Positions 1 through 64,000 of a DNA stretch of 64,000 nt are shown one piece after another. The notes beneath the pieces were generated by a model that ran no database searches, was not told the origin of the DNA, and worked only from the letters and a program-made list of their open reading frames with translations. The position numbers and the translations under genes were made by a program. This DNA comes from an uncultured virus (IMG/VR IMGVR_UViG_3300044699_000033) (Duplodnaviria; Heunggongvirae; Uroviricota; Caudoviricetes): the IMG/VR virus record IMGVR_UViG_3300044699_000033, one strand, 5' to 3'. How positions within the stretch are numbered: position 1 is the first letter of the stretch; the number at the start of each line of letters is the position of its first letter.

Positions 1-3000
1 CCATTAGTGGTTTGGTTAGCTTTGTTACCATCCATATATAAGTTCCTAATAGTAATATTTACATAAGCTGTAGCGCCATTACCTACTGTTATCATATTGG
101 TATTAGTAGCATTAACCAAGAATATCTTAGTACCCTGTCCTTGCCCTTCTAGCGTAACATTATCATTATCAATGACTATTGCAGCTGCTATATTAAATGT
201 ACCTTCACTTAATAAAATTCTTCCTCCTGTGGAAGGTAAAGCTGCTATTGCTGCTAATATCTGTACATCATCTGCTGTACCATCACAAACATAGTCATAT
301 TTAGCTGCTGTTGTATCATTGGCATCAAATGCACCTATGGTAAATGTAGCATAGATTTTTCCTCCTCCACCTGATGCACTATACCCTGAATAACCACTAA
401 CTGATGAGTATCCTGAATAACCTGTATAGCCAGAGTAACCAGTATAACCACTGTAACCACTCTTACCACTGTAACCTGAATAACCACTATTTCCACTTGC
501 TACAAACCATGTGTCTGTAGCTTGTTTTATTAATACTACAGAAGAATATTGTCCTGCTGTAGTTAATGATTGTCCTTCTAATGTAACACCTGCACCTGGA
601 ACCATTGTAACAAGACCTGCTCCACCTTGCTCTATTACTATTTGTGCTCCTATAGCAAATGCTACAGATGAATTGGGAGGTACTGTAAGATTATGAGCAG
701 CAGCAGAAACCATCTTTACTCCTGTCTCTTCATCTGTAAGAAACTAAAGTATAATCAGTATTTGTTTGTGTACTAAATGGCATTAAGGATGGTGCGCTGT
801 AGCCTGAATAACCACTCTTACCTGAATAACCAGAAAATCCTGATGTTCCTGCTCCTGAGTAGCCTGAATATCCAGTAATTCCTGAATACCCACTATAACC
901 AGTATAACCAGAATATCCGCTTGGACCAGAATATCCTGAAAATCCGGATGTGCTTGAATAACCACTGAATCCACTAGTACTGCTGTAACCAGAGTAACCA
1001 GTATAACCTGAGTATCCACTTTTTCCTGAGTAACCACTAAAACCTGTATACCCAGAATAACCAGTATATCCAGAGTATCCTGAAATACCGCTATAACCTG
1101 AATAGCCTGAGATTCCACTATACCCACTGAAACCTGAGGTAGATGAATAACCTGAAAAACCAGATGGCCCACTATAACCACTAAAGCCTGATGTGCTAGA
1201 ATAACCTGAGTATCCAGTATATCCGCTATACCCTGAGATTCCACTGTAACCACTGTATCCTGAAATTCCACTATATCCACTAAAACCAGATGTACCTGGG
1301 CTTGAATAACCTGAGAAACCAGATGTACCTGTGTAACCTGAGTATCCAGTATAGCCAGAATACCCTGTATAACCAGAATATCCCGTATATCCTGAGTAGC
1401 CACTTGGACCAGAATAACCAGAGAATCCTGAAGGTCCAGAGTAACCACTAAAGCCAGATGTTGAAGAATATCCTGAGTAACCTGTGTAACCAGAATAGCC
1501 TGTATATCCACTATACCCACTCTTGCCACTATAACCACTGAATCCAGTATATCCGCTATACCCTGATATTCCTGAATATCCTGAGAAACCACTAGGGCCT
1601 GAATATCCTGAGAAACCAGATGTTGAAGAATACCCACTAAAACCTGAAGGGCCAGAATAACCTGAATAGCCACTTATACCTGTGTAACCTGAATATCCGC
1701 TCTATACCTGAGTAGCCTGAGTAACCTGAAATTCCTGTATAACCACTATAACCAGAAGGTCCACTATAACCTGAGAATCCAGAATTACTACTGTAACCAG
1801 AGAAACCACTTGTTGAGGAATAACCACTGTAACCAGTATAACCTGAATATCCTGAGATACCAGAATATCCTGAATAACCACTAATACCACTGTAACCACT
1901 GAAGCCAGAAGTTCCTGACTTGAATATCCAGAGAATCCTGATATGCCTGTATAGCCACTGAAACCAGATGTACCCACTCCAGAGTAACCACTGTAACCTG
2001 AGGTTCCTGTGTACCCAGAATAACCTGAAGGCCCACTGTATCCACTAAAACCTGAGGTAGAGCTATATCCAGAGAAACCACTTGTACTACTGTAACCACT
2101 ATATCCTGTGTAACCTGAATAGCCACTCTTTCCTGAATATCCGGAATAGCCTGAAATTCCAGAATAGCCTGAATAACCTGATATACCTGAATAGCCAGAG
2201 TATCCTGAATTTGAAGAATAACCACTAAAACCACTAGTGCTGCTATATCCTGAATAGCCTGTGTATCCGCTGTAACCACTTTTTCCACTATATCCTGAAT
2301 AGCCTGTATACCCTGAGAAACCACTATCTCCTGTTGTTCCAGCACCATTATAACCAGAGTAACCTGTATACCCTGAAAATCCTGTGTAACCTGAATACCC
2401 AGTATACCCTGAAAATCCTGAGTATGCACTATATCCAGAAGGGCCTGAATAGCCTGAAAATCCTGATAATCCAGCACCACTATAGCCACTGAATCCACTA
2501 CTACCTGTTCCACCTACAGTACCACTATAGCCACTGTAGCCAGTGTAGCCTGAATAGCCAGTGTAACCTGAAAAGCCTGATGTACCTGTAGCTGAATATC
2601 CTGAAAATCCACTTTTTCCTGAATAGCCACTAAATCCTGAAGTTCCATTAACTCCTATAATACCATCCTGTCCTGAATAACCACTAAATCCTGACACTCC
2701 TACAGCAGAGTAACCTGAATATCCAGACTTACCACTGTATCCTGAGAATCCTGAAGTACCTGTTCCTGTAAAACCTACTCCAAGTATTATCTTTTCATTA
2801 TTAGAAAGAGAAGTTACAACACCACTATCAATAAATGTAACTCCATATTCATAATATCCACCCTTGTCTGTAACAGAAGTTACCTGATATACAAATAGAA
2901 TAGAAGCATCATTCTTGTCCTGTACATATAAATAGTTTCCTACTGTTATGATTCCAAGAAGTTAGCTAAATCTACAGCATTGTCATTTATATAATCAACC

Positions 3001-3523
3001 CATATAAAGGTAGGTAATGTTAAATCTGCATTATTAGCTTTAAGATATCCTGCTCCTGGGTCTGAATCTACAACAGATGTAGAAAATTTATAAGGGAAAG
3101 ATGATACCATTATACCATCTGTACCACTATAGCCTGAGAAGCCACTGTCTCCTTCAAGACCTGCTCCATTATAACCACTATATCCAGAGACACCTAAAGC
3201 CCATAACCAGAGTAGCCTGAAAGTCCTAATCCTGAGTAACCAGAATAACCACTTATACCAGTTCTACCTGAGTAACCAGAATAACCTGAAACTCCAAGAG
3301 CACCATAGCCACTATAACCACTTCTACCTGATGTACCTTCCCCACTAGCACCAGAGTAGCCAGAATAGCCTGAAACAGCTTTTAACCTACATATTTTTCT
3401 CAATATGTCTGTAAGCTTTTCGCCTTTATATGTAGGAAAGCAAAATCCTGTATTACAGTCATTTACTACCTCTGACATTGGAATATTCTTATTCCTGACA
3501 ACTATGTACTTATCTGGATCCAT
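1..3523 (-). CDS. Very long (S/T)-G-(Y/F) repeat fibre/spike protein with small beta domains and the start of a pectate-lyase-like beta-helix; frameshifted, runs off the left edge
   Basis: ATG at 3523 (MDPDKYIVV...). Hundreds of SGYSGFSG triplets span several frames. The frame reads through ...SGYSAPSLMPFSTQTNTDYTLV... near 783 and ends in YDYVCDGTADDVQILAAIAALPSTGGRILLSEGTFNI, typical of beta-helix tailspike N-caps. Confidence 0.65.
790..2760 (-). repeat. Degenerate 9-nt tandem repeat encoding Ser/Thr-Gly-Tyr/Phe triplets
   Basis: Units such as TCAGGTTAT/AGTGGATAT/TCTGGTTAC, with synonymous variation, repeat continuously on the minus strand. Confidence 0.95.
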
Positions 3524-3587
3524 ATTACTATAATATCTATAATTAATTAGAGTACAAAATGCCTATGTTGTTTGTATACAATATAGA

Positions 3588-3805
3588 CTAATCTTCAAAT
3601 GGTTCATCTTCAATAGCTTCAGGGGTTTCCTGCACTTCTAATTTGCCATGAGCTATCTTATTTGAGAAGGGATTTTCAATATCTATTCCTAACTCATCTG
3701 CAATGCAGGATTGGTAGAAATCATCTACATCCTCTTCCTTTAGCAGAAAGAGCCACTCATAGCAGGAGATAGATATTGTTTTCCGGTGGGTAATTGGAGT
3801 TGCAT
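3588..3805 (-). CDS. Small acidic hypothetical protein (one frameshift)
   Basis: Manual translation MQLQLPTGK/TISISCYEWLFLLKEEDVDDFYQSCIADELG...EPFED*; needs one extra A in a homopolymer near 3780. Confidence 0.55.
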
Positions 3806-3812
3806 ATTTATA

Positions 3813-6800
3813 TTATCTTAAGGTTTGAATATTTTTTTGTTGTAAAGCTTTTTCTACTGGATCAAATGCTATTCCTGACCACCCTACCAATTTAAGGAAG
3901 TTTGCTATAAATTTAGGGTCTCCTTTATCATGAAAACCATCTTTTATAGAACTTGATTTATAATAGGCACTTGGCTGGTCTATACCTATTTTATCTCCCA
4001 AGAACAGGGTGAAATTCTGGAGGTTTTAATACTATTACTTATCTGTCTGACTGCTGCAAAAGGACTATTCATCTTTCTTGCCATATCATTAAGTCCCATT
4101 CCTGGAATAGGAACAAATGTTTCTGTCTCTGCCTTCACAGCCAGAGCTACAGAAAGTGCCCAGTTTTGAATTGCTTGATTTTGAAGTAATTCTTTTTTAT
4201 CATAATTACCTCCAAGAGCCATAACTAATACAGCCATTCCTATAATTACTGCAATTTCCTTAGTTCCTCTTAGTACTCTATTCTTTTCATCTGTAGACAT
4301 TACACTCCACCTCTTTGCTATATCTGTTCTATATTTAACTAAATCTCCAACAAAATAGGCAAGTTCTCTTATGTATCCTCTTGTAACCATATCAGCCTCA
4401 GCAGAATATCTAGTCTTACCAAATCTGTTTACTATACTTGGGACCATATACCCATTTAAATAGAATGCCAAATCTCCAAGAATATTCTTTTGTATCATAT
4501 TCTTTTCCTCAGCTCTGTAAGCACCATTTATCACTCTATTAACATATGCTAATTTGAATATAAAGCTTTCAATTTGTTTTTGAGATATTTGTGCTCCTGT
4601 TTTAGGAACTAAGTCTCCCTTCTCATTCAGTTCAAAAGCTTTTCTCATTTCAACCCATGTTCCATCTGCAAGCTGTACAGGATTAGCTTTTGACATTGCA
4701 AGATATTGTGCTACTTGAAGTTCAAACTCTGAGGAGTTCTTGATAGATGTTAAGAAGCTTTCACTATTCTTAAGCACTGTCCATGCTGTCTTTTGACCAA
4801 ATTCATTATAAGAAGCCCCTTGCATCACCTGAAAGAAGTCCATTTCTTGTCCTATTTGTGTCTTATTTCCAAACTTTCTATAATCAAGAAGGAAATCCTT
4901 TACATGCCCAATAGCTTCTATGTGTGCTTTGTTATACTGAGATTTTGTGAAAAATCCCTTTGAAATATTACTATTAATATTTCCTTGTATAGTAGCAGAT
5001 ATAGTATTCTTTACAGCCACAAAAGCATTCAAAGCAAAAATAGAAAGAGAAGATATCTTCTTAAGTCCTCTTGAAGCTTTGTTTAAGTCAAAGTCCATTC
5101 CTGCAATTACTACATTTGCATCTTTCTTAGTCTCTCCATATAAATATGTATCAAGTATATGATTAACAGTCTTAGAAAGATTTGACTCTTCTGTGTTTTT
5201 TTGTCTTGTTGTAATACCAGTCTTAGAAACTCCTGATCTAATTGCTGCTACCAGATTTGCTAATGAGAAATTAGAAGCAAGTCTTTTTGACTCCTCTACA
5301 GGTAGATTCTCTACAGCAATTCTAATAGCTTCAAATAAAGGTTGGTCTTTTAACTGCTCATTGTACTCTATAGCAGCTAATTCATATGAAAGAAGCATAG
5401 CAGGAATATCTGCTGATTGCTTTTTGTAGTCCATCCTTCCTGAGAATCTGATAGGTAGCACTCTATTTTTAGCAAAGAAGTTAGTTGTAGATGAACCTGT
5501 AAGTACTTGCTCATCAACATCTCCACTAGCTAAAACAGCCGCTGCAAACTCTCCTTGAAGAACTTTCATTGATCTATTTGCAATATTATTAGTAAATTCT
5601 ACTTTTAATTCATCTCCTGTCTTAACAAAAGATGGCAACACTCTTCCTAATCTTCTTTCCTGAGGAATGAATTGTTGGGCTCTTTCAAAAGCTTTTCCTG
5701 CAAAGTCAAGGTATTCAAAATATGCTTTATCCTTAGCATCTGTAGAATTCTTCATTCTGACATATTCCGGATTTACATACTTCCCATCTTTAGGAATAGG
5801 AATACTGTCATTTATAAGTTTGAAATTTGTATTTTTATGTTCATCATTTATAGTATATGTCTTGAACTTAATAGAAGGTTGTTCTGTTTCGATATATGTT
5901 TCATCAATAGGTTGTGTATGCACCCATATATAAATAGGAGAATCCTTTTTCTTATAGCCGTTCTTTGTCCAAGTATATTTACCATAGTGGTTATTCTTCC
6001 ACCACTCTGATTGTCTTAAAGCATCATCAGCATTCTCATTTGCCAATCCTATGAGCCAAGGCTTCTGTTACAGTTTTAAATCCATCAGCAGAAATTTCCT
6101 TAACTGATTTTATACCATTCTTTACTCCTAATACTTCTACCCACTGTTTTCCCATTTTCTCATACTTACCATTCTGTAAGACAGTATTAGTATTTATATC
6201 TTTTTTAACTTGCACAAGTTGTTGTGCAATCACTATACCTTTTGATGATCAAGTTCATCCTGATAATATTGAGAAGGAGAAGCATCATTTAATTCTGAAA
6301 ACTCTCTGAGTAGAGTAGTATATTCATCTATAATCTCTTGATATTTTAAATATTGAGCATTGGTAGATTTTTCTTTATTCTCTAAATCAGTAAGTTCCTC
6401 AAGCTCTTCTTCAGAAATAGTTCCAAGTCTTTTCTTTCCTCTTAAATCTCTTGCCCTTATAGCTTCTTCAATAGAAGTATTTTTCAATCTTTCAGCTATT
6501 CCTTTAAGATTTTCAACACTTTCTTGTATTTTTTGTATTTCTTTAACTAATTCTGGTCTAAGTTTTTGAGAACAATTGACCATCAATAGTTCCTTCATTG
6601 TCCCTAAAACCTGTTTACTAGGTCTCTTATTTTGGCATATCCATCTTTAATTATTTGAGAATTGACACCTTTAAAAACATTCTTGAATTTCTGGAAGCTC
6701 TGCAAGTTGTTGAGAAATAGCATCTATTCTTGCAAGATAATCTTTTACAGTTTCATAATATTCTTCTGATAGCTGCGTAACTGTTATTTCTCCAAGTCTT

Positions 6801-9645
6801 CTTTTATACTCTTCTTCATTTATAAATCCTCCTTCTAGTCTTTGTTGAAGTGTGAGTTTTGCTTTTTCAAACATTGCTTTCCCTCTTTCTGTAATTTCAT
6901 ACTTACCATACTTAGTTTTCAGTTCAGCATACTGATTAGCAATATCTGAAAGTTCCTTTTCAAATCCTGTCTTTTCTGTTCCATCCTCATTGTACTTACT
7001 CTTAAGTTGTCTTTGCTTAATATGAAGTTCTTCTATATCTTCTTGTAATTTGTCAAGAACTTCCTGAACTATTTCCTCTTCTCTTCTTTGTTCTGCATCT
7101 TCAATATCTTCAAATATATATCCTCTTTCTCTTCCAAATGTAGTCTTTGTTCCATCCTCTTTTGTTATTTCCTTTTCAAGTAAATCATACATGTCAAGAA
7201 TCTCATTATTGTATTGATTCTGAGAGTTTTCTCTAAAGAAATCTCTTCTTTCCTTGTATGCCTGATTAAGCTTTTCTCTGTAAAGAGTAAGCTTTTCTAA
7301 GTCATTATTTCTATCTGCATCTGATAATTTCTTGTAATAGTAATCAATTTGTGCTTTCTTTTCTGTAGCATCCTTTATATATTCAGGAGAGTATTCAGAA
7401 AGAAGCATTCTTTGTGTAGTATATTCATACTTTGGTTTTCCATTTTCTAGTACAATCTCACCATTTGCATCCTCTACAATAGTATTTGCTCTGCTAACCA
7501 GCACTTCTATTGGTTTATAGAAGCTTTCTGTAGACCTCACACCTTGTAATTCTGATATACCTAAAGCCTTGAGTAGTTTATCAAATTGTCTTTGGTGCTC
7601 ATTCTGAATTGACAGCATTGCCTGAGAGACAGCTATGTTATTCTGTCTTATCATCTTCATCATGGTATTATTAATAGGGTGGTCATTCATCATGCCAGAT
7701 TCAAAATGAAGCTGACCCCATGAAGAATCTCTATAGTTACCTTGCAGGATAAGTTCAAAGTTAGCTTTGTTGGGAACAAGCTTAAGTTTTTCCATTTCCA
7801 TTGTTATCTGCTTATCTAAAAGTCCCTGCATCACAGGATCTTGTGAAGCATTTAATCTTTCCTTTAGTGATTTTATTGTAGCATTTATACTCTTCTCTGC
7901 TTCTGTTTCTCCTACAAGACCTGACAATGTATCAATAATAGCTTTCTGCGATACTTGTAAATATGTCTCTCTCACACCTGCTATTGTATCACCAATTCCT
8001 CTTAGTTGGTTTAAGAAAAGGTCTAATAGCAGCAGTATCTCCTTCTCTAAGAATTATATTTCTTACATCTCTTGCTAGAGGAGCCATGAATTCTAAAGAC
8101 TCAATATTTCTAAGAAGTGAATAAGCAAGTGTAAGTTGTTTAGCAGGATCATCTAATTTTGGAACTTCTAATAGTTGTTGCTCCATTTCCCTTGCTATAA
8201 CTCCTGCTTGCACAAGCATATTAATACCTACGCTGATAACTTTATCATTTTCTTTTACATCATTAAAAGCATCTAAAAGTCTTTGTAATTTCTTTATTTG
8301 CTCCTTATCTGTTTCATAATCTAATTGCTTTTTGATTTTAATTACAGCAGTAGGTAGCTGTCTTAACACCTTGTTTATTTCATCTGTTACATTAGGACTT
8401 GTAAAGAGATCAAATGCAGCCTGGGAGTAGGATCTTGGTTGATTAAGATACAATACAGCATTGTTCCAATTTGCAGAGGATGGTTTACAATATCTCTATT
8501 GTTTGCTTGTATTTCTTCTGAATTAATAACCTCTATTGTTTCATCATATAAAGAAGGTTTGTCTTTTAAACCAATTAGTTCGAGAATATAATCTATAATA
8601 CTATGGAACAAAGACTTTTTTTGAGTAGAAGGAATTGTTCTTAACCAATCCTGAAATAAGGATTTCCATAAGTTTCTGCAATAAATTCCTGAACATTCTT
8701 AAAAGCATAAGGTAAATCATTCTTTGTATATCCTTGTCTAAAAGTATCTTCAAAAGAAGAAGTTTCATTATGATGTTTCAAAGCAGCAAAAAAGAAAGTA
8801 TACAATTCACTATTACTAGTAATGTTTGGAACACTGTAATAAGTTGCGGCATGTCCCAACTCATGTAATATAGTTATAGATATAGCTTGTTTAAAAGGTA
8901 TATTTGTTTTCTGTGACGTATTATATATTTCAGGAAGAGAAATAACTACCTCATTTTTTCTAACACTAAAATGTGATATATCTTCATCAGTAAATTTTAT
9001 TGTATATCTAGGGTTAGCTTTTCTAGCATTACTTAATACTTGAGAGTATTCCTGCATATATTCATGCATAAAATCCTGAGGAGTAGATGTTTCTGTTAAT
9101 CCTGCTTCATGTAGAATTGTATTATAATCTAAACCATCTATTATTACTGGTGAATCATCAAACTGATAATCTCTTTTCTCAAAAGATCCTTCATATTGGT
9201 CAACTAAAGATTCTGAAGGACTAACAGAATAAACAAGAGGGTTTTCATCTGTACTTTTCACTACTTCTTCTCCATACTGAGAATTTAGAGAATTAATAAT
9301 ATCTTGGTAGGGAGAATTTACATCTTTTGGAGAAAACAGGTTATATTGCTGAGAAATGCCAAAAAGATTTTGCCCTGCCACATTTAAAGCCCCTTGTCTT
9401 TCAGATTCAGAAGATGCTGATTGCTTGGCTATTTCTCTAAGAAAATCTTCAGGATTTGCTAAAAATCCCTGTCTGAAAATATCAGATGGTATTTCCTGAG
9501 CATATTTCTTAATATCCTCTAAATCAATAGGGGAGCCAGGAGGATTTACTCTATTGAATAATTGACTAGTATCCAATGATTTAGCAACCTCATCTTTGAT
9601 GCCTTGTCTAATACTATCTCTATCTATATAACATTTTCCTGCCAT
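3813..9645 (-). CDS. Giant (~1900 aa) virion-ejected protein with N-terminal zincin-like motif; fragmented by frameshifts
   Basis: Abutting ORF pieces 8641-9645, 8387-8611, 7989-8453, 6671-7975, 6233-6598, 6036-6233, 3986-6046 and 3813-4001. HELGH (8851-8865) is followed by EFIAE. Position after the RNAP gene matches crAss-like gene order. Confidence 0.65.
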
Positions 9646-9649
9646 TTTA

Positions 9650-9657
9650 CAAATATA
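9650..9657 (-). promoter_or_regulatory. Bacteroidota sigma-70 -7 element TATATTTG
   Basis: Matches TAnnTTTG, intergenic, 4 nt before the ATG at 9645. Confidence 0.5.
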
Positions 9658-9697
9658 CGTTGATTATCAATAATTTAGAATTAATTTTTAATGTTAT

Positions 9698-12600
9698 TTA
9701 ACACTTCTTATTTACATCTACAGAAGGTAAGTTCTTGGGCTGAATTCTTGTTATGCCTGTTTTCTCAAGCATAGGAATATTTTGTTTATTTTTCATAGCT
9801 CTATTAAGAATAATGGTTGCATTAATCAACGCATCTTTTGCAGTCTTTCCCTCTGCTCCTATTCCAAATCCTGTTGTTTCTTCTGTTATAACCCACACAT
9901 TTTCATTCTCTACTTTTCTTACAAATCCTTTGAAATCAGGATATTCCTTTATATGAATTCTATATCCTTCTGCTTCTCTCTGCTCTGGGTTTGGTTCTAA
10001 TTTTGTAGGAACAACACTGTATTTGAATTTCTCTTTCTTATTCTCTCTATTAATTTCAGTTACATCTATAAACTTACCTTCTGGTGTAGATTCAGTAACT
10101 ATAGATGAAGGTGTTTCAGCAGGAGGAGTTGTTGTTGGAACTTCTTCTTTTGAAGCTTCATCTTCCTCATCTACAGCATCTACCTGATAATTAAGGGCTA
10201 TATCATACAGTTTGAACCTGTTGGAATAACTATTATTATTCTTTATCTTATCCTTAATACCATCCTTCTTTACATAAGCAAAGTATTTAGGATTATTATA
10301 CCTAAACTGACTTTCATATTTAGCTAAGAAGTTAGAGTAGTCAGCAGGAGACAAATTATCAAGGATTTGCAACGCTGGTGCAAATAAACTTCTGATATAT
10401 TCTTGTGGGATATATTCAGAAAATCCTATATATGTCTTTCCTACACCAGATTGCAGGATACCTACATTGAACAAGTCTGTCACAAAGCCATGTAAAGCAG
10501 TATTGAAAGTTGCTCTTTCTTCCTTTGTGAACTTTCTTTCCTTTATCTTATGCTTCATTAAGCTTCTGAATTGGTCAATTACACTTTCTTCTTCTATAGA
10601 AGTTTCAGAAGCAGGTTTGATAAGTTTTATATTTCTGATAATAGTATTCTCAGGAATTCCATTCAAATCCCCTGTTGTCTTTCACTCTAAAGTTAGAAAT
10701 TACAAGTTCATCTAGAACAGGGAATTGTTTAACTAATTTTGGGTAGAAAGGCTGCTTTTTTAAAGCATCAAGTCTTTCTGATACTGTCTTTTTTCCTTTT
10801 TCTTTTATTAATAAATGCTTATTTCTTTGCAAGAATGTTTTTCCATCCTCAATATTAAAATTGAACAGAGTGGCAGTGATCAAATCATTAGTCAGCACAT
10901 TAGGCATATTTCTTAAATCTCTAGGATTACTTGAGAAAAAGTTCATACGATATTCTCTATAGAGTTTATCTAATGCATTTTGTGCTTTCTCTTTTCCAAT
11001 TACAGGAAGAATGTCTACTGAACTACTTTCTTCAGTAATTCATTATTCATGAAGGCTGAAACAGGAGACTCACCTTCCATTTTTCTTATATCATCATTTG
11101 AGAAGAGTTCTTCCTTTCATAATAGTATCTCTCAACGGTGTCCTTATCCTTCAGGTTTGTAGGAGTAGATACTTTGGTCTTGTCATCATTAAAATAGTAT
11201 TGAAAGTTTCTGAATTTGCTGTTAGTGTTCATCCATTACAATAAATGGGCAAATACTCTCAAATTGAAATCATCTGTAACTATAGGATTATTCTCTGCAT
11301 TTATTCTCTCTCTTAATTGAGGAGTAATAGGACTATAACTTAATTGCTCTTTAAGGTGAGCATAGTCAGGATGCAAAGCTTCCTTTGTTATCAATTGATC
11401 TTAAAATAGCAAGAGTAGTCCCAATCAGAAGGAACTGTAGCCTTTATGAATTTTACCTTATATCTTCCATCTTTTTGCTTTTCTCCTTTCTCAAATTTGA
11501 TAGCCTTTGTTCTTTCCTATATTATAAGTTTTAGCAGGAACAAGCATCTCTGTGGGTCTATATGCTACTATATCTAGTAGTTTTCCTATCTCTGCTACAG
11601 CTTCATTTCTGTTCATTCCTCTCTTTCTATATTCTACATATTTCAACAGAACAGGCTGATTTACAAACTCTACTATTCTTGAGAATGGGTATCCCATTGC
11701 TTTCATGAAGTTAACCACACCAATATTAAACCAGTTGATATTCATTAAGGCAAACCTTGGGTCTTTTGAAGAGTCAATAGTGAAGTTGATTGCTTCAGAA
11801 TCCTTGTGTTGCTTGATTTCATTTACTATATCATCTCTCATAGATGTTTTAATAACATCTCCATTCATTATCTTGTCCATCTCAAACTGGTCTAATAATA
11901 TATGATTTATAGTTCTTGGAACATATTTCTTTCCCCACTTTCTTTGATAATGACTATTAACATTAACACCTAAATACTGCATCATTTCTGTCAAATAATT
12001 ATCTATAGCAAAGGAGCCATCATGTTCTTTGCAGCAAATAACAAATCCTTAACATACAGATTATCAAGGTAGTTGAATACCTTGTTCTTTGTAGGAAGAT
12101 TCAGAGATGTTCCCATTAAGTTTGCTATATCATCAGCAATAGGACTAACTGTTTTTGTTGAGTTTGGTGTAATCAATTCAGCAAACATCTCAGGAAGAGA
12201 TAACACATCTCTATATATTTCAATAATTTTATTGAAATTTTCTTCTATTTCTTTTCCTTTTAATAATTTAAGAGAAAGTATCTTATCTCTAAATTTGTAA
12301 CCATTTACGATTACACTTTCTACTTCCTTACCTTTAAAATTATTAAGTTGTTTATAGAATATATCTGTAGTGGTATTTATCTCATCCCTCAAGTATTCAA
12401 TTTCCTCAGACAAATGAGATTGAAATCTTGCATCAGGAACATAATCAAACTTCTCAATAGGAGTATCATAGTCACTGTAAGTATCAATTACTTTAAGTAT
12501 TTGCTCAAACTCTTGTTTTGCTATCTCAAGATTTGCAACTTGTGTGAATGTATCTTTTAGTGCTGCAATTTCCTTCTGACTTTGTGCAGCAGGTTTAAGC

Positions 12601-15600
12601 TTAGAAATTCACCATTTATTATGATATTTTTACATCTTTTATATAATCCCTTATTCTCTGCATACTTGCAGATTGATTTTTAGGGTCATAAAAGTCTGTA
12701 ATCAATCCTTGTACTTGATTCTGCAATAGTGCAATTTCCTTATCTACTTCTGAGATATTCTCTACATATCTACCATCTTCAGTGAAAGAAGGAGTCATTA
12801 CCTTTTGCTTATCATAGTCAAAGTCAAGTCCTGATTTGAAGGTTGCTTCATCTGGTAAAATTACTACATTCCCCATTGTAGGAGAAAGGAATTCTTTCAC
12901 CAAGCCAAACTCCATAGAGTTAGGACCCTGGATAGGTACTCTACCCATTATCACTGTAAGTGACTTCTTATTAGCCTTGTCTCCATTCCTCATTCTTTAA
13001 AAGAGCATTAAGTCTTTTTAATGTGCCTATAGGCTTTCCGTCAGGATGATTTCTTTGAAGAAGTTTAACGAATTCTCCATTTAGAGTGATCCTAATATCA
13101 GCAAGCTATTGTGCCATTTTCATCATACTTGTAGAAATTCAATTTACCTCTATGTGCATTTGAAACAAGTACAAAGTCACCACCTGGCATTTCCCATCTT
13201 CTAAGCCTTTTGTCTGCAAGTCCTGCTACTAAGTCTATAATCTGCTTAACAAACCCTGACTCTTCAAGCACACCTTTAAGGAGAGCCATTTTCTACCTCT
13301 AAAGCTTTAATAGTATTGGAGTTAAGTTGTTGAGCCTTAGCTTGTTTTATAAGTCTTTCAGAAAGCCTGTTCATATCTACTGCAAATCTTAGGAAGTCCA
13401 GGTTTCTTTATCTATAATAACTTTCCCCTTTTCATCTACAGCATCAGAAATACCTAATTCTCCAAGAAGGTCTACTCCTTGAAGTTTCTGTATTTCTTTA
13501 GAGCAGCTATATATCTTCCATAAGATGTCCAACTTTCTCACTAACAGGCTTTCCTTCACTGAATAAGTTACTGAAGATAAGCTTTAATAACTGTGTAGGA
13601 ATAGCTGTAGAGTCATTCTGTTGAATCTTTGGTCTTATCTGCATCTTCAGGAGTTCTGTAGCATACAGGTCTGGCTCAACTTGCTCAATATTGTTTATGT
13701 CTACAGTAGGTGTAGTGTATAGCTTTGTTCCTGATTTATACTTAACATACCCAATTTGCTTATTAGTCATATCTAATAATAACTTCTTAAGTATAGGTTT
13801 GTCTCTTACATCTGAAGGCAATAGTACAGCAGTAGAGAACTTGTCTAATGCCTTTGCATTAATAGTAGTACTCTCATTTCCACCCCAGTATGTCATTTTC
13901 AATACAGGGATAGCATACTTATTAGGGTTTTCAAAAATAGTAGCTTCAAGGTTTTCTAAATCTTCCTCTTGTTCTTTTGTAAGTTTTTGGTCTAAAATAT
14001 CTCTTCTGAATATTAATCCTTCATATCTGTAGGCTATTTCAATGTTGTCATTATTAAATGCATGTCTAAGAGACAACTCTCTATGGAAATCAAGAGATAT
14101 ATATCCTTGTCCATCAGCAGGTTTTTGGTCTTCTCTTTTTGCAAGTAGCTCATTTACAATATATTGTCTAGTGAACTTAGTATTTGCACCATCCCTTTTT
14201 ATAAGAGATTCTATAATATCATCAATAATCTTATCATCTGTGTAAGCATACTGCTTACCTTGAGCTTGCTTATACTCTGTTAATGTCTTTGTTTGGAAAT
14301 TTTTGTCATTATTTCTGTACTGCTTTCCTAAAGCTCCAGAAATAGAATACTTCTCATGGAACATTCTCTCATATGGAGACCTTCTATATTCTGTAAATAA
14401 TGCATGTACAGCAGCTAAGTCACCTGTAGAGGAAACACCTTTTAATCTCTTGTGGAATTCATTTGTATAAAGAGGGTCTATACCATAAAGAATTGAGAAT
14501 TCTATATTTTGAACAAGTGTATTTGCTACAAAAGCTTCTTAAAGGGAATCAAAATCTTCATTGGAAATAAGTTCATCTCTATTAATATCTCCATTGATTA
14601 GTCTTTTGGCTGTTTGGGAAACTGCTTCAGACTTATCAATTCCAAGTTTATCCATTTCATCTTTTAGTCTTTGAACTTCTCTAACCATTTGATTTTCAAA
14701 AGCATCCATAAATCTATTAAAAATAGCTGAACCAAATTCAATATTTCCTGCTGCTTTTAAATCATCTCTTAATGCAGGATTGTCCTGTTCAAGAGTTTCG
14801 TAGAATATAGAGAATTGACTATATGCTTCTGGAAGTCCTGGATTTTCATCAAGCTTAGTCTTATATGACTTAATCCTAGTTAATTCAGCAGTGAGATAAT
14901 TAAACATTATCTTTCTGAATTTGTTATTAGATTGAAAAGCTTTCTCTTTTGATGTAAAACCAGTTACAGGAAAGTATCTTTGAGTTTCTCCATTCTGCTT
15001 TATCATGGAAATAGTAAAGAAGGAATGTGAAACTTCAGGTCTGATAGTATCAGTTTTTCCTTCTACCCACATCATGTTTAAATCCTGTATAAGCTTATCT
15101 CTTGCAGAGAGTTCCCTTTCCACTTGAGCACTTCTGCCTTCCAGTCTATTCTTATACCCTGATAGGTTTGCTAAATCTATACTTGTTTTTCTTCCTTGTT
15201 CATCTACTCTTCTTGTTCCATCTTCTTTGAATAAGAAGTTTATCATACCTGAAACTTTAAATAAAGGGTCATATTTAGCAGTTCTAAAAGGAGAAGTTTT
15301 CATCAAATCATCTAATGTCTCTGCATTATTTAAATGATATGTAACAGCAGACAATTGATTATCTAAAGACATTAAATAGGCTAATTCTCCTTTTGCAGTT
15401 CTTGTTGATAATGAAGGAGATATAGTAGAATACTTACTTTCAAATTGTACTAATTCATTAATGCTTTTTCTTTCTGACCTTATATTAACTCTCTCATTAG
15501 GATTAAACTTTTCAGATAATTCCTTAAGAGGTTCAAATATTTGCTGTCCTGCATTTAGTCTCTTAACTAAAGAATCATAAAGCAATCCTGTTGTTTTTGC

Positions 15601-16782
15601 AAGCATTGCATCATAGTCATCTTTCTTTGTATCCGAATCAAGAAAATCAACACCTGATAGTTTGATTCCTAATAAAGAAAGGAAATCAAGCATTTCATTT
15701 TCTGTTGTAGGTTTGCTTGGTAGATGATTAATTATTTCTTCACCTTTTGGTTTTCCAATATATGTTCCAAAAAGTTCATCCTGTTTCAGGAATCTCTTTA
15801 CATTATCATTAACATCTCCAATTTGGAAACTTGATGTAAATTGTTCTCTAATACCGTTTACATTACCTGTTATTTCATCAACTACAATAAAATCTCCTGT
15901 CTCTGTCCTAATAGCTGACTGTAGTTGTATAGTAGGTTTACTAAATTGTTGATAGAACTCATTCAGAAGATTATACTCTCCTCTTGTATTATTAGAATGT
16001 GATTTATCTACTTTTAATATTTCTGCAACATATTTAGCTTCTGGAACAACTCTTAATATATCAGGATCTGTCAATTTGGCAAACATTTCATCAGGGTCTT
16101 TAGTTCCTGCTAAAGCTACTAATAGCTTGTTGAAAGTAGGACCAAAGTCAGCAGTAGTAGGAAGACCATCTTGGTCTTTGAATATCTCTCCTGTTTCAGG
16201 ATCTACCTTTGGAATAAGCCTAAATATAAGTTTTACAGCAGGAGATACAAGTTCTATAGGAGATGTATCATTACCTGACCTATCTTTATATTTCTCTGTT
16301 AAATCTTTTTCCTCCTCAACTCCTCCTATTTCAGAGTCATCTCCTTGGTCATTATCTGTGGTTTCATCAGGAAGTGTACCTTCATCTATTGCTGTCTGCA
16401 CATTCTTTATAACAGAATTAAATAGGAAATAATGTCCTATAAACTGGTCAAAATTTGGAAGGATAATATCATTAATATCATTAATAGCCTCTGATGACAT
16501 ATCTACAAAAGGAGATGTCTCAATTCCTTTGGCTCTTTCTGGTATAGAGTTTTCATAAACTGTTCTTATTCCTTCTCTGATCTTCTTTGCATTCTTAGGA
16601 TTTGTAAGACTAATAGGTGTCCATCCCAGGCTAGAGGCATTTTGTCTAAATACCTGACCTATTACAAAGTCTGTAAGCTTATGATACTTAGCAGTCTTAT
16701 AATCATCAAATACAGATTTAGAAATATCAATACCTGCATTAACCTCTTTTGGAGCTATTTCTGGAGCACATTTTGATGCCAT
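9698..16782 (-). CDS. Virion-packaged DNA-dependent RNA polymerase (phi14:2 gp66-like, ~2350 aa); fragmented by errors
   Basis: GRVPIQGPNSM...SGLDFDYDK with the catalytic DxDxD at 12811-12825, and a FHKRLKGVSSTG motif. ORFs 14539-16782 and 13507-14364 are in frame across a single TAA; the remaining pieces join by frameshifts. Confidence 0.85.
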
Positions 16783-19700
16783 TATTTACAATTACGATTT
16801 AAAAAGTCTTCAAGTTGTTGTTTTCCTTTATCTGTTAAAAGTGTTTTTACAAACGGAACAGGAGATATTCTCTGCTGTTCTGCAGTTGTACTTACTATAC
16901 CTTTTCCATCTTCTCCCACAAAAGCATCATTTTCTCCTACTATAGGAAGTCCATATGCTATTATTTTGCCTTCTTGTGCTTCTAGTTCTGTCCTATACAT
17001 TCCTGAAATTGTGCCATCCTTAGCCTTTTGGAAAGGATAAGCTTGTGTCAAGGCTTCTATTGCTTTACCAAATTCCTTGTTAGTTTCATCTATTATAAGG
17101 CTTTTAGTCTTATTAATAGCTCTTCTTATTATCCCTGTCTCAGAATTCATTACATAGTTAGATTCTCCTACAGAAGCTGTGTATGTCTTATTTTCTGCCT
17201 TATTAGCAGTATTTCCTAATACCTTATTAACATCCTTAACCTCCTGACCCTTAGCCTTGTTTAATATCTCATTTGCCTTTGCATCCTCATCATCTTCTAC
17301 TTCTTCTGTCTTAGGTGTAGGAACTTTTGTTTCTGCTTTCTTTTCTTCTACTTTATTTTCCTTTGTTTTAGCAGCAGGTTTTGCCTTTAAGTCTTTCTTG
17401 AGAGTATCAAGTCTGCCATTAAGCTTATCAAACTGTGCTTGAGAAATAGCTTTCTTACCTAGTAAAGTTACTAATTCTTTCTTATAAGAATCAATTGCTT
17501 TTGCTGTAAGCTGTTGATTATCAATAGTTTGTTTTACTTTAGCAGCAAAATTATCATAATTAGTCTTCTGTACAGCTACTGTATCATCTACTTGGGATAC
17601 TTTATTGTCTATCACCTTAAATGAGAAGTAGGCATTTACAGGCTTCATGTACAGATTACCATCTTTGTCTAAAGTCTTCTTTAAGGATGTTACAGCTTTA
17701 CTTTTTACAAATGTCATATACTCTTCAGGAGTGATAGCTATAAATGAGTTTGTTTCAGGATTGTAGACATTCATACCATCATCTAAAGCCTTTTTGCTGA
17801 CATTAAACCTTAAATCTCCGTAAGCAAAAGATTCTTTTTTAGAACCTTTTCTCTTTTCCTTTGGAAGATTCATGTCATTCTTGTCTAGTCTTTTGAATAC
17901 TATTGTATATTTACCATTTACCTCTTTTGGTCTAAAAGTATGAGTTTCCTTATTTGTGTAGAACATTGTATTAAGATAATCTCTTATTACTTTTTGTGCT
18001 TCTTCTAATGTGTCAAATTGTTTTGCAGGAATATTAGTTCCGTTTCCTAATATCTTTTGTACATTAGCAAACTCTGTTCCACTTGATTTAAGTTGTGCAG
18101 TGCCTACCTGGAATGCTACCTTTCCAAATGTAGCTACAATACTACCCTTCTTGAAGTTCTTGTCATCAAGAGTCTTTACAGAAAGTGTAAATCCATCTCC
18201 AAATCTCTGCAAAACAGGAACTACTTTATCAGCTACAGGCATTATTCCACTTGTAGCTTCTATTACACTTACTTGTACTTTTGCTGTAGGATCATTTTTT
18301 ATTAATTCTCTAGCCTCAAGATTTATTGCATTGTCATTATCATATGACTCATAGGCAGCTTCTGTAGTAGACCCTTTTTGGTCTGCCCATATAGATGCCC
18401 TTTGTGCAACTTTGTAGTTTTTAAATATATCTGTCCTAAAAGAAAACACTACAGGAAAATCTGCTAAATCTTTATATTTTCCTGGGAGAATATCATTAAC
18501 TGTAACTCTCTTACCCTCAAGAGTTTCCATGACTATTACCTGTCCTGAAGGTACAATAGGTTCTTCCCCCTCTTTTAATATCTTAGCAGGTGCTTTGTAT
18601 AACTGTGGGAATGTATCTTTTACAATAAAGAACTTATATTTATTATTTACTTCAGCATCATTGATAATATTTGCAATAACAGTTTTTCTAACTTCATCAT
18701 AAGGAGAGTTAACAAGCTGTTCTATGTCTCCTTCTTCAGTTATTTCTACTGTATCATCAGTAGACGATGTATTAGGAGTGAGCCAACTCAATGGATTATT
18801 TATAGTTATCTCATCTCTTTGTCCCTTGCTGCCTTGCTTTTCATCTGTAACTACTGTATCTCCTGAATCTTCTTCATCAGGTTCTGTGGTTGTATCTTTG
18901 TCATCTTCTGTAGTAGCCTGTACAGGAGGTGTAGTTGTAGCAGTTTTAACAGCAGTATTATATTGTTCCTGTGTTATTACCTTGTCAACCAATGCTTTAT
19001 CTAAAGCAGCTTTGTCAGGATATGTTTGTTCTCCTACCTTAAACTCTTGAGGTGTAGCAGGAGTGGAAACATTCTGTCTTGTCATGGCTCTTCCCACATA
19101 GTCAATGTAATCATTCCAATTCTGTAACCCATCTTCAGGGTCAAGAATAGAATCTGCAATATGCTCATTATGTTGTTGAGCAAATTCTAACTCTGCTTGG
19201 TCTCTATAAGCATTTTTGTAAGCTCCTAATAAATCTGTCAGAAGTTTACTTTTGAAATCAATTACTTTATCATTAAACTGTACATTACCATCTTTATCTA
19301 TTGTTGGAGCACTTTGTCCAAGTGTTTTATTGAGTACATCAATTGCGTTATTAGCTTCAGCTATTCTTGATTTATGATAATCTTTAACAAATCCTGGAGC
19401 ATCTTTGTCAAGAAGTTCTGAATGTATTTCTCTTTTGGCTACAGCCTCTATATATTCTCTTGCATTAGTTTTTGCTAATGCCTGTTCTATAAACTCTCCT
19501 TGTGGAAGCTTTGTATTATTTAATAGAAAATCAACAAGAGTTGTAAGCCTATCCTGAACATTCTTTTCATACTTCTTCAGAACAGGTTGAATAGCATCCC
19601 TTTCTGACTTTAAATCAAAAGCTCTATCCTTTATAGCTATATTGATTTGCTCCAATTGAGCAGGACTATATTTGTCAGAAGTATGATTTGGCTTTGCTTG

Positions 19701-21740
19701 AATTTCATCATAAGTCTTTGCTGCATTAGTTATGTAATTAGCAGTCTCTATAGGATTAGAGAAAAACTTTTCTCCCTTTGACACTACATCTCTATTTGCT
19801 AAATCTTGTATTCTTGTTGCAGCCTCTTGCACTTTGCCAACTTTTGCAAGACCTCTTACATAGTTATCAAGAAGCTTATTCTGTAACATTTGAAGTTCTT
19901 CATTTCCAAATGCTCCTTTTGTCTTTAAATCATCAAGAATTTCTTGCTTTGCTGCAAATGATTCAAATGCTGCAACCTTTGAAGAAAGTTTATTCTCATC
20001 TATTGTACCATCTTCTTTTCTTACATCTTGTGTAGAAAGGAAGTTATTATAAGCATTATTAGTTTCTGCTATAGCTACATCTGTTGCTAATTGCTCTTGT
20101 CTTCTTTCCCCAAGAGTAAAGCTTGTTTTTCCTGTAACAGGATTTATTCTTCTACCAAACTTAGCACCCCCTATACCTCCAGCAACACCAAGGATTCCAC
20201 CTACACCAATAGAAAGAGAGTTCTCTCTATCATTACCTTTGAGTGTATCAATAGTTTGACTCACATATTGTTCAAGAATTCCAAAGAAACCACCTCTTGC
20301 TTTCTCCATTACACCAGCACTATCTGTATCATCCCCAAATCTTTTGTATTCTCCTCTTGAAGCTCTATCAATAGCATTTTGTATATTTTCTTCCCAGAAG
20401 CCTTCTATCATTGTACCTTTGAAAGCTATTGGTGCATATTTAGCTGTTACCTTTCCCACATAACTACCTGCTATTTTCCCAAATACATTATCTTTATAAG
20501 CCTTAAAGTCTAAATGCCCTGTATCTTTCAGGATAGTTCTCGTAGTATTTACACCAGTATTTTTTACCCTTCCTGCTAAAGGTTTGATAATATTCTTCAT
20601 CTCCCAAGCATTAGACACCATTAAAGCAGGGAAGTTCCATCCAAATGATGAAGCTGCTGCTTTACCTGCTAATTCTTGTATTTCTCTATCTGTATAGGTG
20701 TTATTTCCTAATGCTCTTTCATCAAGAAGTTGTTGCTTGGTTTCAGAATATTGACCAGTAGCCTGAAATGCTGCTTCATTTGCAGTATTAAAAATGGAAA
20801 GTCCTGCTTCTCCATATGTATCTGCACCTGTAATTCCTCTAAATCCTGCTCTTAAAGCATTTCCAACTCTTGCAGCAACACTGGCTTCTGCTCCTATTTC
20901 TGCACCAAGACCAGCACCTTTTGCAAGCCATCCTGCCTTAGAAGCTATACCAGCAGGTATAAACGCAGATGCCATAAAGGATACACCATCTGCTACTGTA
21001 TCATTCCAGAAAGCATAGTTTCCTAATTGTGAGAAGAAGCCTTTTTCATCAAATCCTGCCTGTCTGTATACAGGTACTACAAAGTCTCTGAAATCATCAT
21101 TAGCATTCTTCATTACCTTTGAAAGTGTATTATCTGCAACATCTTGCCAATAGTGTACTTCTTTTCCTGCAAATGCTTTAGCACCATCAATTATACCATT
21201 TGTTACCATGCTACCAAGATAGCCTGCACCTTCTACAAACTTAGTTGCTGTTCCAACAATAACCCTTGTAGGGAATCTCCATAATACATTCTTCATGGCT
21301 CTTGTGAACCAACCATCATCCATGTAAGAATTCTTATAGTAAAAGTCCTCATTATCTGAGAACATGTCATACCCATACTTATCATCTATGAACTTATCTA
21401 CACCTCTGTTAAAAGGAGTTCTGAATTCCTTTCCTATATTCAGTCTTGCATAAGGATTAGAATATGCATTCTTTTCCATAGTAGATAATGCCAAATCCCT
21501 TACTTTTGGGTCATTAGATACAAGAGCATCACTAATCTTAATAGGAGGAATAGTAGTTTGTTCAGTTGTTGTAGAAGAAGAAACACCTCTTCCTGCAACA
21601 GGGTCAAAGTAATCAATACCAAAATCCTTTGATGGTCTATTAAATACTTCATTCATTCTATTAAAAGTATCTAATTTTATATCAAAGGCAGTTTGGGAAT
21701 CATACCCTGTTCTTATATCTGGTGAGAGTGTTACTGGCAT
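16782..21740 (-). CDS. Large virion-ejected (cargo) protein with Gly/Ala-rich hydrophobic segments
   Basis: Intact 1652-aa ORF; EGFWEENIQ motif and GGILGVAGG segments; directly upstream of the vRNAP as in crAss-like phages. Confidence 0.65.
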   Translation of the reverse strand: MPVTLSPDIRTGYDSQTAFDIKLDTFNRMNEVFNRPSKDFGIDYFDPVAGRGVSSSTTTEQTTIPPIKISDALVSNDPKVRDLALSTMEKNAYSNPYARLNIGKEFRTPFNRGVDKFIDDKYGYDMFSDNEDFYYKNSYMDDGWFTRAMKNVLWRFPTRVIVGTATKFVEGAGYLGSMVTNGIIDGAKAFAGKEVHYWQDVADNTLSKVMKNANDDFRDFVVPVYRQAGFDEKGFFSQLGNYAFWNDTVADGVSFMASAFIPAGIASKAGWLAKGAGLGAEIGAEASVAARVGNALRAGFRGITGADTYGEAGLSIFNTANEAAFQATGQYSETKQQLLDERALGNNTYTDREIQELAGKAAASSFGWNFPALMVSNAWEMKNIIKPLAGRVKNTGVNTTRTILKDTGHLDFKAYKDNVFGKIAGSYVGKVTAKYAPIAFKGTMIEGFWEENIQNAIDRASRGEYKRFGDDTDSAGVMEKARGGFFGILEQYVSQTIDTLKGNDRENSLSIGVGGILGVAGGIGGAKFGRRINPVTGKTSFTLGERRQEQLATDVAIAETNNAYNNFLSTQDVRKEDGTIDENKLSSKVAAFESFAAKQEILDDLKTKGAFGNEELQMLQNKLLDNYVRGLAKVGKVQEAATRIQDLANRDVVSKGEKFFSNPIETANYITNAAKTYDEIQAKPNHTSDKYSPAQLEQINIAIKDRAFDLKSERDAIQPVLKKYEKNVQDRLTTLVDFLLNNTKLPQGEFIEQALAKTNAREYIEAVAKREIHSELLDKDAPGFVKDYHKSRIAEANNAIDVLNKTLGQSAPTIDKDGNVQFNDKVIDFKSKLLTDLLGAYKNAYRDQAELEFAQQHNEHIADSILDPEDGLQNWNDYIDYVGRAMTRQNVSTPATPQEFKVGEQTYPDKAALDKALVDKVITQEQYNTAVKTATTTPPVQATTEDDKDTTTEPDEEDSGDTVVTDEKQGSKGQRDEITINNPLSWLTPNTSSTDDTVEITEEGDIEQLVNSPYDEVRKTVIANIINDAEVNNKYKFFIVKDTFPQLYKAPAKILKEGEEPIVPSGQVIVMETLEGKRVTVNDILPGKYKDLADFPVVFSFRTDIFKNYKVAQRASIWADQKGSTTEAAYESYDNDNAINLEARELIKNDPTAKVQVSVIEATSGIMPVADKVVPVLQRFGDGFTLSVKTLDDKNFKKGSIVATFGKVAFQVGTAQLKSSGTEFANVQKILGNGTNIPAKQFDTLEEAQKVIRDYLNTMFYTNKETHTFRPKEVNGKYTIVFKRLDKNDMNLPKEKRKGSKKESFAYGDLRFNVSKKALDDGMNVYNPETNSFIAITPEEYMTFVKSKAVTSLKKTLDKDGNLYMKPVNAYFSFKVIDNKVSQVDDTVAVQKTNYDNFAAKVKQTIDNQQLTAKAIDSYKKELVTLLGKKAISQAQFDKLNGRLDTLKKDLKAKPAAKTKENKVEEKKAETKVPTPKTEEVEDDEDAKANEILNKAKGQEVKDVNKVLGNTANKAENKTYTASVGESNYVMNSETGIIRRAINKTKSLIIDETNKEFGKAIEALTQAYPFQKAKDGTISGMYRTELEAQEGKIIAYGLPIVGENDAFVGEDGKGIVSTTAEQQRISPVPFVKTLLTDKGKQQLEDFLNRNCK

Positions 21741-24337
21741 TATTGCTTGTTTTGGTTATTTAAACCTTGCAATGTTTGGTCTAGTTGTATTAAGATATTT
21801 TCTTTTTCATCCATTCCTTTTGTATTATAAAATGGAACTTCTTGTGTTTTTCCACCTTTATTTACTATCATAATATATTGAGGTGAATTAGTTCCTATTT
21901 TTTTAGTTACCTTTACAGAATAAGATGCTCCATCTCTATCTTTTCCAACCTGAAGAACAATACCATTGGGAGGAAGAGTAGGAGTTTTCTTCTCAAGATA
22001 ATTGAGTTGTAATCTTAATACATCTGAATAGAGTGGTTGTTTAAGTTGAGGAGTCTCTGCTAATATCTTTGTAAAAGAAGGTAGTACTATTTCCAATGTC
22101 TGACTATCTGGTGAACTTGGATAAACACTTTGGGCTACACCATTCTTTGCAAGAGCATCTCTCATATCTTTTGCAGATATAGGACCACTTTTACTACCTG
22201 TAGCCTGTATTCTAACTTTTCCTGTAGTAGGATCTATCGGACCAACTGAATTAAATTTAATTTCTCCTACATCTTTATCAGCAAGATAGTTTCCAAATAA
22301 TGTTTGCATATCTCTTTCTCCTTGAGAATCTTTGGTAAATAGGTCACCTGTAGCAATTCCCATTTTTTGAACTGCTGTAGATTCTCCTAAATATTTATCT
22401 AAAATACTTTTATAGCTCCCTTGTGTATTATTATTCAAGAAATCATATTTTTCAATAACATTTTTGTTATTTTCAAACCATCCAACTTGCTTACCTTCTT
22501 TATCATATAAAGGATATGAAGTAATACTAGGAGTAGCTCCTGGACCATACTGCTGTATTACATCTCTTGAAAAATGCAATTCTGGGTCTGTTCCTGCTAT
22601 TATAGATGCTGACCTTTCTGCACTTATAGTTTGACCATTAAATAATGTAACAGGCTTTGTAGAAGATAGTATCTGCTTTGACTTAGTTTCAAAATCTGCT
22701 CTTATCTGCGGGTTAGACTTACTTACTTCATTCTTAGCATCTTCTAAAATACCACCAAGAGCTGTCTTTCTATTATCTATTTCAAGAAGTCTATTAGTTA
22801 CATCTATTATTTTTTGTTTATCAGGGTCTGAATTATCTGCATGTTCTATATAAGTATTTAGCAAGCCCCATGCCTTCTTGTAATTATCCTCATTAAAAGC
22901 TGTAGCATCTCCAATCTCAATATCTCCTGTAATTTTTCTTATAGTAGGATCATTTTTCATATCCTTAATAATATCAAACTTCTGAGCATTTAGAGTATTA
23001 ATTTGACCTTCTAATTTACCTGATGTTGTAGCTTCTTCTTTGTATGCCTGTGTTAGAAATTCTGCAAGATTACAACCTGGGGTTTGAGCACATAATTGAA
23101 ACCTTTTTAGATTATCTCCTCCTATTTTGTTACCGTTTTCATCCACACCAAGTTTAAGCTTATTCTGAAACTTTATATTTTCTAAATCTACATCATTTAA
23201 GAATCCAGCATATTGTCTCCTATTTAATTGATCCTGAACATAATGTGTAATATAAATAGGGTCTGCTTTCATTGTACTCTCTATATCTGCAGTGGCAAAT
23301 GCTTGAGCAAAAGCTCCATTACTTCTTTTAAAGAATGCATTAGCAGCTAAATCCTCATAGTTTTGTTTCATGTAGTTGTCATCCCACGAATTATAAGTAA
23401 CTAAATCCTTTTTTAGCTTATCTATATTATCATCTATTACTCCTATTTGAGAATTAAGTTCTGCCACTCTATCCTCATTTCCTGCAACTTTTGCTTTAGC
23501 TTCTCTTTCTGCATTTAACTTATTCCTTTGGTCTGTATAGAAACTCTTTCTATCTGAAGCAGAATCTATATAATCTTGCTTAACTGCTTGATAATCATTA
23601 CCATATCTTACACTTCCTGATATTCTATTCTGTTGTCTTGACCTCTGTGACAAAGCACCTTCAAGACATCCATAAAGTTTTGCTTCAGATAATGACTTGT
23701 CTGAGAATGTTGAAAGATAAGGACCATTATTAGTCATATTAGAAAGCTTGTTTCCTTTACAGAGCTTCATAATATCCATCTTTTCCTTTGTATCATCATA
23801 ATAAGGAACATATTCTGAATCTTTTGCATTCTGGTATATCTCATCTACCTGATTTCTACTTATCTTATTGTTAAAACCTTGGAATCCTTTTAGAGCATAC
23901 GCAAGGTTATCCATATGAAAACCAGCCCCTTGTGTCTTTAAATCTCTCTTAAATCTGTCTGCCTCAGCAAATATATTAGATTTTAGATTAGTGAGGTGGT
24001 CATCCTGCATCATAGCCTTATCCTGAAATATAGGCTTAAATATGTTAAGTCCTTCTCTTTGTACATCTGGATTAGCCAGGTCTCCTGAGGATAATTTAGT
24101 AAGCTGCTTTTGGGCATCCTCCATAAACTTGTCCCTTAAGTCCTTATTCTCATCTAGTGTGAGGTTCAGGTTTAATACAGAATCATATGCAGACTTTACT
24201 CTTGCAGCTCCTGCTTTCCAGAACTGGTCAAGAGCCATAGCTGTGGCAGCTATTTGCTGTGTATTCAGCTTATAAGGCTGGTACTCTGAGGCTGCTTTGT
24301 AGTCATTCTGTTGATATGGTGATGTCGAAATAGGCAT
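21740..24337 (-). CDS. Virion cargo/internal protein
   Basis: Intact 865-aa ORF, coiled-coil rich, in the cargo gene block. Confidence 0.55.
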   Translation of the reverse strand: MPISTSPYQQNDYKAASEYQPYKLNTQQIAATAMALDQFWKAGAARVKSAYDSVLNLNLTLDENKDLRDKFMEDAQKQLTKLSSGDLANPDVQREGLNIFKPIFQDKAMMQDDHLTNLKSNIFAEADRFKRDLKTQGAGFHMDNLAYALKGFQGFNNKISRNQVDEIYQNAKDSEYVPYYDDTKEKMDIMKLCKGNKLSNMTNNGPYLSTFSDKSLSEAKLYGCLEGALSQRSRQQNRISGSVRYGNDYQAVKQDYIDSASDRKSFYTDQRNKLNAEREAKAKVAGNEDRVAELNSQIGVIDDNIDKLKKDLVTYNSWDDNYMKQNYEDLAANAFFKRSNGAFAQAFATADIESTMKADPIYITHYVQDQLNRRQYAGFLNDVDLENIKFQNKLKLGVDENGNKIGGDNLKRFQLCAQTPGCNLAEFLTQAYKEEATTSGKLEGQINTLNAQKFDIIKDMKNDPTIRKITGDIEIGDATAFNEDNYKKAWGLLNTYIEHADNSDPDKQKIIDVTNRLLEIDNRKTALGGILEDAKNEVSKSNPQIRADFETKSKQILSSTKPVTLFNGQTISAERSASIIAGTDPELHFSRDVIQQYGPGATPSITSYPLYDKEGKQVGWFENNKNVIEKYDFLNNNTQGSYKSILDKYLGESTAVQKMGIATGDLFTKDSQGERDMQTLFGNYLADKDVGEIKFNSVGPIDPTTGKVRIQATGSKSGPISAKDMRDALAKNGVAQSVYPSSPDSQTLEIVLPSFTKILAETPQLKQPLYSDVLRLQLNYLEKKTPTLPPNGIVLQVGKDRDGASYSVKVTKKIGTNSPQYIMIVNKGGKTQEVPFYNTKGMDEKENILIQLDQTLQGLNNQNKQ

Positions 24338-24389
24338 AATTTAGCAAATTTACATTATATTTAATTGAAAAACCAATTAATATTTAATA

Positions 24390-26222
24390 TTAATAGTGGT
24401 AGGGATTTCTACCCATAGTTCCACCTTTCTTACCTGAAGGACCAAATCCATAGCTTGTTGGCAATGGAAGTCCTTTAAGCCCTACAAGTTTAATAAGGGC
24501 AGATTGCGCTCTTGGGTCAAGAGTATCAAACTTAGGAAGTAAGTCTGAAAGCACCTTATCTATTACATTAGCTTGAGCATTTCCAGCTATGTCTTGAATA
24601 TTCTGCGGATTTCTCCTGAACCTGTCTCTCTTGAAGTCATATCCATAAGCAGGGTTTGGCCCTTGGGCAAGTAATTGTAATGCAAGTGATTGATTATCTT
24701 GCACTTGTCCTTGTAGGTTATTCATTACTCTATCAGCTAAGAAACTTTTCATATTGTCAAAATTCTGCTGTCCTATTACAGATTCCCTGTAATACTGTTG
24801 GTCATTAATCATATTAGTCTGCTGTGCTTGGTTTCTCACCTGATTATTGTACTGTCTTGCTTGATTGAGAATACCAACATTCTGATTGTCATATTGACTT
24901 CTAACACCTGGAATTCTATCCAAAAGTTGTCCATATGTACTATTCTGTTGAGCATTTCTAAGAATAGGACTAAGGACATTAGCAGCCTGAGACTGTTGAT
25001 ATGCTACAGCTTTCATATCTCCAACTGCTTGCTCTGGATTAAGCAAAGCTGGTTCTACATATGATGGATTAAACCTGCTCCTATAAGGCATGTATCTCTT
25101 TGCAGAGGCATACCTAAAAGCATCATATCCTATACTAAGCTTTTGCCAAGGTGTGAAATTCCAGTCAATTTCCTTTCCTGTCTGTGTTTGAATATCTACA
25201 TTATTAGGAGTAATTTTGTTAGGAACATCTGGTTTAGTCCATATTTCATTTCCTGGAGTACTAACTGGAGGTCCTTGTAATTTAGGAATATTCGTATAGT
25301 CTACAGGAGGAATAGTGTTAAGAGGAGGAACACCTGATAAAGGAGGTACTCCAGACAAAGGTTTGTTACTTACTGTAACTCCTCTTAAAGTCTTAGCAGG
25401 TCCTTCAGCAGGGTTACCTTGACTATCAACATATATTTTTTCATACCATTGCTGCATTGCATCATTATATACATACTTATCACTATTCTTTGCATTTCTA
25501 CCTAGTCTTCTGTCTACAGCTCTGAGAGTCCAATAAGGTTCTCCACTTCCAATACCACCAAGTTGCATTTTTGGATTGATACTTCCACCATACTTAGCAT
25601 ACTGCTTTTGCTCATTGATTTCATTCTTTAAGTCTGTATCATATACAGGCGCAGTACCTTGTGCAAATGCAGGAATTCCATCAGGGAATCCTTTCTTTCC
25701 TTCTTGTACAAAGGCTATATTTCCAAGCTTTTGGAAATACTTCTCTAACATTAGCATAGAAGATCTCTTAGCTAAGTCATCCTTTTTTATGTCTTGTAGA
25801 TTGGTTGTCAATGTATTATAATGTTTTATGTCTATATTCTTTTTAACAACTTCAGCAGGTGTATACTTTTTGTCTTTATTCTTGTTACCATAAGTACCAC
25901 CTAGTTCAAACATGTCACAATCTTTCTTATTAAAAGCAAGAGTTTTATCATCAGAGAATACAAATGAGTTTGGCTTGAGCATAACATCCATACCACCTCC
26001 AGAGTGCTTCTTACCTTTTGCCTTGAACACAGCAGATAAATCTGGCTCAAGAACTATCTCATCTCCTTCTATCTCAACATTTGACCTATAAGGATTTTCC
26101 TTTATAGTTGTATTAATTTTAGGATCTGACTCTATAGAAGGTACATCAGTTTTATCCATAGGATAAAAAGCTGTATTAAAATGGTACATATCCTTATATG
26201 TCTTGCTCTCTTTGTTATTCAT
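24390..26222 (-). CDS. Virion structural/cargo protein
   Basis: 610 aa; EIEGDE...GKKHSGGG...FVFSD motif typical of this crAss-like block; repeated xxxGG motifs. Confidence 0.55.
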   Translation of the reverse strand: MNNKESKTYKDMYHFNTAFYPMDKTDVPSIESDPKINTTIKENPYRSNVEIEGDEIVLEPDLSAVFKAKGKKHSGGGMDVMLKPNSFVFSDDKTLAFNKKDCDMFELGGTYGNKNKDKKYTPAEVVKKNIDIKHYNTLTTNLQDIKKDDLAKRSSMLMLEKYFQKLGNIAFVQEGKKGFPDGIPAFAQGTAPVYDTDLKNEINEQKQYAKYGGSINPKMQLGGIGSGEPYWTLRAVDRRLGRNAKNSDKYVYNDAMQQWYEKIYVDSQGNPAEGPAKTLRGVTVSNKPLSGVPPLSGVPPLNTIPPVDYTNIPKLQGPPVSTPGNEIWTKPDVPNKITPNNVDIQTQTGKEIDWNFTPWQKLSIGYDAFRYASAKRYMPYRSRFNPSYVEPALLNPEQAVGDMKAVAYQQSQAANVLSPILRNAQQNSTYGQLLDRIPGVRSQYDNQNVGILNQARQYNNQVRNQAQQTNMINDQQYYRESVIGQQNFDNMKSFLADRVMNNLQGQVQDNQSLALQLLAQGPNPAYGYDFKRDRFRRNPQNIQDIAGNAQANVIDKVLSDLLPKFDTLDPRAQSALIKLVGLKGLPLPTSYGFGPSGKKGGTMGRNPYHY

Positions 26223-26228
26223 GTTTGT

Positions 26229-27548
26229 TTATTTTTGTTGGTATAGTTCTCTTGCATTCCTTGCCCTATTCTTATCTATATAAGCAGGTCTTTCATAATG
26301 TTTAGCAAATATATTAGCTGCTTCTTCAGGAGTAGTAGCATTTAAAGTCTTCTGCAAATCTCCTCTTTGGTTTGCTTCTTGATATACATACTCTAGTTGA
26401 GTGTCTAATGATTTAGGGTCTTTGCCTTGTGAAGCAGCCCACTTTTGAAGAGCTGGCCACCTATTTCCTTGCCATTGTGCAATTCCATGAGATGCCCCAT
26501 TGTCTCCAGTTATATCATCTGTTATTACATCAGGTCTAAAGTTACCTGACTCTTGTATAAGATTTCCCACTATCCCTGCTGAAACGTGAGCAGGAAGTCC
26601 TTTACTTTTGAAGAATTCATAAGCATATTTAGAGGGATTATCAGGATTTGAACTTCCTTGAGAAGTATAAGGATTAACACCTCTTATCTTTGGAGCAAAG
26701 TAAGTTTGTCCACTTCCTAAATCAGGATTTCCTGCAACAGTCTGATAACCATCTTGTTGCATAGCAAGCTGTAAAGCCATTTCATAATCATCTGGTTCCT
26801 GAGGTTGTTGTTCTACATCTATTCCAAGTTCTTCTTCTGAAGGAGCTGTATTTTGACTCTCTTTAGCCTCATCACTACTATCATAATCTCCTGCATCATT
26901 CTGAAAGAGATAATTGAATACATCTCTTGCTGTTAAACCACCTTTTGACATATAAGGATTTGTACCACCTTTTCCAAAGACTTTTGCTATACTATTCATA
27001 GCAGGAGCAGGTGTAACTTTTTGTTTATTATAAGCAGCATAAATATTTGGGTCAACTTTTACAAAGTTACCATTTTGAGGATGGTCATAACCATATCCTT
27101 CAGATGTATTATATACTGCACTAATAGGCACTCCAGAAGGTAAAACTCTAGGAAGAGTTTGAGGAGGAGTAGCAATTTGACCATTTGGATATACAAATTG
27201 AGGGACAGGATCTCCAACATTTCTTGCTGCAAATGTTTCACCAGCAAGAAAAGAAGAAGCCCCATTCTTTATTGCAATTCTCTTAGCAAGAGCATTTACA
27301 TCTAGTAACTGCTTATTATTTTCAATTATACCACCTGTTTGCATAGGTATTTCTCTAACTGATGTACCTGCAAATTTATATGGTTTCTTTCTTCCTGCTT
27401 TCATTATTTTCTTATTTCCAAAGTTATCAATACCTGTTAAATCCATAGGAGTATTGGACATATCTATTATATTAGATTGAATGTCTATGTAAGGATTCCC
27501 TGCAAATGGGCTACCTTTTGAATAGCCTAAAATTGACATTATATCCAT
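26229..27548 (-). CDS. Virion protein with C-terminal phage tail lysozyme (Phage_lysozyme2-like) domain
   Basis: SAGIVGNLIQESG...GIAQWQGNRW...QLEYVYQE...FAKHYERP signature. Confidence 0.85.
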   Translation of the reverse strand: MDIMSILGYSKGSPFAGNPYIDIQSNIIDMSNTPMDLTGIDNFGNKKIMKAGRKKPYKFAGTSVREIPMQTGGIIENNKQLLDVNALAKRIAIKNGASSFLAGETFAARNVGDPVPQFVYPNGQIATPPQTLPRVLPSGVPISAVYNTSEGYGYDHPQNGNFVKVDPNIYAAYNKQKVTPAPAMNSIAKVFGKGGTNPYMSKGGLTARDVFNYLFQNDAGDYDSSDEAKESQNTAPSEEELGIDVEQQPQEPDDYEMALQLAMQQDGYQTVAGNPDLGSGQTYFAPKIRGVNPYTSQGSSNPDNPSKYAYEFFKSKGLPAHVSAGIVGNLIQESGNFRPDVITDDITGDNGASHGIAQWQGNRWPALQKWAASQGKDPKSLDTQLEYVYQEANQRGDLQKTLNATTPEEAANIFAKHYERPAYIDKNRARNARELYQQK

Positions 27549-28588
27549 TATTGAAATCCATGTTTTCTTTTCATCATTAATGCAAAAGCTCTTCTATGTC
27601 CTGTGCAATGTGGGTTGCTCAAAGGAGTACACCATCCTTTGTGTGCAGGATTGATAGCCTTCTGTATCCACTTTCCACCTTTCTTGTATATTCCTTGTTG
27701 CATATTTTTAACTATCTCATTAAAATCAGCACCTTGTTCAGAAGGTTGTTGTCCTAACATTCCTGTTAAAGCATTCATAGGGTCTGATAGTTGAGGAAAA
27801 GGTAACTGATTTATAGTAAGATTTTTAATCTTTCTTGGATTACCAAAGAATGTTTGTCCTCCAAACTGCATCCTTCCTGCTGTCTCATCAATTGCTGTGT
27901 TATGAGAATCATTTGTGTACATATACTTCTTTATATTTCCACCAAGTTTAGCATATAGATTATAAGGATTTGGTTGGAAATTATCTACAGGTTGAGACTC
28001 TATTCTACCAAGTGTAGAGAGATTTCCTCTTAGATACCTATTTTGTCTTCTTCTGTCCATTATTCCTGATAGCCAAGATAATCCTGTTGTAACACCTTGT
28101 AAACCAAGTCCTAATTGGAATGGGTCTACTTTCTTATTATTGTCTATTCTCCAGTCGCCATTATTCTTTTGCCTAATAGGATCTATATTATATGGTGAGC
28201 TTTCTCCTTCCTCCTGAATAGGAGTAGTCAATGCAGGGTCTGCTCCATTTAACATCTTTAGCCTTTGCGCCTCAAGCATGAGTCTGTCTGTTTCTGAGCT
28301 GCTTCTAGTAAAAGTGTATCCTGGATTCTTTTCATGTAATTGCTGTCCTTCACAAGGAATAGGATTACCAATTGCATCGAAGCAACCACCTTGCTGCATT
28401 TTAGGCTTCCCTCCGCACTTTAGACATTTCTTTCTAGAATAATCTATAGCACCTCCAAAGTTCTTAACCTTATCAGGTAGAGACTTAATGGAAGGTGTAG
28501 CATGAGCCCATTCATGGCAGTCCACTTTTCCGTGAAATCCATTAGTTGCAAAACATGCTTTCATTTGTTGTTTAGATCTGAATGGCAT
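27548..28588 (-). CDS. Virion structural/cargo protein with repeated GG motifs
   Basis: 346 aa; MPFRSKQQ N-terminus; KKGGKWIQKAI...RRAFA C-terminal module. Confidence 0.5.
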   Translation of the reverse strand: MPFRSKQQMKACFATNGFHGKVDCHEWAHATPSIKSLPDKVKNFGGAIDYSRKKCLKCGGKPKMQQGGCFDAIGNPIPCEGQQLHEKNPGYTFTRSSSETDRLMLEAQRLKMLNGADPALTTPIQEEGESSPYNIDPIRQKNNGDWRIDNNKKVDPFQLGLGLQGVTTGLSWLSGIMDRRRQNRYLRGNLSTLGRIESQPVDNFQPNPYNLYAKLGGNIKKYMYTNDSHNTAIDETAGRMQFGGQTFFGNPRKIKNLTINQLPFPQLSDPMNALTGMLGQQPSEQGADFNEIVKNMQQGIYKKGGKWIQKAINPAHKGWCTPLSNPHCTGHRRAFALMMKRKHGFQ

Positions 28589-28589
28589 A

Positions 28590-31500
28590 TTATCTGATTG
28601 AAACTAGTTTTTTAACATTCAATAACTTAAATAGGAATTTGGTAGAACCACTGACAGTTTTTGTGAACCTGAACTTGTTAAAATAATGTCTGAACTTCTT
28701 TCTTTCCTCTTCAGGCTTGTTCATGTCTACAGCTAAAGGGTTCACTACATTCTTATATCCTGATTCATCTGTTGGGAATAAGTGTGCTTCTGTCCTTGTA
28801 AACTCTCCTCTGTCCTTTACAGTGTCCCAAAATTGGTTAATTCTGTACTTGTTCTCTTCTTTATGGAAAAGAATATTGAAAGTTACAGCAGTTGATGGGT
28901 CTCTTTTTGGATATTCAAGATTGTCTTCTACATTGTCAGAAGCATAGTTTAGCTTTAACAAAGGAGATATCTGCTCTGTGTTACTAACTACAAGTCTGTC
29001 AAAATTCTCATGGTGTACATGAAACTTGTCCCTGCCTGAGTTCTTATATTTATATGCTTCCCAAAGGTATTCAATACTTCTTGGAATGTGTACCTGCTGA
29101 CCTGAAGAAGAAACTACCTCTATTTCAGAAGGATAATCTATCCCATAGAAATTACAGAAGCTGTCATACCTTTCATTATGCTTGTATATGATATTATCCT
29201 TTACAGTCATAAAGTGATTCTCTGCTTGAATTACCCAATCAGGATGCCAGTCATGCCAAGAGACAAATCCCTTGTCTTGTGGACAATAAGATAGTGTCCA
29301 GGATATATCATTAAAGTACTGACTTCTTAGCAGGATACTAGTACTCTTATAATAAAATGAGCCATCATGATAAGAAATATCAGCTTTGTACTCAGGTTTA
29401 GGTGAGAAGTCTCTTTTGGTAACATAAAAAGTTTCATTAAAGCTGTCAAAAATTGTGTAATAACCAACTCCTGAAATAGGATTTTCAACCTCTGGATAAG
29501 AGGGAAAATACTTATACAGGAATATTGGCATGTAATTCTTGCACCAAAATGATAACCCTGCTCTTGCTATGTCTTCCATAGAGTCAGCATTTATTATTCT
29601 GCCCTGCTTCTCTGATGGATAAAATCTACCTAAGTGGGTGTTTGAGAAAGCCCATCTGGAGTTACAACTTCCGTAGTTATTATCTGTAGGAAGCATCTCT
29701 CTTGGGTCTTGAGCAAACAGTCCGCCATCTCCAATTGTTACTTTTCTACCACTTCCTTCTAATTCAAGAAAATCTTTTCCCATAGAAACATAAGGAGAAG
29801 ATTTTGAGAATAGAAATATAAGTCTATCTTGGTCAAGTTTGTGAATACCTGTTAAACTACCAAAGTCACTTTCTCTAAATGCAAAGTAGTTTGCAGGGAG
29901 GAAGTACTGCCAGTTGTCAACTTGCTGTAAGTTGAAAGAAGGCAGGGAATATATTACAGAGTTTGGCTGAGAAATAGGAATAGGGTCTGTTGGGTCAAAG
30001 TCATCCCTCTGTTGAATAGCTGAAATCTCTGTAGTGTAAATATCAGAATAGGCTCTTGATATTTGGAACTCTTCTGGGAATTCCCACCTGTCACTTCTGA
30101 ATATCTGTGATAAATTAGTATTGTTTTTATAGTAGAAAGGATGCTCTGTCTTTTCTCTAAAGTGAATATTATAGTCACATTCTACAAAGAAGTCCATTAC
30201 ACAATTACTAGCAAGGTACATATAAGCATCATCTATTCTTGATATAGACTTTTTATCCCCTCCTTTACAGTCAAGATTGTGCTTAGATGTAGTAGTTCTT
30301 GAGAACTTGGTAAAGTTCACAACATTGCCTGATAACAATTGTGAAAAGTCATACTTTGTACTATCAATCCAGAATCTAGGATAGCCTATATTATTATATA
30401 ACCTATAGTCATATTCAGTTCCATCCGGGTAGTTTATGTTGGCTATGTGTTGGCTAAAGAATTGCTTTCTCTTCTGAATCTGTACTCTAGCAATAATACA
30501 GTCACCACCAAAGAGAACAGGACTCTCTTCAATATCTTGGGTAAATGGAATGACACAAGAATGCATTGATACAGGAGAAGCAGAGCCCACTGTGCCATAT
30601 TGATTAGGGTTTGTAACTTTAGAGGTAGCATAAAATGCTGAGCCTTTTGATGTTATGCTATCTGTAGGTTTCTCACACATACCAAATCCTGAAATAGTAT
30701 TCCTAGAGGTATCTTTTGTTACAGGATCTGTGATGGGTTTGTTTAATTCAAGAAAGACAGATTTCTCACTAAAGTAGTTATTAAAAGTCTTATCATTTAT
30801 TGTTACAACATCAGACGGAATATATTCAGGATCACTTATTAATCTTCTTCTTTTATTACCATCTGCTACACATAAACTCTGTGTAAATAAGGCATGACTA
30901 TTGTACTGATATACATAGTCAGTATATCCTGTAAAGTTATAAATTACATTAAATATTTGGTCAGCTTGCTCTATTCCTTTAAATGTTCCATAGGCTGCTT
31001 TTAGTCCCAGAGAGGCTAATACCTTAAGAGCAGTAAAAATTAAGTTGGCTGCGGCAAGGATTCCACCACCATCAAGTGCCTGAATAGCATTGATAATCAT
31101 TGCTGTAAGCTGTCCAGGTGATAAAGAGATTAAGTCATCCACTGAATTTATCTCTATCTTAGTACCAACACTCACCTTCCTTACAGGAGGAACTGTCACC
31201 TCTGTTTCTGTCTGTCCTGACATATTAGCTTTACCTAATAAGACTAATGTAGTCTCAATAAAGCCTGTAGCAGCAGCTAGCCAGAATGCAAACTGATTTA
31301 GTAGTTTTTGACGAGGATGATTATGCACCTTTTCAAAACTTCCTGTAATATCTGCTATTTCTTCACTCTCTATCTTTAATTCATTACCAAGTGAGTATTT
31401 TGGCTCAAAAGAAGTGTGAGGAGAGTAGAAATTAAATTTATCCTTGTAATATCCTGTTAATGGTGTAAAATTATGCTCTTTACCATTCTTAAAAGATGTC

Positions 31501-33179
31501 TGTGTGGAAGATAAATATTGGTCAGGTGATAAATCATTTACATTATAGTTGGAATATAATACTGTTTGTTGGGTTTGTACATCATCATAAAATCTTGTAT
31601 TAGTTATTATTCCTCTTGCTACCACTGTACCATTTCCACCTTTCCTGTCTGACCTTGTAATTCTATACCCTACAATATCAGGACTATCAAATTTTGGAAT
31701 ATTTTTGAACCTAACTCCTAACACATTTACATACTGCTTTCCGTCTATAATAGAATACCTAGGAACTTTACATTCATCTGGCATCTTGTGTAGTCTTCTT
31801 GGTTTTCCTGCATCATCTCCAAACATAGCTACATTGTCAGGCCAAGGTTCTGTAGACTCAAAATAGCCCATAGCTCCATAGCCTAGCAGTCTTGTTCCAC
31901 ATGAAAATTCATTATTATAAGGAACCATCTTACCTGCTGTGTTCTCTACCTGCCACCTTACAATAGTTCCTGGAATTTCACACACATAGTCTTTGTCATA
32001 CTCATATACATCTGCTGATGACACAGGTGATAAGTCATCATCCTCTGCTATTCTCCCACCTATATTATATTTATCAGTAACCTCTCCTGTATTATATTCT
32101 CCTTGAATATAAAAATCATAATTCTCATCTCTATAATACCCAACATCTTCTCCGTCAAACTGGTAATAATCTGCAAGGACTTGCTTCACAACATATTCAG
32201 TTTCTATCTGCATAGCCTTCAGCTGATAGTTTTCTTCATCTCTTCCTACTAAATCTGCAATAATAAGATAGTTAGAATTTGAAGTAATAATACCTGCTGT
32301 ATTCCATGTATTTCTCTTAACAACAAGTTGAGAGAGTGGAATTTCTTCATATGTAGGATTAATAAAGTCAGTTACAGAGACACTCTTTATCTTTGTAGAA
32401 TAGGTTCCTATTTTCTTGGCAAGCTTAGTAACTCCTTTGGTGTTAGGGTCTATATAAGTTCCCACTACTCCTAAAGTGAATTCATCGAATTCTGTATCAA
32501 GATTTGATAATGTTATTTCAAGAGAATTAGAATTTGTTTCTGAGAATAACATTCTTCTATTAGTTATTGAGAACCAGTCTGTAAATACCTGATTATCAAC
32601 TGAATAGGCTATCACTACAGAATATGAACCATTTGGCATGTTGCCAATATTGCCCTTCTTTACAGAGATACAAGGTTGGTCAATCTTCTTCCATAACAGA
32701 ATGTCATCACAACTTGTAAGGTTTGCAAGAGATTTTAATTCTACCCTTCTTACAGGATTAGCTTTATCTGTAAAAGTAACAACTGTTCCTTTATGAAAAT
32801 CCTTCTTAGCAACTCCATGAATAGGTTGATTAAACTGTGAGAAATTAAAACAAGGAAGGTTCTTAACTTTAGTGTATGTACAATCTTTAGGGTTGCCTAT
32901 GCCTATTTCTGAATCAGTCTCATCTCCAGAGAATACTAAAAAAGTACCATCTGGTAAATCAACATGTCCTAATATCTTGTAAGGTGCAGAAATGCAACTA
33001 AGATTAGAAGGTTCATTTCCAACAGTCCCTAAGTCTCCATCTTTTGAATTTCTAACAATATTTCTAGCATGAGAATACATCTCCTTAGAGTGGTAAGAAG
33101 AGTTCAAATCTGTTACAAGAGCAGCTTTTGAAGTTATATTAGTATCAACACTTGAAGTATTTTGCAAATTGTCAGCCAT
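28590..33179 (-). CDS. Tail stabilisation/muzzle protein (P22 gp10-like, crAss type)
   Basis: 1529 aa; N-terminal SHARNI...GNEPSN, C-terminal SWTLSY...SWHDWHPD; follows the tail tube gene. Confidence 0.8.
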   Translation of the reverse strand: MADNLQNTSSVDTNITSKAALVTDLNSSYHSKEMYSHARNIVRNSKDGDLGTVGNEPSNLSCISAPYKILGHVDLPDGTFLVFSGDETDSEIGIGNPKDCTYTKVKNLPCFNFSQFNQPIHGVAKKDFHKGTVVTFTDKANPVRRVELKSLANLTSCDDILLWKKIDQPCISVKKGNIGNMPNGSYSVVIAYSVDNQVFTDWFSITNRRMLFSETNSNSLEITLSNLDTEFDEFTLGVVGTYIDPNTKGVTKLAKKIGTYSTKIKSVSVTDFINPTYEEIPLSQLVVKRNTWNTAGIITSNSNYLIIADLVGRDEENYQLKAMQIETEYVVKQVLADYYQFDGEDVGYYRDENYDFYIQGEYNTGEVTDKYNIGGRIAEDDDLSPVSSADVYEYDKDYVCEIPGTIVRWQVENTAGKMVPYNNEFSCGTRLLGYGAMGYFESTEPWPDNVAMFGDDAGKPRRLHKMPDECKVPRYSIIDGKQYVNVLGVRFKNIPKFDSPDIVGYRITRSDRKGGNGTVVARGIITNTRFYDDVQTQQTVLYSNYNVNDLSPDQYLSSTQTSFKNGKEHNFTPLTGYYKDKFNFYSPHTSFEPKYSLGNELKIESEEIADITGSFEKVHNHPRQKLLNQFAFWLAAATGFIETTLVLLGKANMSGQTETEVTVPPVRKVSVGTKIEINSVDDLISLSPGQLTAMIINAIQALDGGGILAAANLIFTALKVLASLGLKAAYGTFKGIEQADQIFNVIYNFTGYTDYVYQYNSHALFTQSLCVADGNKRRRLISDPEYIPSDVVTINDKTFNNYFSEKSVFLELNKPITDPVTKDTSRNTISGFGMCEKPTDSITSKGSAFYATSKVTNPNQYGTVGSASPVSMHSCVIPFTQDIEESPVLFGGDCIIARVQIQKRKQFFSQHIANINYPDGTEYDYRLYNNIGYPRFWIDSTKYDFSQLLSGNVVNFTKFSRTTTSKHNLDCKGGDKKSISRIDDAYMYLASNCVMDFFVECDYNIHFREKTEHPFYYKNNTNLSQIFRSDRWEFPEEFQISRAYSDIYTTEISAIQQRDDFDPTDPIPISQPNSVIYSLPSFNLQQVDNWQYFLPANYFAFRESDFGSLTGIHKLDQDRLIFLFSKSSPYVSMGKDFLELEGSGRKVTIGDGGLFAQDPREMLPTDNNYGSCNSRWAFSNTHLGRFYPSEKQGRIINADSMEDIARAGLSFWCKNYMPIFLYKYFPSYPEVENPISGVGYYTIFDSFNETFYVTKRDFSPKPEYKADISYHDGSFYYKSTSILLRSQYFNDISWTLSYCPQDKGFVSWHDWHPDWVIQAENHFMTVKDNIIYKHNERYDSFCNFYGIDYPSEIEVVSSSGQQVHIPRSIEYLWEAYKYKNSGRDKFHVHHENFDRLVVSNTEQISPLLKLNYASDNVEDNLEYPKRDPSTAVTFNILFHKEENKYRINQFWDTVKDRGEFTRTEAHLFPTDESGYKNVVNPLAVDMNKPEEERKKFRHYFNKFRFTKTVSGSTKFLFKLLNVKKLVSIR

Positions 33180-33397
33180 TAATCATCATCATTTTCATCA
33201 GAAATTACAGATTTAAGCACATCTTTTTCATGACTAACCTGAAAGTCATATTCTTCTATTTGATCCCCAAGATAATCTAACTCAAGTAGTATGCATCCTG
33301 GTCTTGCTATAATACCCACTACTTCATAACCTCTCTGTCTTGGATCATTTTTAAGATACACAATATCCTGAATACTAAATTTAGTCTTAATTGTCAT
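33179..33397 (-). CDS. Small hypothetical protein
   Basis: MTIKTKFSIQDIVYLKNDP..., start overlaps the upstream stop. Confidence 0.55.
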   Translation of the reverse strand: MTIKTKFSIQDIVYLKNDPRQRGYEVVGIIARPGCILLELDYLGDQIEEYDFQVSHEKDVLKSVISDENDDD

Positions 33398-33638
33398 GTT
33401 TCTTGAATTTAACTGCCACATAAGTACCAACCATACTACCAAGTACAGCAGGAAATAGTAGCCAGTGATTTATTATAAAGCTAATTGTTGAAATCCCTCC
33501 AGATAATGTAATAAACCCTGCCCAAAGTGCAGCTTTTAATGCGTCATTGTCTGAAATACCTTTTACTGCTTTTGCCCACCCATATGAAACAACGAAGTCA
33601 ATAACAAATATTATTATGAATAACCACCAGAAGCTCAT
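33387..33638 (-). CDS. Small multi-pass membrane protein
   Basis: 83 aa with three hydrophobic segments. Confidence 0.6.
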   Translation of the reverse strand: MSFWWLFIIIFVIDFVVSYGWAKAVKGISDNDALKAALWAGFITLSGGISTISFIINHWLLFPAVLGSMVGTYVAVKFKKHDN

Positions 33639-34054
33639 AGTCTTTTGGGAAGTTTACCACCAAGTTTCTTAAATAATTCCTCAAATAAAAATCCATATAA
33701 ATACGCATAATTCTCTTCAGAACCATAACTATATGTAACACCTCTTACATGCATTATATCTCCAACTACATGATAGAGTTCATGACTTAACAAATTAGGA
33801 GTCAAATCACTGTGCCAACTATAAAAGATTTCACCCTTTCCAAGAGGTGCATTTACATGAAATTGGTATCCATTTGTTGTGTCAGCATCTTCTCCAAATG
33901 AGAAAGATTTACTCCAACTATAGTATTTTGCACCTTTTCCGTACTTTCTGTTAAGATATTTTAACAAATCTGGAACCTCTCCTCCTATTAGAAATATTAC
34001 ATATGCGTCATAGTGCTTACTATAAACCTGAATCTTCTTTAATTTCCTCTTCAT
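33635..34054 (-). CDS. Small zincin-like (HExxH) protein
   Basis: LSHELYH...EENYAYLYG motif. Confidence 0.6.
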   Translation of the reverse strand: MKRKLKKIQVYSKHYDAYVIFLIGGEVPDLLKYLNRKYGKGAKYYSWSKSFSFGEDADTTNGYQFHVNAPLGKGEIFYSWHSDLTPNLLSHELYHVVGDIMHVRGVTYSYGSEENYAYLYGFLFEELFKKLGGKLPKRL

Positions 34055-34073
34055 GTTGGTTTGTTAAGAATTA

Positions 34074-34934
34074 TTATTGAAAATATTTGAACCAGTGATT
34101 ATACCAGCCAAGTTCCTTTCTTCTTTGTGATTTCACATACTCTCCATAGCCTTTATCAAGAGTGAAGTTGAAGGCATCCATCCAAGCTTGAGATTTCTCC
34201 TTTTCTGCAAGCTTCCTAAAGTATTCACCTTCTTCCCTGTTTATGTCTGAATTAAATATAGCATCTAGAATTATGTTATATTTAATAGTCCACTCATACC
34301 AAGGAGTTATGTTAGAATGGAATGGGAATGTAATATTACCCTCTTCATCCTTCATTGCCCCTAAATATATTAGGTAGAGTGTACCTGCTCTGAAAGGAGT
34401 ATGAATTTCTCCATCTTTTATTGTAATTGTATACTTTCCCTTCTTTTTAGTGTTAGGGCAAGCTACATGGCAGAACTTATTAGATTGACTATCTACGTCC
34501 AGTTGCACCCAAGAACCATAGTTATGAACAGTAGTTTGTGTTTGCCTCTTTATTACCACTCTGTAGTTGTCTACACAACCTAGAGATTCTCTGTCCAATC
34601 CTGCTTCATATACTACATCACTGTCAAAGTTGTTGTCAAATGGATTTACACCATAACTTACTATTGTATTAGTTGCCTGAAGTCCACAAATGTAATAAAG
34701 CTTCTCAAAGTCCATTGGTAGTTTTGCTACATTGTTAAATACAGGAATACCAATCTCCCTGATTTCTCTGATGGGAAGTCCAAGCTTATCATTACACCAT
34801 AAGACATGCTTAATTATTTCTCCATCATCTACCAGACCTTCAGCATTCATCTTTCTAAAAGAAGTCTTAACAATATCTGTAAGCTCACTGATAGGACGAT
34901 GTTGGAACAATTTATTATTTATAGTATTTTCCAT
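34074..34934 (-). CDS. Tail tubular/ring protein
   Basis: 286 aa; synteny between ring protein and muzzle genes; LIYLGAMKDEEG motif. Confidence 0.6.
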   Translation of the reverse strand: MENTINNKLFQHRPISELTDIVKTSFRKMNAEGLVDDGEIIKHVLWCNDKLGLPIREIREIGIPVFNNVAKLPMDFEKLYYICGLQATNTIVSYGVNPFDNNFDSDVVYEAGLDRESLGCVDNYRVVIKRQTQTTVHNYGSWVQLDVDSQSNKFCHVACPNTKKKGKYTITIKDGEIHTPFRAGTLYLIYLGAMKDEEGNITFPFHSNITPWYEWTIKYNIILDAIFNSDINREEGEYFRKLAEKEKSQAWMDAFNFTLDKGYGEYVKSQRRKELGWYNHWFKYFQ

Positions 34935-35634
34935 TAGTTCTTTCTATTAGTGTTTTTATCAATTTGCACATCTTCAGGAAGTTGCTTAGTTGGGAACATT
35001 AGCTGGAATGCTTTAGCCATCATCTCACTATGTAACCAGTCAGGAACCATAAATTGTGTATCTAGGAACCTTACACACTCTTTCTTATCATCACAGTCAG
35101 CAGCAGGAGAACATGGTTTAACATCTAGTAAAGCTATATCATCTGTAAAATATCCAACAATATTTACAAATCCTGGGTTATATTCAGGAAACCACAAATA
35201 CCCATCAGCAGGAAAAGAGTATTTGGTAGGCTGCATTTTGTGGTATGGGTTGTTCCTTCTACTCTGCCATGTAATAGGGTCTGTATAAAAAAAGTCTGTT
35301 GTATTATCTACAGAATTAACACTTCTTACAACAGGTCCAAGATTATCTATCCACATTTCAGGAAGCTTGTATTTAGTCCTGTATACTATACAGTTAGTCT
35401 TTACAGGGCAACATTTCTCAGTTGTAGGTACTTCTATTACCTCTTGGCAAGGGAGAGTTTGAAACAGAGAGTTATTTCTATATATTCTACCTGCTGAAAT
35501 TTCCCTCTTTACCAACCATTTACCCTGATTCATAAGAGCATTGTACAAGAACTGATTGCTGAAATTACTATCAGCATTCTGCTCTTGCAGCATTTTCCTA
35601 AAGTCATTTATTATTTGCCTTTTAGTACTTAACA
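34934..35634 (-). CDS. Tail ring protein
   Basis: MLSTKRQII...RTKYKLP...YLWF; crAss-like tail block synteny. Confidence 0.55.
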
Positions 35635-35639
35635 TATTT

Positions 35640-36164
35640 TTATATTTGTCTCCACATACTAAACCCTCCAAGAGTATTTCTTGATACTCTAATTTTCTCA
35701 GGATTTTGATCTGTGTACTTTTTTGCTATAATATTCATCTTCCTAGTAGGTTCAAAACCAAAGAATTGTAGCATTTTATTGAACTTAACTGCCCACCTTC
35801 TTTCCCATTTTATCTTTGCCACCTTCCCTCTTGTAAGAAGATTTATATGATTTATCTTCTCTCCTACTTCACTTGAACTATGAGGGTCTTCTGCTTTTAG
35901 CTTGTAAGGAATATACTGTAGTTTCAGCTCTCCTGTATATGAACCTAGTTTGACACCTAATGGATTAAAAATAGCTTCTTCTCTTATTGTTTCAGCTATG
36001 TCCATCCATAAGCGATAGAACTCTTTTGTAGAAAGCTTATATTCAGGAAACTGCTTTAAAAAACTTCTACAAAGCTCATCAGTAACTACTGATTTAGAGT
36101 ACTTAGCCTTTCTCATTCTGGGAGCTTTTTGGTCCACAGAGTATGTTGGTTTTGCTTGCTTCAC
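35640..36164 (-). CDS. IHF/HU-like DNA-binding protein (crAss type)
   Basis: Basic 174 aa; IREEAI...GVKLGSYTGELKL resembles the HU/IHF arm; heads the tail operon as in crAss-like phages. Confidence 0.5.
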   Translation of the reverse strand: MKQAKPTYSVDQKAPRMRKAKYSKSVVTDELCRSFLKQFPEYKLSTKEFYRLWMDIAETIREEAIFNPLGVKLGSYTGELKLQYIPYKLKAEDPHSSSEVGEKINHINLLTRGKVAKIKWERRWAVKFNKMLQFFGFEPTRKMNIIAKKYTDQNPEKIRVSRNTLGGFSMWRQI

Positions 36165-36197
36165 TTATAAAATTATAACTTATAATATCCTCAGTAT

Positions 36198-36228
36198 CAA
36201 ATATACATGATTTTGCTGACATATCAAA
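36198..36228 (-). promoter_or_regulatory. Bacteroidota promoter (TTTG-N19-TATATTTG) for the tail operon
   Basis: -7 element at 36198-36205, -33 TTTG at 36225-36228. Confidence 0.6.
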
Positions 36229-36244
36229 ATTAACCTATATTGTT

Positions 36245-36275
36245 AAAAGAAAAAGCCTCTCATTTTTGAGAGGCT
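36245..36275 (-). terminator. Intrinsic terminator
   Basis: AGCCTCTCA-AAAA-TGAGAGGCT followed by TTTTCTTTT. Confidence 0.85.
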
Positions 36276-36297
36276 CTGTTAGGGTTTTGGTTTACAA

Positions 36298-36567
36298 TTA
36301 TTCAGTTGCAGATGATGGTGGAACAGGCGTGACATTTTGTTGTATAAATGCCATAATTGGGTTAATTGTCTTCCAATCTAAGCCTTTAAGTTCACCTACT
36401 GCATTAAGGATGGCATTTATTGCCTTTTCTGAAATAAGGTACATTTTCTCCTGTGGTTGTGCAGGGGCTGTTGCTACTACTGGAGCTTTTGGTGCCCTTT
36501 TAGGAGCACCCTTCCCTGGTATATCCACTACTTTTGAGTCTGTTGTTGATTCTTCTGTTAATGACAT
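36298..36567 (-). CDS. Small hypothetical protein
   Basis: 89 aa with its own TATCTTTG promoter (36585-36592, TTTG 19 nt upstream) and terminator. Confidence 0.6.
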   Translation of the reverse strand: MSLTEESTTDSKVVDIPGKGAPKRAPKAPVVATAPAQPQEKMYLISEKAINAILNAVGELKGLDWKTINPIMAFIQQNVTPVPPSSATE

Positions 36568-36653
36568 AAAATATATATTTTTAACAAAGATATGAAATTT
36601 CCAGAATTATCCAAATCTTAAATGTTAAAGAAATGTTAAAGGATTATTAAAAG

Positions 36654-36736
36654 TGGGCAGAGAAGGGATTCGAACCTTCAAACTCTTAGGAGACCTGTTT
36701 TACAGACAGGGTGCTTTACCATTTGCATATCTACCC
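36654..36736 (-). tRNA. tRNA-Tyr: tRNA-Tyr(GTA)
   Basis: Anticodon arm CCTGT-CTGTAAA-ACAGG, long variable arm, TTCGAAT T-loop. Confidence 0.93.
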
Positions 36737-36740
36737 AAGT

Positions 36741-36831
36741 TGCGGAGAGTAAGGGAATTCAACCCTTATCCCAAATTAATGGGACTCTGTTTAGCAAACA
36801 GATGCAGCCAAGCAATATCTGCCTACTCTCC
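36741..36831 (-). tRNA. tRNA-Ser: tRNA-Ser(GCT)
   Basis: GGAGAGT acceptor, TCTGT-TTGCTAA-ACAGA, long variable arm, G73. Confidence 0.9.
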
Positions 36832-36836
36832 AATAG

Positions 36837-36918
36837 AGGAAGGTGAAGTAATCGAAACCTGATGTTTTACCACCGCCTGGGGTTCAAAGCCAGTTACCCA
36901 CCTTGAGTGCCACCTTCC
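36837..36918 (-). tRNA. tRNA-Ser: tRNA-Ser(TGA), 8/4-type cloverleaf
   Basis: Acceptor GGAAGGTG/CACCTTCC (8 bp), T-stem AGGT/ACTT (4 bp), loop TTTGAAC, variable arm. Confidence 0.8.
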
Positions 36919-36923
36919 TTATG

Positions 36924-36998
36924 TCCTTCTAGCTGGATTCGAACCTGCACTTTTACAAGGTTTAAGCTTGTCATGTCTGCCAATTGCATCATAGAAGG
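36924..36998 (-). tRNA. tRNA-Leu: tRNA-Leu(TAA), short variable region
   Basis: ACAAG-CTTAAAC-CTTGT; Leu-type D-arm ATGCAATTGGCAGACAT; A73. Confidence 0.88.
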
Positions 36999-37002
36999 AT
37001 AG

Positions 37003-37076
37003 TGACCCTGAAGAGACTCGAACTCTTAAATAACTGATCCTAAGTCAGTTGTGTCTACCAATTGCACCACAGGGCC
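37003..37076 (-). tRNA. tRNA-Leu: tRNA-Leu(TAG), short variable region
   Basis: ACTGA-CTTAGGA-TCAGT; Leu-type D-arm; A73. Confidence 0.9.
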
Positions 37077-37079
37077 AAT

Positions 37080-37109
37080 AAAAAACCCCCAACTTTTCAG
37101 CCGGGGGTT
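37080..37109 (-). terminator. Attenuator terminator A, upstream of the Leu/Ser/Tyr tRNAs
   Basis: AACCCCCGGCT-GAAA-AGTTGGGGGTT-TTTT ending 3 nt before tRNA-Leu(TAG). Confidence 0.88.
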
Positions 37110-37131
37110 ATTAAGTGTACGCAGGTCTCCG

Positions 37132-37209
37132 TTATTTTGTACATACCATTCCCAGCTTGTTCTTTGACAAGAGTGATAAACTGGAATAATATGATAGAAT
37201 GAATATCAT
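37132..37209 (-). CDS. Leader peptide A (MIFILSYYSSLSLLSKNKLGMVCTK)
   Basis: 25-codon ORF with 11 consecutive Leu/Ser/Tyr codons, overlapping the antiterminator strand. Confidence 0.8.
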   Translation of the reverse strand: MIFILSYYSSLSLLSKNKLGMVCTK

Positions 37210-37211
37210 TT

Positions 37212-37364
37212 TTAAATATGACCTGTTGCTGTCAATACTGCAAGCACTATAGTTGCTACTATAGCCACAATATTAACTGCTGTTTTTGTTGTTTGGCTTG
37301 CTGCAACATTCCCATTAAAGAGATACATTACAACAAATAAAGCTGCTAATAAGAACCAATTCAT
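37212..37364 (-). CDS. 50-aa two-helix membrane protein
   Basis: MNWFLLAALFVVMYLF...VAIVATIVLAVLTATGHI; ATG 3 nt after TATATTTG (37368-37375). Confidence 0.6.
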   Translation of the reverse strand: MNWFLLAALFVVMYLFNGNVAASQTTKTAVNIVAIVATIVLAVLTATGHI

Positions 37365-37406
37365 AGGCAAATATACAACCTTTTAACGAAGACTCTAAAT
37401 TTTATT

Positions 37407-37868
37407 TTAGAATTCTTCAGTTGTAGTTTCTGTAGTTGATTCTGTTGTTGTTGCTTCAGTTGTAGTCTCAGTTGTAGACTCTGTTGTAGTCTCAGTAGTT
37501 GTTTCAGTTGTAGTATCACCTACAGTAGAAGCAACATCTGCTGATGTAGCAGCAACTTGATCCTTGATTGCTTGAACTTGATCAATAACAGCTTGAATTT
37601 GTTCAGGAGATGCACTTTCTGCAAGTTGAGCCTGAAGAGCTGCAATTGTTTCATTAAGCCCTTGAACAACAGCAGCATTTGTATCAAGCAATGCTTGAAT
37701 TTGCTCTTGTTCTGCATCTACAGTTTCTTGTAGACCTGCAACTTGTGATTTAAGTTCTGCAACTTGTTCGTTAAGAATTTCGACTTTTCCCATAATTTGA
37801 TTGAGTTTTTTAAGTATTAAAGATTCGTTTTCAAAATGATTGTGAATATGTATGTGTAATCCTGTCAT
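37407..37868 (-). CDS. Coiled-coil protein with Thr/Glu-rich tail
   Basis: Heptad-like Q/A/L pattern; C-terminal TTTE repeats. Confidence 0.65.
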   Translation of the reverse strand: MTGLHIHIHNHFENESLILKKLNQIMGKVEILNEQVAELKSQVAGLQETVDAEQEQIQALLDTNAAVVQGLNETIAALQAQLAESASPEQIQAVIDQVQAIKDQVAATSADVASTVGDTTTETTTETTTESTTETTTEATTTESTTETTTEEF

Positions 37869-37958
37869 AATTTTAATATTACACTTTGTTTGTGTGGTAA
37901 ATATACGAATAATAATTGAATCTACAAAATTTATTTGTCTATTTTTTGTAAAAAATTT

Positions 37959-38114
37959 TTAGAATATAGCTTTTGCTATAAAATAGAGAAGTAAAACAAT
38001 TGCAGAAATGATAAGAATATGCTTTAATCTAAGTTTGTAAGGAGCGTAATAATGTACTCCCAATAAAATGATAAAACACAATACGAATACCAGTATAAAG
38101 TAAATTAAGGACAT
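37959..38114 (-). CDS. Small membrane protein
   Basis: MSLIYFILVFVLCFIILLG...ILIISAIVLLLYFIAKAIF, two hydrophobic helices. Confidence 0.45.
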   Translation of the reverse strand: MSLIYFILVFVLCFIILLGVHYYAPYKLRLKHILIISAIVLLLYFIAKAIF

Positions 38115-38233
38115 GAATAACTGCAATATAGTCCTTTTGTGCGAAACTATTATTATATAATTACGACTAAATGTTATATAATTCCCACATATAATACTAC
38201 AATTACTATGCCAAAGATATAACACATTACTAA

Positions 38234-38308
38234 TGTGGAGGATACCAGCATCGAACTGGTGACTCTAGCTTGCAAAGCTAGTGTTTTTGCCATCTATACT
38301 AATCCCCC
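38234..38308 (-). tRNA. tRNA-Ala: tRNA-Ala(TGC)
   Basis: G3:U70; CTAGC-TTTGCAA-GCTAG. Confidence 0.92.
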
Positions 38309-38373
38309 AGAAGGGCATTGATTGAGGGCTCAATGCTCAAAGCCTTTTGTAACATCCCTGCCTAAGGCAGAGA

Positions 38374-38535
38374 CTAAACTCCTTTAAATGTTTGACCACT
38401 TAAAGAGAAATACTCTCTTGCAGAAATTTTGTTTCTTACAAAGAGAGAGATTGCATTTCCTTTGTTAGCAGATTTCTTCTTATTTCTGCCACATTTCCTG
38501 CAACCTTTTACTTTTTGTCCATCTCTTTTAGCCAT
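38374..38535 (-). CDS. 53-aa basic protein with CxxC
   Basis: MAKRDGQKVKGCRKCGRNKKK...; A-rich upstream context. Confidence 0.5.
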   Translation of the reverse strand: MAKRDGQKVKGCRKCGRNKKKSANKGNAISLFVRNKISAREYFSLSGQTFKGV

Positions 38536-38614
38536 TTTCTGTGTTGGCTAGCTGTTTTGTCAGCTAGTTACCACGTTAGGCTATTTCTTGCTTTTCTCAT
38601 TTTGCTTGTTTTAG

Positions 38615-38687
38615 TGCAGCTAATAGGATCTGAGCCTATGACCTCTTGCTTATCAGACAAGTGCTCTACCAACTGAGCTATAGCTGC
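38615..38687 (-). tRNA. tRNA-Ile: tRNA-Ile(GAT)
   Basis: CTTGT-CTGATAA-GCAAG; canonical D-arm. Confidence 0.9.
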
Positions 38688-38691
38688 AATT

Positions 38692-38808
38692 TTAACAGGA
38701 AGTTTTATATTTTCTAATTCTTCCTCTCCTTCTTCTAATACAGATAAGACATGCACCATTGCATTTAATAATCTTTCTTATACTTTTTATTCTTTCCACC
38801 CTTCTCAT
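38692..38808 (-). CDS. 38-aa Arg/Lys/Cys-rich mini-protein
   Basis: MRRVERIKSIRKIIKCNGACLICIRRRRGRIRKYKTSC fills the spacer between two tRNAs. Confidence 0.35.
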   Translation of the reverse strand: MRRVERIKSIRKIIKCNGACLICIRRRRGRIRKYKTSC

Positions 38809-38882
38809 GTTGACTTGCCCAGAGTCGAACTGGGACAGCTCATGTTATGAGCATGATTCTCTACCAATTAAGATACAAGTCA
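38808..38882 (-). tRNA. tRNA-CAT (elongator Met or lysidine-Ile2)
   Basis: TCATG-CTCATAA-CATGA; identity not resolvable by eye. Confidence 0.85.
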
Positions 38883-38885
38883 ATT

Positions 38886-38960
38886 TGGCCGAGAGTGGGA
38901 GGTTCGAACTCCTACCTTTTGCGTGACAAGCAAATATGCAGCCATTACACCACACCCTCG
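38886..38960 (-). tRNA. tRNA-Asp: tRNA-Asp(GTC), folds best as 8/4
   Basis: TTTGC-TTGTCAC-GCAAA; G73 and encoded CCA. Confidence 0.88.
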
Positions 38961-38964
38961 GTAT

Positions 38965-39192
38965 TTACATATATCTTATAAGATGCTTTGCTTCCATTTC
39001 AGGAAGAAAATCTGCATCTCCCATATCTGAAACAGGTACATAAAATGTAATTACCATTACACCACTTCCTGGAGTACCTATGGTAGCCTCATAGTAAGCT
39101 GTACCTTTCCTGATATATAAGAACTTTGCCTTTGGTTTCTCTTTATAAAGAGCCTTTTTGATAATTTCAGTACTTAAAATGCTATTATCCAT
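38965..39192 (-). CDS. Hypothetical protein
   Basis: 75-aa ORF between tRNAs (IKKALYKEKPKA...VPVSDMGDADF). Confidence 0.65.
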   Translation of the reverse strand: MDNSILSTEIIKKALYKEKPKAKFLYIRKGTAYYEATIGTPGSGVMVITFYVPVSDMGDADFLPEMEAKHLIRYM

Positions 39193-39206
39193 ATTGTTGA
39201 TTTTAG

Positions 39207-39278
39207 TACTCTATGAGAGGATCGAACTCTCTTCAACAGTTTGAAGGACTGCTATCCTGGCCATTAGACGAATAGAGC
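39207..39278 (-). tRNA. tRNA-Glu: tRNA-Glu(TTC)
   Basis: GCAGT-CCTTCAA-ACTGT; Glu-type D-arm GTCTAATGGCCAGGAT. Confidence 0.85.
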
Positions 39279-39311
39279 ATTTCCACTTTAACCTGGTCCA
39301 GTGGGAAGGTA

Positions 39312-39385
39312 GGAGCACCAGTGGAGTAACAATCTCCATACTCCAGTTTGGAAGACTGGTGTGTATTCATCAACACTTCTGATGC
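39312..39385 (-). tRNA. tRNA-Gly: tRNA-Gly(TCC)
   Basis: CCAGT-CTTCCAA-ACTGG; U73; atypical T-loop ATTGTTA. Confidence 0.82.
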
Positions 39386-39544
39386 ATGGAGGGAGACTGG
39401 TTATTTATACCATTAATTAGGGACTCTCCCAGACCCTTCTTGCTCTTTGTTACTCAGGGAGAGGCGGTTCATAGTATTACCCACCTTCAAGAGATTACTT
39501 TATTCCCTCAGGTTCTTTACCCTCCCCGTGAGTAACTTAATTAT

Positions 39545-40032
39545 TTATATATCTCTGGGTGCTACAAACATGGTCAGCAGCCTTTGTTGTAATAACATGA
39601 TCTCCTTTGAATTCTGCATTATAGTTTAAACCCTTTCATCCATCCATTTACAGCAGATACTAGTTTATTACTTGCCCACTTTGGGATTTGATTATAGTCA
39701 AACTCTAAAGCTTCAAAGGATATAGGTATCTCAGAATCAATTAGTTGTGCTGCTTCTAATGTCCTTTCAGCTTCTCCAAAGAGTCTTGTGTACATGTCTC
39801 TTATGATTGGAAGCTGCTCTCTGTAATAGACAAAGTGTGCTCCTCTGTGTCCATACCTATATGCTACTACAGTAACATACACTGTATTCCTCTTTCTCCT
39901 ACCTTTTCCTCTTTCATCCTGAGAGTCAGTACCAACATAGATTTTCATATTAGGCCACTTTTGTAATTGCTCTAAAGTGTGCTCAACTATGTTAACTCTT
40001 TCACCTTGTTGTGTTCTGAAGTACTTGTCCAT
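39545..40032 (-). CDS. RNase H-like YkuK (DUF458) family protein; C-terminal frameshift
   Basis: KIYVGTDSQ...YVTVVAYRYG.RGAH...RLFGEAERT...FDYN; the shifted frame continues ...FKGDHVITTKAADH. Confidence 0.8.
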
Positions 40033-40273
40033 TGGTTCTAATTAATCTATAATACCTACCTCTTCTTGTTTTCTTTATAATAATCTTTAATCTTCTAAGA
40101 ATTCTAGGAACATGGTGACCCATATAAATCCTCTCATATCCTACCTTCTTTTCAAAAGCTTCATCAATGAGTTCCATTCCTCCTATACCTGTTCTGACAA
40201 CAATCTGTCTTGCAGGAGGACAGTCACCACCCCAATATTCTATAATTGCTTTCTTTATAGTTTCTGTATCCAT
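40001..40273 (-). CDS. Hypothetical basic protein
   Basis: MDTETIKKAII...; ATG 4 nt after TATCTTTG (40278-40285). Confidence 0.55.
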   Translation of the reverse strand: MDTETIKKAIIEYWGGDCPPARQIVVRTGIGGMELIDEAFEKKVGYERIYMGHHVPRILRRLKIIIKKTRRGRYYRLIRTNGQVLQNTTR

Positions 40274-40313
40274 ATTACAAAGATAATAATCAAATTTCAA
40301 AGAACCAAATAAA

Positions 40314-40389
40314 TGTTGCAGGTGTTGGATTCGAACCAACGATCTCTAAGGTTATGAGCCTTGAAGGATGACCACTTCCCTAACCTGCA
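40314..40389 (-). tRNA. tRNA-Met: tRNA-Met(CAT), initiator-like
   Basis: AAGG-CTCATAA-CCTT; fMet-like D-arm GGAAGTGGTCATCC. Confidence 0.85.
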
Positions 40390-40393
40390 ATAT

Positions 40394-40468
40394 TGCTCCC
40401 CCTCAGAATTTTGAAATCTGGACCTCAACCTTAACAGGGTTTTGCTCTGCCCTCTGAGCTAAAGGGGA
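40394..40468 (-). tRNA. tRNA-Asn: tRNA-Asn(GTT)
   Basis: TCCCCT acceptor, AACC-CTGTTAA-GGTT, G73. Confidence 0.9.
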
Positions 40469-40476
40469 ATATTTAG

Positions 40477-40549
40477 CACACCTGAGAGGATTCGAACCTC
40501 TATCTTACAGTTTAGAAAACTGGGGCAATCTCCTTTATACTACAGGTGC
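40477..40549 (-). tRNA. tRNA-Arg: tRNA-Arg(TCT)
   Basis: CAGT-TTTCTAA-ACTG. Confidence 0.87.
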
Positions 40550-40553
40550 ATTC

Positions 40554-40628
40554 TGTAGAGCCACCCAAATTCGAATTGGGAACAAAGGTTTAGGAAACCT
40601 TTATTTTATCCTATTAAACTATGGCTCC
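40554..40628 (-). tRNA. tRNA-Arg: tRNA-Arg(CCT)
   Basis: AAGGT-TTCCTAA-ACCTT. Confidence 0.87.
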
Positions 40629-40631
40629 ATT

Positions 40632-40705
40632 TGTACAGGGTGAGAATTTTGAAATCTCGACTTCCACTTTGTAGGAGTGGCACTCTTCCTCTGAGTTAAC
40701 CCTGC
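40632..40705 (-). tRNA. tRNA-Val: tRNA-Val(TAC)
   Basis: CCACT-CCTACAA-AGTGG; A73. Confidence 0.88.
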
Positions 40706-40706
40706 A

Positions 40707-40877
40707 TCACTTTAAATTCTTCAATTGTATCATTAAAGCTGATATTTCACTTGTATACTTACTTACACTAATTTCAGCAGTATTAGATGTTTTCTGCTTT
40801 AAATTAGAATACATTTCATCCTCAAGGAACTTAATCCTGTCTATTAGTTTTTGTCTTTTCTTTTCTATCTTGCTCAT
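40707..40877 (-). CDS. Small basic helical protein
   Basis: MSKIEKKRQKLIDRIKFLEDEM...; fills the spacer between tRNAs. Confidence 0.6.
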   Translation of the reverse strand: MSKIEKKRQKLIDRIKFLEDEMYSNLKQKTSNTAEISVSKYTSEISALMIQLKNLK

Positions 40878-40888
40878 ATATTTGGTTT

Positions 40889-40962
40889 TGTGACCCCAGT
40901 GAGCCATGATCTCACAACCCCAGTTTAAGAGACTGGTACTCTGCCAATTGAGCTATGGAGTC
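40889..40962 (-). tRNA. tRNA-Lys: tRNA-Lys(CTT)
   Basis: CCAGT-CTCTTAA-ACTGG; atypical T-loop. Confidence 0.85.
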
Positions 40963-40965
40963 TAG

Positions 40966-41038
40966 TCCCCCTGAGAGGAGTCGAACCTCCTGTCTTCTGA
41001 TTAAAAGTCAGTAGCTTGTCCAAATAAGCTCCAAGGGG
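40966..41038 (-). tRNA. tRNA-Lys: tRNA-Lys(TTT)
   Basis: CTGA-CTTTTAA-TCAG; TTCGACT T-loop. Confidence 0.9.
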
Positions 41039-41042
41039 AAAT

Positions 41043-41072
41043 AAAAAACCCAGAGCTTTTGACTCTGGGCTT
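41043..41072 (-). terminator. Attenuator terminator B, upstream of the Lys...Ala tRNAs
   Basis: GCCCAGAG-TCAAAAG-CTCTGGGT-TTTTT, 4 nt before tRNA-Lys(TTT). Confidence 0.88.
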
Positions 41073-41107
41073 CTAATATTCTGTCTGTACTTTATATTAA
41101 TTCAATA

Positions 41108-41188
41108 TCAGACAATAGAAAACCCAGAGCCAAATTTGCCATTTGCCTCAATTCCTCTATTATCCACTATCATATATAAGTTGTACAT
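41108..41188 (-). CDS. Leader peptide B (MYNLYMIVDNRGIEANGKFGSGFSIV)
   Basis: 26-codon ORF; 13 consecutive codons match the amino acids of the downstream tRNA set; overlaps the antiterminator strand 41116-41131. Confidence 0.8.
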   Translation of the reverse strand: MYNLYMIVDNRGIEANGKFGSGFSIV

Positions 41189-41215
41189 TTTCTGCTGTTA
41201 TTAAATTTTAGAATA

Positions 41216-41247
41216 CAAATATACGGAATTACTTTGAACTTTCCAAA
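41216..41247 (-). promoter_or_regulatory. Bacteroidota promoter (TTTG-N20-TATATTTG) driving leader B and tRNA group B
   Basis: -7 element 41216-41223; -33 TTTG 41244-41247. Confidence 0.75.
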
Positions 41248-41534
41248 TTTATTTTTGGAACTTTCTTAATTAACCCTAATTTCTTCTTCATACTCTTAGT
41301 TTGGGGAGCAGCTTGCCTCTTTTGCAGGAGTTCAGCTTTGTCCTTTCTCTTTGTATGGTAATTTATTAATTCCCAATGAGTCTCATGATTAAGTTGGAAA
41401 ACCTTGTCAAAAAACTCTATTTTCTCTTTTTCCTTAATCTGGTCTAGCCTTTTCTTGTATAAATCTTTCCTTATTTGATTATATACCCTTGCTTTCATGG
41501 CAAGAGTTTTCAATGATATATTTATCTGTTTCAT
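41229..41534 (-). CDS. Basic helical hypothetical protein downstream of the PTH2-like gene
   Basis: MKQINISLKTLAMKARVYNQIRK... Confidence 0.55.
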   Translation of the reverse strand: MKQINISLKTLAMKARVYNQIRKDLYKKRLDQIKEKEKIEFFDKVFQLNHETHWELINYHTKRKDKAELLQKRQAAPQTKSMKKKLGLIKKVPKINLESSK

Positions 41535-41887
41535 TTTTATTAATTTTATTTTTGAATAAAAGTGGTATTTTAGATACCAATTTCTGTGTAAGTGGACTTG
41601 GTTCAATAGCTATTGCTGTTATTTCATTCCCAATGTCAGGTTCTCTAAAAGCTGTATAGGCTAATTGTAGCCTGTCACAGTTTTGCATTAGAAGCTTAAG
41701 TTGTTTTTCATTCTTAAGTTCTAAGAGAACAAGGTAATTGGAGTTTTTAAACCAAGGACCAGCTCTTCCAGGATGTTCAAAGATAAATTAATAGCAGCAT
41801 GGGCTGACTGCACTGCTTTGTACCCATCTGATAAGTCCTCTCTTGTGACTAATTATCAGCTTACTGTATTTCTTGTATCTACTTCAT
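41479..41887 (-). CDS. Peptidyl-tRNA hydrolase PTH2-like protein (frameshifted; TAG at codon 3)
   Basis: Reconstructed KLII-VTREDLSDGYKAVQSAHAAI...NYLVLL...FREPDIGNEITAIAIEP...IPLL, the phage PTH2-like signature. Confidence 0.75.
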
Positions 41888-41901
41888 AATGAATCTTTTA
41901 G

Positions 41902-41974
41902 AGATGCTGATGGGGCTCAACCCACAACTGGGAATTTTAGAGATTGCCTGCTCTATCAATTGAGCTACAGCACC
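41902..41974 (-). tRNA. Amber suppressor tRNA (anticodon CTA)
   Basis: GGTGCTG/CAGCATC acceptor, GCTC/GAGC D-stem, loop CT-CTA-AA. One anticodon-stem mismatch and a 6-nt T-loop (possible errors). Own TACATTTG promoter at 41981-41988. Confidence 0.72.
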
Positions 41975-42009
41975 ATAGCACAAATGTAGGCAAATTCAGG
42001 AGATTTACC

Positions 42010-42781
42010 AATATTATTTTTAAGAAGTTTAATTGTCCAGAATACAGCAGCCAAATTGGGTCTGTAATATAACTGAAAGGGAGGTAAAAATGCCCCTTAT
42101 TTCCCAGTTTGTTCCCCAAGAGTTTCTGATTTTACAATTGCTGTCTTTCATCATCATACCCTACACAGCATACAGCATGAACTCCTAAGCATTTTCTCAT
42201 CAGGTGTAGCAATGGCACTATACCTGTGTTGTAACCTGTGTGCTTTCAAAGCTTGAATACACTGCAAAACCAAAGACAATGTAAAGTCCTGTAGCTAGAC
42301 AAGTTTTTAGCTCATTAATGTTAGTATTATCCAGTCTCTCATAAACATCTATTTTATGAGGTATGGCTGTTGTGTAAGCACCAGTAGGTGGTTTTTGCCT
42401 GAATTTGATTTATTTTATAAGGCCAAATTGTCTCTGGACAAGCACCCCAGTTATAATACTTTTAATACCATCTCTTAACATGGCACCTGAATCATAGGGA
42501 ACAGTACCTTCTATAACCTTTCATTGTTAATATATAAAGAGCCTAGAGGGTTGTATGATGGGAAGTCCTTCTTTGAATTTTGTGAAATCAAGAGAAAGAG
42601 AGATAGCATTTCCTGTGCAGGGAGGCCTAAGCTTCTCTTGGTCATATGTATATGTTACCTGTCTAGATAAGTCTACCCTGTGAGGTAGTTCAATTTGTGC
42701 AGGTGAGAAATTTTAAGTCTCTAACAGTCAGGAGTATCTGGCTTACCAGGTGTATTTATATCTATGTTTTAATTGTGACAT
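42010..42781 (-). CDS. Papain-like C1A cysteine peptidase (heavily frameshifted)
   Basis: Pieces read YDQ...CTGNAIS, PSRLFIY, DSGAMLRDGIKS, WPY, HAVCCVGYDD, RNSWG..WG.KGHFYLP. Confidence 0.8.
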
Positions 42782-42797
42782 ACCAAGTTTATTTTTG

Positions 42798-42868
42798 AGC
42801 AGGTAAAGAGATTTGAACTCTTAAAAGCAGTTTCGTGGACTGCTGGTTAATCCATTGCCTATACCTGC
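42798..42868 (-). tRNA. tRNA-Arg: tRNA-Arg(ACG)
   Basis: GCAGT-CCACGAA-ACTGC; GCAGGTA/TACCTGC acceptor. Confidence 0.8.
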
Positions 42869-42869
42869 A

Positions 42870-43200
42870 TTATTTGAAATAATTAAGAGCAAACATTGCA
42901 AGGTTAAAATAATGGTAATTGCTGCTACCCACCCTGCCTGCCTGTTCTGCTTATCTATAAGAAGCTGGACTTTAGCATTAACTTCCTTTATTTCAGACTC
43001 ATATACTTCCCTAGGAAATAAACTAGCCTGCATAAGTCTTAAACTTTCTGCCTCATGATTAAGTATTTCTAAACGTCTTTCATACTCTTTGCCTGAATCT
43101 CAAGAGCTTTTTCTTGGTATTTATCCTTTTCTGTTAAGATTTCCTTTGCATGGTTAATTTGAGCTTGCAAGAATTCCTTTGTATATTGTATTTCATCCAT
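42870..43200 (-). CDS. Coiled-coil protein with C-terminal TM helix (frameshifted)
   Basis: MDEIQYT...EKRLEILNHEAESLRLMQASLFPREVYE...GWVAAITIILTL. Confidence 0.45.
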
Positions 43201-43248
43201 CTTCTATAATATAAGGAAATTAACGGAAATCTCCAAATCTTTCTGTTT

Positions 43249-43321
43249 TGGGTGTAAGGACGGTATTGAGCCGACTTCCATGCTCCACAGGCATGTGCTT
43301 CACCTTAAAGCTTCAAACACC
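43249..43321 (-). tRNA. tRNA-His: tRNA-His(GTG)
   Basis: G-1/C73; CATGC-CTGTGGA-GCATG. Confidence 0.82.
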
Positions 43322-43358
43322 ATTTGCGTAGAATAAGTGCCTTATTCTCCTTAAAAAG

Positions 43359-43427
43359 ATCCCCTGACTGGACTTGAACAATAACTTTAGATCCAAATTC
43401 TAAAATGTTACCATACACTACAGAGGA
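43359..43427 (-). tRNA. tRNA-Gln: tRNA-Gln(TTG), T-arm degraded (likely sequence error)
   Basis: T1-A72 acceptor TCCTCTG/CAGGGGA; TTAGA-ATTTGGA-TCTAA. Confidence 0.7.
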
Positions 43428-43430
43428 ATG

Positions 43431-43503
43431 TGCACCCATGTAAAGATTCGAACTCTAACTAACTGGTTTGGAATCAGTTGTGCTACCATTACACTACACG
43501 GGT
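43431..43503 (-). tRNA. tRNA-Trp: tRNA-Trp(CCA)
   Basis: ACTG-ATTCCAAAC-CAGT; G73. Confidence 0.87.
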
Positions 43504-43545
43504 ATATATCTTATATCCATTTAGAGACTTTTAAAGTCCCCACAG

Positions 43546-43617
43546 TGGTACAGGGCAGATTTGAACTGCCAACACCCTGAGCTTCATTCAGGTGCTCTAC
43601 AATGGAGCTACTGTACC
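43546..43617 (-). tRNA. tRNA-Phe: tRNA-Phe(GAA)
   Basis: CCTGA-ATGAAGC-TCAGG. Confidence 0.87.
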
Positions 43618-43707
43618 ATTTGTCACTGTACACTCTTTGAGGGTTGTACTCCTGTTGGAGACCCGTTATGACATTAAATATAAAAGACGGGTCAAGCTTC
43701 TATATCT

Positions 43708-43780
43708 TGGAGTCACCTAGAGGATTTGAACCCCTGTAGGAGCTTTTGCAGAGCTCTGCCTACCACTCGGCCAAGGTGAC
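43708..43780 (-). tRNA. tRNA-Cys: tRNA-Cys(GCA)
   Basis: GAGCT-CTGCAAA-AGCTC; U73 and CCA. Confidence 0.92.
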
Positions 43781-43850
43781 AATAGTCAGGGAAGTACCAC
43801 CGATGGCTTTGAGTACACTTTCAGTACCTGAAATTAGCTTCCCTTTTAAG

Positions 43851-43925
43851 AGCCTCCTGTCGGGCTCAAACCAACTAATTCCTCATTACAAGTGAGGTAC
43901 TCCTTATCTTCAGAGAATAGGAGGC
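43851..43925 (-). tRNA. tRNA-Thr: tRNA-Thr(TGT)
   Basis: GCC acceptor start; CCTCA-CTTGTAA-TGAGG. Confidence 0.85.
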
Positions 43926-44014
43926 ATTGGGCTGGTGTAATGGCTGCCCTGCCAATTGACTTCTCGACTACACCTGTGAGTCAATAGACCTATTATATTG
44001 CTCAGAGAATCACC

Positions 44015-44089
44015 TGTATAGTAGACCGGGGTCGAACCTGCATTCCACTTGCTCCCAGGCAAGGGACTTACCAATTAGTCAACTACTAT
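44015..44089 (-). tRNA. Probable tRNA-Pro (NGG; anticodon loop reads only 6 nt, CTGGGA)
   Basis: Full cloverleaf; CTTGC-CTGGGA-GCAAG, one base probably missing. Confidence 0.65.
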
Positions 44090-44094
44090 AAATG

Positions 44095-44126
44095 AAAAAC
44101 CTTCATCTTGAGATCATGAAGGGCTT
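44095..44126 (-). terminator. Attenuator terminator C, upstream of the Pro...Arg(ACG) tRNAs
   Basis: CCTTCAT-GATCTCAAG-ATGAAGG-TTTTT, 5 nt before the first tRNA. Confidence 0.78.
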
Positions 44127-44149
44127 TAAAGAATCCGTGTTAAATATTT

Positions 44150-44231
44150 TTAACAGACATAGCAAACCCTTCCTGTTTCTGGTTGAAACTGGGGACAAAA
44201 CGTATGCCATGTATGACGTAATTTTGTTCAT
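44150..44231 (-). CDS. Leader peptide C (MNKLRHTWHTFCPQFQPETGRVCYVC; requires removal of one A near codon 3)
   Basis: 82 nt from ATG to TAA (81+1); 13 consecutive codons CGT...CCA match the downstream tRNA set. Confidence 0.7.
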
Positions 44232-44236
44232 TTTTG

Positions 44237-44323
44237 TTATTTTTTAGGCTTTGGTCTTGGTCTAGTGGGTCTACCACCACCACTTCCACAACCACAGCCA
44301 ACTATTGCTGTGTTTTTTACCAT
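44237..44323 (-). CDS. 28-aa peptide MVKNTAIVGCGCGSGGGRPTRPRPKPKK
   Basis: Clean ATG-TAA ORF between the promoter and leader C. Confidence 0.55.
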   Translation of the reverse strand: MVKNTAIVGCGCGSGGGRPTRPRPKPKK

Positions 44324-44339
44324 GTGTTTAATTATAACA

Positions 44340-44370
44340 CAAATATACTAAATTTTTTTCAACTTCCAAA
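44340..44370 (-). promoter_or_regulatory. Bacteroidota promoter (TTTG-N19-TATATTTG) driving leader C and tRNA group C
   Basis: -7 element 44340-44347; -33 TTTG 44367-44370; lies just after a terminator. Confidence 0.78.
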
Positions 44371-44384
44371 TTTATTTTTTAAAG

Positions 44385-44409
44385 AAAAAAGGGATGTAGA
44401 AACATCCCT
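44385..44409 (-). terminator. Intrinsic terminator ending the fibre gene operon
   Basis: AGGGATGT-TTCT-ACATCCCT-TTTTT. Confidence 0.85.
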
Positions 44410-44459
44410 AGAAGTTACCCTTGGAAACCAACAACCAAGGACTTTATTAAACTAAAGAT

Positions 44460-45423
44460 TTATGTAAATGTTCCTGTTATATACCAAGTTGTACTTGCTG
44501 TTTTAGTTATAGTTGCAACAGCATCTGCTGGAATTGTTCTACTACCTGTTCCTGTAGTACCATCTCCTCTTTGTAAAGTATCAGAGTTTATTGCAAGTGT
44601 AATAGCACCTGAACCTGTGGCATTAACAATTGTTATTCTTGTTCCCACTGCATATGCCACCGAAGCATTAGCAGGAATTGTCCATGTTGTAGCTGTAGAG
44701 GAATGTAAAAGTATATTATTAGCATCACCTATAACAAATGTGTAAGTTTGTCCGGAGATGTAACTATTGATGCAGAAGAGTACCCTGAATAACCTGTTAT
44801 TCCAGAATATGCACTATAGCCTGAAGTTGATGAGTATCCGCTGTAACCTGTATAGCCACTGAAGCCTGACCAGGTCCACTGTAGCCAGAGTACCCTGTGT
44901 AGCCTGAGTAACCAGACTTGCCTGAGTAACCAGAGAAACCACTGGTACTAGAATATCCGCTGAAACCAGATGTAGAAGAGTAACCAGAATATCCTGTATA
45001 ACCTGAGTAACCAGATTTTCCAGAATATCCGGAATAACCAGTATAACCTGAAAATCCACTACCTGAATAACCACTGAAACCTGAACCTGAATAACCAGAA
45101 TAACCAGATTGACCTGTGTAGCCGCTAAAGCCTGAAGTAGATGAATACCCACTAAAGCCTGAAGTGGATGAATAACCTGAAAAACCACTTAAACCTAAAC
45201 CAGAATATCCTGAGAATCCAGAGCCTGAATATCCGCTATATCCTGACCTTCCACTATAACCTGAGTATCCAGATATTGAGGAGTAACCACTAAAACCTGA
45301 AGAATAATAGCCTGAGTAGCCACTAGTGCCTCCTCCAGCAATCTTTCTTACAGCTTTTTTAACTTCTGTTTTCTTGAAAAAAGCAGCTATAGTATCCCCT
45401 AAAAATTCTCTTAATACACTCAT
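44460..45423 (-). CDS. SGY-repeat fibre protein with C-terminal beta-sandwich module (frameshifted)
   Basis: MSVLREFLG..., SG(Y/F) repeats, then TYTFVIGDA...WTIPANASVAYAVGTRITIV...WYITGTFT. Confidence 0.65.
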
Positions 45424-45427
45424 GATG

Positions 45428-46527
45428 TTATATTTGTGGGTGAGAAACTGCACCATCAAAGTTAACCACTACGGTTTTTGATGTTGCACCTATGAATGCT
45501 GATTGCAATTCTAAAAGTATGTTATTTGCAGACTTTCTGATAATATATCCATATTGTTGAGTGATTTGGTCTCCAGCCTGAGGAGCATCTATATAGTTGA
45601 TTCCTTTAAGGTCTGCTGTTCCTATTTGCTCTGCAAGGGTAAGACATGTTGTTGGAATATTACCCATTGTTATTGTAAACTTCCTATTTGCAGTAGAATA
45701 AGCTCCAAATGCTATTGTATATGTTATAGAGCCTCTGAATTCAAGAGTACCATCAAATCTATATCTATATTGAGGATTACCTGCTGTATAAACAACATTT
45801 GCGTTTCCTGTTGCAACTAGTGTTATATTTCTCCATGTAGCATCAAAACAAGACCTTGCTATTGAATAGATGGATTTGTTGAAACCACATAAGGGTCAGC
45901 AGTAGTACCTATTCCTGTAACTGTTACTCCTGTGCCATTTACTATCTTAGTTTCTGAACCATCTGGTGCTGTATAAGCTGTTTTAAACTTACCATCTGCA
46001 CCAAGAGTTAGCTGATTTCCTGAATCTGAAGAGATAAGTGTAGAAGGAACAAGCTGAAGTCTTAGCACTTCATCTGCTCCTGGATTGACAATTGACTTAA
46101 CTATGTAAGTTCCACCATCAATCTTACCATATAGATATCCTGTAGTAGTATCATTTTCTGACACCTTTGCATTAATATCAATAGGTACCCCACCTTCTAC
46201 AGCATTGATTACAAACTTCTTATCACATCCTGAGCCTGTTTGTGTGAAGGAAATATTAAGACCTTCTTGAAAGACATCCCAAGGATATCTAGGAGGACAT
46301 GTATCATTAGCATCTATGACTATTTTACCTTGAGATGCAAGAATTTCCTCATACTTTGAACAAATCTGAGCAATTACCTGATCTCCAGTCATATCATTTG
46401 TAACCCCTAGTGCTTCACACACTCCAGGCAATGTTATGCAAGGGAATGTTGTGGGATTCAAACATCCACAGTTGTCATAAGGACTACATGGGCTGCATGT
46501 TGTTGTATCGCAAGTTGAATAAGACAT
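45428..46527 (-). CDS. Cys-rich N-terminal tail/head fibre protein (frameshift near 45859)
   Basis: ORF 45859-46527 continues in another frame (...ATWRNITL...QYRYRFDGTLEFRG...) into 45428-45667. Confidence 0.55.
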
Positions 46528-46546
46528 TTATTTTATTTTTTAATTA

Positions 46547-47053
46547 TTATGCTGGTATTGGGTATTCTTCACAAGTTGCCTCATAAGGAGGAAGATTGTA
46601 AACAGTACCTCTGTCAGATATTTGTAAAACTACTGTACTAAACAAATCACTAGGAGTTTGGAAATATACACCAAATCTTTGTCTGTCAGTAAGTACATTT
46701 CTTTGTATAGCCATTATTTTAATTAAAGCTTGGTCTGTAATAGATAAATTCATATCAGTTTCAGATGTACTATTTGCTAACAAATTCATAGTAAAACTTG
46801 TACCTCCTACTGTTAGTTTTGTATAAGTTACATATTCTTCTTCCATAGCTGAATCATCAGTTCCAGTTTCATCTATAAAGAAGTAGAAAACACCACACTT
46901 ATAAGTAGTAGGTGCAGGAAGCGTAGCACAGTCAGAAGATACTGATATTGCTCCAGAGGTTACAATTGATGTTACAACTGCATCTTTTGGGAGAACAAAA
47001 CAATCTCCTGGTGCTAATGTTATTGATTTTATTGAAGGTGTTACTGTTGCCAT
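46547..47053 (-). CDS. Putative virion structural protein
   Basis: 168-aa intact ORF in the fibre block. Confidence 0.5.
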   Translation of the reverse strand: MATVTPSIKSITLAPGDCFVLPKDAVVTSIVTSGAISVSSDCATLPAPTTYKCGVFYFFIDETGTDDSAMEEEYVTYTKLTVGGTSFTMNLLANSTSETDMNLSITDQALIKIMAIQRNVLTDRQRFGVYFQTPSDLFSTVVLQISDRGTVYNLPPYEATCEEYPIPA

Positions 47054-47054
47054 A

Positions 47055-48338
47055 TTAAAATCCTACTGTAGTTGTTGTAGTTGTTGATGAAGAAGTTGTT
47101 GATGAAGTATTATATGCTGCAGAGGATACTGAAGATTCATAGATGATTACCACTGTTGAACCATCTTCTCCTGTTGCACATATTTCACAGAAAGCACAAG
47201 CAGCTTGATTTACATTCTTGTGAATACATTTCTCACAAGTTAAACCATCATTTCCTATCTTAGCTGTGATATCTACTACTAAGGTTCCTGTTAAGTTCAA
47301 GCCAGAGATTAACACTTCTGTCTCATTATTGTTAGTAAAGTTGTCTACAATATCAATTGTAAAGCTTTCTACATTACCATCTATGTCTGTAATAGTACCT
47401 GTAGAACCTTGGTCTTCATATCCTGCTGGAATTGATGTACCTGCACCTGAAGTGAATTTGATTATAATTCCTGTATTGTCCTCATTATAAACTGCTGAGA
47501 ATCCAAGAAGTATATCATCACAAGAAGCTGCACAGCAATTTTCTTCCATGAATATTATTCTTTGTCTAAGGCTTTCTACTTCTAAAAGAAGATTACCATA
47601 GTTTTCAGCCCAATTAGTAGGAGTCAGGTTCCATCCTGTAATAAGACCAAATTCAGTATTTAGGTCTGTAGGAGTAAGTGCCAGTGCAGTAGCAATATCC
47701 ACTGTATCTCCTGTAAAGGTAATTAAGTCACATAATGCTTGTGATGTATTTACTACCTGTGTTGAGGTTGGCAATAATACACCATTAATACATGTAGATA
47801 TCAAGATATCACCTGAAGCTACATCTGTATCAATATTGTCTATCTGAGACTGTAAAGAAGTTACACTTCCTTCAAGTCCCTCTATTCTACCTTTCTGGTT
47901 ACAAAGATTATCTATTACTAGTTGGTCAAACGCCTCTCTGTCAATAGATAGAATGTTACCTAAGTTGTCTTCTGTAGCATAGCACTTTAAGTTAACACTT
48001 ACAGCCCCTTCATTAGTTATTGAAGCAATCTGCTCACTTAGAATGTTTATCTTGTCATTTAGACAGATTTCAGTATCTTTAATAAGATTGAATATAGCAA
48101 GAGTTGTTATCTCCAGAGGAACTGCCTGATCACAAATCTCAGCTAGTGCATCTATATCAAATTCAGATAAATCATCTTCTGAAAATGCTTTTATCTTATT
48201 TGTTAGCTCTACTATAACATTACAAATCCCGTCACCTTCACATATCCCTAAATACTCTATATCTCCACAATCCCATATTATTTGAGAAGATGGAATGGGT
48301 ATGAAGTTGTCTATATTACAATTAGTTATTTTTTTCAT
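47055..48338 (-). CDS. Cys-rich coiled-coil virion protein
   Basis: 427 aa, acidic, coiled-coil segments, poly-Thr/Ser C-terminus. Confidence 0.55.
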   Translation of the reverse strand: MKKITNCNIDNFIPIPSSQIIWDCGDIEYLGICEGDGICNVIVELTNKIKAFSEDDLSEFDIDALAEICDQAVPLEITTLAIFNLIKDTEICLNDKINILSEQIASITNEGAVSVNLKCYATEDNLGNILSIDREAFDQLVIDNLCNQKGRIEGLEGSVTSLQSQIDNIDTDVASGDILISTCINGVLLPTSTQVVNTSQALCDLITFTGDTVDIATALALTPTDLNTEFGLITGWNLTPTNWAENYGNLLLEVESLRQRIIFMEENCCAASCDDILLGFSAVYNEDNTGIIIKFTSGAGTSIPAGYEDQGSTGTITDIDGNVESFTIDIVDNFTNNNETEVLISGLNLTGTLVVDITAKIGNDGLTCEKCIHKNVNQAACAFCEICATGEDGSTVVIIYESSVSSAAYNTSSTTSSSTTTTTTVGF

Positions 48339-48346
48339 GTTATTTT

Positions 48347-49387
48347 TTAATGACAGATTTGCAGAATATCTCCATTTCTATAAACATCACCGGGTAAAAG
48401 TCCTCCAGCTAATGCTGCTGCATTATCTGCAAAATTTTGTGTAGTTGTTATCTTTACAGATCCGCCTAAAGCTATTTGTGAAGCAGCAGTAGTAGTAACA
48501 TTTTTACCTATTGCTACACTCCCTGTATGACTAGTATCAACTATAGCACTATAACCTATAGCCGTACTATAAAGAGCTCTTGCTTCTGATGTAGTTCCTA
48601 TTGCAATAGAAGAGTAGTTTTTAGCCAGACAATATTGCCCTATTGCTATAGCACCCTCATCAGTTATTCCTGCTTCAGCATGATAACCAACAGCTATACA
48701 ATTAATTTTATGTGCTATAGCATATGTTCCTGCTGATATTCCACTGGCAGCTTTTGATTCAGCATAAGCAGTTAATGCTGCTGAACTATTGCCACTTGCT
48801 TTAGAATAAGCTCCAATAGATACTGTATCATTATGAAGAGCTTGTGCTACTGAGCCAAGTGCTACAGCATCAAAACTACCTGAAGAAATAGAAGATACAC
48901 CAATTGCAATATTACGCTGTATTGTAGCTGAAGCATTTATTCCAATTACAGTAGTTCCTAATGCTTTATCACCTAATACTATATAGCCACCTGTACCATT
49001 AGTATTAAGCATAAACTTTCTATTAGTGCTATCTGTAGTAGTCATCTCTCCAATACTAACTGTATATGGAGCACCTTCAGTACCTGACATAGAAGTACCT
49101 ATTGTCTGAGAAGCTGCTGTTAATTGACCACTACCTGATCCTGCTGCACCACTGTATCCAGAAAATCCACTTACACTAGAATATCCGCTGTAACCTGAGG
49201 AACTAGGTGTGCCAGAGTATCCGCTATAACCAGATCCACCAGAAGCGTTTGTACCTACTTCTTCTATCTTATCTACTATAGCAAGGTCTACCTCTCTGAT
49301 TTCCTGAGCTGTAACTTTGTCTTTTCCTCCTTGTTGAGTTTCATTGAGCGTTATTAATGCTCTTAGCTGTGTATATGTTAGTGCCAT
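48347..49387 (-). CDS. Fibre/adhesin protein with YadA-head-like beta-roll repeats and a short SGY tract
   Basis: About 14-residue repeats with (S/A)IAIG/AVALG motifs. Confidence 0.7.
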   Translation of the reverse strand: MALTYTQLRALITLNETQQGGKDKVTAQEIREVDLAIVDKIEEVGTNASGGSGYSGYSGTPSSSGYSGYSSVSGFSGYSGAAGSGSGQLTAASQTIGTSMSGTEGAPYTVSIGEMTTTDSTNRKFMLNTNGTGGYIVLGDKALGTTVIGINASATIQRNIAIGVSSISSGSFDAVALGSVAQALHNDTVSIGAYSKASGNSSAALTAYAESKAASGISAGTYAIAHKINCIAVGYHAEAGITDEGAIAIGQYCLAKNYSSIAIGTTSEARALYSTAIGYSAIVDTSHTGSVAIGKNVTTTAASQIALGGSVKITTTQNFADNAAALAGGLLPGDVYRNGDILQICH

Positions 49388-49389
49388 AA

Positions 49390-49653
49390 TTAACCAAATT
49401 CATTAGAAAATTCATTAGAAAATTGATCCTCTGGAAGCATAGAAGGACAATTTGGTACTTCTACTATTGTAGTATAGGAGTAATCTCTAGGAAATTCACT
49501 CCTTATTTCAAACAATATATCAATAAGTTGCTGCTTTGGAAGGTAAGAAGCATACTTCTTTGAGAAGCATGTTTCTACAAAATACTTATCTGACAGAAAC
49601 TGTTCATGTTTTAAATCAGCAAATTTACATTTTAAGTCAGCATTTGCACTCAT
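49390..49653 (-). CDS. Small hypothetical protein ending in FSNEFSNEFG
   Basis: 87-aa ORF; 12-nt direct repeat at the 3' end. Confidence 0.5.
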   Translation of the reverse strand: MSANADLKCKFADLKHEQFLSDKYFVETCFSKKYASYLPKQQLIDILFEIRSEFPRDYSYTTIVEVPNCPSMLPEDQFSNEFSNEFG

Positions 49654-50185
49654 TGCAGTATCTTTGTATTAGTTTGTTAGCATATGTATATAGCTCAATT
49701 CCTTGTGCCTTATCTGCACACTCTTCAACACTCCATTTTGCAGAGATTATATATTCATCAATGTCTCTAAGTACATCTCTATTTTTCATGTATTCAGACC
49801 TATCCAGCTTGCATTCATTAGCTCTTAGCTTCTTCATTTCATTTCTTAGCCTATTCTCAATATCTGTAACCCTAAGGTGATAATAGTGAGATACTGTAAA
49901 TAAATTAGGCTTTATAGACTGCTTTATCTCATAAACTCCATCAGGAAGGGGTATCAATTGCACTGCATCTGAAGCTATCTTATATCTTAAATTTGAAGAA
50001 TTTAAGGCAAGAGAAAAGTTCTTGGCAACATTAAAAGACACCCATTTTGACTTATTTACAGGAAGCACTTCTATAATATAATTTTCTACAGTTTCATCAC
50101 TACAATAGTGTGAGGTATCAAATAACCTCATAACCTTTGTGTTTGTAGAATTTGAGACTTCTAGAGATAATTCGCTTTTAATCAC
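49637..50185 (-). CDS. Virion structural protein (tail hub-like)
   Basis: LPDGVYEIKQS motif; crAss-like synteny. Confidence 0.5.
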   Translation of the reverse strand: MIKSELSLEVSNSTNTKVMRLFDTSHYCSDETVENYIIEVLPVNKSKWVSFNVAKNFSLALNSSNLRYKIASDAVQLIPLPDGVYEIKQSIKPNLFTVSHYYHLRVTDIENRLRNEMKKLRANECKLDRSEYMKNRDVLRDIDEYIISAKWSVEECADKAQGIELYTYANKLIQRYCNECKC

Positions 50186-50234
50186 AGTATAAGATACTTA
50201 AAAAGTCTGATAAATAAAAATAATCCTTAAAATT

Positions 50235-50270
50235 AAAAAAGGTGGCAGAGACTCTGCCCTACCACCTTTT
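50235..50270 (-). terminator. Intrinsic terminator of the capsid operon
   Basis: AAAAGGTGG...GGCAGAGTCTCTGCCACCTTTTTT. Confidence 0.75.
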
Positions 50271-50291
50271 AGGTTATTTTGTTTGAAAATA

Positions 50292-52304
50292 TTACTCGTC
50301 AATGTGCATTACTACACCTGATTTTGCAGTCAGAACATCCAGAATGTTTGCCTCAAAAGATGCTTCATTACCATCTCCTTCTTTGAAAGCAAATACTGCT
50401 GTAAATGTCTCTTGCTCGTTCTTTCTGAAGCTATGTCCATAAGAAGCCTTGAAAGTAACATAATAAAGGTCATAGAATGCATTTCTGTCTGCCATATCTA
50501 ACAAATTCATATCAAATGCTTCCCTCATTCTTGGGTCTGCACTATATTGTTTGATATGTTTTAAGTAAGCATCTGTCTTCATTATAAGCTCTCTTACTAC
50601 ATATTCTCCTGATTGTCTTGAATGTTGACCAACCTTAGTTTGTTGCTGAGAAGGTTTGCTTGCAAAATCACAAGCACTGTCATCTTCTCCAAGCAATGAA
50701 ACTTCAAATTTCACTGGTTGTGTTTGATAGAAATCTCCAATTTGGAATGAACAATTGCCAAATTTAGGGTCATAATATCCTGCTGAGATTCTGATACCAC
50801 ACTTTCTAGTTTCGTCCTCTACAACAGCCTCAGGAACTAATTCCCATGACTTGTTTTCAAAAGCAGGAAGAGTATCATATGTGAATGTTACGTTGCTAGT
50901 TAAGCAAGCTTCATCCAAACAGTCTACAGAATCTTGTTCTACAGTGTAATCATCACAACAGCTATCTCCAGCTATCTTTGTAAGTGAGTCAATATCAATA
51001 CCTTGTACACCTGAAAGAATTGCAATTAAATCATCAAGTCTATCACCATCTGGAGCACAATCAGGTCTGTTAAGACACTTGATCTTCATTGTTCTTCTTG
51101 AAGAAATACCACTTCCACAATCTTCCCAAGCTACAGCAGCAGGTGCATCAAAAACGCACTGAGCAGCTTCCACCCAAGAATCACCAATTATATCAGCTCC
51201 TATTGCAGGATCTAATACTGTTCCTTCTGGGAATTTCAATTTAACAATAGCTACGGCACCATCCTGACCTACAAATGTAGCATCAGAGTTATAAGAACCA
51301 GCAGCAGTTGTAGAAGTTGATGTTGAAGTTGATGTTGTAACACTCTCTTGTGTTGCATAAGCAGACCATACGGTATTAGCATATGCATCTCTTGATGCTA
51401 CAGTTGAGAAATCTTCACCACCAACAATTGGTCTTTTTACAATATAAACTGTCTTAGACTCAATTAAGAATGAATCTGCTGGACATTCATCACAAACAGC
51501 CTGTAAAACAGAACCAGTTTGAGTGAAATCAACAGGTGCATCAGCTTCATCTGATTGACAGAATTGATAAGTAGACTCTGAACCACTTCTTGCTGTTCTT
51601 GTAACAACTACACCTACAGGTGCTTGTGCTTCAACAGCTTTAAGAGCTACACCATCACCATTATCACAAAGGGTTAAACACCATTTTGTCATATTAGTAG
51701 CAGTCTCAGAATAGTCACTTGTAACTATTTTTGCTTGTACCCCAAATCTTCTTAAACCCTCGTCAGTGTTGATTTTGTCAACAAGTTTTTGAGTTTCAGT
51801 AAGACAGTCAGCAATTGTGTCTGGGCAATCATTACCCTCACAAGGTTGTGAACAATCTTCCTGTGGTGTGTGTGACACTAAGAATTCCTTTGGTCCACCA
51901 TAGAATCTGTAAGTTGGGTCTCCTGTAAACAGGAATTTAACTCTTACAGGTACTCCTTTTGTATAAGAAAGTCCTATAGAAGAAGGTCCACCATTGTAGC
52001 CTAATACCCACTCTTCATTTATAATTCTGTGAGGTAGAGACTTATACATATTCTCTACATCCTTTGCATAGAAGAAAGGAGATTTATGGCTAGTCTGTGT
52101 TACAGGTGTGCCAAACCATGTCTTACCGCCCAAAGTACCTTGTGCAAAGAAAAGCTCTTTACCGTTGCCAAGAGCAGTTGTTACACTGAATGTTGCTCTG
52201 TCAAACAGACCAAGTGCTGTTCCTTTAAGTTCTGAGGAATGCCCCGAAGTAGCTATTCCACCATTTACCAGATAAAAGGGAACATGGTATTCAAAATTTT
52301 CCAT
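50292..52304 (-). CDS. Head-associated structural protein (auxiliary capsid-like)
   Basis: 670 aa, Cys-rich, in the conserved post-capsid block. Confidence 0.55.
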   Translation of the reverse strand: MENFEYHVPFYLVNGGIATSGHSSELKGTALGLFDRATFSVTTALGNGKELFFAQGTLGGKTWFGTPVTQTSHKSPFFYAKDVENMYKSLPHRIINEEWVLGYNGGPSSIGLSYTKGVPVRVKFLFTGDPTYRFYGGPKEFLVSHTPQEDCSQPCEGNDCPDTIADCLTETQKLVDKINTDEGLRRFGVQAKIVTSDYSETATNMTKWCLTLCDNGDGVALKAVEAQAPVGVVVTRTARSGSESTYQFCQSDEADAPVDFTQTGSVLQAVCDECPADSFLIESKTVYIVKRPIVGGEDFSTVASRDAYANTVWSAYATQESVTTSTSTSTSTTAAGSYNSDATFVGQDGAVAIVKLKFPEGTVLDPAIGADIIGDSWVEAAQCVFDAPAAVAWEDCGSGISSRRTMKIKCLNRPDCAPDGDRLDDLIAILSGVQGIDIDSLTKIAGDSCCDDYTVEQDSVDCLDEACLTSNVTFTYDTLPAFENKSWELVPEAVVEDETRKCGIRISAGYYDPKFGNCSFQIGDFYQTQPVKFEVSLLGEDDSACDFASKPSQQQTKVGQHSRQSGEYVVRELIMKTDAYLKHIKQYSADPRMREAFDMNLLDMADRNAFYDLYYVTFKASYGHSFRKNEQETFTAVFAFKEGDGNEASFEANILDVLTAKSGVVMHIDE

Positions 52305-52333
52305 AATTTGTTATTTGTTTTCGTTATTAATTA

Positions 52334-52990
52334 TTAATCGTTATCATTTCTTCTTTGTTCCAGTAGCCTTTCTTGATTAAGACTTTCTATATCTGAAGCT
52401 ATTATTTTACATGCTTCCTCTACAAATAGTTCACAAAGCCTCTCATTAAACTCAACCTTTGTATCTGGCTTTTTAAAATCATACACTTTAGGCTTTCTGT
52501 AATAAGTAAGAACAGCCTTGTCTACTGTGAAATCTTTATTGTGATATATATGAGCTTTATCTCCTATAAGAGTGTGAAAGGTTTCTTCAAAGTTGAAAGA
52601 AGGTATTGATAATAAATCATCAACATTTGCTTCTTCTCTTAAGTGTGACTTAATGGTTACACTTGAGCAACTTCCTTTTGATACTGTAGGAGTTAGTCTT
52701 TTGAAAGAGCCATAATCTATAGGAAGCTTATTTGATTGAGCAAATATCCCTTTGTTTCTAACTGTCAAAGGCTGTGTTTTCAACAGTATTTGTAAATCAT
52801 CAACTCTTCCAACAGTTTCTTCATCTCCGTCCTGTAGCTGCGTCTTGCCTATTTTCATCCTTCCAACACCATCTGTAATAGCCTTATTGAATGCTTCTTG
52901 CTTCACATAGTCAGTGAGATTGTCATAATCCCCACTGTCTCCTTTGTTCATTCTCAGGTTAATTTTTGCAGATACTTGTTTGATTGTCAT
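52334..52990 (-). CDS. Ring/head-tail adaptor protein
   Basis: MTIKQV...RVDDLQILL...LTYYRKP motifs; start overlaps the upstream stop. Confidence 0.6.
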   Translation of the reverse strand: MTIKQVSAKINLRMNKGDSGDYDNLTDYVKQEAFNKAITDGVGRMKIGKTQLQDGDEETVGRVDDLQILLKTQPLTVRNKGIFAQSNKLPIDYGSFKRLTPTVSKGSCSSVTIKSHLREEANVDDLLSIPSFNFEETFHTLIGDKAHIYHNKDFTVDKAVLTYYRKPKVYDFKKPDTKVEFNERLCELFVEEACKIIASDIESLNQERLLEQRRNDND

Positions 52991-53979
52991 TATTCTTTCC
53001 ATTTAGCTTCAACCTGCTCTCTTAAGAGTTCAAGGTCTTTGCTGTATTTAGCTTTTTGTAAATTATCAACTACTTCTGTAATCCTCATTCCAAGTTCTGT
53101 TCCTTCTGTAGTAGTAAACTTGTTATCTCTCTTAACTAAGTAGTTAAAATACTCTCCAGCTTTTACATATGCTTCAGTGTATAAAAGAGGTCTTGTTTGT
53201 TGACCTTCCCATCTTTTAGCATATTCAAGGAATATCTTAGCACAATCTTTCTTACTCTTTGTCCTTAATTTTCCGTCAATGAACTTAATATGATAATTAA
53301 CTAATTCTTTCTTAGAGACTGATCTTAAGAAAGCACCATATTTCTCTGTGTCATATTGCATACACCAAGCAAGGATAAACAATGCTTCTGTACTTTCCTC
53401 TGCTCTAAGTCTTCCTAAAGCAGCATGTGCATCACTCTTTCTAATTTCTTCATCATCATCTATTACATCATCTGTTTCCAAAGCTAAATAGAGAGGAATT
53501 TGTTTGTCATGAGCCCATGTATATGTTGGGGCTACCATTCCCATAAATGCACCTGAAATTATACTCAGATACAAAAGAGCATGTGTTACATACTTTGTGT
53601 CATAGAACTTGTCAGCATCTTGATTTGTCAAAGAAAGGACGTTTACATCTCTATTCTTTTTCCAGAAGAAGGCATTTGAAGGGTCAATTACAGCATCTCC
53701 ACCATAATTCTTAGCAATTACACCTCTCATCTCCTGAATCTGCTTCTTTACAGCTTGCTGTTCATTAGGACTATACCATCTGTACAAATCCACTTTTTCA
53801 ACATCTAATCCTGTATTGAAAACAATTCTTGGATTTCCTGCCCCATCAACTCCTACTACTGTAGAATCTCTTTCTTCACTGCCTTTGAAAGGCTCACTTG
53901 TTCCTGAAAATCTGACAATAGCATCTCCTTCTTTCTTTGCTTTGTCAATTGTACTTTTAATAGCAAATCTAATACTCAT
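52990..53979 (-). CDS. Conserved crAss-like protein downstream of the capsid gene
   Basis: 329-aa intact ORF; synteny. Confidence 0.55.
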   Translation of the reverse strand: MSIRFAIKSTIDKAKKEGDAIVRFSGTSEPFKGSEERDSTVVGVDGAGNPRIVFNTGLDVEKVDLYRWYSPNEQQAVKKQIQEMRGVIAKNYGGDAVIDPSNAFFWKKNRDVNVLSLTNQDADKFYDTKYVTHALLYLSIISGAFMGMVAPTYTWAHDKQIPLYLALETDDVIDDDEEIRKSDAHAALGRLRAEESTEALFILAWCMQYDTEKYGAFLRSVSKKELVNYHIKFIDGKLRTKSKKDCAKIFLEYAKRWEGQQTRPLLYTEAYVKAGEYFNYLVKRDNKFTTTEGTELGMRITEVVDNLQKAKYSKDLELLREQVEAKWKE

Positions 53980-54002
53980 TTTGTTGGTTTTTGGTTATTA
54001 AT

Positions 54003-54056
54003 GTAAACTTGGTTGGATATCCAGCACTACCATCGTGGAGGTGTTTACTTAGTGCC
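54003..54056 (-). ncRNA. Minimal HDV-like self-cleaving ribozyme candidate
   Basis: P1 GGCACT/AGTGCT with G1.U, P2 GTAAAC/GTTTAC, P3 ACC/GGT, L3 TCCACGAT, GG for P1.1, J4/2 CCAA. Confidence 0.75.
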
Positions 54057-54091
54057 TGTAGCCTTACGGGGCTACTTTATAGGAGAGGAAA

Positions 54092-55786
54092 TTAAAGAGC
54101 AGCTATTCCTGTTCTTGGGTTTTTAGGTACAAGTTTCAGAAGTTTAGTTGGGTCCATGATAATTGCTGTGTCAGCAGAACCTATGAACTTAACCTGATAT
54201 CCTGAAAGCTCGTCAGTTGCAGCATGAACTTGGATGTTACTTCCATTGATATTCATACCACTTCTTAAGAATGGGTGAGTTTCGTCACCTGCTTCTACCA
54301 TCATTCTCAACTTAGAACCTTTTCTTCTTACAATTACCATATTGTCTCTTGACATATTATAGTCTTCAATCAACATTGTGTATGAAGAAAGTCTGTAACC
54401 ACCTGCAAGGATTGGGTTTACAAATTCATCAGCCATTACTGGGTCAAATCCTGGTTCGTATTCTACTTGTAAGTAACCTACGTTAGGAATTTGATATTTG
54501 ATGAATCTTGCAATGTTCCTTGTAAGGTTTGCGGCATTTGGTCCTGTAATGAATCCAAATTCAGCATTTTGTACAACACCTTCAACATTAAATCCTTTCT
54601 TCATCATTGCTTCATAGATAAGTTGTTGACCACCTCTACCAGTCTTAACTGTGTAAACATTGTCAGAAACACTTTCTCTATCAGGCACTTTACCTCTTTC
54701 GAAGTCTTTGATAGCATCTGTAATGGTATCAAGTGTGAAAAGATCAATTGAATAAGAGTGCTTATAACCTGCTAAGTCCATTTGGAACCATACACCCGGT
54801 ACAAGTCTTGTAGTATCATAACCATCTCTTAATTGGTCAATTTGGTCAGACCAAATCATAAGGTCATTGTTCTGTCTTTGAATCATTGTGATTGCAAGAG
54901 AGTCCAAAAGGTTTACTAATGCAGCCTCACCATTACCCTGTGCTTTCTGAACAGCCACTTGCTCAGCAAGATGTTGATATTCAGGAGCATTTGTAAGTTT
55001 GATGAACCTGTTATCAGCAATACCCTTTACTTGGTAAAACTCTAACACAGTATCTTCAAATTGCTTAATCTTATCTGGGGTGATTCTTGTATCACTATTC
55101 AGGTATTCAACAGCTCCAGAAGTTACTCTGTAAGATTGTTGAAGTTTAGCATTAGACAGATAGTTTCTGTACTTAGCTAAACCACCACCTGATAATTGCC
55201 ATACTGCTTTGTTAGAAGAGAAGTCAAGACTTCTTGTATCAGCAATTTTAATTATTTGTCTTCCTGGTTGGAACTCTGCTTTGGTAACATATTTAACAAA
55301 GGCATTCGTATTAAGAACAGCCCAAAGTTTAAATTGCTCACCATTTTGTTCAATTCTCCTGTCTACAACAGTGAAAGAGATTCTAGAGGTAAGGTCAAAC
55401 TTGAAGATGGAACCTCCCGAAAGGTCTCTTCTTGTTACTGTAAAAGGAATTTCTTCCCCGTCCATACCAAATTTGTCCCTGTCAAGTCCACCACTAACAA
55501 GTCTGTTTGTAGTGTCAATTGCAGTAGGTAAAGAGAATTCATAGAAGTCTGCACCAGAGTACATCACTTGTGCATTGTCAAGAGCAAATGTCAGCAATGG
55601 TGAATTTGTTCTTTGCTTCAGGGCCCATATATCCAAAACACCAAAGTTAATAGGTGATTCAGGAGCCATGTTAGTAACATAAGGAATATCTATGTGGTTC
55701 TTTAAACCAAGCATACTACCCTGTCCCATAAATATACCAGGGTGACCTTGTTGCCCTAACCCTGTAAGTGATTGTTGTATTGCCAT
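54092..55786 (-). CDS. Major capsid protein
   Basis: 564 aa in portal-scaffold-MCP order; VKTGRGG and GYRLSSY...I.D motifs of crAss-like MCPs. Confidence 0.8.
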   Translation of the reverse strand: MAIQQSLTGLGQQGHPGIFMGQGSMLGLKNHIDIPYVTNMAPESPINFGVLDIWALKQRTNSPLLTFALDNAQVMYSGADFYEFSLPTAIDTTNRLVSGGLDRDKFGMDGEEIPFTVTRRDLSGGSIFKFDLTSRISFTVVDRRIEQNGEQFKLWAVLNTNAFVKYVTKAEFQPGRQIIKIADTRSLDFSSNKAVWQLSGGGLAKYRNYLSNAKLQQSYRVTSGAVEYLNSDTRITPDKIKQFEDTVLEFYQVKGIADNRFIKLTNAPEYQHLAEQVAVQKAQGNGEAALVNLLDSLAITMIQRQNNDLMIWSDQIDQLRDGYDTTRLVPGVWFQMDLAGYKHSYSIDLFTLDTITDAIKDFERGKVPDRESVSDNVYTVKTGRGGQQLIYEAMMKKGFNVEGVVQNAEFGFITGPNAANLTRNIARFIKYQIPNVGYLQVEYEPGFDPVMADEFVNPILAGGYRLSSYTMLIEDYNMSRDNMVIVRRKGSKLRMMVEAGDETHPFLRSGMNINGSNIQVHAATDELSGYQVKFIGSADTAIIMDPTKLLKLVPKNPRTGIAAL

Positions 55787-55815
55787 AACGTATAATTGTT
55801 TTTTATTTTACTTTC

Positions 55816-57033
55816 TTATCTTCCAAATCTTCCACTGAATTGAGTCCTTTTTACTGTAATAGGTTCATCAGCATCAGTATTAGAAGAAGAGTTTGTGGTT
55901 GCTGCAACTCTTAAAGTCTTTTGAAGACTTGCTGCTGTTGCATTAGCAGCTCCAGATGCTATGTATTTTATTACTGCATCTTTCTTTCCACCTACTAATA
56001 ATGAAACAAGTTTTAATGTTTCAAAATCTTCAGGCTTACCACTTGAGAAAAGACCATCTATTTTAGAGAAGATATTGTAGCCTTTTGTTTCCTCTGAAGG
56101 AAAAGCTATCATATCATACACTACTGCTTTTTCATCTTTTGTCAATTTCTGCTTTCCGAAGATTGGTGCCTCTATAGCTACAAGAGCTTTCTGCTCAATT
56201 TCCTCTACCATTTGCATGTATTGTTGTTGCTCAGCTTGTCTTTCTTGCATCAACTGTGTAAGAGAAGTTTGTTCTTCCTGAATAATCAAAGGCTTATAAA
56301 CCTTTGCAGTGGATAGCAACTTGTCAGCTCCTTTCAGAGTTTCAACTTGTTGTTCTATCAATTCAGGAGTTTCTCCCCTTTGTTGAAGTCTTGCTCTCAC
56401 GATTCTTTCTGCACCCTCAGGTGTAGTTTCATCAGCTTGAGCCACACTTTCAACATTCTTAACACCTTGAATAAAAGGTAGCACCTCAGAAGGGTCATCA
56501 ACTAATTCGGAATATTTAAGAACTGCTTGCCATGCTGGAGTTTTGGATTGGTAAATCTGTTTTACCAGATTAGTCTTTTCCTTTTCCAACCTATGATTTA
56601 TTTGTAATTCAAATACTTCATCGTATTCTTCAGGAGTTTTTGGGATAAAATCTACTGTTTTTCCATCAGCAGTATCCTCTTTTATCTGAACAAACTTTCC
56701 TGATTTGATTCTGTCTTGATAATATCCTGAAATATCAGAAAAATCATACTTGACAGGCTCTTTCTTTTTATCATCTGCTCCAACTGCAAAAATGTCAACT
56801 TCTGTTGTAGTATCTGTTGTTGAGGCTGAAGCGGTAGTTGTATCTGTTGTAGAGCTAGCAACTGTTGTAGTGGTGTCTGTTGTAGAAGCTGCTAATGTTG
56901 TAGTTTCTGTAGTTGAAAGGATTGATATTTCTTTATCTACCCCTGTTGCTGCAAATCCACTTGGTTTAGCTTCTCCTGCTTTCCCGCCAAAAAGGTCGAG
57001 AAAGTTATCTTGACTGTAATCGTTAATTTCCAT
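55816..57033 (-). CDS. Putative scaffolding protein
   Basis: Acidic low-complexity N-terminus (STTDTTT repeats) plus helical C-terminus, between portal and MCP. Confidence 0.6.
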   Translation of the reverse strand: MEINDYSQDNFLDLFGGKAGEAKPSGFAATGVDKEISILSTTETTTLAASTTDTTTTVASSTTDTTTASASTTDTTTEVDIFAVGADDKKKEPVKYDFSDISGYYQDRIKSGKFVQIKEDTADGKTVDFIPKTPEEYDEVFELQINHRLEKEKTNLVKQIYQSKTPAWQAVLKYSELVDDPSEVLPFIQGVKNVESVAQADETTPEGAERIVRARLQQRGETPELIEQQVETLKGADKLLSTAKVYKPLIIQEEQTSLTQLMQERQAEQQQYMQMVEEIEQKALVAIEAPIFGKQKLTKDEKAVVYDMIAFPSEETKGYNIFSKIDGLFSSGKPEDFETLKLVSLLVGGKKDAVIKYIASGAANATAASLQKTLRVAATTNSSSNTDADEPITVKRTQFSGRFGR

Positions 57034-57134
57034 CTTGTTGGTTTTTAAGTTGTTAATACTATTATAAACATTTTAAGTTAATTTTCAAAATTTATTTTAG
57101 TCTCTCTTGGGAGATTTATATAATATAGACTAAA

Positions 57135-59912
57135 TTACTTCTTAGGTGTATTCTTCTTTTTCAACTCTGCTGCTGACTTATTTTCCTTAGCCACTTTCAG
57201 AGCATATTCTCCTTGAATTTTAGCTTTGTCAATTTCTGCCTGAGACTTTAACCTGTCAGATAGATTCTTATTTAAATCCTTCTGTGCATCAGCATTAATT
57301 TTCTGCTGATTTGCAAGGTTCTTATCACCTAACTCTTTCTGTTTCAATTGATTAGCTAAATCTTTAGAAGGGTCTCCTGTTTGAAGAGGTGAGTTATCTT
57401 CAGCATTTATATTAGCTACATCAATATTATTCTGAAGTTCCTTGTCTTGCATCAATATTTGTGTCTGTAGTTTGTCAGAATTCAGCTTCTCTTGAGCCTG
57501 AAGCTGTTGAGCCTGAAGCTGTTGTTCTTGCTGCATTCTAGCCATTTCCATCTGTTCTTGTTGCATTTCACCCTCTTTGATGAGCGTAAGTATCTTAGGA
57601 ACAGAGCCTTCTATCATAGCCTGAAGCTTTGCTGAAGGTTTAATAGGAAGTGTGCCAGCATCAGCCTGAAGGTAATCACTGATTATCTTGAGATTAGCTC
57701 TGGTATTAGCTCTTGATTCAAGGTTTACATTATAGTGAGGAAGCAAATTGTCCATTCCCTCTACTTCTACCCACACATTTTCTGCCATTTCATTCTGGTA
57801 GATTTCTCTGGAAGACTGTTTGAATGTAGTATAATACTGGGCTGCATCAATCATTCTCTGTCTAACTCTTTGCATAAGGTTAGCATGTTGTTCAAAGTAC
57901 TTCTCTGTCTGTGTTTCAGAGTAGTTAATACCTTGCTGTATACCAAATGCAGTTTCAGATGCCTTTTGACCTCCCATTCTTGCTCTTGTAATACCTATGT
58001 TCTCAGCAGCCTGCCATTTTATCCTATCTGCCACATTAAGCCAGAACTCAGCTAATTGAGCTGTAGAGAGATTTAATACTGTTGGAAGGGCGGCTTGTCC
58101 CATTCCAGCCATTGCTTCCCTGTCCATACTGTACTCCAAAATAGAAGAAGTTTTAAGCCTATCTTCATATTCATCCCTTGGATCAATTCCTGGAGTGGAG
58201 GTGTTCAAGTTATTCATAGGGAAAGTTCTTCTATCCACTGCCACTTTCAGTCCATTATCATCCAAGAACTGTCTTGGAACTTTGTTCATGGCAATATTGT
58301 AGATGATTTGTAACCCTTTTCCTCTGTCAATGAATGAATGAGGATCACTATTTATATAAGAAAATTCACATCCTTCTACAGGAGGCAATGAATCAAATGG
58401 ATTCTCCCTTCCTTTAAACTGGAATTGAACTGGTCCACCATCAATATAAATAGCTTCAAAATTGTTCTGTGTACTTAGCCAGAATGAGTGTTTGGAATTA
58501 GGAGAGATTTTCATTACATGTCTCCATTCTGGAGCCCATGTCCAATCTATGTGCTCTCCATATAATAAATTATCCTTTGTTTCTTCTTTTGTTACAGATT
58601 TGTCATAAACTGGCTCAATTGTAACTTTGTAGTTTTCATCTACCCAGTCAGGAAGGTCTCTGGAACCATCTCTGTTTATCTTTGTAAGCCAACCTATTCT
58701 TCTTAAAGATCTCCAATAGAGTCTCATTACTCTAAACATCTGAGGATGTCCTGTAACAGTTCTACCAAAGGTAGGATTGAATATGTCCATACTTAGATTG
58801 TGGTCAAAATTTGGACTTCTCATATAAGAATGAGCCAACTCTTGTCCAACAATCATATCATTTACTACAGGATTTAAGTCTGTAGCTTGATTATAAGGTT
58901 TGGTTAAGTCATAATATATACCAGGGTGTTGCTTTAAATAGTCTGGAATAATAAGAGCAGAAGACACTTTTACAAAGATATCTTTCAGTTTCAGCATATC
59001 TTCTTCTTTCATCTTTCTACCATACTTATTGATTATATCTCCAGATGACATGAAATCAAACCATAAGAAATAGTCTCCTTGAGAGACATATTTAACATTT
59101 GGTCCTTTGTGCTTATCAACCCACTTTGGGTTCAATAGTTCCAAAGCGAAGTCATCTTCCATTAAATCAAGATGCCAGTACTCTCTATCTGTAATAAGTC
59201 CACATTCAAAACCATCAGGCTCAATTTCTGCAAGATGGTATCTCTTGTCATGTATCTGTAACACCTTCTCTGCCCATTTAGCACCTGTTGTTCTGAATGA
59301 TTTAGATTCAAATTCAATCTGTTGCAGTTGTTGTACAGTGCTCTGAAGTTGCTGTTGATATTGTTCTTGGTCTGTTTCCTCTGTAATTCCCATTTGAGCA
59401 AGAGCCATTTGCTTTTCAACTACAGCTTGCTGCATCAATACTTGCTCAAACTTAGCTCTTTTCTCCTTAAACATCTCTGAATGGGAGAATTGGTCTACTA
59501 CTTCTACAGACCATCTATTATCTCTCTTAACAAATTCTCCTCTTAGTACATCTACAAAAGGACCTAGCAAAGGGTAGAATTGTTCTAGTGGAGATTGATG
59601 CTCCTGAGGCATTGTCCATTGAACAGCTTGGTGGAAAGGATTTATCTGTGGATTTACAATATAGTCAGATGGGTTGAGTTTGCCAGTCCTCATATCATAG
59701 TTCTTCTGTATCCTACCAGCCTTCTTTTCTACGTTATTCCAGCCAGCAATGTCATAGAAGTCAGCAACAGCTTTTATCCAATCAATTGTTTTTTCCTCTT
59801 GTGTTAACATTTGGAAAGGAAGAATATCCTGAACATTTCCTCCAAGCATTGAATTCTTATCAAGCTTAAATCCTTTGTACAGGTCAGCTCCCCAGATTAG
59901 TTTATGTGCCAA
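57135..59912 (-). CDS. Portal protein
   Basis: 925 aa after the terminase; YPLLGPFVDVLRGEFVKR, VMRLYWRSLRRIG, GITRARMG motifs; Q-rich C-terminal coiled coil. Confidence 0.85.
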   Translation of the reverse strand: MAHKLIWGADLYKGFKLDKNSMLGGNVQDILPFQMLTQEEKTIDWIKAVADFYDIAGWNNVEKKAGRIQKNYDMRTGKLNPSDYIVNPQINPFHQAVQWTMPQEHQSPLEQFYPLLGPFVDVLRGEFVKRDNRWSVEVVDQFSHSEMFKEKRAKFEQVLMQQAVVEKQMALAQMGITEETDQEQYQQQLQSTVQQLQQIEFESKSFRTTGAKWAEKVLQIHDKRYHLAEIEPDGFECGLITDREYWHLDLMEDDFALELLNPKWVDKHKGPNVKYVSQGDYFLWFDFMSSGDIINKYGRKMKEEDMLKLKDIFVKVSSALIIPDYLKQHPGIYYDLTKPYNQATDLNPVVNDMIVGQELAHSYMRSPNFDHNLSMDIFNPTFGRTVTGHPQMFRVMRLYWRSLRRIGWLTKINRDGSRDLPDWVDENYKVTIEPVYDKSVTKEETKDNLLYGEHIDWTWAPEWRHVMKISPNSKHSFWLSTQNNFEAIYIDGGPVQFQFKGRENPFDSLPPVEGCEFSYINSDPHSFIDRGKGLQIIYNIAMNKVPRQFLDDNGLKVAVDRRTFPMNNLNTSTPGIDPRDEYEDRLKTSSILEYSMDREAMAGMGQAALPTVLNLSTAQLAEFWLNVADRIKWQAAENIGITRARMGGQKASETAFGIQQGINYSETQTEKYFEQHANLMQRVRQRMIDAAQYYTTFKQSSREIYQNEMAENVWVEVEGMDNLLPHYNVNLESRANTRANLKIISDYLQADAGTLPIKPSAKLQAMIEGSVPKILTLIKEGEMQQEQMEMARMQQEQQLQAQQLQAQEKLNSDKLQTQILMQDKELQNNIDVANINAEDNSPLQTGDPSKDLANQLKQKELGDKNLANQQKINADAQKDLNKNLSDRLKSQAEIDKAKIQGEYALKVAKENKSAAELKKKNTPKK

Positions 59913-59931
59913 TTTATTTTATATTTTAATT

Positions 59932-62157
59932 TTATAACAGAGAACGTGGTTTTTGACCCTTTCTAGGAATAGTAGGTCTAATACCTCCACCTATCATACT
60001 TATAGGTCTCTTTATGATTTGTACAGGATTCTTTTCCTGCACTTCACTTCTTCTTATTATTGCACCATTATTCTGGTGCACCTTTGCTATGAGCACTGCT
60101 GCTGCAAGAGATATAAACCTATCATAGTTACCACTCTTGTCATTATACTGTATCAACTCTTCCAGTGACCAGTAATCATCCATCCTGTCAACTCCTTTGA
60201 GTGTTCTTATTATCTGCCCATCAGCTCCTTCTACAGTACCATATTCAGCCAGTAAATACTCTCTTAAATAAGTCTTTAGGAGCTTTCCCATCTCATTGTG
60301 GGGAGATATAACAAAGCCAAACTTTGTCTTAGCATCCATATTATTATAGTTCATATCCTTGAAGATGGGGATATGTGACTCCTTTGCAAGATGTAGCTCA
60401 GCTTTTCCTAGCCTTTGCAGGTAGTTTATGAAGTTTGGTTTAGATCTTTCTGCAAGTCCAAAAGCATTATACATCTTCATTAAAAGCCAACCTTGGTGAT
60501 TTGTTGCTTCTGTTGTATTGAATCTGCCTCTATAGGTAGCAACCACCTTATCACCTTCTATTCTTTTCTTAATCTTACCTTTTTCCTCATATTCAACTTC
60601 CACTACAGTTTTGAATATATCTATAGAAAACACTGAATCAGAAGTAGTAGTTTCATCTGCCTCTACAGAGTCAATTCCTGCAAAGTATGTAAAGAACTTA
60701 GCACCTTTATCAGGTGGTTCATATATTGTAACAAGTCCTCTTTTATCAGGCCATTCTTTCTTAATAGGATATTGATGTTCTGGAGGCCAAGGCATTGGAG
60801 TATATAATTCCACTTCTCCTCTTACATTCTCTCTGAGAAGACCTTTCTGAGGTTTGTATTCCCATCTGTCTTCTCTTGTCTTTAATTCAATCCTTGCCTG
60901 CTGATTTTCCATCAAATCCACTGGAAAATAACTTACATCTCTGTGCTTGAAGGCATCATCTAAGAATATAGGGTGCTGAGATATTTCAAGCTGGTAGTCT
61001 GACCTTGATACTTTTGGGTCATCTTTTATCTGTGCATGGAACTTCTTAAGGTACTCATATGCTTCTTCTATCTTAGAATTACCATATTCATCTATATATC
61101 CAGGCATTCCCCAGTGTTCGGGAATGTAGCAGCCTACAAGTGTAGGAACTCTATCTTTTGTAACCCATGTAGAGTTTACAGCTAAGAACCTATTAGATGT
61201 AGGTGCATACATATAATCTTTCAAAGGGATACAATCTTTCAAATCACCTACAGAACCTGCTGCAATGAACATACCTGTGGTATGTATACCACTCTCTGTG
61301 GCTGGTCTGAATGCTCCATAGGTAGTATTTAGCTTTGGTGCAATACCTGCTTCCTCATGGTAACCATAAGAAGTAGCACCACCAACTCCATTAAAAGGAG
61401 ATGTTTTCAAAGAGTGACCTGAAAGTGTAGACATTCTACCTTTATACATCTTTCTACCATTCACTTTAACTTCCCATCTTTGCTGCCATGCAAATTCTTC
61501 ATCAGGAAGGTTTGGTCTATACCAGTCAGTATGTTCATTAAGAAAATCTCTGTACTTATTAAAGAACTTCCATATGCCTTTTTCAATATTGATAAAGCTT
61601 GCATCTGAAGCAAATATTTTACAAACAGAGTTTTTGTCAAACCAATACTTGTTTATAACCTTTGCACAATGCAATAGAGAAGACATCATCTGCCTTTTCT
61701 TTGTCAGAATTGCATGTCTGTGATGTACTTCTGCTCTTTTCTCATAAAGAGAAAGATGATATTGAATATCTCTTACATCAGGAAATGTATCTTTGTTATC
61801 CTTTTCCTTATTAGCAATTCTACCATAATTAAGAACAAAGTAGTAATCTCTTGTAAGATACCATTCAGTTTTCTTACCTTTTACAATAACACCTCTTACA
61901 GACTTTTCTCCTTCTAATGTCCAGAACTCTTTTCTCTCCCTAGACTTTCTGGGAAGGTCTGTATAATAGCCATGTTCATCAAAGAATCTACCTTTCTCAT
62001 TAAACCATAAAGAATCTTCATCAAACTTATAGTCACATTCATCACTCCATTTATCATCTAGGAATTCTGCAAATGCTTCTTGGCTTGAGAAATCAGTATA
62101 TGTCCATGTTTCAGTGGCACAATCAAAAGTTGGTATTTGTTTAAATGGTACAAACAT
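59932..62157 (-). CDS. terL: Terminase large subunit
   Basis: ILTKKRQMMSS (Walker A-like), YHEEAG (Walker B), AAGSVG, FAGIDS nuclease motif, GNYDR. Confidence 0.9.
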   Translation of the reverse strand: MFVPFKQIPTFDCATETWTYTDFSSQEAFAEFLDDKWSDECDYKFDEDSLWFNEKGRFFDEHGYYTDLPRKSRERKEFWTLEGEKSVRGVIVKGKKTEWYLTRDYYFVLNYGRIANKEKDNKDTFPDVRDIQYHLSLYEKRAEVHHRHAILTKKRQMMSSLLHCAKVINKYWFDKNSVCKIFASDASFINIEKGIWKFFNKYRDFLNEHTDWYRPNLPDEEFAWQQRWEVKVNGRKMYKGRMSTLSGHSLKTSPFNGVGGATSYGYHEEAGIAPKLNTTYGAFRPATESGIHTTGMFIAAGSVGDLKDCIPLKDYMYAPTSNRFLAVNSTWVTKDRVPTLVGCYIPEHWGMPGYIDEYGNSKIEEAYEYLKKFHAQIKDDPKVSRSDYQLEISQHPIFLDDAFKHRDVSYFPVDLMENQQARIELKTREDRWEYKPQKGLLRENVRGEVELYTPMPWPPEHQYPIKKEWPDKRGLVTIYEPPDKGAKFFTYFAGIDSVEADETTTSDSVFSIDIFKTVVEVEYEEKGKIKKRIEGDKVVATYRGRFNTTEATNHQGWLLMKMYNAFGLAERSKPNFINYLQRLGKAELHLAKESHIPIFKDMNYNNMDAKTKFGFVISPHNEMGKLLKTYLREYLLAEYGTVEGADGQIIRTLKGVDRMDDYWSLEELIQYNDKSGNYDRFISLAAAVLIAKVHQNNGAIIRRSEVQEKNPVQIIKRPISMIGGGIRPTIPRKGQKPRSLL

Positions 62158-62690
62158 TAGTAGTCTTGGTCTTCATCTTCAGCAAGTTCTCCTCCACCTC
62201 TGGTTTTTCCACTTCCTTGCTCTTCTTCAAAGTCTTTAAAGGCTATTTTGAAGCTTTTTCTTATGGATTCATAATCTTTAAAAAATCCTTTTATTACAGC
62301 AGCATTTCCATCTTTATCAAGGTCAAGTTCCGTAGTGAGCATTTTATCACTTATTCTGTCAAACATTGCCTTATATCCTTTATAAGCTTTGTAAAAAGAG
62401 GTACAATAAATTTCCTCTACACAATGTAAAGCATCTTTAATGGTTTGATTCTCTACATCTATATTCAGTTTCATATTAAAGAGGATTATATCTGCTCTTT
62501 TTCCTAAGTCAACATCGGCATAAGGGTTATCAAGAGGGTTCATACTATTCATATAATGTAGGAAAGCAATTATCTTAAGGTAATCTTTGGAGTATTCTTC
62601 CTTCACTCTTACCAAAGGAGCCATTAATGAACAGTGTTCATTGGGTATTATAGTATCTCCTATTAAATCAAATATCTTTCCTAGTGCCAT
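62157..62690 (-). CDS. Hypothetical protein, possible terminase small subunit
   Basis: Immediately upstream of terL; helical; C-terminal RGG. Confidence 0.4.
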   Translation of the reverse strand: MALGKIFDLIGDTIIPNEHCSLMAPLVRVKEEYSKDYLKIIAFLHYMNSMNPLDNPYADVDLGKRADIILFNMKLNIDVENQTIKDALHCVEEIYCTSFYKAYKGYKAMFDRISDKMLTTELDLDKDGNAAVIKGFFKDYESIRKSFKIAFKDFEEEQGSGKTRGGGELAEDEDQDY

Positions 62691-62700
62691 ATTGGTTGGT

Positions 62701-63096
62701 TTATTCTATAGTTAGTCTTTCTGGTATAACTTCATAGTAAAAATCAGGAAAAAGAGTACGACATGGCATAAATCCACCTTGATTATCACGATGTTCCATC
62801 ATATATTTATAAGCTTTCTCACAAAAATCATAATACATTTTCTGCAAATCAGTGAATTCTTCAGGCCATGTTTCCTGACAAAATATAACAGACTCAGGAT
62901 CTGGGCAGGTGGCAGCAAATCTATTCTTTATCATGTATTTTCTTCTGCCTCTGACAATCTTAGTCTTGGATTGTCCTATAAATATACCAAGACTCTTTTT
63001 ATCAAATAATTTATCAACAGGATGCTTTTTATTTATGTCTTCAATAGCATCTTTTACATACTGTGGTGTTGTTCCAATTGAATCATTTGTAGACAT
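62701..63096 (-). CDS. Hypothetical protein
   Basis: 131-aa ORF with AAAACCAAC upstream motif. Confidence 0.55.
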   Translation of the reverse strand: MSTNDSIGTTPQYVKDAIEDINKKHPVDKLFDKKSLGIFIGQSKTKIVRGRRKYMIKNRFAATCPDPESVIFCQETWPEEFTDLQKMYYDFCEKAYKYMMEHRDNQGGFMPCRTLFPDFYYEVIPERLTIE

Positions 63097-63466
63097 TATC
63101 GTTGGTTTTAATATTTTTAAGTTGTTCTAATTTTCTGAGTTTCAAATCTTTACCTCTTAAATTGTCCTTATTGTGAAGAAAGATGATAAGAGAATCTATC
63201 ATATGTTGAACAAGTACCTCTTGATCTGTGCCAAACCATTTGTCTCTTAGCCCTATAATATCTTGTTCAAGGTTTGTAGTTCTGGTAAAAGCATATCTAT
63301 TTTTCTCTCTTTTATAAAACCCATCTCCAAATATATTGATAGGTTCAGCTTCTTTAATTTTCTGTGCAGCTTTGAGAATATCTTCTTTGCTAATTCCAGC
63401 AAATAAATCTCTGTATTCTCCCTTTTCAAGGAAATTATCCATATCAGCAGGATCATCTGTAAACAT
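63083..63466 (-). CDS. Hypothetical protein
   Basis: 127-aa ORF, tightly packed. Confidence 0.55.
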   Translation of the reverse strand: MFTDDPADMDNFLEKGEYRDLFAGISKEDILKAAQKIKEAEPINIFGDGFYKREKNRYAFTRTTNLEQDIIGLRDKWFGTDQEVLVQHMIDSLIIFLHNKDNLRGKDLKLRKLEQLKNIKTNDNVYK

Positions 63467-63467
63467 A

Positions 63468-64000
63468 TTAGTTGGTTTTTAGTGTTTTAAGCATATCTAT
63501 CACCTCTTTCTTTCTGTAGGGAAGTTCTATTTGCTTTTCCATCTTCACTTTAGGCTTACCATCATACAGAATTGGGAACCCTTCTTCATCTCTTTCCAAA
63601 GGACACCATTCTAAAATGATGGTTCCAGGTTTCATTCTACCTGCATTAGCCTTACATAAGAGGTACATATATAAAGACATCTTCAGGCTGTATATATTAC
63701 CATTGCAGTTATCAAGGTGTTGTACAGGAGGTAAAAGCTTTTCAGCCTTTTGGAATGGATTAGAGTAGGCTTTAAATTCTATCTCTTTATCTGTCTTGTA
63801 GTCATAGATGTGAATTCTATTATTCTCAACTATCACTTTGTCAGATTGACCACATATCATATGCTCTATATCATATATCATGAATTCAGGATAGACAACC
63901 CCATTCTCTACTTCAGATACAGGTAATGCCCATTTGAAGCCATTTTCAACAGAACAAGATTTGTGCTTTAACTTTTCCTTACCAAACTCAAAATACTCTT
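63468..64000 (-). CDS. PD-(D/E)xK family exonuclease (5' part outside the window)
   Basis: YPEFMIY...ICGQSDKV...IYDYKT...YSLKMSLY motifs; frame open to the window edge. Confidence 0.8.
   Translation of the reverse strand, partial: EYFEFGKEKLKHKSCSVENGFKWALPVSEVENGVVYPEFMIYDIEHMICGQSDKVIVENNRIHIYDYKTDKEIEFKAYSNPFQKAEKLLPPVQHLDNCNGNIYSLKMSLYMYLLCKANAGRMKPGTIILEWCPLERDEEGFPILYDGKPKVKMEKQIELPYRKKEVIDMLKTLKTN

Follow-up and report, generated by a model that had tools for sequence, protein, structure and literature searches.

Three units on the minus strand of an uncultured soil phage, each lying in front of an array of tRNA genes, are probably ribosome-mediated leader-peptide transcription attenuators that open when the codons of their array are decoded slowly. 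The phage probably makes a tRNA set when ribosomes are slow on the codons of that set. All positions refer to the window, that is, the whole 64-kb stretch of DNA analysed.

Results

Using ARAGORN at a relaxed threshold (-ps90), we located 26 sense tRNA genes and one tRNA with a CTA anticodon between positions 36653 and 44089 of the minus strand. The default threshold returned 22 genes, all on the same strand, with 21 of the 26 sense tRNAs among them, and Rfam tRNA matches backed 24 of the 27. Grouped by position, the sense tRNAs form three arrays. Group A (36653..37076, minus strand; ARAGORN) comprises Leu-TAG, Leu-TAA, Ser-TGA, Ser-GCT and Tyr. Group B (38235..41038, minus strand; ARAGORN and Rfam) consists of 13 tRNAs with ORFs scattered among them (Lys twice, Val, Arg-CCT, Arg-TCT, Asn, Met twice, Gly, Glu, Asp, Ile and Ala), and group C (42797..44089, minus strand; ARAGORN and Rfam) of eight tRNAs separated by small ORFs (Pro, Thr, Cys, Phe, Trp, Gln, His and Arg-ACG), with the anticodon loop of the Pro tRNA lacking one base in the window. 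The arrays stand for 3, 10 and 8 amino acids, and their union is all 20, as the first-pass annotation of this DNA had proposed.

Each array is preceded by a leader ORF with a codon run. Leader A (37132..37209, minus strand; 25 codons), whose sequence is the same in a contig of run X3, contains 11 codons solely for L, S and Y (37165..37197, minus strand). In leader B (41108..41188, minus strand; 26 codons) a run of 13 codons (41135..41173, minus strand) includes all ten of M, I, V, D, N, R, G, E, A and K, and the 13-codon run of leader C (44180..44218, minus strand) all eight of R, H, T, W, F, C, P and Q. As previously noted, all three runs draw exclusively on the amino-acid set of the array that follows, and every member of that set is represented. 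When the window was translated in six frames, its longest L/S/Y run was that of leader A, and its longest group-C run that of leader C, the runner-up reaching 9 codons; leader B held the sole group-B run with 10/10 amino acids, although this set is large and 16 other or equal runs of at least 13 codons occur. The permutation test called for by the first-pass annotation was passed, none of 1,000,000 permutations of the amino-acid labels reaching the observed run lengths. At the codon level, own-group tRNAs can read 37/37 run codons of the window, none of which is readable exclusively by another group. The reported division of Arg by codon family was also confirmed, with AGA in leader B before Arg-TCT and Arg-CCT and CGT in leader C before Arg-ACG. 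Counting against the attenuator reading, leader B has no strictly cognate codon for Lys-CTT and Arg-CCT.

An ORF of 25-26 codons had been described before each terminator. This was true of leaders A and B, whereas the run of leader C (44150..44231, minus strand; stop codon at 44150-44152) has no in-frame start in the window as given: its frame contains no ATG, GTG or TTG, and the ATG at 44231 is off by one base. The leader comes into frame, with 26 codons, only if the run of four A at 44222-44225 has three A, as in one soil contig of run X3. This repair is based on that single 151-nt contig (depth 4.3) and on the in-frame ATG of all relatives. Other 1-nt indels are also present in the window, and the 3′ arm of the unit C terminator is one base longer, at 44099, in contigs of runs X1 and X3.

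A Bacteroidota-type promoter motif, for which the window has 12 matches against 3.9 expected, directly precedes leader B (41216..41247, minus strand). For units A and C the claim of a promoter before each leader ORF needs qualification, since another small ORF intervenes. The motif of unit C (TTTG, 19 nt, TAnnTTTG; 44340..44370, minus strand) is followed by a 28-codon Gly/Cys-rich ORF (44237..44323, minus strand), with a similar ORF upstream of unit C in the related loci L001-L003 and L007. A promoter-like site of unit A, with TTTA instead of TTTG as its -33 box (37370..37399, minus strand), is followed by a hydrophobic ORF of ∼50 codons (37212..37370, minus strand). Leaders A and C are the second ORFs on their transcripts and start 2 or 5 nt past the stop codon of the preceding one. 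A further promoter motif is located inside group B, downstream of its first seven tRNAs (40278..40309, minus strand).

Between leader and array, every unit has a predicted intrinsic terminator, consisting of a hairpin and a U-run: 37078..37109 in unit A (stem 37084-37109, -18.2 kcal/mol), 41041..41071 in unit B (stem 41047-41071, -14.9 kcal/mol) and 44093..44122 in unit C (stem 44100-44122, weak as given at -7.0 kcal/mol), all on the minus strand. The first tRNA begins 8, 9 and 11 nt after the stem in A, B and C, respectively; the 3-5 nt reported earlier apply only to the distance from the last base of the U-run, not to that from the stem. Across 29 units this distance is 8-14 nt (median 9), which leaves no room for a promoter there. 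One case counts against the attenuator reading: at locus L006, Arg-TCT has a terminator directly before it and no leader.

Folding of the three units yielded a classical four-region attenuator. At full length, unit B formed a 1:2 hairpin plus the terminator (-47.8 kcal/mol, z -6.0) and, when cut before the 3′ arm, a 2:3 antiterminator (-33.2 kcal/mol, z -3.3). The same pairings appeared in the folds of A and C, the 1:2 helix joining the codon run with the 3′ part of the leader. Region 2, the antiterminator strand, corresponds to 37144..37158 in unit A, to a core at 41121..41131 in unit B, where the full helix runs through the stop codon of the leader, and to 44167..44173 in unit C, where it is the partner of the terminator 5′ arm (all minus strand). 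The best partner of the terminator 5′ arm lay past the run, at leader nt 47-93, and for most units z fell between -3 and -6. The 13 ORF-terminator pairs used as controls ranged from z +0.6 to -2.1, 11 of them being at or above -1.2. Against this stand the cut fold of unit A in the window, which was not better than shuffles (z -0.13), and several weak unit C antiterminators (z +0.1 to -1.9).

Covariation of unit B was analysed in an alignment of 11 sequences, the window and 10 relatives. Results showed that 89.1% of the 110 cells of the antiterminator were paired and that 8/10 pairs had compensatory changes in which both sides had changed. None of 500 shuffles scored as high, and slid controls reached 14-60%. 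In the same alignment 84.6% of the 130 terminator cells were paired. Compensatory changes also affected three of the five pairs of the unit A antiterminator core, and in unit C the helix between the run and the 3′ end of the leader is conserved. The folds of A, B and C and the compensatory changes in B bear out the proposal that the 3′ half of each leader can pair with the 5′ strand of the terminator. A short ORF, a regulatory codon cluster, an intrinsic terminator, an antiterminator and a 1:2 pairing are present in all three units, which supports the suggested trp/his-type layout of a ribosome-dependent attenuator.

Leader-terminator units recur at 14 loci of related uncultured phages. Together with the window these provide 31 distinct leader peptides, in 30 of which no other run is as long as that of the own class. 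Residue order inside the runs varies between relatives but set membership is kept; leader ORFs measure 15-31 codons, and start and stop codons are conserved. Over 34 units, own-group tRNAs can read 331 of the 338 run codons. The seven unreadable ones are TCN Ser codons at three loci, in two of which a Ser-TGA gene was found at a lower threshold. For Arg, all B runs use AGA, and those C runs that encode it use CGT or CGC. Unit order is C-B-A in the window versus B-A-C in the L036/L044 lineage, indicating modularity.

It had been suggested to look for such units in relatives and to test whether leader codons co-vary with the tRNAs. Four independent cases show such co-variation. The C array of the L036/L044 lineage has no tRNA-Cys and its C leader no Cys codon. 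Likewise, L044 (a 93%-complete record) lacks both the Lys tRNA and the Lys codon that its sister L036 has. At L006, array B lacks Arg-TCT, array C lacks Arg-ACG, and Arg is absent from both runs. Finally, L005, L009 and L056 have kept tRNA-Cys alone, and their leaders, with five Cys, no longer encode R, H, W or F. The co-variation is nevertheless incomplete: Val, Arg-TCT and Asn tRNAs are missing from L001, yet it has the same leader as L002; the C leaders of L007 and L045 lack Arg despite the presence of Arg-ACG; and for Trp in the leaders of L001, L002 and L006 and Tyr in that of L006, the matching tRNA was not detected.

Discussion

From this arrangement we infer that the leaders are translated, that translation is coupled to transcription, in which direction the switch works and what triggers it. 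RNA polymerase would start at the Bacteroidota-type promoter and transcribe the 25-26-codon leader while a ribosome translates it. If the test codons are read fast, the ribosome would cover region 2, or depart and let regions 1 and 2 pair, and the terminator hairpin 3:4 would then form and stop transcription within the U-run, 8-11 nt short of the first tRNA. Should charged tRNA be scarce for any test codon, reading would slow down and the ribosome would stall on region 1; region 2 could then pair with the terminator 5′ arm (2:3), no terminator would form and polymerase would enter the array. Since the test codons are those read by the array's own tRNAs, the array product would relieve the stall, a negative feedback on decoding capacity over three codon classes that jointly cover 20 amino acids. 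Cleavage of tRNAs by a host anticodon nuclease, starvation or a simple imbalance of supply and demand may each be the natural trigger. The first-pass annotation held that each tRNA subset is transcribed only upon ribosome stalling. Our data support the attenuator but "only" is too strong, given the leaky terminators and the promoter motif within group B, which together with the interspersed ORFs implies that not every tRNA depends on the attenuator alone.

The alternative that survives best, although we judge it unlikely, keeps the same attenuator but takes the signal to be amino-acid starvation or a general slowdown of translation in a dying host, not a shortage of particular tRNAs, which would make the arrays a regulon of starvation or late infection. 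Since leader-peptide attenuators respond to charged tRNA, starvation for any coded amino acid would open them, a behaviour established in the trp, his, thr and ilv systems, and our analyses cannot separate tRNA loss from amino-acid loss. However, extra tRNA brings no relief from amino-acid starvation and the feedback would be futile. The AGA/CGY split of Arg, kept in all relatives, fits matching at the isoacceptor level better, which is likewise favoured by leaders tracking tRNA gains and losses.

Considerably less probable is a switch that senses the mere occurrence of leader translation (coupling or ribosome availability), with the run composition as inherited baggage. Any translated leader overlapping the antiterminator strand could serve this purpose, and the homology of leaders within each class means that shared descent explains part of their likeness; yet set membership is retained while residue order differs, composition shifts with tRNA content in the four cases above, and chance can be discarded as the source of the fit between three runs and three arrays. 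We give still less credence to functional small peptides (for instance, a Cys-rich, metal-binding C mini-protein) encoded by the short ORFs, with hairpins ending their transcripts and tRNAs made by leak-through or from unrecognised promoters. Most C leaders of relatives do contain several Cys with CxxC-like spacing, and in the window other small ORFs precede leaders A and C, but the window does not retain the Cys pattern, nor does the L036/L044 lineage, where tRNA-Cys is absent. In addition, the terminator-tRNA spacing is only 8-14 nt, and a covarying antiterminator is not needed by a plain terminator. A ribosome-free switch in which tRNA anticodons pair directly with run triplets, as with a T-box specifier, and shift the balance between terminator and antiterminator is hardly credible: complementarity between runs and anticodons is given by construction, but neither a T-box nor any other known RNA family matches the region in Rfam, the ORF keeps its start codon, its stop codon and its length in relatives, the match is confined to one reading frame, and 13 adjacent triplets cannot hold a tRNA each.

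Leader-peptide attenuators are known from amino-acid biosynthesis operons (trpL, hisL, leuL, pheL and the multivalent thrL and ilvL). The units that we interpret as attenuators share with the trpL/hisL type a short leader with a regulatory codon cluster, a leader 3′ part that serves as antiterminator strand, mutually exclusive 1:2, 2:3 and 3:4 pairings and an intrinsic terminator preceding the regulated genes. They differ in that they regulate tRNAs, so that the sensor measures its own product, and in that their leaders sample 3, 10 or 8 amino acids, most of them with one or two codons, whereas trpL-type leaders repeat one to three. Moreover, three phage-borne units partition all 20 amino acids, and the units of relatives lie on nearly leaderless transcripts. 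Attenuation of the translation apparatus rather than of biosynthesis has a parallel in E. coli pheST, encoding phenylalanyl-tRNA synthetase, which is controlled by the pheM leader attenuator; unlike the phage units, pheM controls a synthetase instead of tRNA genes and senses one amino acid. No such leader precedes the E. coli tRNA-Phe gene pheV, which has a promoter alone directly upstream and no leader ORF. Full-text literature searches found no publication describing attenuation of tRNA genes or an attenuator fronting a tRNA array, in agreement with the first-pass annotation as far as such searches reach. T-box riboswitches likewise monitor one particular tRNA and its state by codon-anticodon pairing and switch between terminator and antiterminator, but they use no ribosome and one specifier codon, and their leader is a conserved structured RNA. 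Phage tRNA arrays, such as those of T4, T5 and mycobacteriophages, have been described as serving codon supply or countering tRNA-cleaving host defence systems. The present phage likewise carries a large tRNA set, here for all 20 amino acids; whereas those accounts treat the function of the tRNAs, the units described here concern the control of their transcription.

Three tRNA arrays together cover the 20 amino acids

With default settings, ARAGORN predicted 22 tRNA genes in the window, all of them on the minus strand. At a relaxed threshold, where errors in both directions (false calls and missed genes) are possible, the same program identified 27 tRNAs between positions 36653 and 44089, 26 of them sense and one with a CTA anticodon, and the Rfam tRNA model backed 24 of these calls. 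Array C (44089 to 42797, minus strand) encodes the tRNAs for Pro, Thr, Cys, Phe, Trp, Gln, His and Arg-ACG. Array B (41038 to 38235, minus strand) encodes Lys-TTT, Lys-CTT, Val, Arg-CCT, Arg-TCT, Asn, Met, Gly, Glu, Asp, Met, Ile and Ala, and array A (37076 to 36653, minus strand) encodes Leu-TAG, Leu-TAA, Ser-TGA, Ser-GCT and Tyr. Taken together, the arrays serve exactly 20 amino acids, with Arg present in both B and C, so that the relaxed calls bear out the set of 26 sense tRNAs in three groups described by the first-pass annotation.

The arrays divide the amino acids by the first base of the codon: each of the ten in group B has codons starting with A or G, and the codons of groups A and C begin with T or C, the exceptions being Thr of group C (ACN) and the AGY codons of Ser-GCT in group A. 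Also, group A comprises the three tRNA types that have a long variable arm (Leu, Ser and Tyr). The CTA-anticodon tRNA, which is of the amber-suppressor type, lies between array C and the promoter of unit B (41901-41974, minus strand), outside the leader-coded groups, and one such tRNA is found behind array B in L054, a locus of a related phage. Only a few ORFs of the window became longer when TAG was read as Gln. Further ORFs are scattered among the tRNAs, and a PHROGs search with those inside the arrays gave no informative match.

Each leader contains a run of codons readable by the tRNAs downstream

Leader A (37132-37209, minus strand, 25 codons) and leader B (41108-41188, minus strand, 26 codons) both start with ATG, and a codon run of leader C (44180-44218, minus strand) is located upstream of terminator C. 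We defined the run as the longest stretch of leader codons drawn from the amino acids of the leader's own array. It measured 11 codons in A (3/3 amino acids), 13 in B (10/10) and 13 in C (8/8), and leaders scored on the other two amino-acid sets gave runs of only 1-3 codons. In the six-frame translation of the 64 kb, the longest L/S/Y run is that of leader A, and the longest run of the group-C set is that of leader C, with a runner-up of 9 codons. The group-B set is large and run length alone is not rare (16 runs of at least 13 codons); leader B contains the sole run of this set with all ten amino acids. When amino acids were randomly reassigned to groups of the same sizes, the observed run lengths were reached in none of 1,000,000 reassignments, and the proposed match between each leader and its own tRNA group therefore withstood the permutation test.

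The match extends to the codons themselves. All 37 run codons of the window can be decoded by own-group anticodons and none solely by another group, and in group A both Leu and both Ser isoacceptors are tested by leader codons. Arg is represented by AGA in leader B, with Arg-TCT/CCT downstream, and by CGT in leader C, with Arg-ACG downstream. This division by codon family, already noted in the window, is kept in every relative that has Arg in the run (AGA in B; CGT or CGC in C). The codons strictly cognate to Lys-CTT (AAG) and Arg-CCT (AGG) do not occur in leader B. Over 34 units, own-group tRNAs can read 331 of the 338 run codons, a count in which some strict matches were wrongly tagged as extended wobble; the seven unreadable codons are TCN Ser codons at three loci, two of which show a Ser-TGA gene at a lower threshold.

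The 31 distinct leaders of the window and its relatives are 15-31 codons long. An ORF of 25-26 codons had been ascribed to each group, and this holds for A and B, but in C only for a variant with three instead of four A residues. In the window, the frame of the C run opens after a TGA without any ATG, GTG or TTG, and the ATG at 44231 is shifted by one base relative to the run, from which the four-A stretch at 44222-44225 separates it. The C leaders of all relatives have their ATG in frame. We compared the window with contigs from four soil-metagenome sequencing runs (DNA). In one of them, X3, a 151-nt contig with a depth of 4.3 lacks one base at 44222 and is otherwise identical to the window. 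The missing base brings the ATG at 44231 into frame and generates a leader C of 26 codons, the three-A variant being read from this single low-depth contig. The comparison revealed single-base indels at 42745, 42856, 43277, 43378, 43413, 43761, 44057, 44099 and 44222. Six of these nine sites are common to two or three soil runs and several are inside tRNA genes; position 44057 belongs to the anticodon loop of an odd Pro tRNA and 44099 to the 3′ arm of terminator C. Most likely, the window sequence contains small indel errors or variants, which account for its low tRNA scores, and indel errors would probably also explain the broken ORFs around 41600-42700.

Predicted mutually exclusive structures of leaders and terminators

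The terminator hairpins have energies of -18.2 (A), -14.9 (B) and -7.0 kcal/mol (C), and each is followed by a U-run. In all three arrays the distance from the terminator stem to the first tRNA is 8-11 nt, which leaves too little space for a promoter. In L006, another related locus, a lone tRNA-Arg-TCT is found 9 nt past the terminator of an ordinary gene, without a codon-matched leader (L006:16880-16997), and thus a terminator adjoining a tRNA is not by itself diagnostic of an attenuator.

We named the codon run region 1, the 3′ part of the leader region 2, and the 5′ and 3′ arms of the terminator regions 3 and 4. The full-length B leader folds into a 1:2 hairpin and the 3:4 terminator (-47.8 kcal/mol, z = -6.0), and the same leader cut just before the 3′ arm of the terminator forms a long 2:3 helix (-33.2, z = -3.3). 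For the full-length leaders A and B, the minimum-energy fold includes the 1:2 pairing. Units A and C show the same three pairings, with poorer statistical support (truncated A, z = -0.13; C, z of about -2). The 2:3 antiterminator and the terminator are mutually exclusive. Pairing between the 3′ half of the leader and the 5′ strand of the terminator, as anticipated, was thus recovered in the folds of all three units.

In most real units the 5′ arm of the terminator has a partner in the leader that beats shuffled leaders (z from -3 to -6), and this partner is always downstream of the run. ORF-terminator pairs found by rule among fragments of ordinary genes served as controls and gave z values from +0.6 to -2.1, 11 of the 13 at or above -1.2. 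Six C units have weak antiterminator pairing (z from +0.1 to -1.9). The layout is uniform over 29 units, with median distances of 6 nt between run end and region 2, 17 nt between the end of region 2 and the ORF end, 25 nt from the ORF end to the terminator and 9 nt from the terminator to the tRNA. When the B units of the window and 10 relatives (11 sequences) were aligned, 89.1% of the 110 cells of the 2:3 helix were paired and 8 of its 10 pairs had changed on both sides. Covariation as high as this occurred in 0 of 500 shuffles, and slid controls gave 14-60%. The B terminator is paired in 84.6% of 130 cells, 4 of its 12 pairs being compensatory. RNAalifold, unprompted, returned the 2:3 helix in B, its core in A (three of five pairs compensatory) and, over 12 C units, a conserved pairing of the run with the 3′ end of the leader. 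From these results we concluded that the anatomy of the units is that of a classical leader-peptide attenuator.

Leader content partly tracks tRNA content in related phages

Related loci of uncultured phages were retrieved from IMG/VR and metagenome contigs through a neighbouring 222-aa protein, and two more through a DNA pattern of leader B. This pattern occurred at 33 loci. Six of them have a genuine leader unit, four being on contigs already known and two, L036 and L044, newly found; chance matches within unrelated ORFs make up the remaining 27. Searches with a 137-aa ORF of array B and a 286-aa ORF (34074-34934) did not find relatives. Array order, terminators and leaders recur in the relatives. 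Among the 31 distinct leader peptides of the window and 14 loci, the own-class run is strictly the longest in 30, the exception being a Cys-only unit. Between lineages the order of residues in the run varies and the membership of the set stays.

In four cases leader content tracks tRNA content. The C array of L036 and L044 has no tRNA-Cys and its leader has no Cys codon, which all other C leaders contain three to six times. In L044, a 93%-complete record, no Lys tRNA was found and leader B is without Lys codons. Leader B of the sister L036 includes a Lys codon, and two Lys tRNAs are encoded at that locus. In L006, Arg-TCT is missing from array B and Arg-ACG from array C, and neither run contains Arg. 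Finally, in L005, L009 and L056 only tRNA-Cys remains behind the unit, and the leaders, with five Cys codons, no longer contain R, H, W or F. On the other hand, L001 has lost the Val, Arg and Asn tRNAs and keeps the same leader as L002, and the C leaders of L007 and L045 lack Arg despite the presence of Arg-ACG. Also, tRNA-Trp in L001, L002 and L006 and tRNA-Tyr in L006 were not found at relaxed thresholds despite the corresponding leader codons, and no anticodon was found for an extra Rfam tRNA match in L007. Of the conservation and co-variation looked for in relatives, the recurrence of the units and four tracking cases stand against these exceptions. The relatives are few and mutually related, so that unit counts are not independent events, and the co-variation argument is built on four gains or losses.

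Promoters and transcription of the units

Bacteroidota-type promoters have the consensus TTTG at -33 and TAnnTTTG at -7. This motif is enriched in the window (12 matches versus 3.9 expected; none of 100 shuffles had as many). The first-pass annotation placed such a promoter ahead of each group; it does precede units B and C, but unit A has only a near-match with TTTA at -33. L036 and L044 do not have the motif before leader B (5900-6000 in each), and their units are arranged in the order B, A, C, which indicates that each unit acts as a module. The missing motif and the unit order of these most distant carriers suggest that their hosts belong to a different group and that the units move as modules.

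Leaders A and C of the window start 2 and 5 nt past the stop of another small ORF; their counterparts in the relatives start 4-7 nt downstream of the -7 box, on nearly leaderless messages. Inside group B there is another promoter motif (40278-40309, minus strand) ahead of two ORFs, one of them RNaseH-like (PF04308, 39619-40032), and of the last six tRNAs. As a consequence, the second half of B may be transcribed independently of attenuator B.

A putative monitor of decoding capacity

Structural and comparative evidence points to a ribosome-dependent switch, in which leader translation, its coupling to transcription, the direction of the switch and its trigger are what we infer. A ribosome stalled on the run would leave region 2 free to pair with region 3 and allow read-through into the array, and the 3:4 terminator would form if the ribosome reached the stop codon smoothly or the leader went untranslated. 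Read-through is therefore predicted to rise with stalling on the regulatory codons. Since the run is read by the very tRNAs under control, such a switch would exert a direct negative feedback on decoding capacity.

We tentatively propose, giving it somewhat less than an even chance, that the three units constitute a complete modular decoding monitor. Each amino acid, and each Arg codon family, would be tested in one leader, and a shortage would switch on exactly the tRNA block that cures it. In this way the phage could replace host tRNAs lost to shut-off, codon mismatch or tRNA-cleaving defence without the cost of unneeded tRNAs, using modules that would be portable, since unit order differs between lineages. 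It seems unlikely that the true signal is starvation, because the feedback would then be futile and the match at the isoacceptor level would be left unexplained. We give little credence to a pure sensor of transcription-translation coupling and even less to a functional peptide followed by a plain terminator, and direct, ribosome-free binding of tRNA is the least credible; each of the three runs counter to the co-variation, the spacing, the dependence on reading frame or the missing T-box. As for the latter, a permissive Rfam scan of 36400-44500 returned the tRNAs and five weak, chance-level matches to other families, with no T-box riboswitch among them.

The purpose of phage tRNA genes has long been debated, with codon supply, a wider host range and evasion of tRNA-cleaving defences among the candidates. 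The leaders would spell out what the phage measures before making its tRNA set, namely the decoding speed of the codons of the same tRNAs, and by stating the measured input they make this purpose directly testable. The runs also offer an independent functional read-out of the codons that each phage tRNA serves, as in AGA versus CGY for Arg. If the proposal is true, it would be the first case known to us of leader-peptide attenuation of tRNA genes, with the product itself as the sensor input, and a natural multi-codon sensor spanning all 20 amino acids. In full-text literature searches, leader-peptide attenuators turned up only for targets such as amino-acid operons and resistance genes; no attenuator of tRNA genes was among the matches listed, PMC3082878 included. 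Of the E. coli tRNA-Phe genes, pheV was inspected for a Phe-rich leader and has none.

Phage identity and neighbouring genes

The window encodes a Crassvirus-type capsid protein (54092-55786; Pfam Crass_capsid, 32.6 bits, cut-off 27) and a Crassvirus-type muzzle protein (28590-33179; crAss_MUZ, 48.2 bits), and these two proteins mark the phage as crAss-like (Crassvirales-like). A set of 50,697 phage records contained no match to the capsid protein, and megablast of the whole region hit nothing there except 45 nt of tRNA-Asn in Bacillus phages, so that no cultured relative is at hand. Parts of the window are present in soil metagenomes.

In several relatives, ORFs encoding HNH endonucleases are inserted between the terminator and the first tRNA (L001:11400-11950, L002:11400-11950, L007:11480-11950, and also L002:13290-13436 and L002:16820-17320), where read-through would co-express them with the tRNAs. 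A small Gly/Cys-rich ORF is conserved upstream of unit C (44237-44323, minus strand, in the window; L001:11210-11260; L003:11230-11280), placed between promoter and leader in the window and ahead of the promoter in the relatives. Just upstream of the tRNA region lie the genes of a collagen-repeat protein and of the 222-aa protein (44797-45459 and 45859-46527, both minus strand), the latter conserved and with an invariant Cys-rich N-terminal motif.

Follow-up and report, generated by a model that had tools for sequence, protein, structure and literature searches.

We found that the region at 37209..37078 on the minus strand of the window, the whole 64,000-nt stretch of viral DNA analysed here, is very probably a ribosome-mediated, codon-sensing transcription attenuator of a Leu/Ser/Tyr tRNA cluster. 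Judged from its sequence, the phage probably makes Leu, Ser and Tyr tRNAs when ribosomes read the corresponding codons slowly. The attenuator is supported by its anatomy, its conservation, the match between its codons and the downstream tRNAs, and an alternative pairing that co-varies between loci. From these we infer that the leader is translated, that a stalled ribosome decides termination, and in which direction the system responds.

The window has a GC content of 35% and encodes all its long ORFs on the minus strand. A match of one ORF to the Crassvirus major capsid family (PF23898, E = 3.9e-8), together with promoter-like sites of the Bacteroidota form, indicates that the window comes from a crAss-like phage. 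Several soil metagenome runs hold DNA nearly identical to the window, and the leader region is not an assembly artefact, since contigs from four soil DNA runs carry it with 0 differences. A blastn search of 36600-37900 against cultured phages returned only tRNA-Tyr-sized matches, in seven cyanophage records, and no relatives. The tRNA array of the window was assigned 22 tRNAs by ARAGORN and 23 matches by Rfam; the Rfam matches at 40634-40705 and 43251-43320 were missed by ARAGORN. The array and the cluster downstream of the attenuator, hereafter attenuator A, are as follows:

44089..36653, minus strand: tRNA array, located between two structural-gene blocks
37002..37076, minus strand: tRNA-Leu(UAG), 75 nt with a short variable region, called by ARAGORN and Rfam
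36923..36998, minus strand: tRNA-Leu(UAA), 76 nt with a short variable region, called by ARAGORN and Rfam
36832..36920, minus strand: tRNA-like sequence at the place of the relatives' tRNA-Ser(UGA), from alignment and fold
36742..36831, minus strand: tRNA-Ser(GCU), 90 nt, called by ARAGORN
36653..36736, minus strand: tRNA-Tyr(GUA), 84 nt, called by ARAGORN and Rfam

The initial annotation had described five class II tRNAs under the control of the leader. This description holds for tRNA-Ser(GCU) and tRNA-Tyr(GUA), which at 90 and 84 nt fit the class II length of about 82-90 nt. The two Leu tRNAs, at only 75 and 76 nt, lack a long variable arm and are therefore not class II, while those of the relatives L002 and L008 measure 82-87 nt. 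Neither ARAGORN nor Rfam calls a tRNA at about 36920..36832, the proposed Ser-TGA gene. In the alignment, this sequence takes the position of the Ser(UGA) tRNAs of relatives, and it retains an acceptor stem and a loop centred on UGA; as it nevertheless goes uncalled, we regard it as tRNA-like and possibly decayed.

Upstream of this cluster, the minus strand carries the complete set of elements expected of a leader attenuator:

37368..37400, minus strand: promoter-like site of the Bacteroidota type (an upstream TTT-rich box and a TAnnTTTG box), 5' of the 50-codon ORF and the leader
37212..37364, minus strand: hydrophobic ORF of 50 codons counted from its ATG, on the same transcript as leader A
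37132..37209, minus strand: leader A ORF, 25 codons and a stop
37165..37197, minus strand: control run A, 11 consecutive Leu/Ser/Tyr codons, codons 5-15 of the leader
37178..37193, minus strand: segment 1, 5' side of the 1:2 hairpin, within the control run
37142..37158, minus strand: segment 2, partner of either segment 1 or the terminator 5' arm, from the minimum free energy (MFE) fold and duplex energies
37099..37109, minus strand: segment 3, terminator 5' arm, from the fold
37078..37094, minus strand: segment 4, terminator 3' arm (37094..37084) followed by the T-run, from the fold

Re-reading the minus strand returned the control codons exactly as they had been listed, 11 consecutive Leu/Ser/Tyr codons at 37197-37165. 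Terminator A (37109..37084) consists of 11 pairs, six of them G-C, with a 4-nt loop and a T-run, and lies 7 nt from the start of tRNA-Leu(UAG) at 37076, leaving too little room for a promoter in between. The promoter-like pattern has 13 matches in the window against 5.6 expected; six of the matches fall within 36198-44371 of the minus strand, half of them in front of the three leaders that we describe in this phage. The MFE fold of 37215..37077 contains both the 1:2 hairpin (37193-37178 with 37158-37142) and the terminator, at -37.5 kcal/mol (z = -3.87), and none of 200 shuffled sequences folded as well. A scan of 36000-45000 against Rfam at E <= 1 returned no T-box match, nor any other match within 37077-37215, and an exact search for the terminator A sequence in viral contigs returned 0 stretches.

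We searched for relatives through two proteins encoded in or next to the array. The first query, a 174-aa protein just downstream of the array, led to loci with 55-61% protein identity. Among them, L002, L007 and L008 have tRNA arrays, L003 has two Ser tRNAs only, at its contig end, and L001, L012, L013, L014 and L010 have no tRNAs and thus no leader to compare. The second query, a 137-aa RNase H-like protein (PF04308) located inside the array, returned 80 viral loci, 56 of them with at least eight tRNAs. The tRNA order of the window (Pro/Thr/Cys/Phe/Trp/Gln/His/Arg(ACG); Lys/Lys/Val/Arg(UCU or CCU)/Asn/Met; Gly/Glu/Asp/Ile/Ala; Leu/Leu/Ser/Ser/Tyr) is common to eight contigs: the window, L007, L008 (partial), L133 and the four IMG/VR records behind L019-L022. 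Three of the eight were first located by a pattern of the leader core, which is a biased route; the protein search recovered these three as well (as L134, L135 and L152), and neighbouring proteins with 47-61% identity to those of the window lead to all seven relatives. A 15-nt pattern from the second leader of the window, leader B, gave 110 stretches; two of the 80 examined were tRNA arrays of this kind, both already known.

The layout of attenuator A is conserved throughout this group. An ATG-started leader ORF of about 20-30 codons stands just upstream of the first Leu tRNA in 8/8 arrays, every one of these leaders has a run of 9-12 Leu/Ser/Tyr codons that begins 3-5 codons past the start, and a terminator lies 7-27 nt before the first Leu tRNA in all eight. 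Within a 27-nt core that is near-identical in seven of these loci, the four substitutions counted by eye from codon lists are synonymous. The sequence preceding the leader is more variable. In the window, the TAA stop of the 50-codon ORF is separated from the leader ATG by 2 nt, a spacing that the initial annotation had reported correctly and had taken as a sign of translational coupling. A small basic protein occupies this place in L002 and a coiled-coil protein in L019, while in L007 and L133 the leader follows the promoter itself. Since the upstream neighbour varies in this way, coupling is not a conserved part of the design.

We further asked how unusual the control run is. Leu, Ser and Tyr make up 18.3% of the 14,775 codons in the 32 long ORFs of the window, and run A is the longest run of these residues in the window across all six frames, where four runs reach at least 9 codons, two at least 10 and one at least 11. 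The tRNA-less relative L001 contains four such runs of 8-10 codons by chance (six frames). As other runs in the window reach 9-10 codons, run length alone is mildly unusual and weak evidence; the standout features of run A are its position and strand, before the Leu/Ser/Tyr tRNAs. A scan of 165,692 nt from seven of these phages, covering three frames of the array strand, found Leu/Ser/Tyr runs of at least 8 codons in the seven leaders and nowhere else. The 80 viral loci, totalling 1,058,824 nt, hold eight runs of at least 8 codons, and all four that reach at least 9 directly precede a Leu tRNA.

The three pairings that had been proposed, 1:2, 2:3 and 3:4, were all found in the window by MFE folding and duplex energies. 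The terminator hairpin has an energy of -18.4 kcal/mol, the 1:2 duplex -16.4 kcal/mol and the 2:3 duplex -14.1 kcal/mol; compared with shuffles, p is 0.023 for 1:2 and 0.014 for 2:3, the latter with z = -2.9. The initial annotation had made its reading depend on the 2:3 helix being able to compete, and at -14.1 against -16.4 kcal/mol for 1:2 this helix is indeed competitive. Across the eight A leaders, the energy of the 2:3 duplex lies between -6.5 and -14.1 kcal/mol and p is at most 0.032 in 6/8; L007 is a marginal case (p = 0.064), and in L019 the pairing falls short of significance (p = 0.25). The arm sequences of the terminator differ among the A loci and segment 2 co-varies to match them. 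In the leaders of the B family, the pairing reaches p <= 0.01 in 7/7. Of the C leaders, this scoring covered G004, and the C terminators are included in the control below. We relied on energies and shuffles computed locus by locus because MAFFT, when given the eight leader regions, left the terminator arms of L133, L020 and L008 out of register.

As a control, we compared the 5' arm of each terminator with a 63-nt stretch found 12-75 nt further upstream, counting as tRNA-preceding those terminators found within 45 nt of a tRNA. Upstream complementarity at p <= 0.05 was found for 11/13 tRNA-preceding terminators and for 1/28 others in the same phages (Mann-Whitney p = 3e-6), where the 13 are members of three homologous families and thus not independent samples.

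We also folded the leader with a 27-nt ribosome block. We counted five loci, leaving out L008, G004 and L133, whose arms were not located correctly. The MFE fold of the full-length region keeps the terminator wherever the block is placed, segment 1 included, so any switch must be kinetic, and equilibrium folding cannot decide a kinetic switch. When the transcript is cut before segment 4 and a ribosome is placed mid-run, the terminator 5' arm pairs with upstream sequence over 8-11 nt in 5/5 loci. The same cut transcript without a ribosome leaves the 5' arm free in 4/5 loci, the window being the one where it is paired (2:3). When the ribosome is instead set on the stop codon of the window leader, the cut transcript still has 7 nt of the terminator 5' arm paired upstream. 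The comparison of segment 1 blocked and free, suggested by the initial annotation, thus yielded the expected 2:3 helix in the cut transcript carrying a ribosome, while the full-length MFE fold did not change and the window formed 2:3 without a ribosome as well. Because 2:3 forms in the window even in the absence of a ribosome or with one at the stop, its basal read-through may be high. The end of segment 2 lies 0-11 nt before the leader stop codon in 6/8 loci, which places it within reach of a terminating ribosome in those six.

The arrangement of a promoter-like site, a small ORF and a terminator directly before a tRNA is repeated at the Lys and Pro clusters of the same array:

41044..41188, minus strand: attenuator B, with a 26-codon leader at 41188..41108 and a terminator at 41074..41044, 5 nt before tRNA-Lys(UUU)
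44095..44323, minus strand: attenuator C, with a small ORF at 44323..44237, a run at 44218..44180 and a hairpin with T-run at about 44122..44095, before the tRNA at 44089

In the window, the run of leader B comprises 13 codons of Met/Ile/Val/Asp/Asn/Arg/Gly/Glu/Ala/Lys and that of leader C 13 codons of Arg/His/Thr/Trp/Phe/Cys/Pro/Gln; the C run has no ATG of its own and the hairpin of attenuator C is weaker in the window. Together, the three runs of the window name all 20 amino acids. The longest B-set runs before the Lys cluster measure 8-15 codons (7/7 loci) and the longest C-set runs before the Pro cluster 11-14 codons (7/7 loci), while runs of the wrong set reach 8 at most in the A, B and C leaders. 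Elsewhere in the 165,692 nt, C-set runs of at least 9 codons are limited to one poly-Gln stretch. B-set runs, drawn from a larger set of amino acids, are not rare, and the same scan found 14 of at least 14 codons.

We then assigned each run codon to a tRNA by strict wobble rules, using ARAGORN-called tRNAs only. Over all leaders, the leader's own cluster supplies a reading tRNA for 204/261 codons and another cluster for 0/261, while no called tRNA reads the other 57/261; for the A leaders of the eight loci, 56/83 codons belong to their own cluster and 0/83 to another. The claim that the control codons of run A map onto the downstream tRNAs therefore stands for the amino acids, Leu, Ser and Tyr, and less strictly for the codons: for two of the 11, TCC and CTC, the phage has no tRNA that is strictly cognate, and the three TCA codons depend on the uncalled tRNA-like gene. 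The sharpest single fact in favour of a codon-to-tRNA match is the split of the Arg codons. Arg is encoded by CGY in 7/7 C leaders, whose cluster holds Arg(ACG), and by AGA in 7/7 B leaders, whose cluster holds Arg(UCU), while in the phage's own genes CGT accounts for 1% and CGC for 0% of Arg codons. Leader A, for its part, avoids the commonest Leu and Ser codons of the phage, CTT (36%) and TCT (40%).

In a second lineage (L171, L172, L190-L196 and L209), the tRNAs are ordered differently and the amino acids divided in another way. Its leader of 34-36 codons is free of Ala, Asp, Glu and Gly, save for one Ala in L209, and is followed by a terminator and a tRNA block for Thr/Gln/Pro/Lys/Val/Tyr/Asn/Ile/His/Arg/Trp/Phe/Cys/Leu; Ala, Asp, Glu and Gly are exactly the four amino acids missing from both the leader and the block. 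L171 and L172 also have another leader, rich in Leu/Ile/Gly/Asp/Ala/Glu, ahead of a later block with Leu, Met, Gly, Glu and Asp tRNAs. As this lineage splits the amino acids differently and remains in step with its tRNAs, leader composition follows tRNA content in both ways of dividing the amino acids. Under our strict rule, no terminator directly precedes a tRNA in most of the other lineages within the 80 loci, which shows that the device is not universal.

These observations bear on whether the leader senses specific codons or merely gauges translation activity in general, its Leu/Ser/Tyr make-up being secondary and forced, for instance, by a segment 1 rich in U, A and C. The four-segment structure and its controls would fit a general gauge equally well, and pairing does constrain the run in part, through its overlap with segment 1. 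Such a gauge nevertheless leaves unaccounted for the three leaders of three compositions, each matched to its own tRNA cluster, and the division of Arg between CGY and AGA, which opposes the phage's own codon usage. It also fits poorly with L007, whose leader A has a different nucleotide sequence and still 9 Leu/Ser/Tyr codons, and with the second lineage, which partitions the amino acids otherwise and does so in step with its tRNAs. We thus consider a general gauge improbable.

Still a little less probable, in our view, is an element acting as RNA only, in which the core and hairpins serve the processing or stability of the tRNA precursor, or form a small RNA ending at the terminator, with the ORF being incidental. 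A 27-nt core is near-identical in 7/8 A loci, against 47-61% identity of the neighbouring proteins, and the strongly non-random fold (z = -3.87) would also be expected of a functional RNA. The ATG, reading frame and stop of leader A are, however, kept in 8/8 loci while the flanks and ORF length vary, three leaders of unrelated sequence all obey the composition rule, and the leader matches no Rfam family. The least probable account, a conserved micropeptide gene followed by an ordinary terminator, with tRNAs arising from leaky and unregulated read-through, can draw on the hydrophobic leader peptide of the window, which comes after another small hydrophobic ORF, and on the fact that small membrane peptides are common in phages, but the B and C leaders are not hydrophobic and have the same layout, the codon run is conserved between peptide ends that are free to vary, upstream complementarity is missing from ordinary terminators, and no room for a promoter exists between terminator and tRNA.

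Under the codon-sensing attenuation that we favour, host RNA polymerase would start near 37400-37368 and transcribe the small ORF and then the 25-codon leader. When Leu, Ser and Tyr codons are decoded fast, the ribosome would clear the run, and either 1:2 would pair or the terminating ribosome would mask segment 2. With segment 2 unavailable, the 3:4 terminator would form and transcription would stop 7 nt before tRNA-Leu. A shortage of charged Leu, Ser or Tyr tRNA would slow decoding, and the ribosome would instead stall on the run and cover segment 1, allowing segment 2 to pair with the terminator 5' arm before the 3' arm is made. Once 2:3 has formed, the polymerase would read into the Leu, Leu, Ser-like, Ser and Tyr tRNA genes, and the new tRNAs would relieve the stall, closing a negative feedback loop. 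Such a loop would be self-limiting because its products are the decoders of the control codons. The sister units at the Lys and Pro clusters would act likewise for other amino acids. This mechanism presupposes that transcription and translation are coupled in the host.

Multivalent leader attenuators are well known from enterobacteria, where the thr leader senses Thr and Ile and the ilvGMEDA leader Ile, Leu and Val. The phage units resemble them in having a short ORF with a codon run for several amino acids, the 1:2, 2:3 and 3:4 pairings with an intrinsic terminator, and a stall that would free the antiterminator. While these enterobacterial leaders control biosynthetic enzymes, the predicted targets in the phage are tRNA genes, so that the product relieving the stall would be the decoder itself. 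The phage units further differ in that three of them divide all 20 amino acids among three tRNA clusters, and in being phage-encoded behind a Bacteroidota-type promoter. In the E. coli pheST operon, the pheM leader attenuator controls an aminoacyl-tRNA synthetase and senses one amino acid. It shares with the phage leaders the attenuation, by a leader peptide, of a gene of the translation apparatus, sensed through the decoding of cognate codons; the phage leaders, in contrast, would control tRNA genes and cover 3-10 amino acids each. T-box RNAs bind uncharged tRNA directly and need neither a ribosome nor an ORF. In both cases, the state of specific tRNAs would set the choice between terminator and antiterminator ahead of translation-related genes; in the phage, unlike in T-boxes, the predicted sensor is a translated ORF, in keeping with the lack of a T-box match in the Rfam scan.

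Phage tRNA genes are reported to be a supply against host defences that target tRNAs (PMC10264068, PMC11464382). The array analysed here is similar to those systems in that phage-encoded tRNAs replace or supplement those of the host. These reports appear to concern the function of the tRNAs, while the element described here would be the control that switches tRNA genes on when needed. A full-text literature search, mostly covering work outside subscription journals, found no published case of leader-peptide attenuation of tRNA genes. The mechanism, classical multivalent attenuation, is known; the kind of target, tRNA genes, and the logic appear to be new.

We tentatively extend this reading to the phage as a whole, as a possibility that we rate below even. 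The three leaders might together gauge decoding capacity for all 20 amino acids, each switching on just its own sub-array when its codons are read slowly. Their main use would then be counter-defence, replacing host tRNAs on demand after the action of anticodon nucleases or host shut-off, with codon-usage matching playing a lesser part.

Both the purpose of phage tRNA genes and their control are long-standing questions. Leader codons that are read by the downstream tRNAs would make tRNA supply self-regulating, the tRNA being both signal and product, and this suggests a phage answer to host defences that destroy tRNAs. The presence of three leaders provides a directly testable design, in which limiting one tRNA should elicit a response from one sub-array. 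The search rule that follows from the layout, a codon run matching the downstream tRNAs and then a terminator directly 5' of a tRNA, could bring further cases to light. The finding would bring RNA genes and the crAss-like phages of Bacteroidota within the reach of classical attenuation.

Leader C, the small ORF with a control codon run that precedes the Pro cluster, and the tRNA array behind it show the following features in the window:
44323..44180 (-), leader C, with its control run
44231..44103, second ATG-started ORF over the leader C run
41980-42700, short, broken ORFs
41901-41974, tRNA with anticodon CUA
40278-40310 (-), promoter-like site
39619-40032 (-), gene for an RNase H-like protein
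39290-39560 (-), G+C-richer stretch
38374-38535 (-), gene for a basic protein
37002-37076, tRNA with the Leu anticodon UAG
36923-36998, tRNA with the Leu anticodon UAA

In the window, the control run of leader C, made up of Arg/His/Thr/Trp/Phe/Cys/Pro/Gln codons, lacks its own ATG. It shares its frame with an upstream 28-codon ORF rich in Gly, Cys, Pro, Arg and Lys, from which it is separated by two in-frame stops, TAA then TGA; at the related phage locus L020, the small ORF and the run form a single uninterrupted ORF. Decay or re-initiation may explain the split frame in the window, as may misassembly of A-runs. The second ORF covers the DNA of the run in a different frame and enters the terminator hairpin.

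The array of another related phage, L007, is interrupted by inserted genes (2952-3293 and 7841-8275) that resemble HNH endonucleases by eye. One insertion separates the leader C terminator from tRNA-Pro, and the other separates the Leu from the Ser tRNAs in cluster A (Leu/Leu/Ser/Ser/Tyr). The two window tRNAs with Leu anticodons are only 75-76 nt long and lack a long variable arm. Short Leu tRNAs are also found in L007 (76 nt) and in L019, and ordinary ones of 82-87 nt occupy the equivalent places in L002 and L008.

Within the window array, ARAGORN labeled the amber-suppressor tRNA (anticodon CUA) Pyl. When TAG was read as sense, few window ORFs became longer. The region upstream of this tRNA holds nothing but short, broken ORFs, some of which look by eye like pieces of a papain-like peptidase and could represent a decayed gene.

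Immediately 3' of the final tRNA in the Lys cluster, which lies behind leader B, we observed a promoter-like site followed downstream by two protein genes and the Glu, Asp, Met, Ile and Ala tRNAs. This Glu/Asp/Met/Ile/Ala cluster has neither a leader nor a terminator of its own, and its amino acids are present in leader B; control of this cluster may lie with attenuator B, with its own promoter or with the two together. Just upstream of tRNA-Glu is the G+C-richer stretch, about 270 nt without an ORF, in which visual inspection shows numerous inverted repeats. Neither the tRNA finders nor Rfam gave a call there, and the Gly tRNAs of relatives sit at about this position.

Proteins are also encoded inside the array. 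Between tRNA-Ile and tRNA-Ala lies the gene for a basic protein of 53 aa with a Cys-x2-Cys motif and no match in Pfam, preceded by a conserved small hairpin. In L002 the gene for the 53-aa basic protein (367-519) is directly upstream of leader A, and its stop overlaps the leader ATG. The RNase H-like protein (137 aa) matches PF04308 (E = 8.7e-11). Among the 80 viral loci encoding its IMG/VR relatives (L133-L212), 72 carry at least one tRNA and 56 at least eight, in diverse tRNA orders. Relatives of this RNase H-like protein are thus a good marker for phage tRNA arrays.

What the first reader, a model, noticed from the sequence alone, without database searches (positions are those of the whole stretch)
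41038..41247. Attenuator B: a one-of-each leader (M-I-V-D-N-R-G-I-E-A-N-G-K) for the 13-tRNA group
Codons ATG ATA GTG GAT AAT AGA GGA ATT GAG GCA AAT GGC AAA (41173-41135) cover all ten amino acids of tRNAs 38234-41038. Structure: 1:2 GAGGCAAAT/ATTTGGCTC; antiterminator GGCTCTGGGTTTTCTA pairs with TAGAAGCCCAGAGTC and nearly copies the terminator's 3' strand; terminator stem followed by T6. Unlike classical leaders with tandem identical codons, this is a multiplexed sensor. The ATA codon suggests one CAT tRNA is Ile2. Caveat: an internal TATCTTTG promoter at 40278-40285 could express the distal six tRNAs independently.
Basis: partly seen in the sequence, partly recalled or inferred. Interest (0 to 1): 0.88.

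Follow-up and report, generated by a model that had tools for sequence, protein, structure and literature searches.

The report
Leader-peptide switch controlling phage tRNA genes
A phage places a tiny coding sequence and an RNA on/off hairpin in front of a block of 13 tRNA genes, and that sequence uses the ten amino acids those tRNAs carry, so the phage probably makes more tRNA only when decoding of those codons is slow.

Summary
It rests on sequence comparison only; there is no RNA or bench evidence.

- **The unit.** On the minus strand lie a Bacteroidetes-type promoter (41247-41216), a short ORF, a strong hairpin plus T6 (41074-41043) and then tRNA-Lys (41038), the first of 13 tRNAs.
- **The codon match.** Codons 41173-41135 spell all ten amino acids of that tRNA group.
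- **Relatives.** Four related phage contigs, including GenBank Lbo-JY46, keep the same unit. Their leaders carry the same amino-acid set in shuffled order. The Arg codon matches the operon's Arg tRNA. Cys codons appear only where tRNA-Cys sits in that operon.
- **Other tRNA blocks.** The window's other two tRNA blocks have matching leaders of their own, and other phages partition the amino acids differently with leaders that follow. In an automated scan, 15 of 31 leaders matched their operon at p<=0.001, against 3 of 124 mismatched controls.
- **Structure.** A very stable antiterminator (z -6.8) shares the terminator's 5' arm. It is predicted to survive only while a ribosome sits on the sensor codons. 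Three positions covary three ways.

- The start codon is probably 41188.
- The ORF runs on past Lys.
- The window carries homopolymer indels, so the ORF's tail frame is probably off by one base.

No paper describing this was found.

The parts
41244..41247 (-). -33-like TTTG of the leader promoter
   Evidence: It lies 20 nt upstream of the -7 box and is kept in L001, L114 and L192.
41216..41223 (-). -7 box TATATTTG (TAnnTTTG type)
   Evidence: It is near-invariant (GTAT[A/C]TTTGTAT) in the alignment. The same motif stands before the other leaders read (a one-base variant, TATATTTA, in L141). Its assignment to Bacteroidetes promoters is recalled.
41108..41188 (-). Leader ORF as the window stands: M Y N L Y M I V D N R G I E A N G K F G S G F S I V, stop TGA. 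The true end is probably TAA 41094-41092.
   Evidence: The other frame reads ...GFLLSDIELI*, which matches the tails of L192 and L114. The window has one extra T relative to three relatives.
41135..41173 (-). Sensor codons: 13 codons covering the 10 amino acids of the operon
41111..41164 (-). Anti-antiterminator (1:2): outer helix 41164-41151 with 41123-41111; inner hairpin 41149-41141 with 41135-41127
   Evidence: Minimum-energy folds; coordinates.
41109..41134 (-). Region 2: 5' strand of the antiterminator, starting right after the last sensor codon
   Evidence: -30.1 kcal/mol, z -6.83, 0 of 200 shuffles as stable; covariation.
41061..41087 (-). Region 3: 3' strand of the antiterminator; contains the terminator's 5' arm (41074-41062)
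41043..41056 (-). Region 4: terminator 3' arm and T6 run (41048-41043)
   Evidence: -18.8 kcal/mol; 94.6% of cells paired, 4 pairs with compensatory changes.
38235..41038 (-). Regulated block: 13 tRNA genes from Lys(ttt) to Ala(tgc), interspersed with small ORFs and an internal promoter-like site (40309-40278)
   Evidence: No terminator-like site on this strand was listed inside the block.
44095..44347 (-). Sister unit A: -7 box 44347-44340, a small Gly/Cys-rich ORF, the leader (ATG 44231; sensor frame 44227-44150), hairpin 44124-44100 and U-run, before tRNAs Pro? Thr Cys Phe Trp Gln His Arg(acg)
   Evidence: The ATG is one base out of frame in the window; a short-read contig has one A fewer at 44222.
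37084..37375 (-). Sister unit C: -7 box 37375-37368, a 50-aa hydrophobic ORF, leader ORF 37209-37132 (sensor L S Y Y S S L S L L S), hairpin 37109-37084, before tRNAs Leu Leu Ser Ser Tyr

Best explanation
This is a ribosome-mediated transcription attenuator that controls a phage tRNA operon.

Proposed sequence of events:
1. A host-type promoter starts a transcript whose first 80-100 nt encode a leader peptide.
2. Twelve to thirteen consecutive codons of that leader each call for a tRNA encoded just downstream.
3. Directly after the last of these codons begins the 5' strand of a long antiterminator helix, which takes up the 5' arm of an intrinsic terminator.
4. If any of the ten kinds of aminoacyl-tRNA is scarce, the ribosome lingers on the sensor codons. 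The antiterminator then stands, RNA polymerase reads through, and the 13 tRNAs are made.
5. Once these codons are read fast, the ribosome runs into the antiterminator strand. The terminator then forms and transcription stops 5 nt before tRNA-Lys.

The product of the operon is the molecule being sensed, so this is a direct negative feedback on tRNA supply.

Shown: the sequence parts, their conservation, the match between codons and tRNAs, and the predicted and covarying alternative helices.

Inferred: that the leader is translated, that stalling decides termination, and what this is for in an infection.
For: **1. Anatomy in the window.**
- Promoter, ORF, hairpin plus T6 and first tRNA are all present.
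- All 10 amino acids of the 13-tRNA block are found in 13 codons.

**2. The B-type leader is kept in 4 further phage contigs.** Each carries the full set in a different order:
- L001: MIVDRINGAEK
- L114: VNIADRNNIGGIEK
- L192: IVDNGMARGIEK
- Lbo-JY46: 11 of 11, including Cys

**3. Codons follow operon content.**
- The sensor Arg codon is CGT or CGC in all 5 A leaders (Arg-acg operons).
- It is AGA in all 5 B leaders (Arg-tct operons).

**4. Other operon partitions have matching leaders.**
- L129: 6 of 6.
- L148: 7 of 7.
- L146: 14 of 14 and 9 of 9.
- L117: 4 of 4.
- Overall, 18 of 19 curated leaders contain every amino acid of their operon.

**5. Automated scan of 97 loci.**
- 15 of 31 leader/operon pairs reached p<=0.001.
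- 3 of 124 mismatched pairs did so.

**6. Structure.**
- Antiterminator: -30.1 kcal/mol, z -6.83.
- In 17 of 19 leaders the terminator's 5' arm is predicted sequestered (P 0.65-1.0) while the A site is on sensor codons, and freed (P<=0.32) at the stop codon.
- For the window even the full-length equilibrium switches: terminator probability is 0.8, about 0, then 0.8.

**7. Covariation in 4 sequences.**
- Terminator: 4 compensatory pairs. Antiterminator: 3.
- Alignment columns 87, 90 and 91 change together with both of their partners.

**8. Reading frame.** The distance from the ATG to the last sensor codon differs between relatives by whole codons: 18, 16, 17 and 18 codons.
Against: - **No expression data.** No RNA run was listed, and no laid contig covers the leader ORF itself.
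- **Predictions only.** The structures are computed, and the covariation rests on 4 related sequences.
- **Equilibrium model.** For L001 and Lbo-JY46 the full-length equilibrium model did not switch. Only the model truncated before the terminator's 3' arm did.
- **Exceptions.** Two of 19 leaders (L1C, L129) stay at 0.42-0.56 at the stop codon.
- **Codon gaps.** Two tRNAs of the window's block, Lys(ctt) and Arg(cct), have no codon in the sensor. GGC has no strictly matching anticodon.
- **Internal promoter.** A promoter-like site at 40309-40278 could feed the distal six tRNAs on its own.
- **Weak statistics for small or full sets.** By the score used, the C-type leaders, L117a and L141 are not significant on their own.
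- **Non-independence.** Relatives share ancestry, so the counts are not independent events.
- **Sequence quality.** The window has many single-base indels, so the leader's exact end is uncertain.
- **Alternative signal.** Starvation for an amino acid would also cause stalling, and extra tRNA would not help then.
Confidence: 0.75

Rival explanations
1. The unit is an attenuator that senses general translation capacity or transcription-translation coupling, as pyrBI-type or ermC-type leaders do. It would respond to overall ribosome speed, not to the supply of specific tRNAs.
For: Each amino acid appears only once or twice in the sensor, which in classical models gives low sensitivity per amino acid. 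[quoted passage not shown] The structural logic would work for any slowdown.
Against: A general sensor has no reason to list exactly its operon's amino acids, to avoid those of the other operons, or to follow tRNA moves between operons (15 of 31 matched against 3 of 124 mismatched).
Confidence: 0.1
2. The small ORF is an ordinary micro-protein gene with its own terminator. The tRNAs are made by constitutive leak-through or from other promoters.
For: The C-terminal tail (G-x-I/L-L-S-D-I/V) is kept at the amino-acid level between distant contigs. Internal promoter-like sites exist.
Against: This does not explain the match between leader composition and downstream tRNAs, the shuffled order with a conserved set, the antiterminator that overlaps the ORF's end, or its covariation. 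The conserved tail lies on conserved RNA helices, which may be why it is conserved.
Confidence: 0.07
3. The leader RNA senses tRNAs directly, T-box-like, by pairing codon-like triplets with anticodons. No translation would be needed.
For: The triplets match the anticodons of the downstream tRNAs.
Against: No T-box or other Rfam family matches the leader. The start and stop codons are conserved. Length changes come in whole codons. The switch point fits a ribosome footprint. Ten or more specifier sites in 39 nt have no precedent or structural room.
Confidence: 0.03
4. Chance: the hairpin is the terminator of the upstream gene, and a random ORF happens to precede it.
For: AT-rich DNA holds many short ORFs. 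The promoter and terminator scans find many consensus matches.
Against: A conserved promoter lies between the upstream gene and the leader. The hairpin is about 150 nt past that gene's stop. The chance score is 4 in 20,000. The unit recurs in relatives and before the other two tRNA blocks.
Confidence: 0.01

Closest known systems
Leader-peptide transcription attenuators of amino-acid operons (trp, his, leu, pheA)
   Same: Promoter, short translated leader with regulatory codons, an antiterminator and terminator that exclude each other, and a race between ribosome and polymerase (principle as in the abstract of PMC1183508).
   Different: The genes controlled are tRNA genes, not biosynthetic enzymes. 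The sensor is not a run of one codon but one or two codons for each of 3 to 14 amino acids. The element is phage-borne, with a Bacteroidetes-type promoter and no Shine-Dalgarno sequence visible. The passage of PMC2965389 seen states that up to 2010 such systems had been shown only in Proteobacteria and Actinobacteria.
Multivalent leaders (thr operon with Thr and Ile codons; ilvGMEDA/ilvBN with Leu, Val and Ile codons); recalled, not checked here
   Same: One leader senses more than one amino acid, and a stall at any of them gives readthrough.
   Different: Those sense 2-3 metabolically linked amino acids with several codons each. Here up to 10-14 unrelated amino acids are listed once or twice, defined only by which tRNA genes follow.
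pheST (pheM) leader and T-box riboswitches, which control translation-apparatus genes by tRNA charging; recalled
   Same: Regulation of decoding-machinery genes by the availability of cognate charged tRNA.
   Different: pheM controls a synthetase with Phe codons only. T-boxes bind tRNA directly without translation, and no T-box match was found here. Neither controls tRNA genes.
Phage tRNA arrays in general (T4, T5, KVP40-like and crAss-like phages); recalled
   Same: Clusters of many tRNA genes inside a phage genome, here with an amber-suppressor tRNA as well.
   Different: My searches of the held library found no regulatory leader described for such arrays. In GenBank record PP438436.1 the three leader intervals carry no annotation.

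Membership tests
Ribosome-mediated (leader-peptide) transcription attenuator | Short ORF with start and stop codons between the promoter and a terminator, upstream of the first regulated gene | tested here: met
   The ATG at 41188 and the ORF are kept in L001, L114, L192 and Lbo-JY46.
Ribosome-mediated (leader-peptide) transcription attenuator | Regulatory codons cognate to what the operon supplies | tested here: met
   10 of 10 amino acids. 12 of 13 codons are strictly readable by the operon's anticodons. The match follows operon content in other phages.
Ribosome-mediated (leader-peptide) transcription attenuator | Intrinsic terminator (G+C-rich hairpin plus U-run) between the leader ORF and the first gene | tested here: met
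   -18.8 kcal/mol and T6, ending 5 nt before tRNA-Lys. All 9 units first examined have one. There are 4 compensatory pairs.
Ribosome-mediated (leader-peptide) transcription attenuator | Alternative antiterminator helix that uses the terminator's 5' arm | tested here: met
   z -6.83. The core helix is 88.6% paired with 3 compensatory pairs in 4 sequences.
Ribosome-mediated (leader-peptide) transcription attenuator | Geometry: a ribosome on the regulatory codons leaves the antiterminator free, and a ribosome further on masks it | tested here: met
   In silico only. The switch lies within a few codons of the end of the sensor run; 17 of 19 leaders fit the criteria.
Ribosome-mediated (leader-peptide) transcription attenuator | Readthrough shown to depend on leader translation and on tRNA charging | not testable with these tools
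   No RNA run was listed. This needs bench work.
Ribosome-mediated (leader-peptide) transcription attenuator | Regulated genes are amino-acid biosynthesis or synthetase genes (the classical scope) | tested here: not met
   The genes that follow are 13 tRNAs. This is the point of novelty, not a failure of the mechanism.
T-box riboswitch | Match to the T-box model (Stem I with specifier loop, T-box sequence) | tested here: not met
   Rfam gave no match at the gathering threshold or at E<=1. The only hit over the leader is a noise-level miRNA model, 28.1 bits against a cut-off of 83.
Plain terminator of the upstream gene | The hairpin follows the upstream stop codon with no promoter or ORF in between | tested here: not met
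   The upstream ORF ends at 41229. A conserved promoter (41247-41216) and the leader ORF lie between it and the hairpin at 41074-41043.

The most novel reading that the evidence does not exclude
Large phages with Bacteroidetes-type promoters run a closed-loop controller of their own decoding capacity. Their tRNA genes, often covering all 20 amino acids, are split into two or three operons, and each operon is headed by a leader peptide that lists that operon's amino acids. An operon fires only when one of its own tRNA species is limiting. That could happen at the start of infection, when phage codon usage outruns the host's tRNA pool, or when a host defence cuts or depletes particular tRNAs. 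The operon shuts itself off once supply is restored.
Probability: 0.6. Interest if true: 0.95.

Novelty: new variant of a known kind. Interest (0 to 1): 0.9.

Why it matters
- **A new target for attenuation.** Why phages carry tRNA genes, and how they are controlled, is an open question. Here the tRNA operon appears to read out the supply of its own products through translation. This would be the first leader-peptide attenuator in front of tRNA genes.
- **Direct product feedback.** The gene product is itself the sensed molecule.
- **A wide OR-gate.** It would be by far the most multiplexed leader known, an OR-gate over up to 14 amino acids.
- **Easy predictions.** Leader content should predict operon content in any new genome.
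- **Annotation.** It explains unannotated 'intergenic' stretches in phage tRNA arrays.
- **Testable link to defence.** It offers a way to test whether phage tRNAs answer codon mismatch or tRNA-targeting host defences.
- **A building block.** The elements are compact natural parts that report on several tRNAs at once.

Tried and rejected
**Searches that found little or nothing**
- Megablast of 38000-44200 against phages: only 45-nt tRNA-Asn matches to Bacillus phages.
- The upstream 125-aa ORF as a probe in IMG/VR: no relatives.
- An exact terminator pattern from the window: 0 hits. So the window itself is not in that collection.
- A 15-mer from the leader: 110 stretches, all chance except L001.
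- A gapped terminator pattern: only L001's contig.
- Blastn of the leader against phages: only the promoter part matched, in Lbo-JY46.
- Genome-contig scan: only an archaeal PTH2.

**Comparisons that did not help**
- The Lbo-JY46 'Orf299' protein is not a relative of the PTH2-like gene.
- The alignment of CAT, TAT and GAT tRNAs does not by itself settle the Ile2 identity; gene order does better.
- The full-length equilibrium folding model did not switch for L001 and Lbo-JY46. I replaced it with a co-transcriptional truncation model.

**Statistics that lack power**
- The score used has no power for 3-amino-acid sets or 20-amino-acid sets.
- The automated grouping split some operons at false 'heads', for example L192 B.

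**Sequencing runs**
- No RNA holder was listed.
- The laid contigs do not cover 41108-41188.

- No whole genome is held for this window.

**Literature**
- Nine searches found no description of leader peptides before tRNA genes, and no paper on Lbo-JY46.
- I saw passages of PMC3082878 and PMC2965389, and the abstract of PMC1183508.
- Subscription-only papers are outside the library.

Full report
**What the window is.** All long ORFs lie on the minus strand. They include a large terminase (59932-62157), a portal (57135-59912), a weak major-head match and collagen-like tail fibres. The window is therefore part of a phage. It is distant from anything named. The best portal match in GenBank phages is 26.9% identity to Leptolyngbya phage Lbo-JY46, followed by crAss-like Bacteroides and Flavobacterium phages at about 22%. 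Between structural genes sits an array of tRNA genes at 36653-44089.

**The tRNA blocks.**
- A more permissive ARAGORN run brings the total to 27 tRNAs, counting an amber suppressor (cta) and leaving out three intron or outlier calls.
- The tRNAs fall into three blocks.
  - Block A: Pro? Thr Cys Phe Trp Gln His Arg(acg).
  - Block B: the 13 tRNAs of the finding.
  - Block C: Leu Leu Ser Ser Tyr.
- Together the three blocks cover all 20 amino acids.

**The observation.**
- The stated codons are at the stated coordinates.
- They contain all ten amino acids of block B.
- 12 of the 13 are strictly readable by anticodons of the block.
- A random peptide of the same length and composition scored as well in 4 of 20,000 trials.
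- The region holds only 3 ATG ORFs of 10 or more residues.
It starts at an upstream in-frame ATG (41188) and runs eight codons past Lys.
- Upstream lies TTTG, then 20 nt, then TATATTTG (41247-41216). I recall this as the Bacteroidetes promoter type. It overlaps the end of the preceding ORF, which stops at 41229.
- So the leader is a transcription unit of its own, not the tail of the gene before it.

**Relatives of unit B.**
- A neighbouring 427-aa protein led to IMG/VR contig L001 at 55% identity.
- A PTH2-like gene inside the array (Pfam PF01981, 31.1 bits) led to 77 more IMG/VR loci and 18 metagenome loci.
- Four contigs share the window's A/B/C layout: L001, L114, L192 and GenBank Lbo-JY46 (L113). 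In Lbo-JY46 the order is B, C, A.
- The tRNA-Lys genes of the window and L001 barely resemble each other. Yet promoter, leader and hairpins align well.
- The B leaders, from the conserved ATG, read as follows.

| Contig | B leader |
|---|---|
| window | M Y N L Y M I V D N R G I E A N G K ... |
| L192 | M Y S S Y I V D N G M A R G I E K ... |
| L001 | M Y L I N M I V D R I N G A E K ... |
| L114 | M L Q L V N I A D R N N I G G I E K ... |
| Lbo-JY46 | M I N S I D I R N I D I V C A E G V N K ... |

- Each contains every amino acid of its own block B: 10 of 10 four times, and 11 of 11 in Lbo-JY46. The order differs each time. The length from the ATG to the last sensor codon changes by whole codons.
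- In Lbo-JY46 tRNA-Cys lies in block B, not block A. Its B leader has Cys codons, and its A leader, alone among the five, has none.
- One Lbo-JY46 tRNA that ARAGORN and GenBank call Cys(aca) has the same unusual anticodon loop as the window's tRNA-Val(tac). I counted it as Val.

**The other leaders.**
- The window's blocks A and C are each preceded by the same arrangement, and so are those of the relatives.
  - A leaders carry R, H, T, W, F, C, P and Q.
  - C leaders carry runs of L, S and Y.
- Arg occurs in both A and B leaders. It is CGT or CGC in all five A leaders, whose blocks hold Arg(acg). It is AGA in all five B leaders, whose blocks hold Arg(tct).
- More distant contigs split the amino acids differently, and their leaders follow.
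  - L129: Pro His Ser Tyr Leu Gln, 6 of 6.
  - L148: Thr Cys Gln Ile Gly His Glu, 7 of 7.
  - L146: two operons, 14 of 14 and 9 of 9.
  - L117: Asn Tyr Glu Asp, 4 of 4.
- Of 19 curated leaders, 18 contain every amino acid of their operon; L141 has 19 of 20.
- By the score used, 8 are at or below 2 in 10,000. The C-type leaders, L117a and L141 are not significant by that score, which has no power for very small or complete sets.

**Automated scan.**
- The scan covered 97 loci. It looked for a hairpin plus T-run within 110 nt before a tRNA, and took the longest ATG ORF ending just upstream.
- It found 62 such heads, or 57 after dropping three exact duplicate loci.
- Of these, 31 had an ORF and a set of at least three amino acids.
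  - 15 of the 31 reached p<=0.001.
  - 25 of the 31 covered their whole set.
- Pairing the same ORFs with the tRNA set of another locus gave 3 of 124 at p<=0.001.
- The 15 come from 12 contigs. Some of these are close relatives of each other (L146/L154; L148/L149/L157), so the counts are not independent events.

**Structure.**
- All nine units first examined have a hairpin plus U-run ending just before the first tRNA, at -11.7 to -25.1 kcal/mol.
- In the window, the 15 nt right after the last sensor codon (41134-41120), plus an inner helix, pair with 41087-41061, which contains the terminator's 5' arm.
- This antiterminator folds at -30.1 kcal/mol, z -6.83, with 0 of 200 shuffles as stable.

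**Ribosome-position model.**
- I masked the RNA up to 12 nt past the first base of the A-site codon.
- In the full-length equilibrium for the window, terminator probability is:
  - about 0.8 with no ribosome or with the A site on codons 2-6;
  - 0.00-0.06 on codons 7-15;
  - about 0.8 from codon 16 to the stop.
- L001 and Lbo-JY46 did not switch in that equilibrium model.
- I then cut the transcript before the terminator's 3' arm, to mimic the moment of decision. In 17 of 19 leaders the 5' arm is sequestered (maximum P 0.65-1.0) while the A site is on sensor codons, and free (P<=0.32) at the stop codon.
- The drop comes within a few codons of the last sensor codon. L1C and L129 are the exceptions.

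**Covariation.**
- The alignment has four B leaders.
  - The terminator has 94.6% of cells paired and 4 pairs with changes on both sides; 2 of 500 shuffles did as well.
  - The antiterminator core has 88.6% paired and 3 such pairs.
- Columns 87, 90 and 91 of region 3 change together with both partners. In L192, for example, one base differs in each of regions 2, 3 and 4 so that both helices are kept.
- Four related sequences are few, so this is supporting evidence and not proof.

**Mechanism.**
- The parts and their geometry are those of a classical leader-peptide attenuator, with the tRNA operon's own codon list in place of a codon run.
- Slow decoding of any listed codon should leave the antiterminator standing and let polymerase run into the tRNA genes.
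- Fast decoding should bring the ribosome onto region 2 and allow termination.
- The sensed molecules are the operon's products, so the loop is self-limiting.
- Shown: the sequence features, their conservation, the codon/tRNA correspondence, and the predicted and covarying helices.
- Inferred: translation of the leader, stall-dependent readthrough, and the purpose. The purpose could be to compensate for a codon-usage mismatch with the host, or for tRNA loss during infection or host defence.

**Sequence quality.**
- Contigs of four runs labelled soil metagenome match parts of 36500-44500, many at 99% or more. They differ from the window by single-base insertions or deletions: 12 are listed and 16 more are not shown, within 8 kb.
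- One such difference, an A fewer at 44222, puts the ATG of leader A in frame with its sensor codons.
- Others repair the PTH2-like gene (41784, 41851) and fall inside the odd 'tRNA-???' (44057).
- None of the laid contigs covers leader B.
- The alignment shows one extra T in the window at 41123-41120. The other frame from there reads ...GFLLSDIELI*, matching L192 (...GILLSDIELI*) and L114 (...GILLFDVIV*).
- The true stop is therefore probably TAA 41094-41092. This does not change the model.

**What is known.**
- Nine full-text searches found no description of a leader peptide or attenuator before tRNA genes, in phages or bacteria, and no paper on Lbo-JY46.
- The GenBank record of Lbo-JY46 leaves the three leader intervals unannotated.
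- The principle of ribosome-mediated attenuation is as in the abstract of PMC1183508.
- A 2010 survey stated that leader-peptide systems had until then been shown only in Proteobacteria and Actinobacteria, and it does not mention tRNA genes as targets (passages of PMC2965389).
- Multivalent leaders for two or three amino acids (thr, ilv) are known to me from memory.
- I therefore rate this a new variant of a known kind. The mechanism is familiar. The target and the one-of-each design are new.

Noticed in passing
window 44095-44347 (-) and 37084-37375 (-): Two sister units stand before the other tRNA blocks. Each has a promoter, a leader ORF listing that block's amino acids, and a hairpin plus U-run. 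Unit A covers R, H, T, W, F, C, P, Q. Unit C covers L, S, Y. Both are kept in L001, L114, L192 and Lbo-JY46.
   Followed up: yes
window 36500-44500 (for example 44222, 44057, 41851, 41784): The window differs from short-read metagenome contigs by many single-base indels: 12 listed and 16 more not shown. These indels break leader A's frame, the PTH2-like gene and the tRNA-Pro anticodon loop. The window looks like an unpolished long-read assembly.
   Followed up: partly
window 41901-41974 and 41479-41887 (-); L114-L190: An amber-suppressor tRNA (cta) with its own promoter-like site is followed by a PTH2-like peptidyl-tRNA hydrolase gene. That reading frame starts ATG AAG TAG in the window and ATG AGT AAG TAG in L001. 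Most of the 77 IMG/VR loci found with this protein also carry a tRNA(cta). The in-frame amber codon may tie the gene's expression to suppression.
   Followed up: partly
window 730-3730 (-): Collagen-like tail-fibre ORFs join into longer frames only if TAG is read as an amino acid: 655 aa with one TAG, and further frames with 5-7 TAGs. This fits amber recoding of some late genes, though indel errors may also contribute.
   Followed up: no
window 40278-40309 (-): A full promoter-like site (TTTG, 20 nt, TATCTTTG) lies inside block B, before a roughly 90-aa ORF and an RNaseH-like ORF (39619-40032, Pfam PF04308). It could express the distal six tRNAs independently of the leader.
   Followed up: partly
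window 39386-39620 (-): About 230 nt of G+C-richer sequence with no ORF and no Rfam match lie between the RNaseH-like ORF and tRNA-Gly (39312-39385). Its nature is unknown.
   Followed up: no
window 41092-41125 (-); L192:2068-2100; L114, L148, L149, L157 leaders: The leaders' C-terminal tails share G-x-(I/L)-L-(S/F)-D-(I/V) even between distant contigs. They lie on a conserved TTGTCTGAT stretch that forms the inner helix of the antiterminator. Whether the peptide or the RNA is under selection is open.
   Followed up: partly
L113 (PP438436.1) 47073-47298 (-): In the GenBank record, a tRNA annotated Cys (ARAGORN anticodon aca) shares the anticodon loop CCTACAA with the window's tRNA-Val(tac) and is probably Val. 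A tRNA-Lys(ttt) directly after the hairpin is not annotated, nor are Glu, Ser, Arg(acg) and Trp tRNAs that the permissive run finds.
   Followed up: partly
window 38374-38535 (-); L117 about 13615-13764: A conserved 50-53 aa basic protein (K/R-rich, with a C-x-x-C-type motif) lies inside the tRNA arrays of the window and L117. It has no Pfam match.
   Followed up: no

What the first reader, a model, noticed from the sequence alone, without database searches (positions are those of the whole stretch)
44089..44231. Attenuator C: R-H-T-W-H-T-F-C-P-Q-F-Q-P leader, one base out of frame with its ATG
CGT CAT ACA TGG CAT ACG TTT TGT CCC CAG TTT CAA CCA (44218-44180) uses only the eight amino acids of the downstream tRNAs. 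Antiterminator GAAGGGTTT/AAGCCCTTC, with an inner TGTTAAA/TTTAACA stem, competes with terminator CCTTCAT/ATGAAGG-T5. As sequenced, ATG AAC AAA A TTA has one extra base. Removing it gives 26 aa, the same length as leader B. This is most likely a homopolymer error in an error-rich zone; a real +1 frameshift is a less likely alternative.
Basis: partly seen in the sequence, partly recalled or inferred. Interest (0 to 1): 0.8.

Follow-up and report, generated by a model that had tools for sequence, protein, structure and literature searches.

The report
Leader-peptide attenuator gating phage tRNA genes
A tiny test gene, spelled in exactly the eight amino acids whose tRNA genes lie behind it and wired to a switchable transcription stop, probably lets this soil crAss-like phage make those tRNAs only when ribosomes read their codons slowly; its broken reading frame here is most likely a sequencing error.

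Summary
At 44218-44180 (- strand) 13 consecutive codons use only R,H,T,W,F,C,P,Q. These are the eight amino acids of the tRNA block that starts 6 nt after the terminator (Pro,Thr,Cys,Phe,Trp,Gln,His,Arg-ACG). In a blind six-frame scan this is the longest such run in the window. The run is one base out of frame with its ATG.

Ten related loci (eight distinct leader peptides) carry a homologous leader, always in frame, with a terminator and a co-varying antiterminator. The closest relative reads AAC AAG TTA where the window has AAC AAA A TTA. Short-read contigs from four soil runs differ from the window by many 1-nt indels in this zone, but none covers the A-run. So the extra A is very probably an assembly error. 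A second indel may hide at 44178-44176.

Two more leaders (B, A) list the amino acids of the other two tRNA blocks. Together they cover all 20.

Best reading: a trp-type ribosome-mediated attenuator applied to tRNA genes. Eight literature searches found no description. This scan has noted the same kind of element before on other, unrelated phage DNA. There are no expression data.

The parts
44340..44370 (-). Promoter-like site TTTGG-N18-TATATTTG. This is the Bacteroidota-type -33/-7 pattern, a consensus I recall rather than tested. It drives the micro-ORF and leader C.
   Evidence: 4 matches in the window against 0.63 expected. All are on the - strand inside the tRNA region, and one lies directly before leader B. 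The same motif precedes the leaders in L001, L003 and L006.
44237..44323 (-). Conserved 28-codon micro-ORF with a G-C-G-C-G core. It is the first ORF on the leader transcript. Function unknown.
   Evidence: Homologues with synonymous changes occur in L001, L002/L004, L003, L006 and L013. No Pfam family.
44229..44231 (-). Start codon of leader C.
   Evidence: The ATG is in frame with the sensor run in 10 of 10 related loci.
44222..44225 (-). AAAA run holding the one extra base that breaks the frame.
   Evidence: L006 has AAG then TTA here. No contig covers it.
44180..44218 (-). Sensor run of 13 codons, R H T W H T F C P Q F Q P. All eight amino acids of the downstream tRNA block are present. 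It also forms region 1 of the structure.
   Evidence: the longest such run in 127,996 codons. Arg is CGT, which accounts for 5 of 504 Arg codons in the window's long ORFs and is the codon family read by the block's tRNA-Arg(ACG).
44176..44178 (-). AAA run that is a candidate site of a second 1-nt error (hypothesis).
   Evidence: The third frame downstream reads QEGFAMSVKNI-stop. This is like the in-frame E-G tails of all relatives. The site is not covered by contigs.
44164..44172 (-). Region 2: antiterminator 5' arm GAAGGGTTT.
   Evidence: The GA(A/G)GG(G/C) block is conserved in 9 of 9 aligned leaders and co-varies with region 3.
44138..44155 (-). Inner hairpin TGTTAAA/TTTAACA inside the antiterminator loop. 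It holds the +1-frame stop TAA at 44152-44150.
44118..44127 (-). Region 3: antiterminator 3' arm, overlapping the terminator's 5' arm.
   Evidence: 6 of 7 arm bases paired upstream in the nascent fold.
44095..44122 (-). Intrinsic terminator: CCTTCAT, a 9-nt loop, ATGAAGG, then T5. It ends 6 nt before the first tRNA.
   Evidence: Hairpin energy is -7.0 kcal/mol. RNAalifold consensus across 9 loci gives 7 pairs, 5 with compensatory changes.
42797..44089 (-). Regulated tRNA block: Pro (6-nt anticodon loop as sequenced), Thr(TGT), Cys, Phe, Trp, Gln(TTG), His, Arg(ACG).
   Evidence: The same block and order occur in L001, L003, L006, L011, L013 and L016.
41045..41247 (-). Sister unit B: promoter (41247-41216), 26-codon leader (41188-41108) and terminator (41073-41045). 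Its run M I V D N R G I E A N G K holds all ten amino acids of the next tRNA block (Lys to Ala).
   Evidence: Arg is AGA, matching tRNA-Arg(TCT).
37084..37209 (-). Sister unit A: leader (37209-37132) with run L S Y Y S S L S L L S, and terminator (37109-37084). It sits before tRNA-Leu, Leu, Ser, Ser, Tyr.
   Evidence: (longest L/S/Y run in the window).

Best explanation
This is a ribosome-mediated (leader-peptide) transcription attenuator in front of the first tRNA sub-operon of an uncultured crAss-like phage from soil.

Proposed working:
- Transcription starts at a Bacteroidota-type promoter and runs through a short leader ORF.
- The sensor part of that ORF lists one or two codons for each of the eight amino acids whose tRNA genes follow (Pro, Thr, Cys, Phe, Trp, Gln, His, Arg-CGY).
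- If any of these codons is read slowly because the matching charged tRNA is short, the ribosome stalls on region 1.
- Region 2 (GAAGGG...) is then free to pair with region 3, the terminator cannot form, and RNA polymerase runs on into the tRNA genes.
- If decoding is fast, the ribosome reaches the end of the leader and covers region 2. Regions 3 and 4 form the terminator and transcription stops 6 nt before tRNA-Pro.
- Because the products are the very tRNAs being tested, this is a demand-driven negative feedback on tRNA supply.

Two sister units (B and A) control the other two tRNA blocks in the same way.

In this window the leader is one base out of frame with its ATG, and perhaps shifted once more near 44177. 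This is most likely a homopolymer error of the assembly, not biology.

What is shown: the anatomy, conservation, codon/tRNA matching, co-variation and alternative folds.
What is inferred: translation of the leader, stalling, coupling of transcription to translation, and the direction of regulation.
For: **Match of leader and tRNA set**
- The run is the longest of its kind in the window and in 8 related loci.
- It is absent from relatives without a tRNA array (L005/L012 and L019).

**Codon-level match**
- Arg is CGT or CGC in all 7 leader C loci (6 distinct leaders) that contain Arg: WIN, L006, L001, L002, L004 and L003, and L011. This fits the block's tRNA-Arg(ACG).
- CGT is only 5 of 504 Arg codons in the window's long ORFs.
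- Leader B uses AGA in 5 of 5, matching its block's tRNA-Arg(TCT).

**Leader content tracks tRNA content**
- In L015, neither tRNA-Arg(ACG) in block 1 nor tRNA-Arg(TCT) in block B was detected. Both of its leader runs lack Arg.
- L014 and L018 keep only tRNA-Cys. They have a leader with 5 Cys that has lost R, H, W and F.

**Translation**
- The ATG is in frame in 10 of 10 related loci.
- L001 and L003 differ in the run by 5 synonymous changes and 1 change that stays within the set. L002 and L004 differ by 1 synonymous change.
- Residue order shuffles between loci, but the set is kept.

**Structure**
- The terminator ends 3-10 nt before the first tRNA.
- Regions 2 and 3 co-vary (21 of 20,000 permutations).
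- In the nascent RNA with a ribosome stalled mid-run, region 3 pairs upstream in 9 of 9 distinct loci.
- With the ribosome at the end of the run or at the stop codon, the terminator forms in 6 of 6 and 10 of 10.
- With no ribosome, regions 1:2 plus the terminator form in the five relatives folded (L006, L001, L002, L004, L003), but not in the window.

**The frame break as an artefact**
- L006 is in frame at the homologous site.
- Three window genes are frameshifted at homopolymers relative to L001.
- Short-read contigs from four soil runs differ from the window by many 1-nt indels between 41.6 and 44.9 kb. Several are shared by two runs. One (+A behind 41784) lies at the frameshift site of the PTH2-like gene and has the sign needed to restore its frame.

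**Other**
- No Rfam family matches the element.
Against: - There are no expression, ribosome-profiling or termination data. No RNA run holds the stretch.
- No read or contig covers 44176-44608, so the extra A itself is unverified.
- At equilibrium, with a mid-run stalled ribosome, the terminator is still the MFE in 6 of 11 loci (L001, L011, L013, L015, L016, L017). Antitermination there must be kinetic.
- With no ribosome, the window's MFE shows the antiterminator rather than regions 1:2 plus the terminator.
- The leader/tRNA match is not perfect in relatives.
  - W is in the leader, but no tRNA-Trp was detected in L002/L004 and L015.
  - tRNA-Arg(ACG) is present, but there is no Arg codon in the leaders of L013 and L016.
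  - L013's run is interrupted by A, I and G.
- In L002, L004 and L016/L017, an HNH gene with its own promoter separates the leader from the intact tRNA-Pro.
- The window's terminator is weak (-7.0 kcal/mol), and the consensus scan did not list it.
- tRNA-Thr in the window rests on a relaxed ARAGORN call only.
- Whether transcription and translation are coupled in the unknown host is not known.
Confidence: 0.8

Rival explanations
1. The frame break is real in this phage. It would be either a programmed +1 shift on AAA-A (tRNA-Lys re-pairing one base on) or an inactivating mutation in a decaying leader.
For: As sequenced, the A4 run allows perfect re-pairing of a Lys tRNA in the +1 frame. The block's tRNA-Pro also looks damaged, with a 6-nt anticodon loop. 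No read covers the site.
Against: None of the 10 related loci needs a shift. L006 has AAG TTA. The codon after the slip site is an ordinary ATT. Independent short-read contigs contradict the window at many 1-nt positions nearby, one at the site of a broken ORF and with the sign that would restore it. All gene-breaking differences checked lie in homopolymers.
Confidence: 0.1
2. The ORF encodes a functional Cys-rich micro-protein (C-P-x-C ... C-x-x-C, like a zinc knuckle). The hairpin would simply end its gene, and the likeness to the tRNA set would be incidental.
For: L001, L002, L003 and L011 have four or more Cys in a CxxC...CxxC-like spacing, and the peptide is conserved.
Against: The window, L006 and L015 lack the four-Cys pattern. 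The C-terminal TGT/ATG codons are the reverse complement of the ACA/CAT sensor codons, so they are explained by region 1:2 pairing. In the window GAAGGG is conserved as RNA although it is read in another frame. Leaders B and A follow the same logic with quite different amino-acid sets. The CGY versus AGA choice follows the tRNA block. There is no room for a promoter between the terminator and the tRNA.
Confidence: 0.05
3. This is an RNA-only switch, such as a tRNA-binding or protein-binding leader, that is not read by ribosomes.
For: The alternative hairpins exist without invoking translation.
Against: No T-box or other Rfam family matches at E up to 1. The ATG is conserved and in frame. Synonymous changes prevail in the run. 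The amino-acid set is kept while the nucleotide order changes.
Confidence: 0.04
4. The match is a chance run of codons next to an ordinary terminator.
For: None beyond the fact that the frame has no start codon as sequenced.
Against: The expected number of runs of 13 or more in the window is about 0.02 (0.298^13 x 128,000). The run recurs in 8 related loci at the same place.
Confidence: 0.01

Closest known systems
Multivalent leader-peptide attenuators of enterobacterial amino-acid operons (trp, his, leu; thr with Thr+Ile; ilvGMEDA with Ile/Leu/Val). Named from recall; no paper was read.
   Same: A short translated leader is enriched in sensor codons. Four RNA regions give 1:2, 2:3 (antiterminator) and 3:4 (terminator plus U-run). 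Ribosome position chooses the fold. Rare codons are used as sensors (here CGT, CCC and ACG).
   Different: The regulated genes are tRNA genes, not biosynthetic enzymes. The sensor lists 8 (or 10, or 3) different amino acids once or twice each, instead of repeating one to three. The element is in a phage and has Bacteroidota-type promoters. No Rfam leader family matches.
pheST (pheM) leader attenuator of phenylalanyl-tRNA synthetase in E. coli (recall)
   Same: Leader-peptide attenuation applied to a component of the decoding apparatus. The signal is the supply of charged tRNA.
   Different: It controls a synthetase and senses one amino acid. Here the tRNAs themselves are the product, so the loop closes directly on the sensed molecule.
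T-box riboswitches (Rfam RF00230)
   Same: They tie expression of translation-related genes to tRNA status through a terminator/antiterminator choice.
   Different: T-boxes bind uncharged tRNA directly and need no ORF. None was detected here. This element has a conserved in-frame ORF.
Earlier unpublished notes of this scan on other phage and CPR genomes (e1-2978539, e1-5886956, e1-5802700 and others)
   Same: They describe the same idea: a promoter, a leader ORF spelled in the codons of the following tRNA array, and a switchable terminator.
   Different: They concern different, unrelated DNA (no sequence look-alike). They are AI notes that I did not test. This case partitions all 20 amino acids over three leaders.

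Membership tests
Leader-peptide (ribosome-mediated) transcription attenuator | Short ORF with a start codon in the 5' leader of the regulated transcript | tested here: inconclusive
   In the window the ATG is one base out of frame with the sensor run. It is in frame in 10 of 10 related loci. Met if the extra A is an error.
Leader-peptide (ribosome-mediated) transcription attenuator | Leader enriched in codons tied to the regulated genes | tested here: met
   The run has 13 codons and all 8 amino acids of the block. It is the longest such run in 127,996 codons. CGY matches tRNA-Arg(ACG).
Leader-peptide (ribosome-mediated) transcription attenuator | Intrinsic terminator between the leader and the regulated genes, with no promoter after it | tested here: met
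   A hairpin plus T5 ends 6 nt before the tRNA. The RNAalifold consensus has 5 of 7 pairs with compensatory changes. No promoter motif follows it.
Leader-peptide (ribosome-mediated) transcription attenuator | Mutually exclusive antiterminator whose 5' arm lies at the end of the leader ORF | tested here: met
   (9 of 9 loci). Co-variation. At equilibrium it wins in only 5 of 11 loci.
Leader-peptide (ribosome-mediated) transcription attenuator | Read-through depends on translation and on charged-tRNA supply | not testable with these tools
   No RNA run holds the stretch. This needs reporter or in-vitro assays.
Classical amino-acid operon attenuators (Rfam Trp/His/Leu/Thr leader families) | Regulated genes make or charge the sensed amino acid; sequence matches the family model | tested here: not met
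   The downstream genes are tRNAs. No Rfam leader family matches at E up to 1.
T-box riboswitch | Specifier loop and T-box motif that bind tRNA | tested here: not met
   No RF00230 match in 35500-45500 at E up to 1.
Crassvirales-like phage (context) | Crassvirus capsid, muzzle and tail-ring proteins | tested here: met
   Pfam Crass_capsid, crAss_MUZ and CrAss_Ring_2, all above their cut-offs. No relative in the deposited phage collection.

The most novel reading that the evidence does not exclude
The three leaders together form a complete catalogue of the 20 amino acids. It is split into three OR-gate sensors of 8, 10 and 3 amino acids. Arg appears twice, as CGY and as AGA. Each sensor gates exactly the tRNA block that reads its codons. 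If so, the phage would monitor the host's decoding capacity codon class by codon class. Shortage could come from a codon-usage mismatch, host tRNA cleavage by defence nucleases, or host shut-off. The phage would then replace only what is missing, with direct feedback from its own tRNA products. This would be a previously undescribed way of regulating tRNA genes.
Probability: 0.6. Interest if true: 0.92.

Novelty: new variant of a known kind. Interest (0 to 1): 0.85.

Why it matters
To my recollection, tRNA genes are thought to be controlled at promoters (growth rate, stringent response). Why phages carry tRNA arrays, and when they use them, is debated. A leader that tests the very codons its tRNAs read would show that a phage measures decoding shortage and answers it on demand.

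It would extend attenuation from enzymes to the adaptor molecules themselves. It would also give a compact natural multi-input sensor (8, 10 or 3 amino acids) for use as a reporter of tRNA supply.

The hypothesis that phage tRNAs compensate for host tRNA loss becomes directly testable, by reading one terminator.

For the annotation, it shows that the broken frame, the odd tRNA-Pro and several split genes in 39.5-46 kb are most likely assembly errors.

Tried and rejected
- **Own genome:** not held.
- **Window's own record:** the 38-mer of the sensor run is not in viral contigs. A 23-mer found only the relative L006 in metagenome contigs.
- **Deposited phages:** only a tRNA-Trp look-alike by DNA and nothing by capsid protein.
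- **Sequencing runs:** no RNA holder listed. Eleven soil DNA runs hold small shares.
- **Laid contigs:** contigs of four runs do not cover 44176-44608. The three indels of the one contig over 44016-44175 were not printed. So neither the A-run, the possible second indel nor the terminator could be checked.
- **TAG read as Gln:** does not mend the split genes.
- **Rfam:** apart from tRNA matches, only a sub-threshold PK-repZ match on the other strand overlaps the leader (E 0.25).
- **Pfam:** nothing for the short ORF pieces at 42029-42279, which looked protease-like to my eye, nor for the micro-ORF.
- **MAFFT/RNAalifold:** on 9 leaders it recovers only the terminator, because the arms are poorly aligned. 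I therefore tested the antiterminator by matched-versus-mismatched duplex energies.
- **Equilibrium folds:** the terminator is still preferred in 6 of 11 loci under a stalled ribosome.
- scripts returned nothing because the wrong record was read. This was fixed.
- **Earlier notes:** look-ups by place and by sequence found nothing.
- **Literature:** eight searches (listings only, no paper read) gave no report of leader-peptide control of tRNA genes.

Full report
**What is there**

All genes of the window lie on the - strand. Pfam places the phage among crAss-like viruses: Crass_capsid, crAss_MUZ and CrAss_Ring_2 all score above their cut-offs. No deposited phage is related.

A tRNA array runs from 44089 to 36653. 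ARAGORN finds 22 genes at default settings and 29 at a relaxed threshold, one of them on the opposite strand.

The finding's sequence features are all present at the stated coordinates:
- ATG at 44231-44229, then AAC AAA A TTA.
- Thirteen codons R H T W H T F C P Q F Q P at 44218-44180. They lie in a frame that has TGA at 44230-44228 and no start codon.
- GAAGGGTTT at 44172-44164, facing AAGCCCTTC at 44126-44118.
- An inner hairpin at 44155-44138.
- CCTTCAT/ATGAAGG plus T5 at 44122-44095.
- tRNA-Pro starting at 44089.

As sequenced, the ATG frame stays open for 42 codons, into the terminator loop.

**The tRNA block**

The block behind the element is Pro, Thr(TGT), Cys, Phe, Trp, Gln, His, Arg(ACG), at 44089-42797.
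- His is found by Rfam and by relaxed ARAGORN.
- Thr is found only by relaxed ARAGORN. A Thr gene sits at the same place in the closest relative.
- tRNA-Pro has a 6-nt anticodon loop as sequenced.

**Is the match more than chance?**

I scanned all six frames of the window (127,996 codons) for runs of codons from the eight-amino-acid set, which has a frequency of 0.298. The longest run is this one: 13 codons with all 8 amino acids. The next has 9 codons and 4 amino acids.

The same scan with the ten amino acids of the second block picks leader B, and with Leu/Ser/Tyr it picks leader A:
- Leader B (41188-41108) has the run M I V D N R G I E A N G K, with all ten amino acids present.
- Leader A (37209-37132) has the run L S Y Y S S L S L L S.

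Eight, ten and three amino acids, with Arg counted twice, make all twenty.

**Relatives**

- A neighbouring gene led to five IMG/VR loci. The gene just upstream led to nine more distinct contigs.
- A 23-mer found one closer metagenome contig, L006.
- Ten loci carry the syntenic array: L001, L002, L003, L004, L006, L011, L013, L015, L016 and L017.
- All ten have a leader C with its ATG in frame. There are 8 distinct peptides of 26-30 residues, for example M-N-K-L-R-H-T-W-H-T-F-C-P-Q-C-Q-T-Q-E-G... in L006.
- In 8 of them the blind scan again returns the leader as the longest run (12-16 codons). L013 has an interrupted version.
- Relatives without an array (L005/L012, L019) have no such run.

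Two relatives, L014 and L018, keep only tRNA-Cys. They have a promoter, a leader with five Cys that has lost R, H, W and F, and a terminator. In L015, tRNA-Arg(ACG) was not detected in block 1, nor tRNA-Arg(TCT) in block B, and both of its leader runs lack Arg.

The match is not perfect everywhere:
- W is in the leader, but no tRNA-Trp was detected in L002/L004 and L015.
- L013 and L016 have tRNA-Arg(ACG) but no Arg codon in the leader.

**Codon level**

- Arg is CGT or CGC in all 7 leader C loci (6 distinct leaders) that have Arg. It is AGA in 5 of 5 leaders B. This follows the anticodons ACG and TCT of the respective blocks.
- In the window's long ORFs CGT is 5 of 504 Arg codons, so this choice is not codon bias.
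- The run also holds the rare codons CCC (0.03 of Pro) and ACG (0.01 of Thr).
- Between L001 and L003 the run differs by five synonymous changes and one change within the set. L002 and L004 differ by one synonymous change.
- Residue order shuffles between loci, but the set is kept. That fits a sensor, not a folded peptide.

**Structure**

| Ribosome state modelled | Result |
|---|---|
| None | Sensor codons (ACACAUACA...) pair with UGUAUGUGU downstream (1:2) and the terminator forms in the five relatives folded (L006, L001, L002, L004, L003); the window shows the antiterminator instead |
| Stalled mid-run, full RNA at equilibrium | Antiterminator replaces terminator in 5 of 11 loci (window, L006, L002, L004, L003); terminator stays in 6 |
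| Stalled mid-run, nascent RNA before the 3' arm exists | Terminator's 5' arm is paired upstream in 9 of 9 distinct loci |
| At the end of the run | Terminator forms in 6 of 6 |
| At the stop codon | Terminator forms in 10 of 10 |

- The leader's 3' part fits its own terminator arm better than the arms of other loci: -14.6 against -11.3 kcal/mol, with 21 of 20,000 permutations doing as well.
- RNAalifold finds the terminator, with compensatory changes in 5 of 7 pairs.
- The terminator ends a few bases before the first tRNA in every locus seen. No promoter motif lies between them.

**The frame break**

L006 reads AAC AAG TTA where the window reads AAC AAA A TTA.

Against L001 proteins, three window genes change frame at homopolymers, near 45862, 41785 and 39630.

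Contigs of four soil short-read runs are nearly identical to the window but differ by many 1-nt indels between about 41.6 and 44.9 kb. Several are shared by two runs. One (+A behind 41784) lies at the frameshift site of the PTH2-like gene and has the sign needed to restore its frame.

None of these contigs covers 44176-44608. The evidence for an artefact at the A-run is therefore strong but indirect.

A further point: in all relatives GA(A/G) GGN is read E-G, followed by 7-8 codons and a stop. In the window that reading lies in the third frame...Q-E-G-F-A-M-S-V-K-N-I-stop (ORF 44140-44301). It resembles L006's tail. This is a hypothesis.

**Mechanism**

The anatomy is that of a trp-type attenuator (a model I recall, not one I tested). 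Stalling on the sensor codons frees region 2 for region 3, and RNA polymerase reads on into the tRNA genes. Fast decoding brings the ribosome over region 2, and the terminator forms.

Because the products are the tested tRNAs, the loop is a negative feedback on their supply. Any one of eight shortages suffices, so the sensor works as an OR gate.

Translation, stalling and coupling are inferred. No RNA data exist.

**Rivals**

- A real or programmed frameshift (0.1).
- A Cys-rich micro-protein with an ordinary terminator (0.05).
- An untranslated RNA switch (0.04).
- Chance (0.01).

The evidence for and against each is given in the Rival explanations section.

**Known and new**

No Rfam family matches. 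Eight full-text searches returned no paper on leader-peptide control of tRNA genes. I saw listings only.

This scan's own earlier notes describe the same kind of element on other, unrelated phage and CPR genomes (no sequence likeness). I did not test those notes.

I class this as a new variant of a known kind. The switch is classical. The target (tRNA genes), the catalogue-like multi-amino-acid sensor and the phage setting are not.

Noticed in passing
window 41901-41974 (-); L001 17226-17298; L006 3168-3241: The array holds a suppressor-type tRNA with anticodon CTA (it would read TAG). L001 has one too. In the matching place the closest relative L006 has anticodon TCA (it would read TGA). Reading TAG as Gln does not clearly lengthen the window's genes.
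   Followed up: partly
window 44237-44323 (-): A conserved micro-ORF with a G-C-G-C-G core and a basic Pro/Lys tail lies just before leader C. It is present with synonymous changes in L001, L002/L004, L003, L006 and L013. In some loci it lies before, and in others behind, the leader's promoter. No Pfam family.
   Followed up: partly
window 44016-44089 (-): tRNA-Pro has a 6-nt anticodon loop (CTGGGA) where relatives have 7 nt with TGG. This is probably another 1-nt assembly error. One short-read contig over it has 3 indels, which were not printed.
   Followed up: partly
window ~45862, ~41785, ~39630 (-): Three genes change frame at homopolymers relative to L001: a tail-fibre-like gene, a PTH2-like peptidyl-tRNA hydrolase and an RNaseH_like gene. 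At 41784 a short-read contig has the extra base at the frameshift site.
   Followed up: yes
window 41108-41188 and 37132-37209 (-): Sister leaders B and A carry their own terminators. B lists all ten amino acids of the Lys-to-Ala tRNA block, with Arg as AGA. A is a Ser/Tyr/Leu run before Leu, Leu, Ser, Ser, Tyr. Both are conserved in relatives.
   Followed up: yes
L014 11225-11370; L018 11220-11365: Relatives that keep only tRNA-Cys still have a promoter, a leader with five Cys (R, H, W and F lost) and a terminator.
   Followed up: partly
window 43790-43848 (-); L006 2176-2235: A stretch of about 55 nt between tRNA-Thr and tRNA-Cys is almost identical in the window and L006. It folds into a closed stem with two small hairpins, but no better than shuffles (z -1.4 and -1.1). 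Not a tRNA by Rfam.
   Followed up: partly
L002 13275-13835; L004 13276-13836; L016 11385-11946: An HNH endonuclease gene with its own promoter sits between a tRNA 5' fragment, right after the leader's terminator, and an intact tRNA-Pro. This suggests homing-endonuclease insertion into the first tRNA gene.
   Followed up: no
window 43926-44015 (-): About 85 nt between tRNA-Pro and tRNA-Thr have no counterpart in L006. No tRNA or Rfam match.
   Followed up: no
window 44797-45459 and 1702-2697 (-): Collagen-like G-Y-S repeat proteins (Pfam Collagen). The first lies in an insertion relative to L001, between the fibre-like gene and the leader.
   Followed up: no
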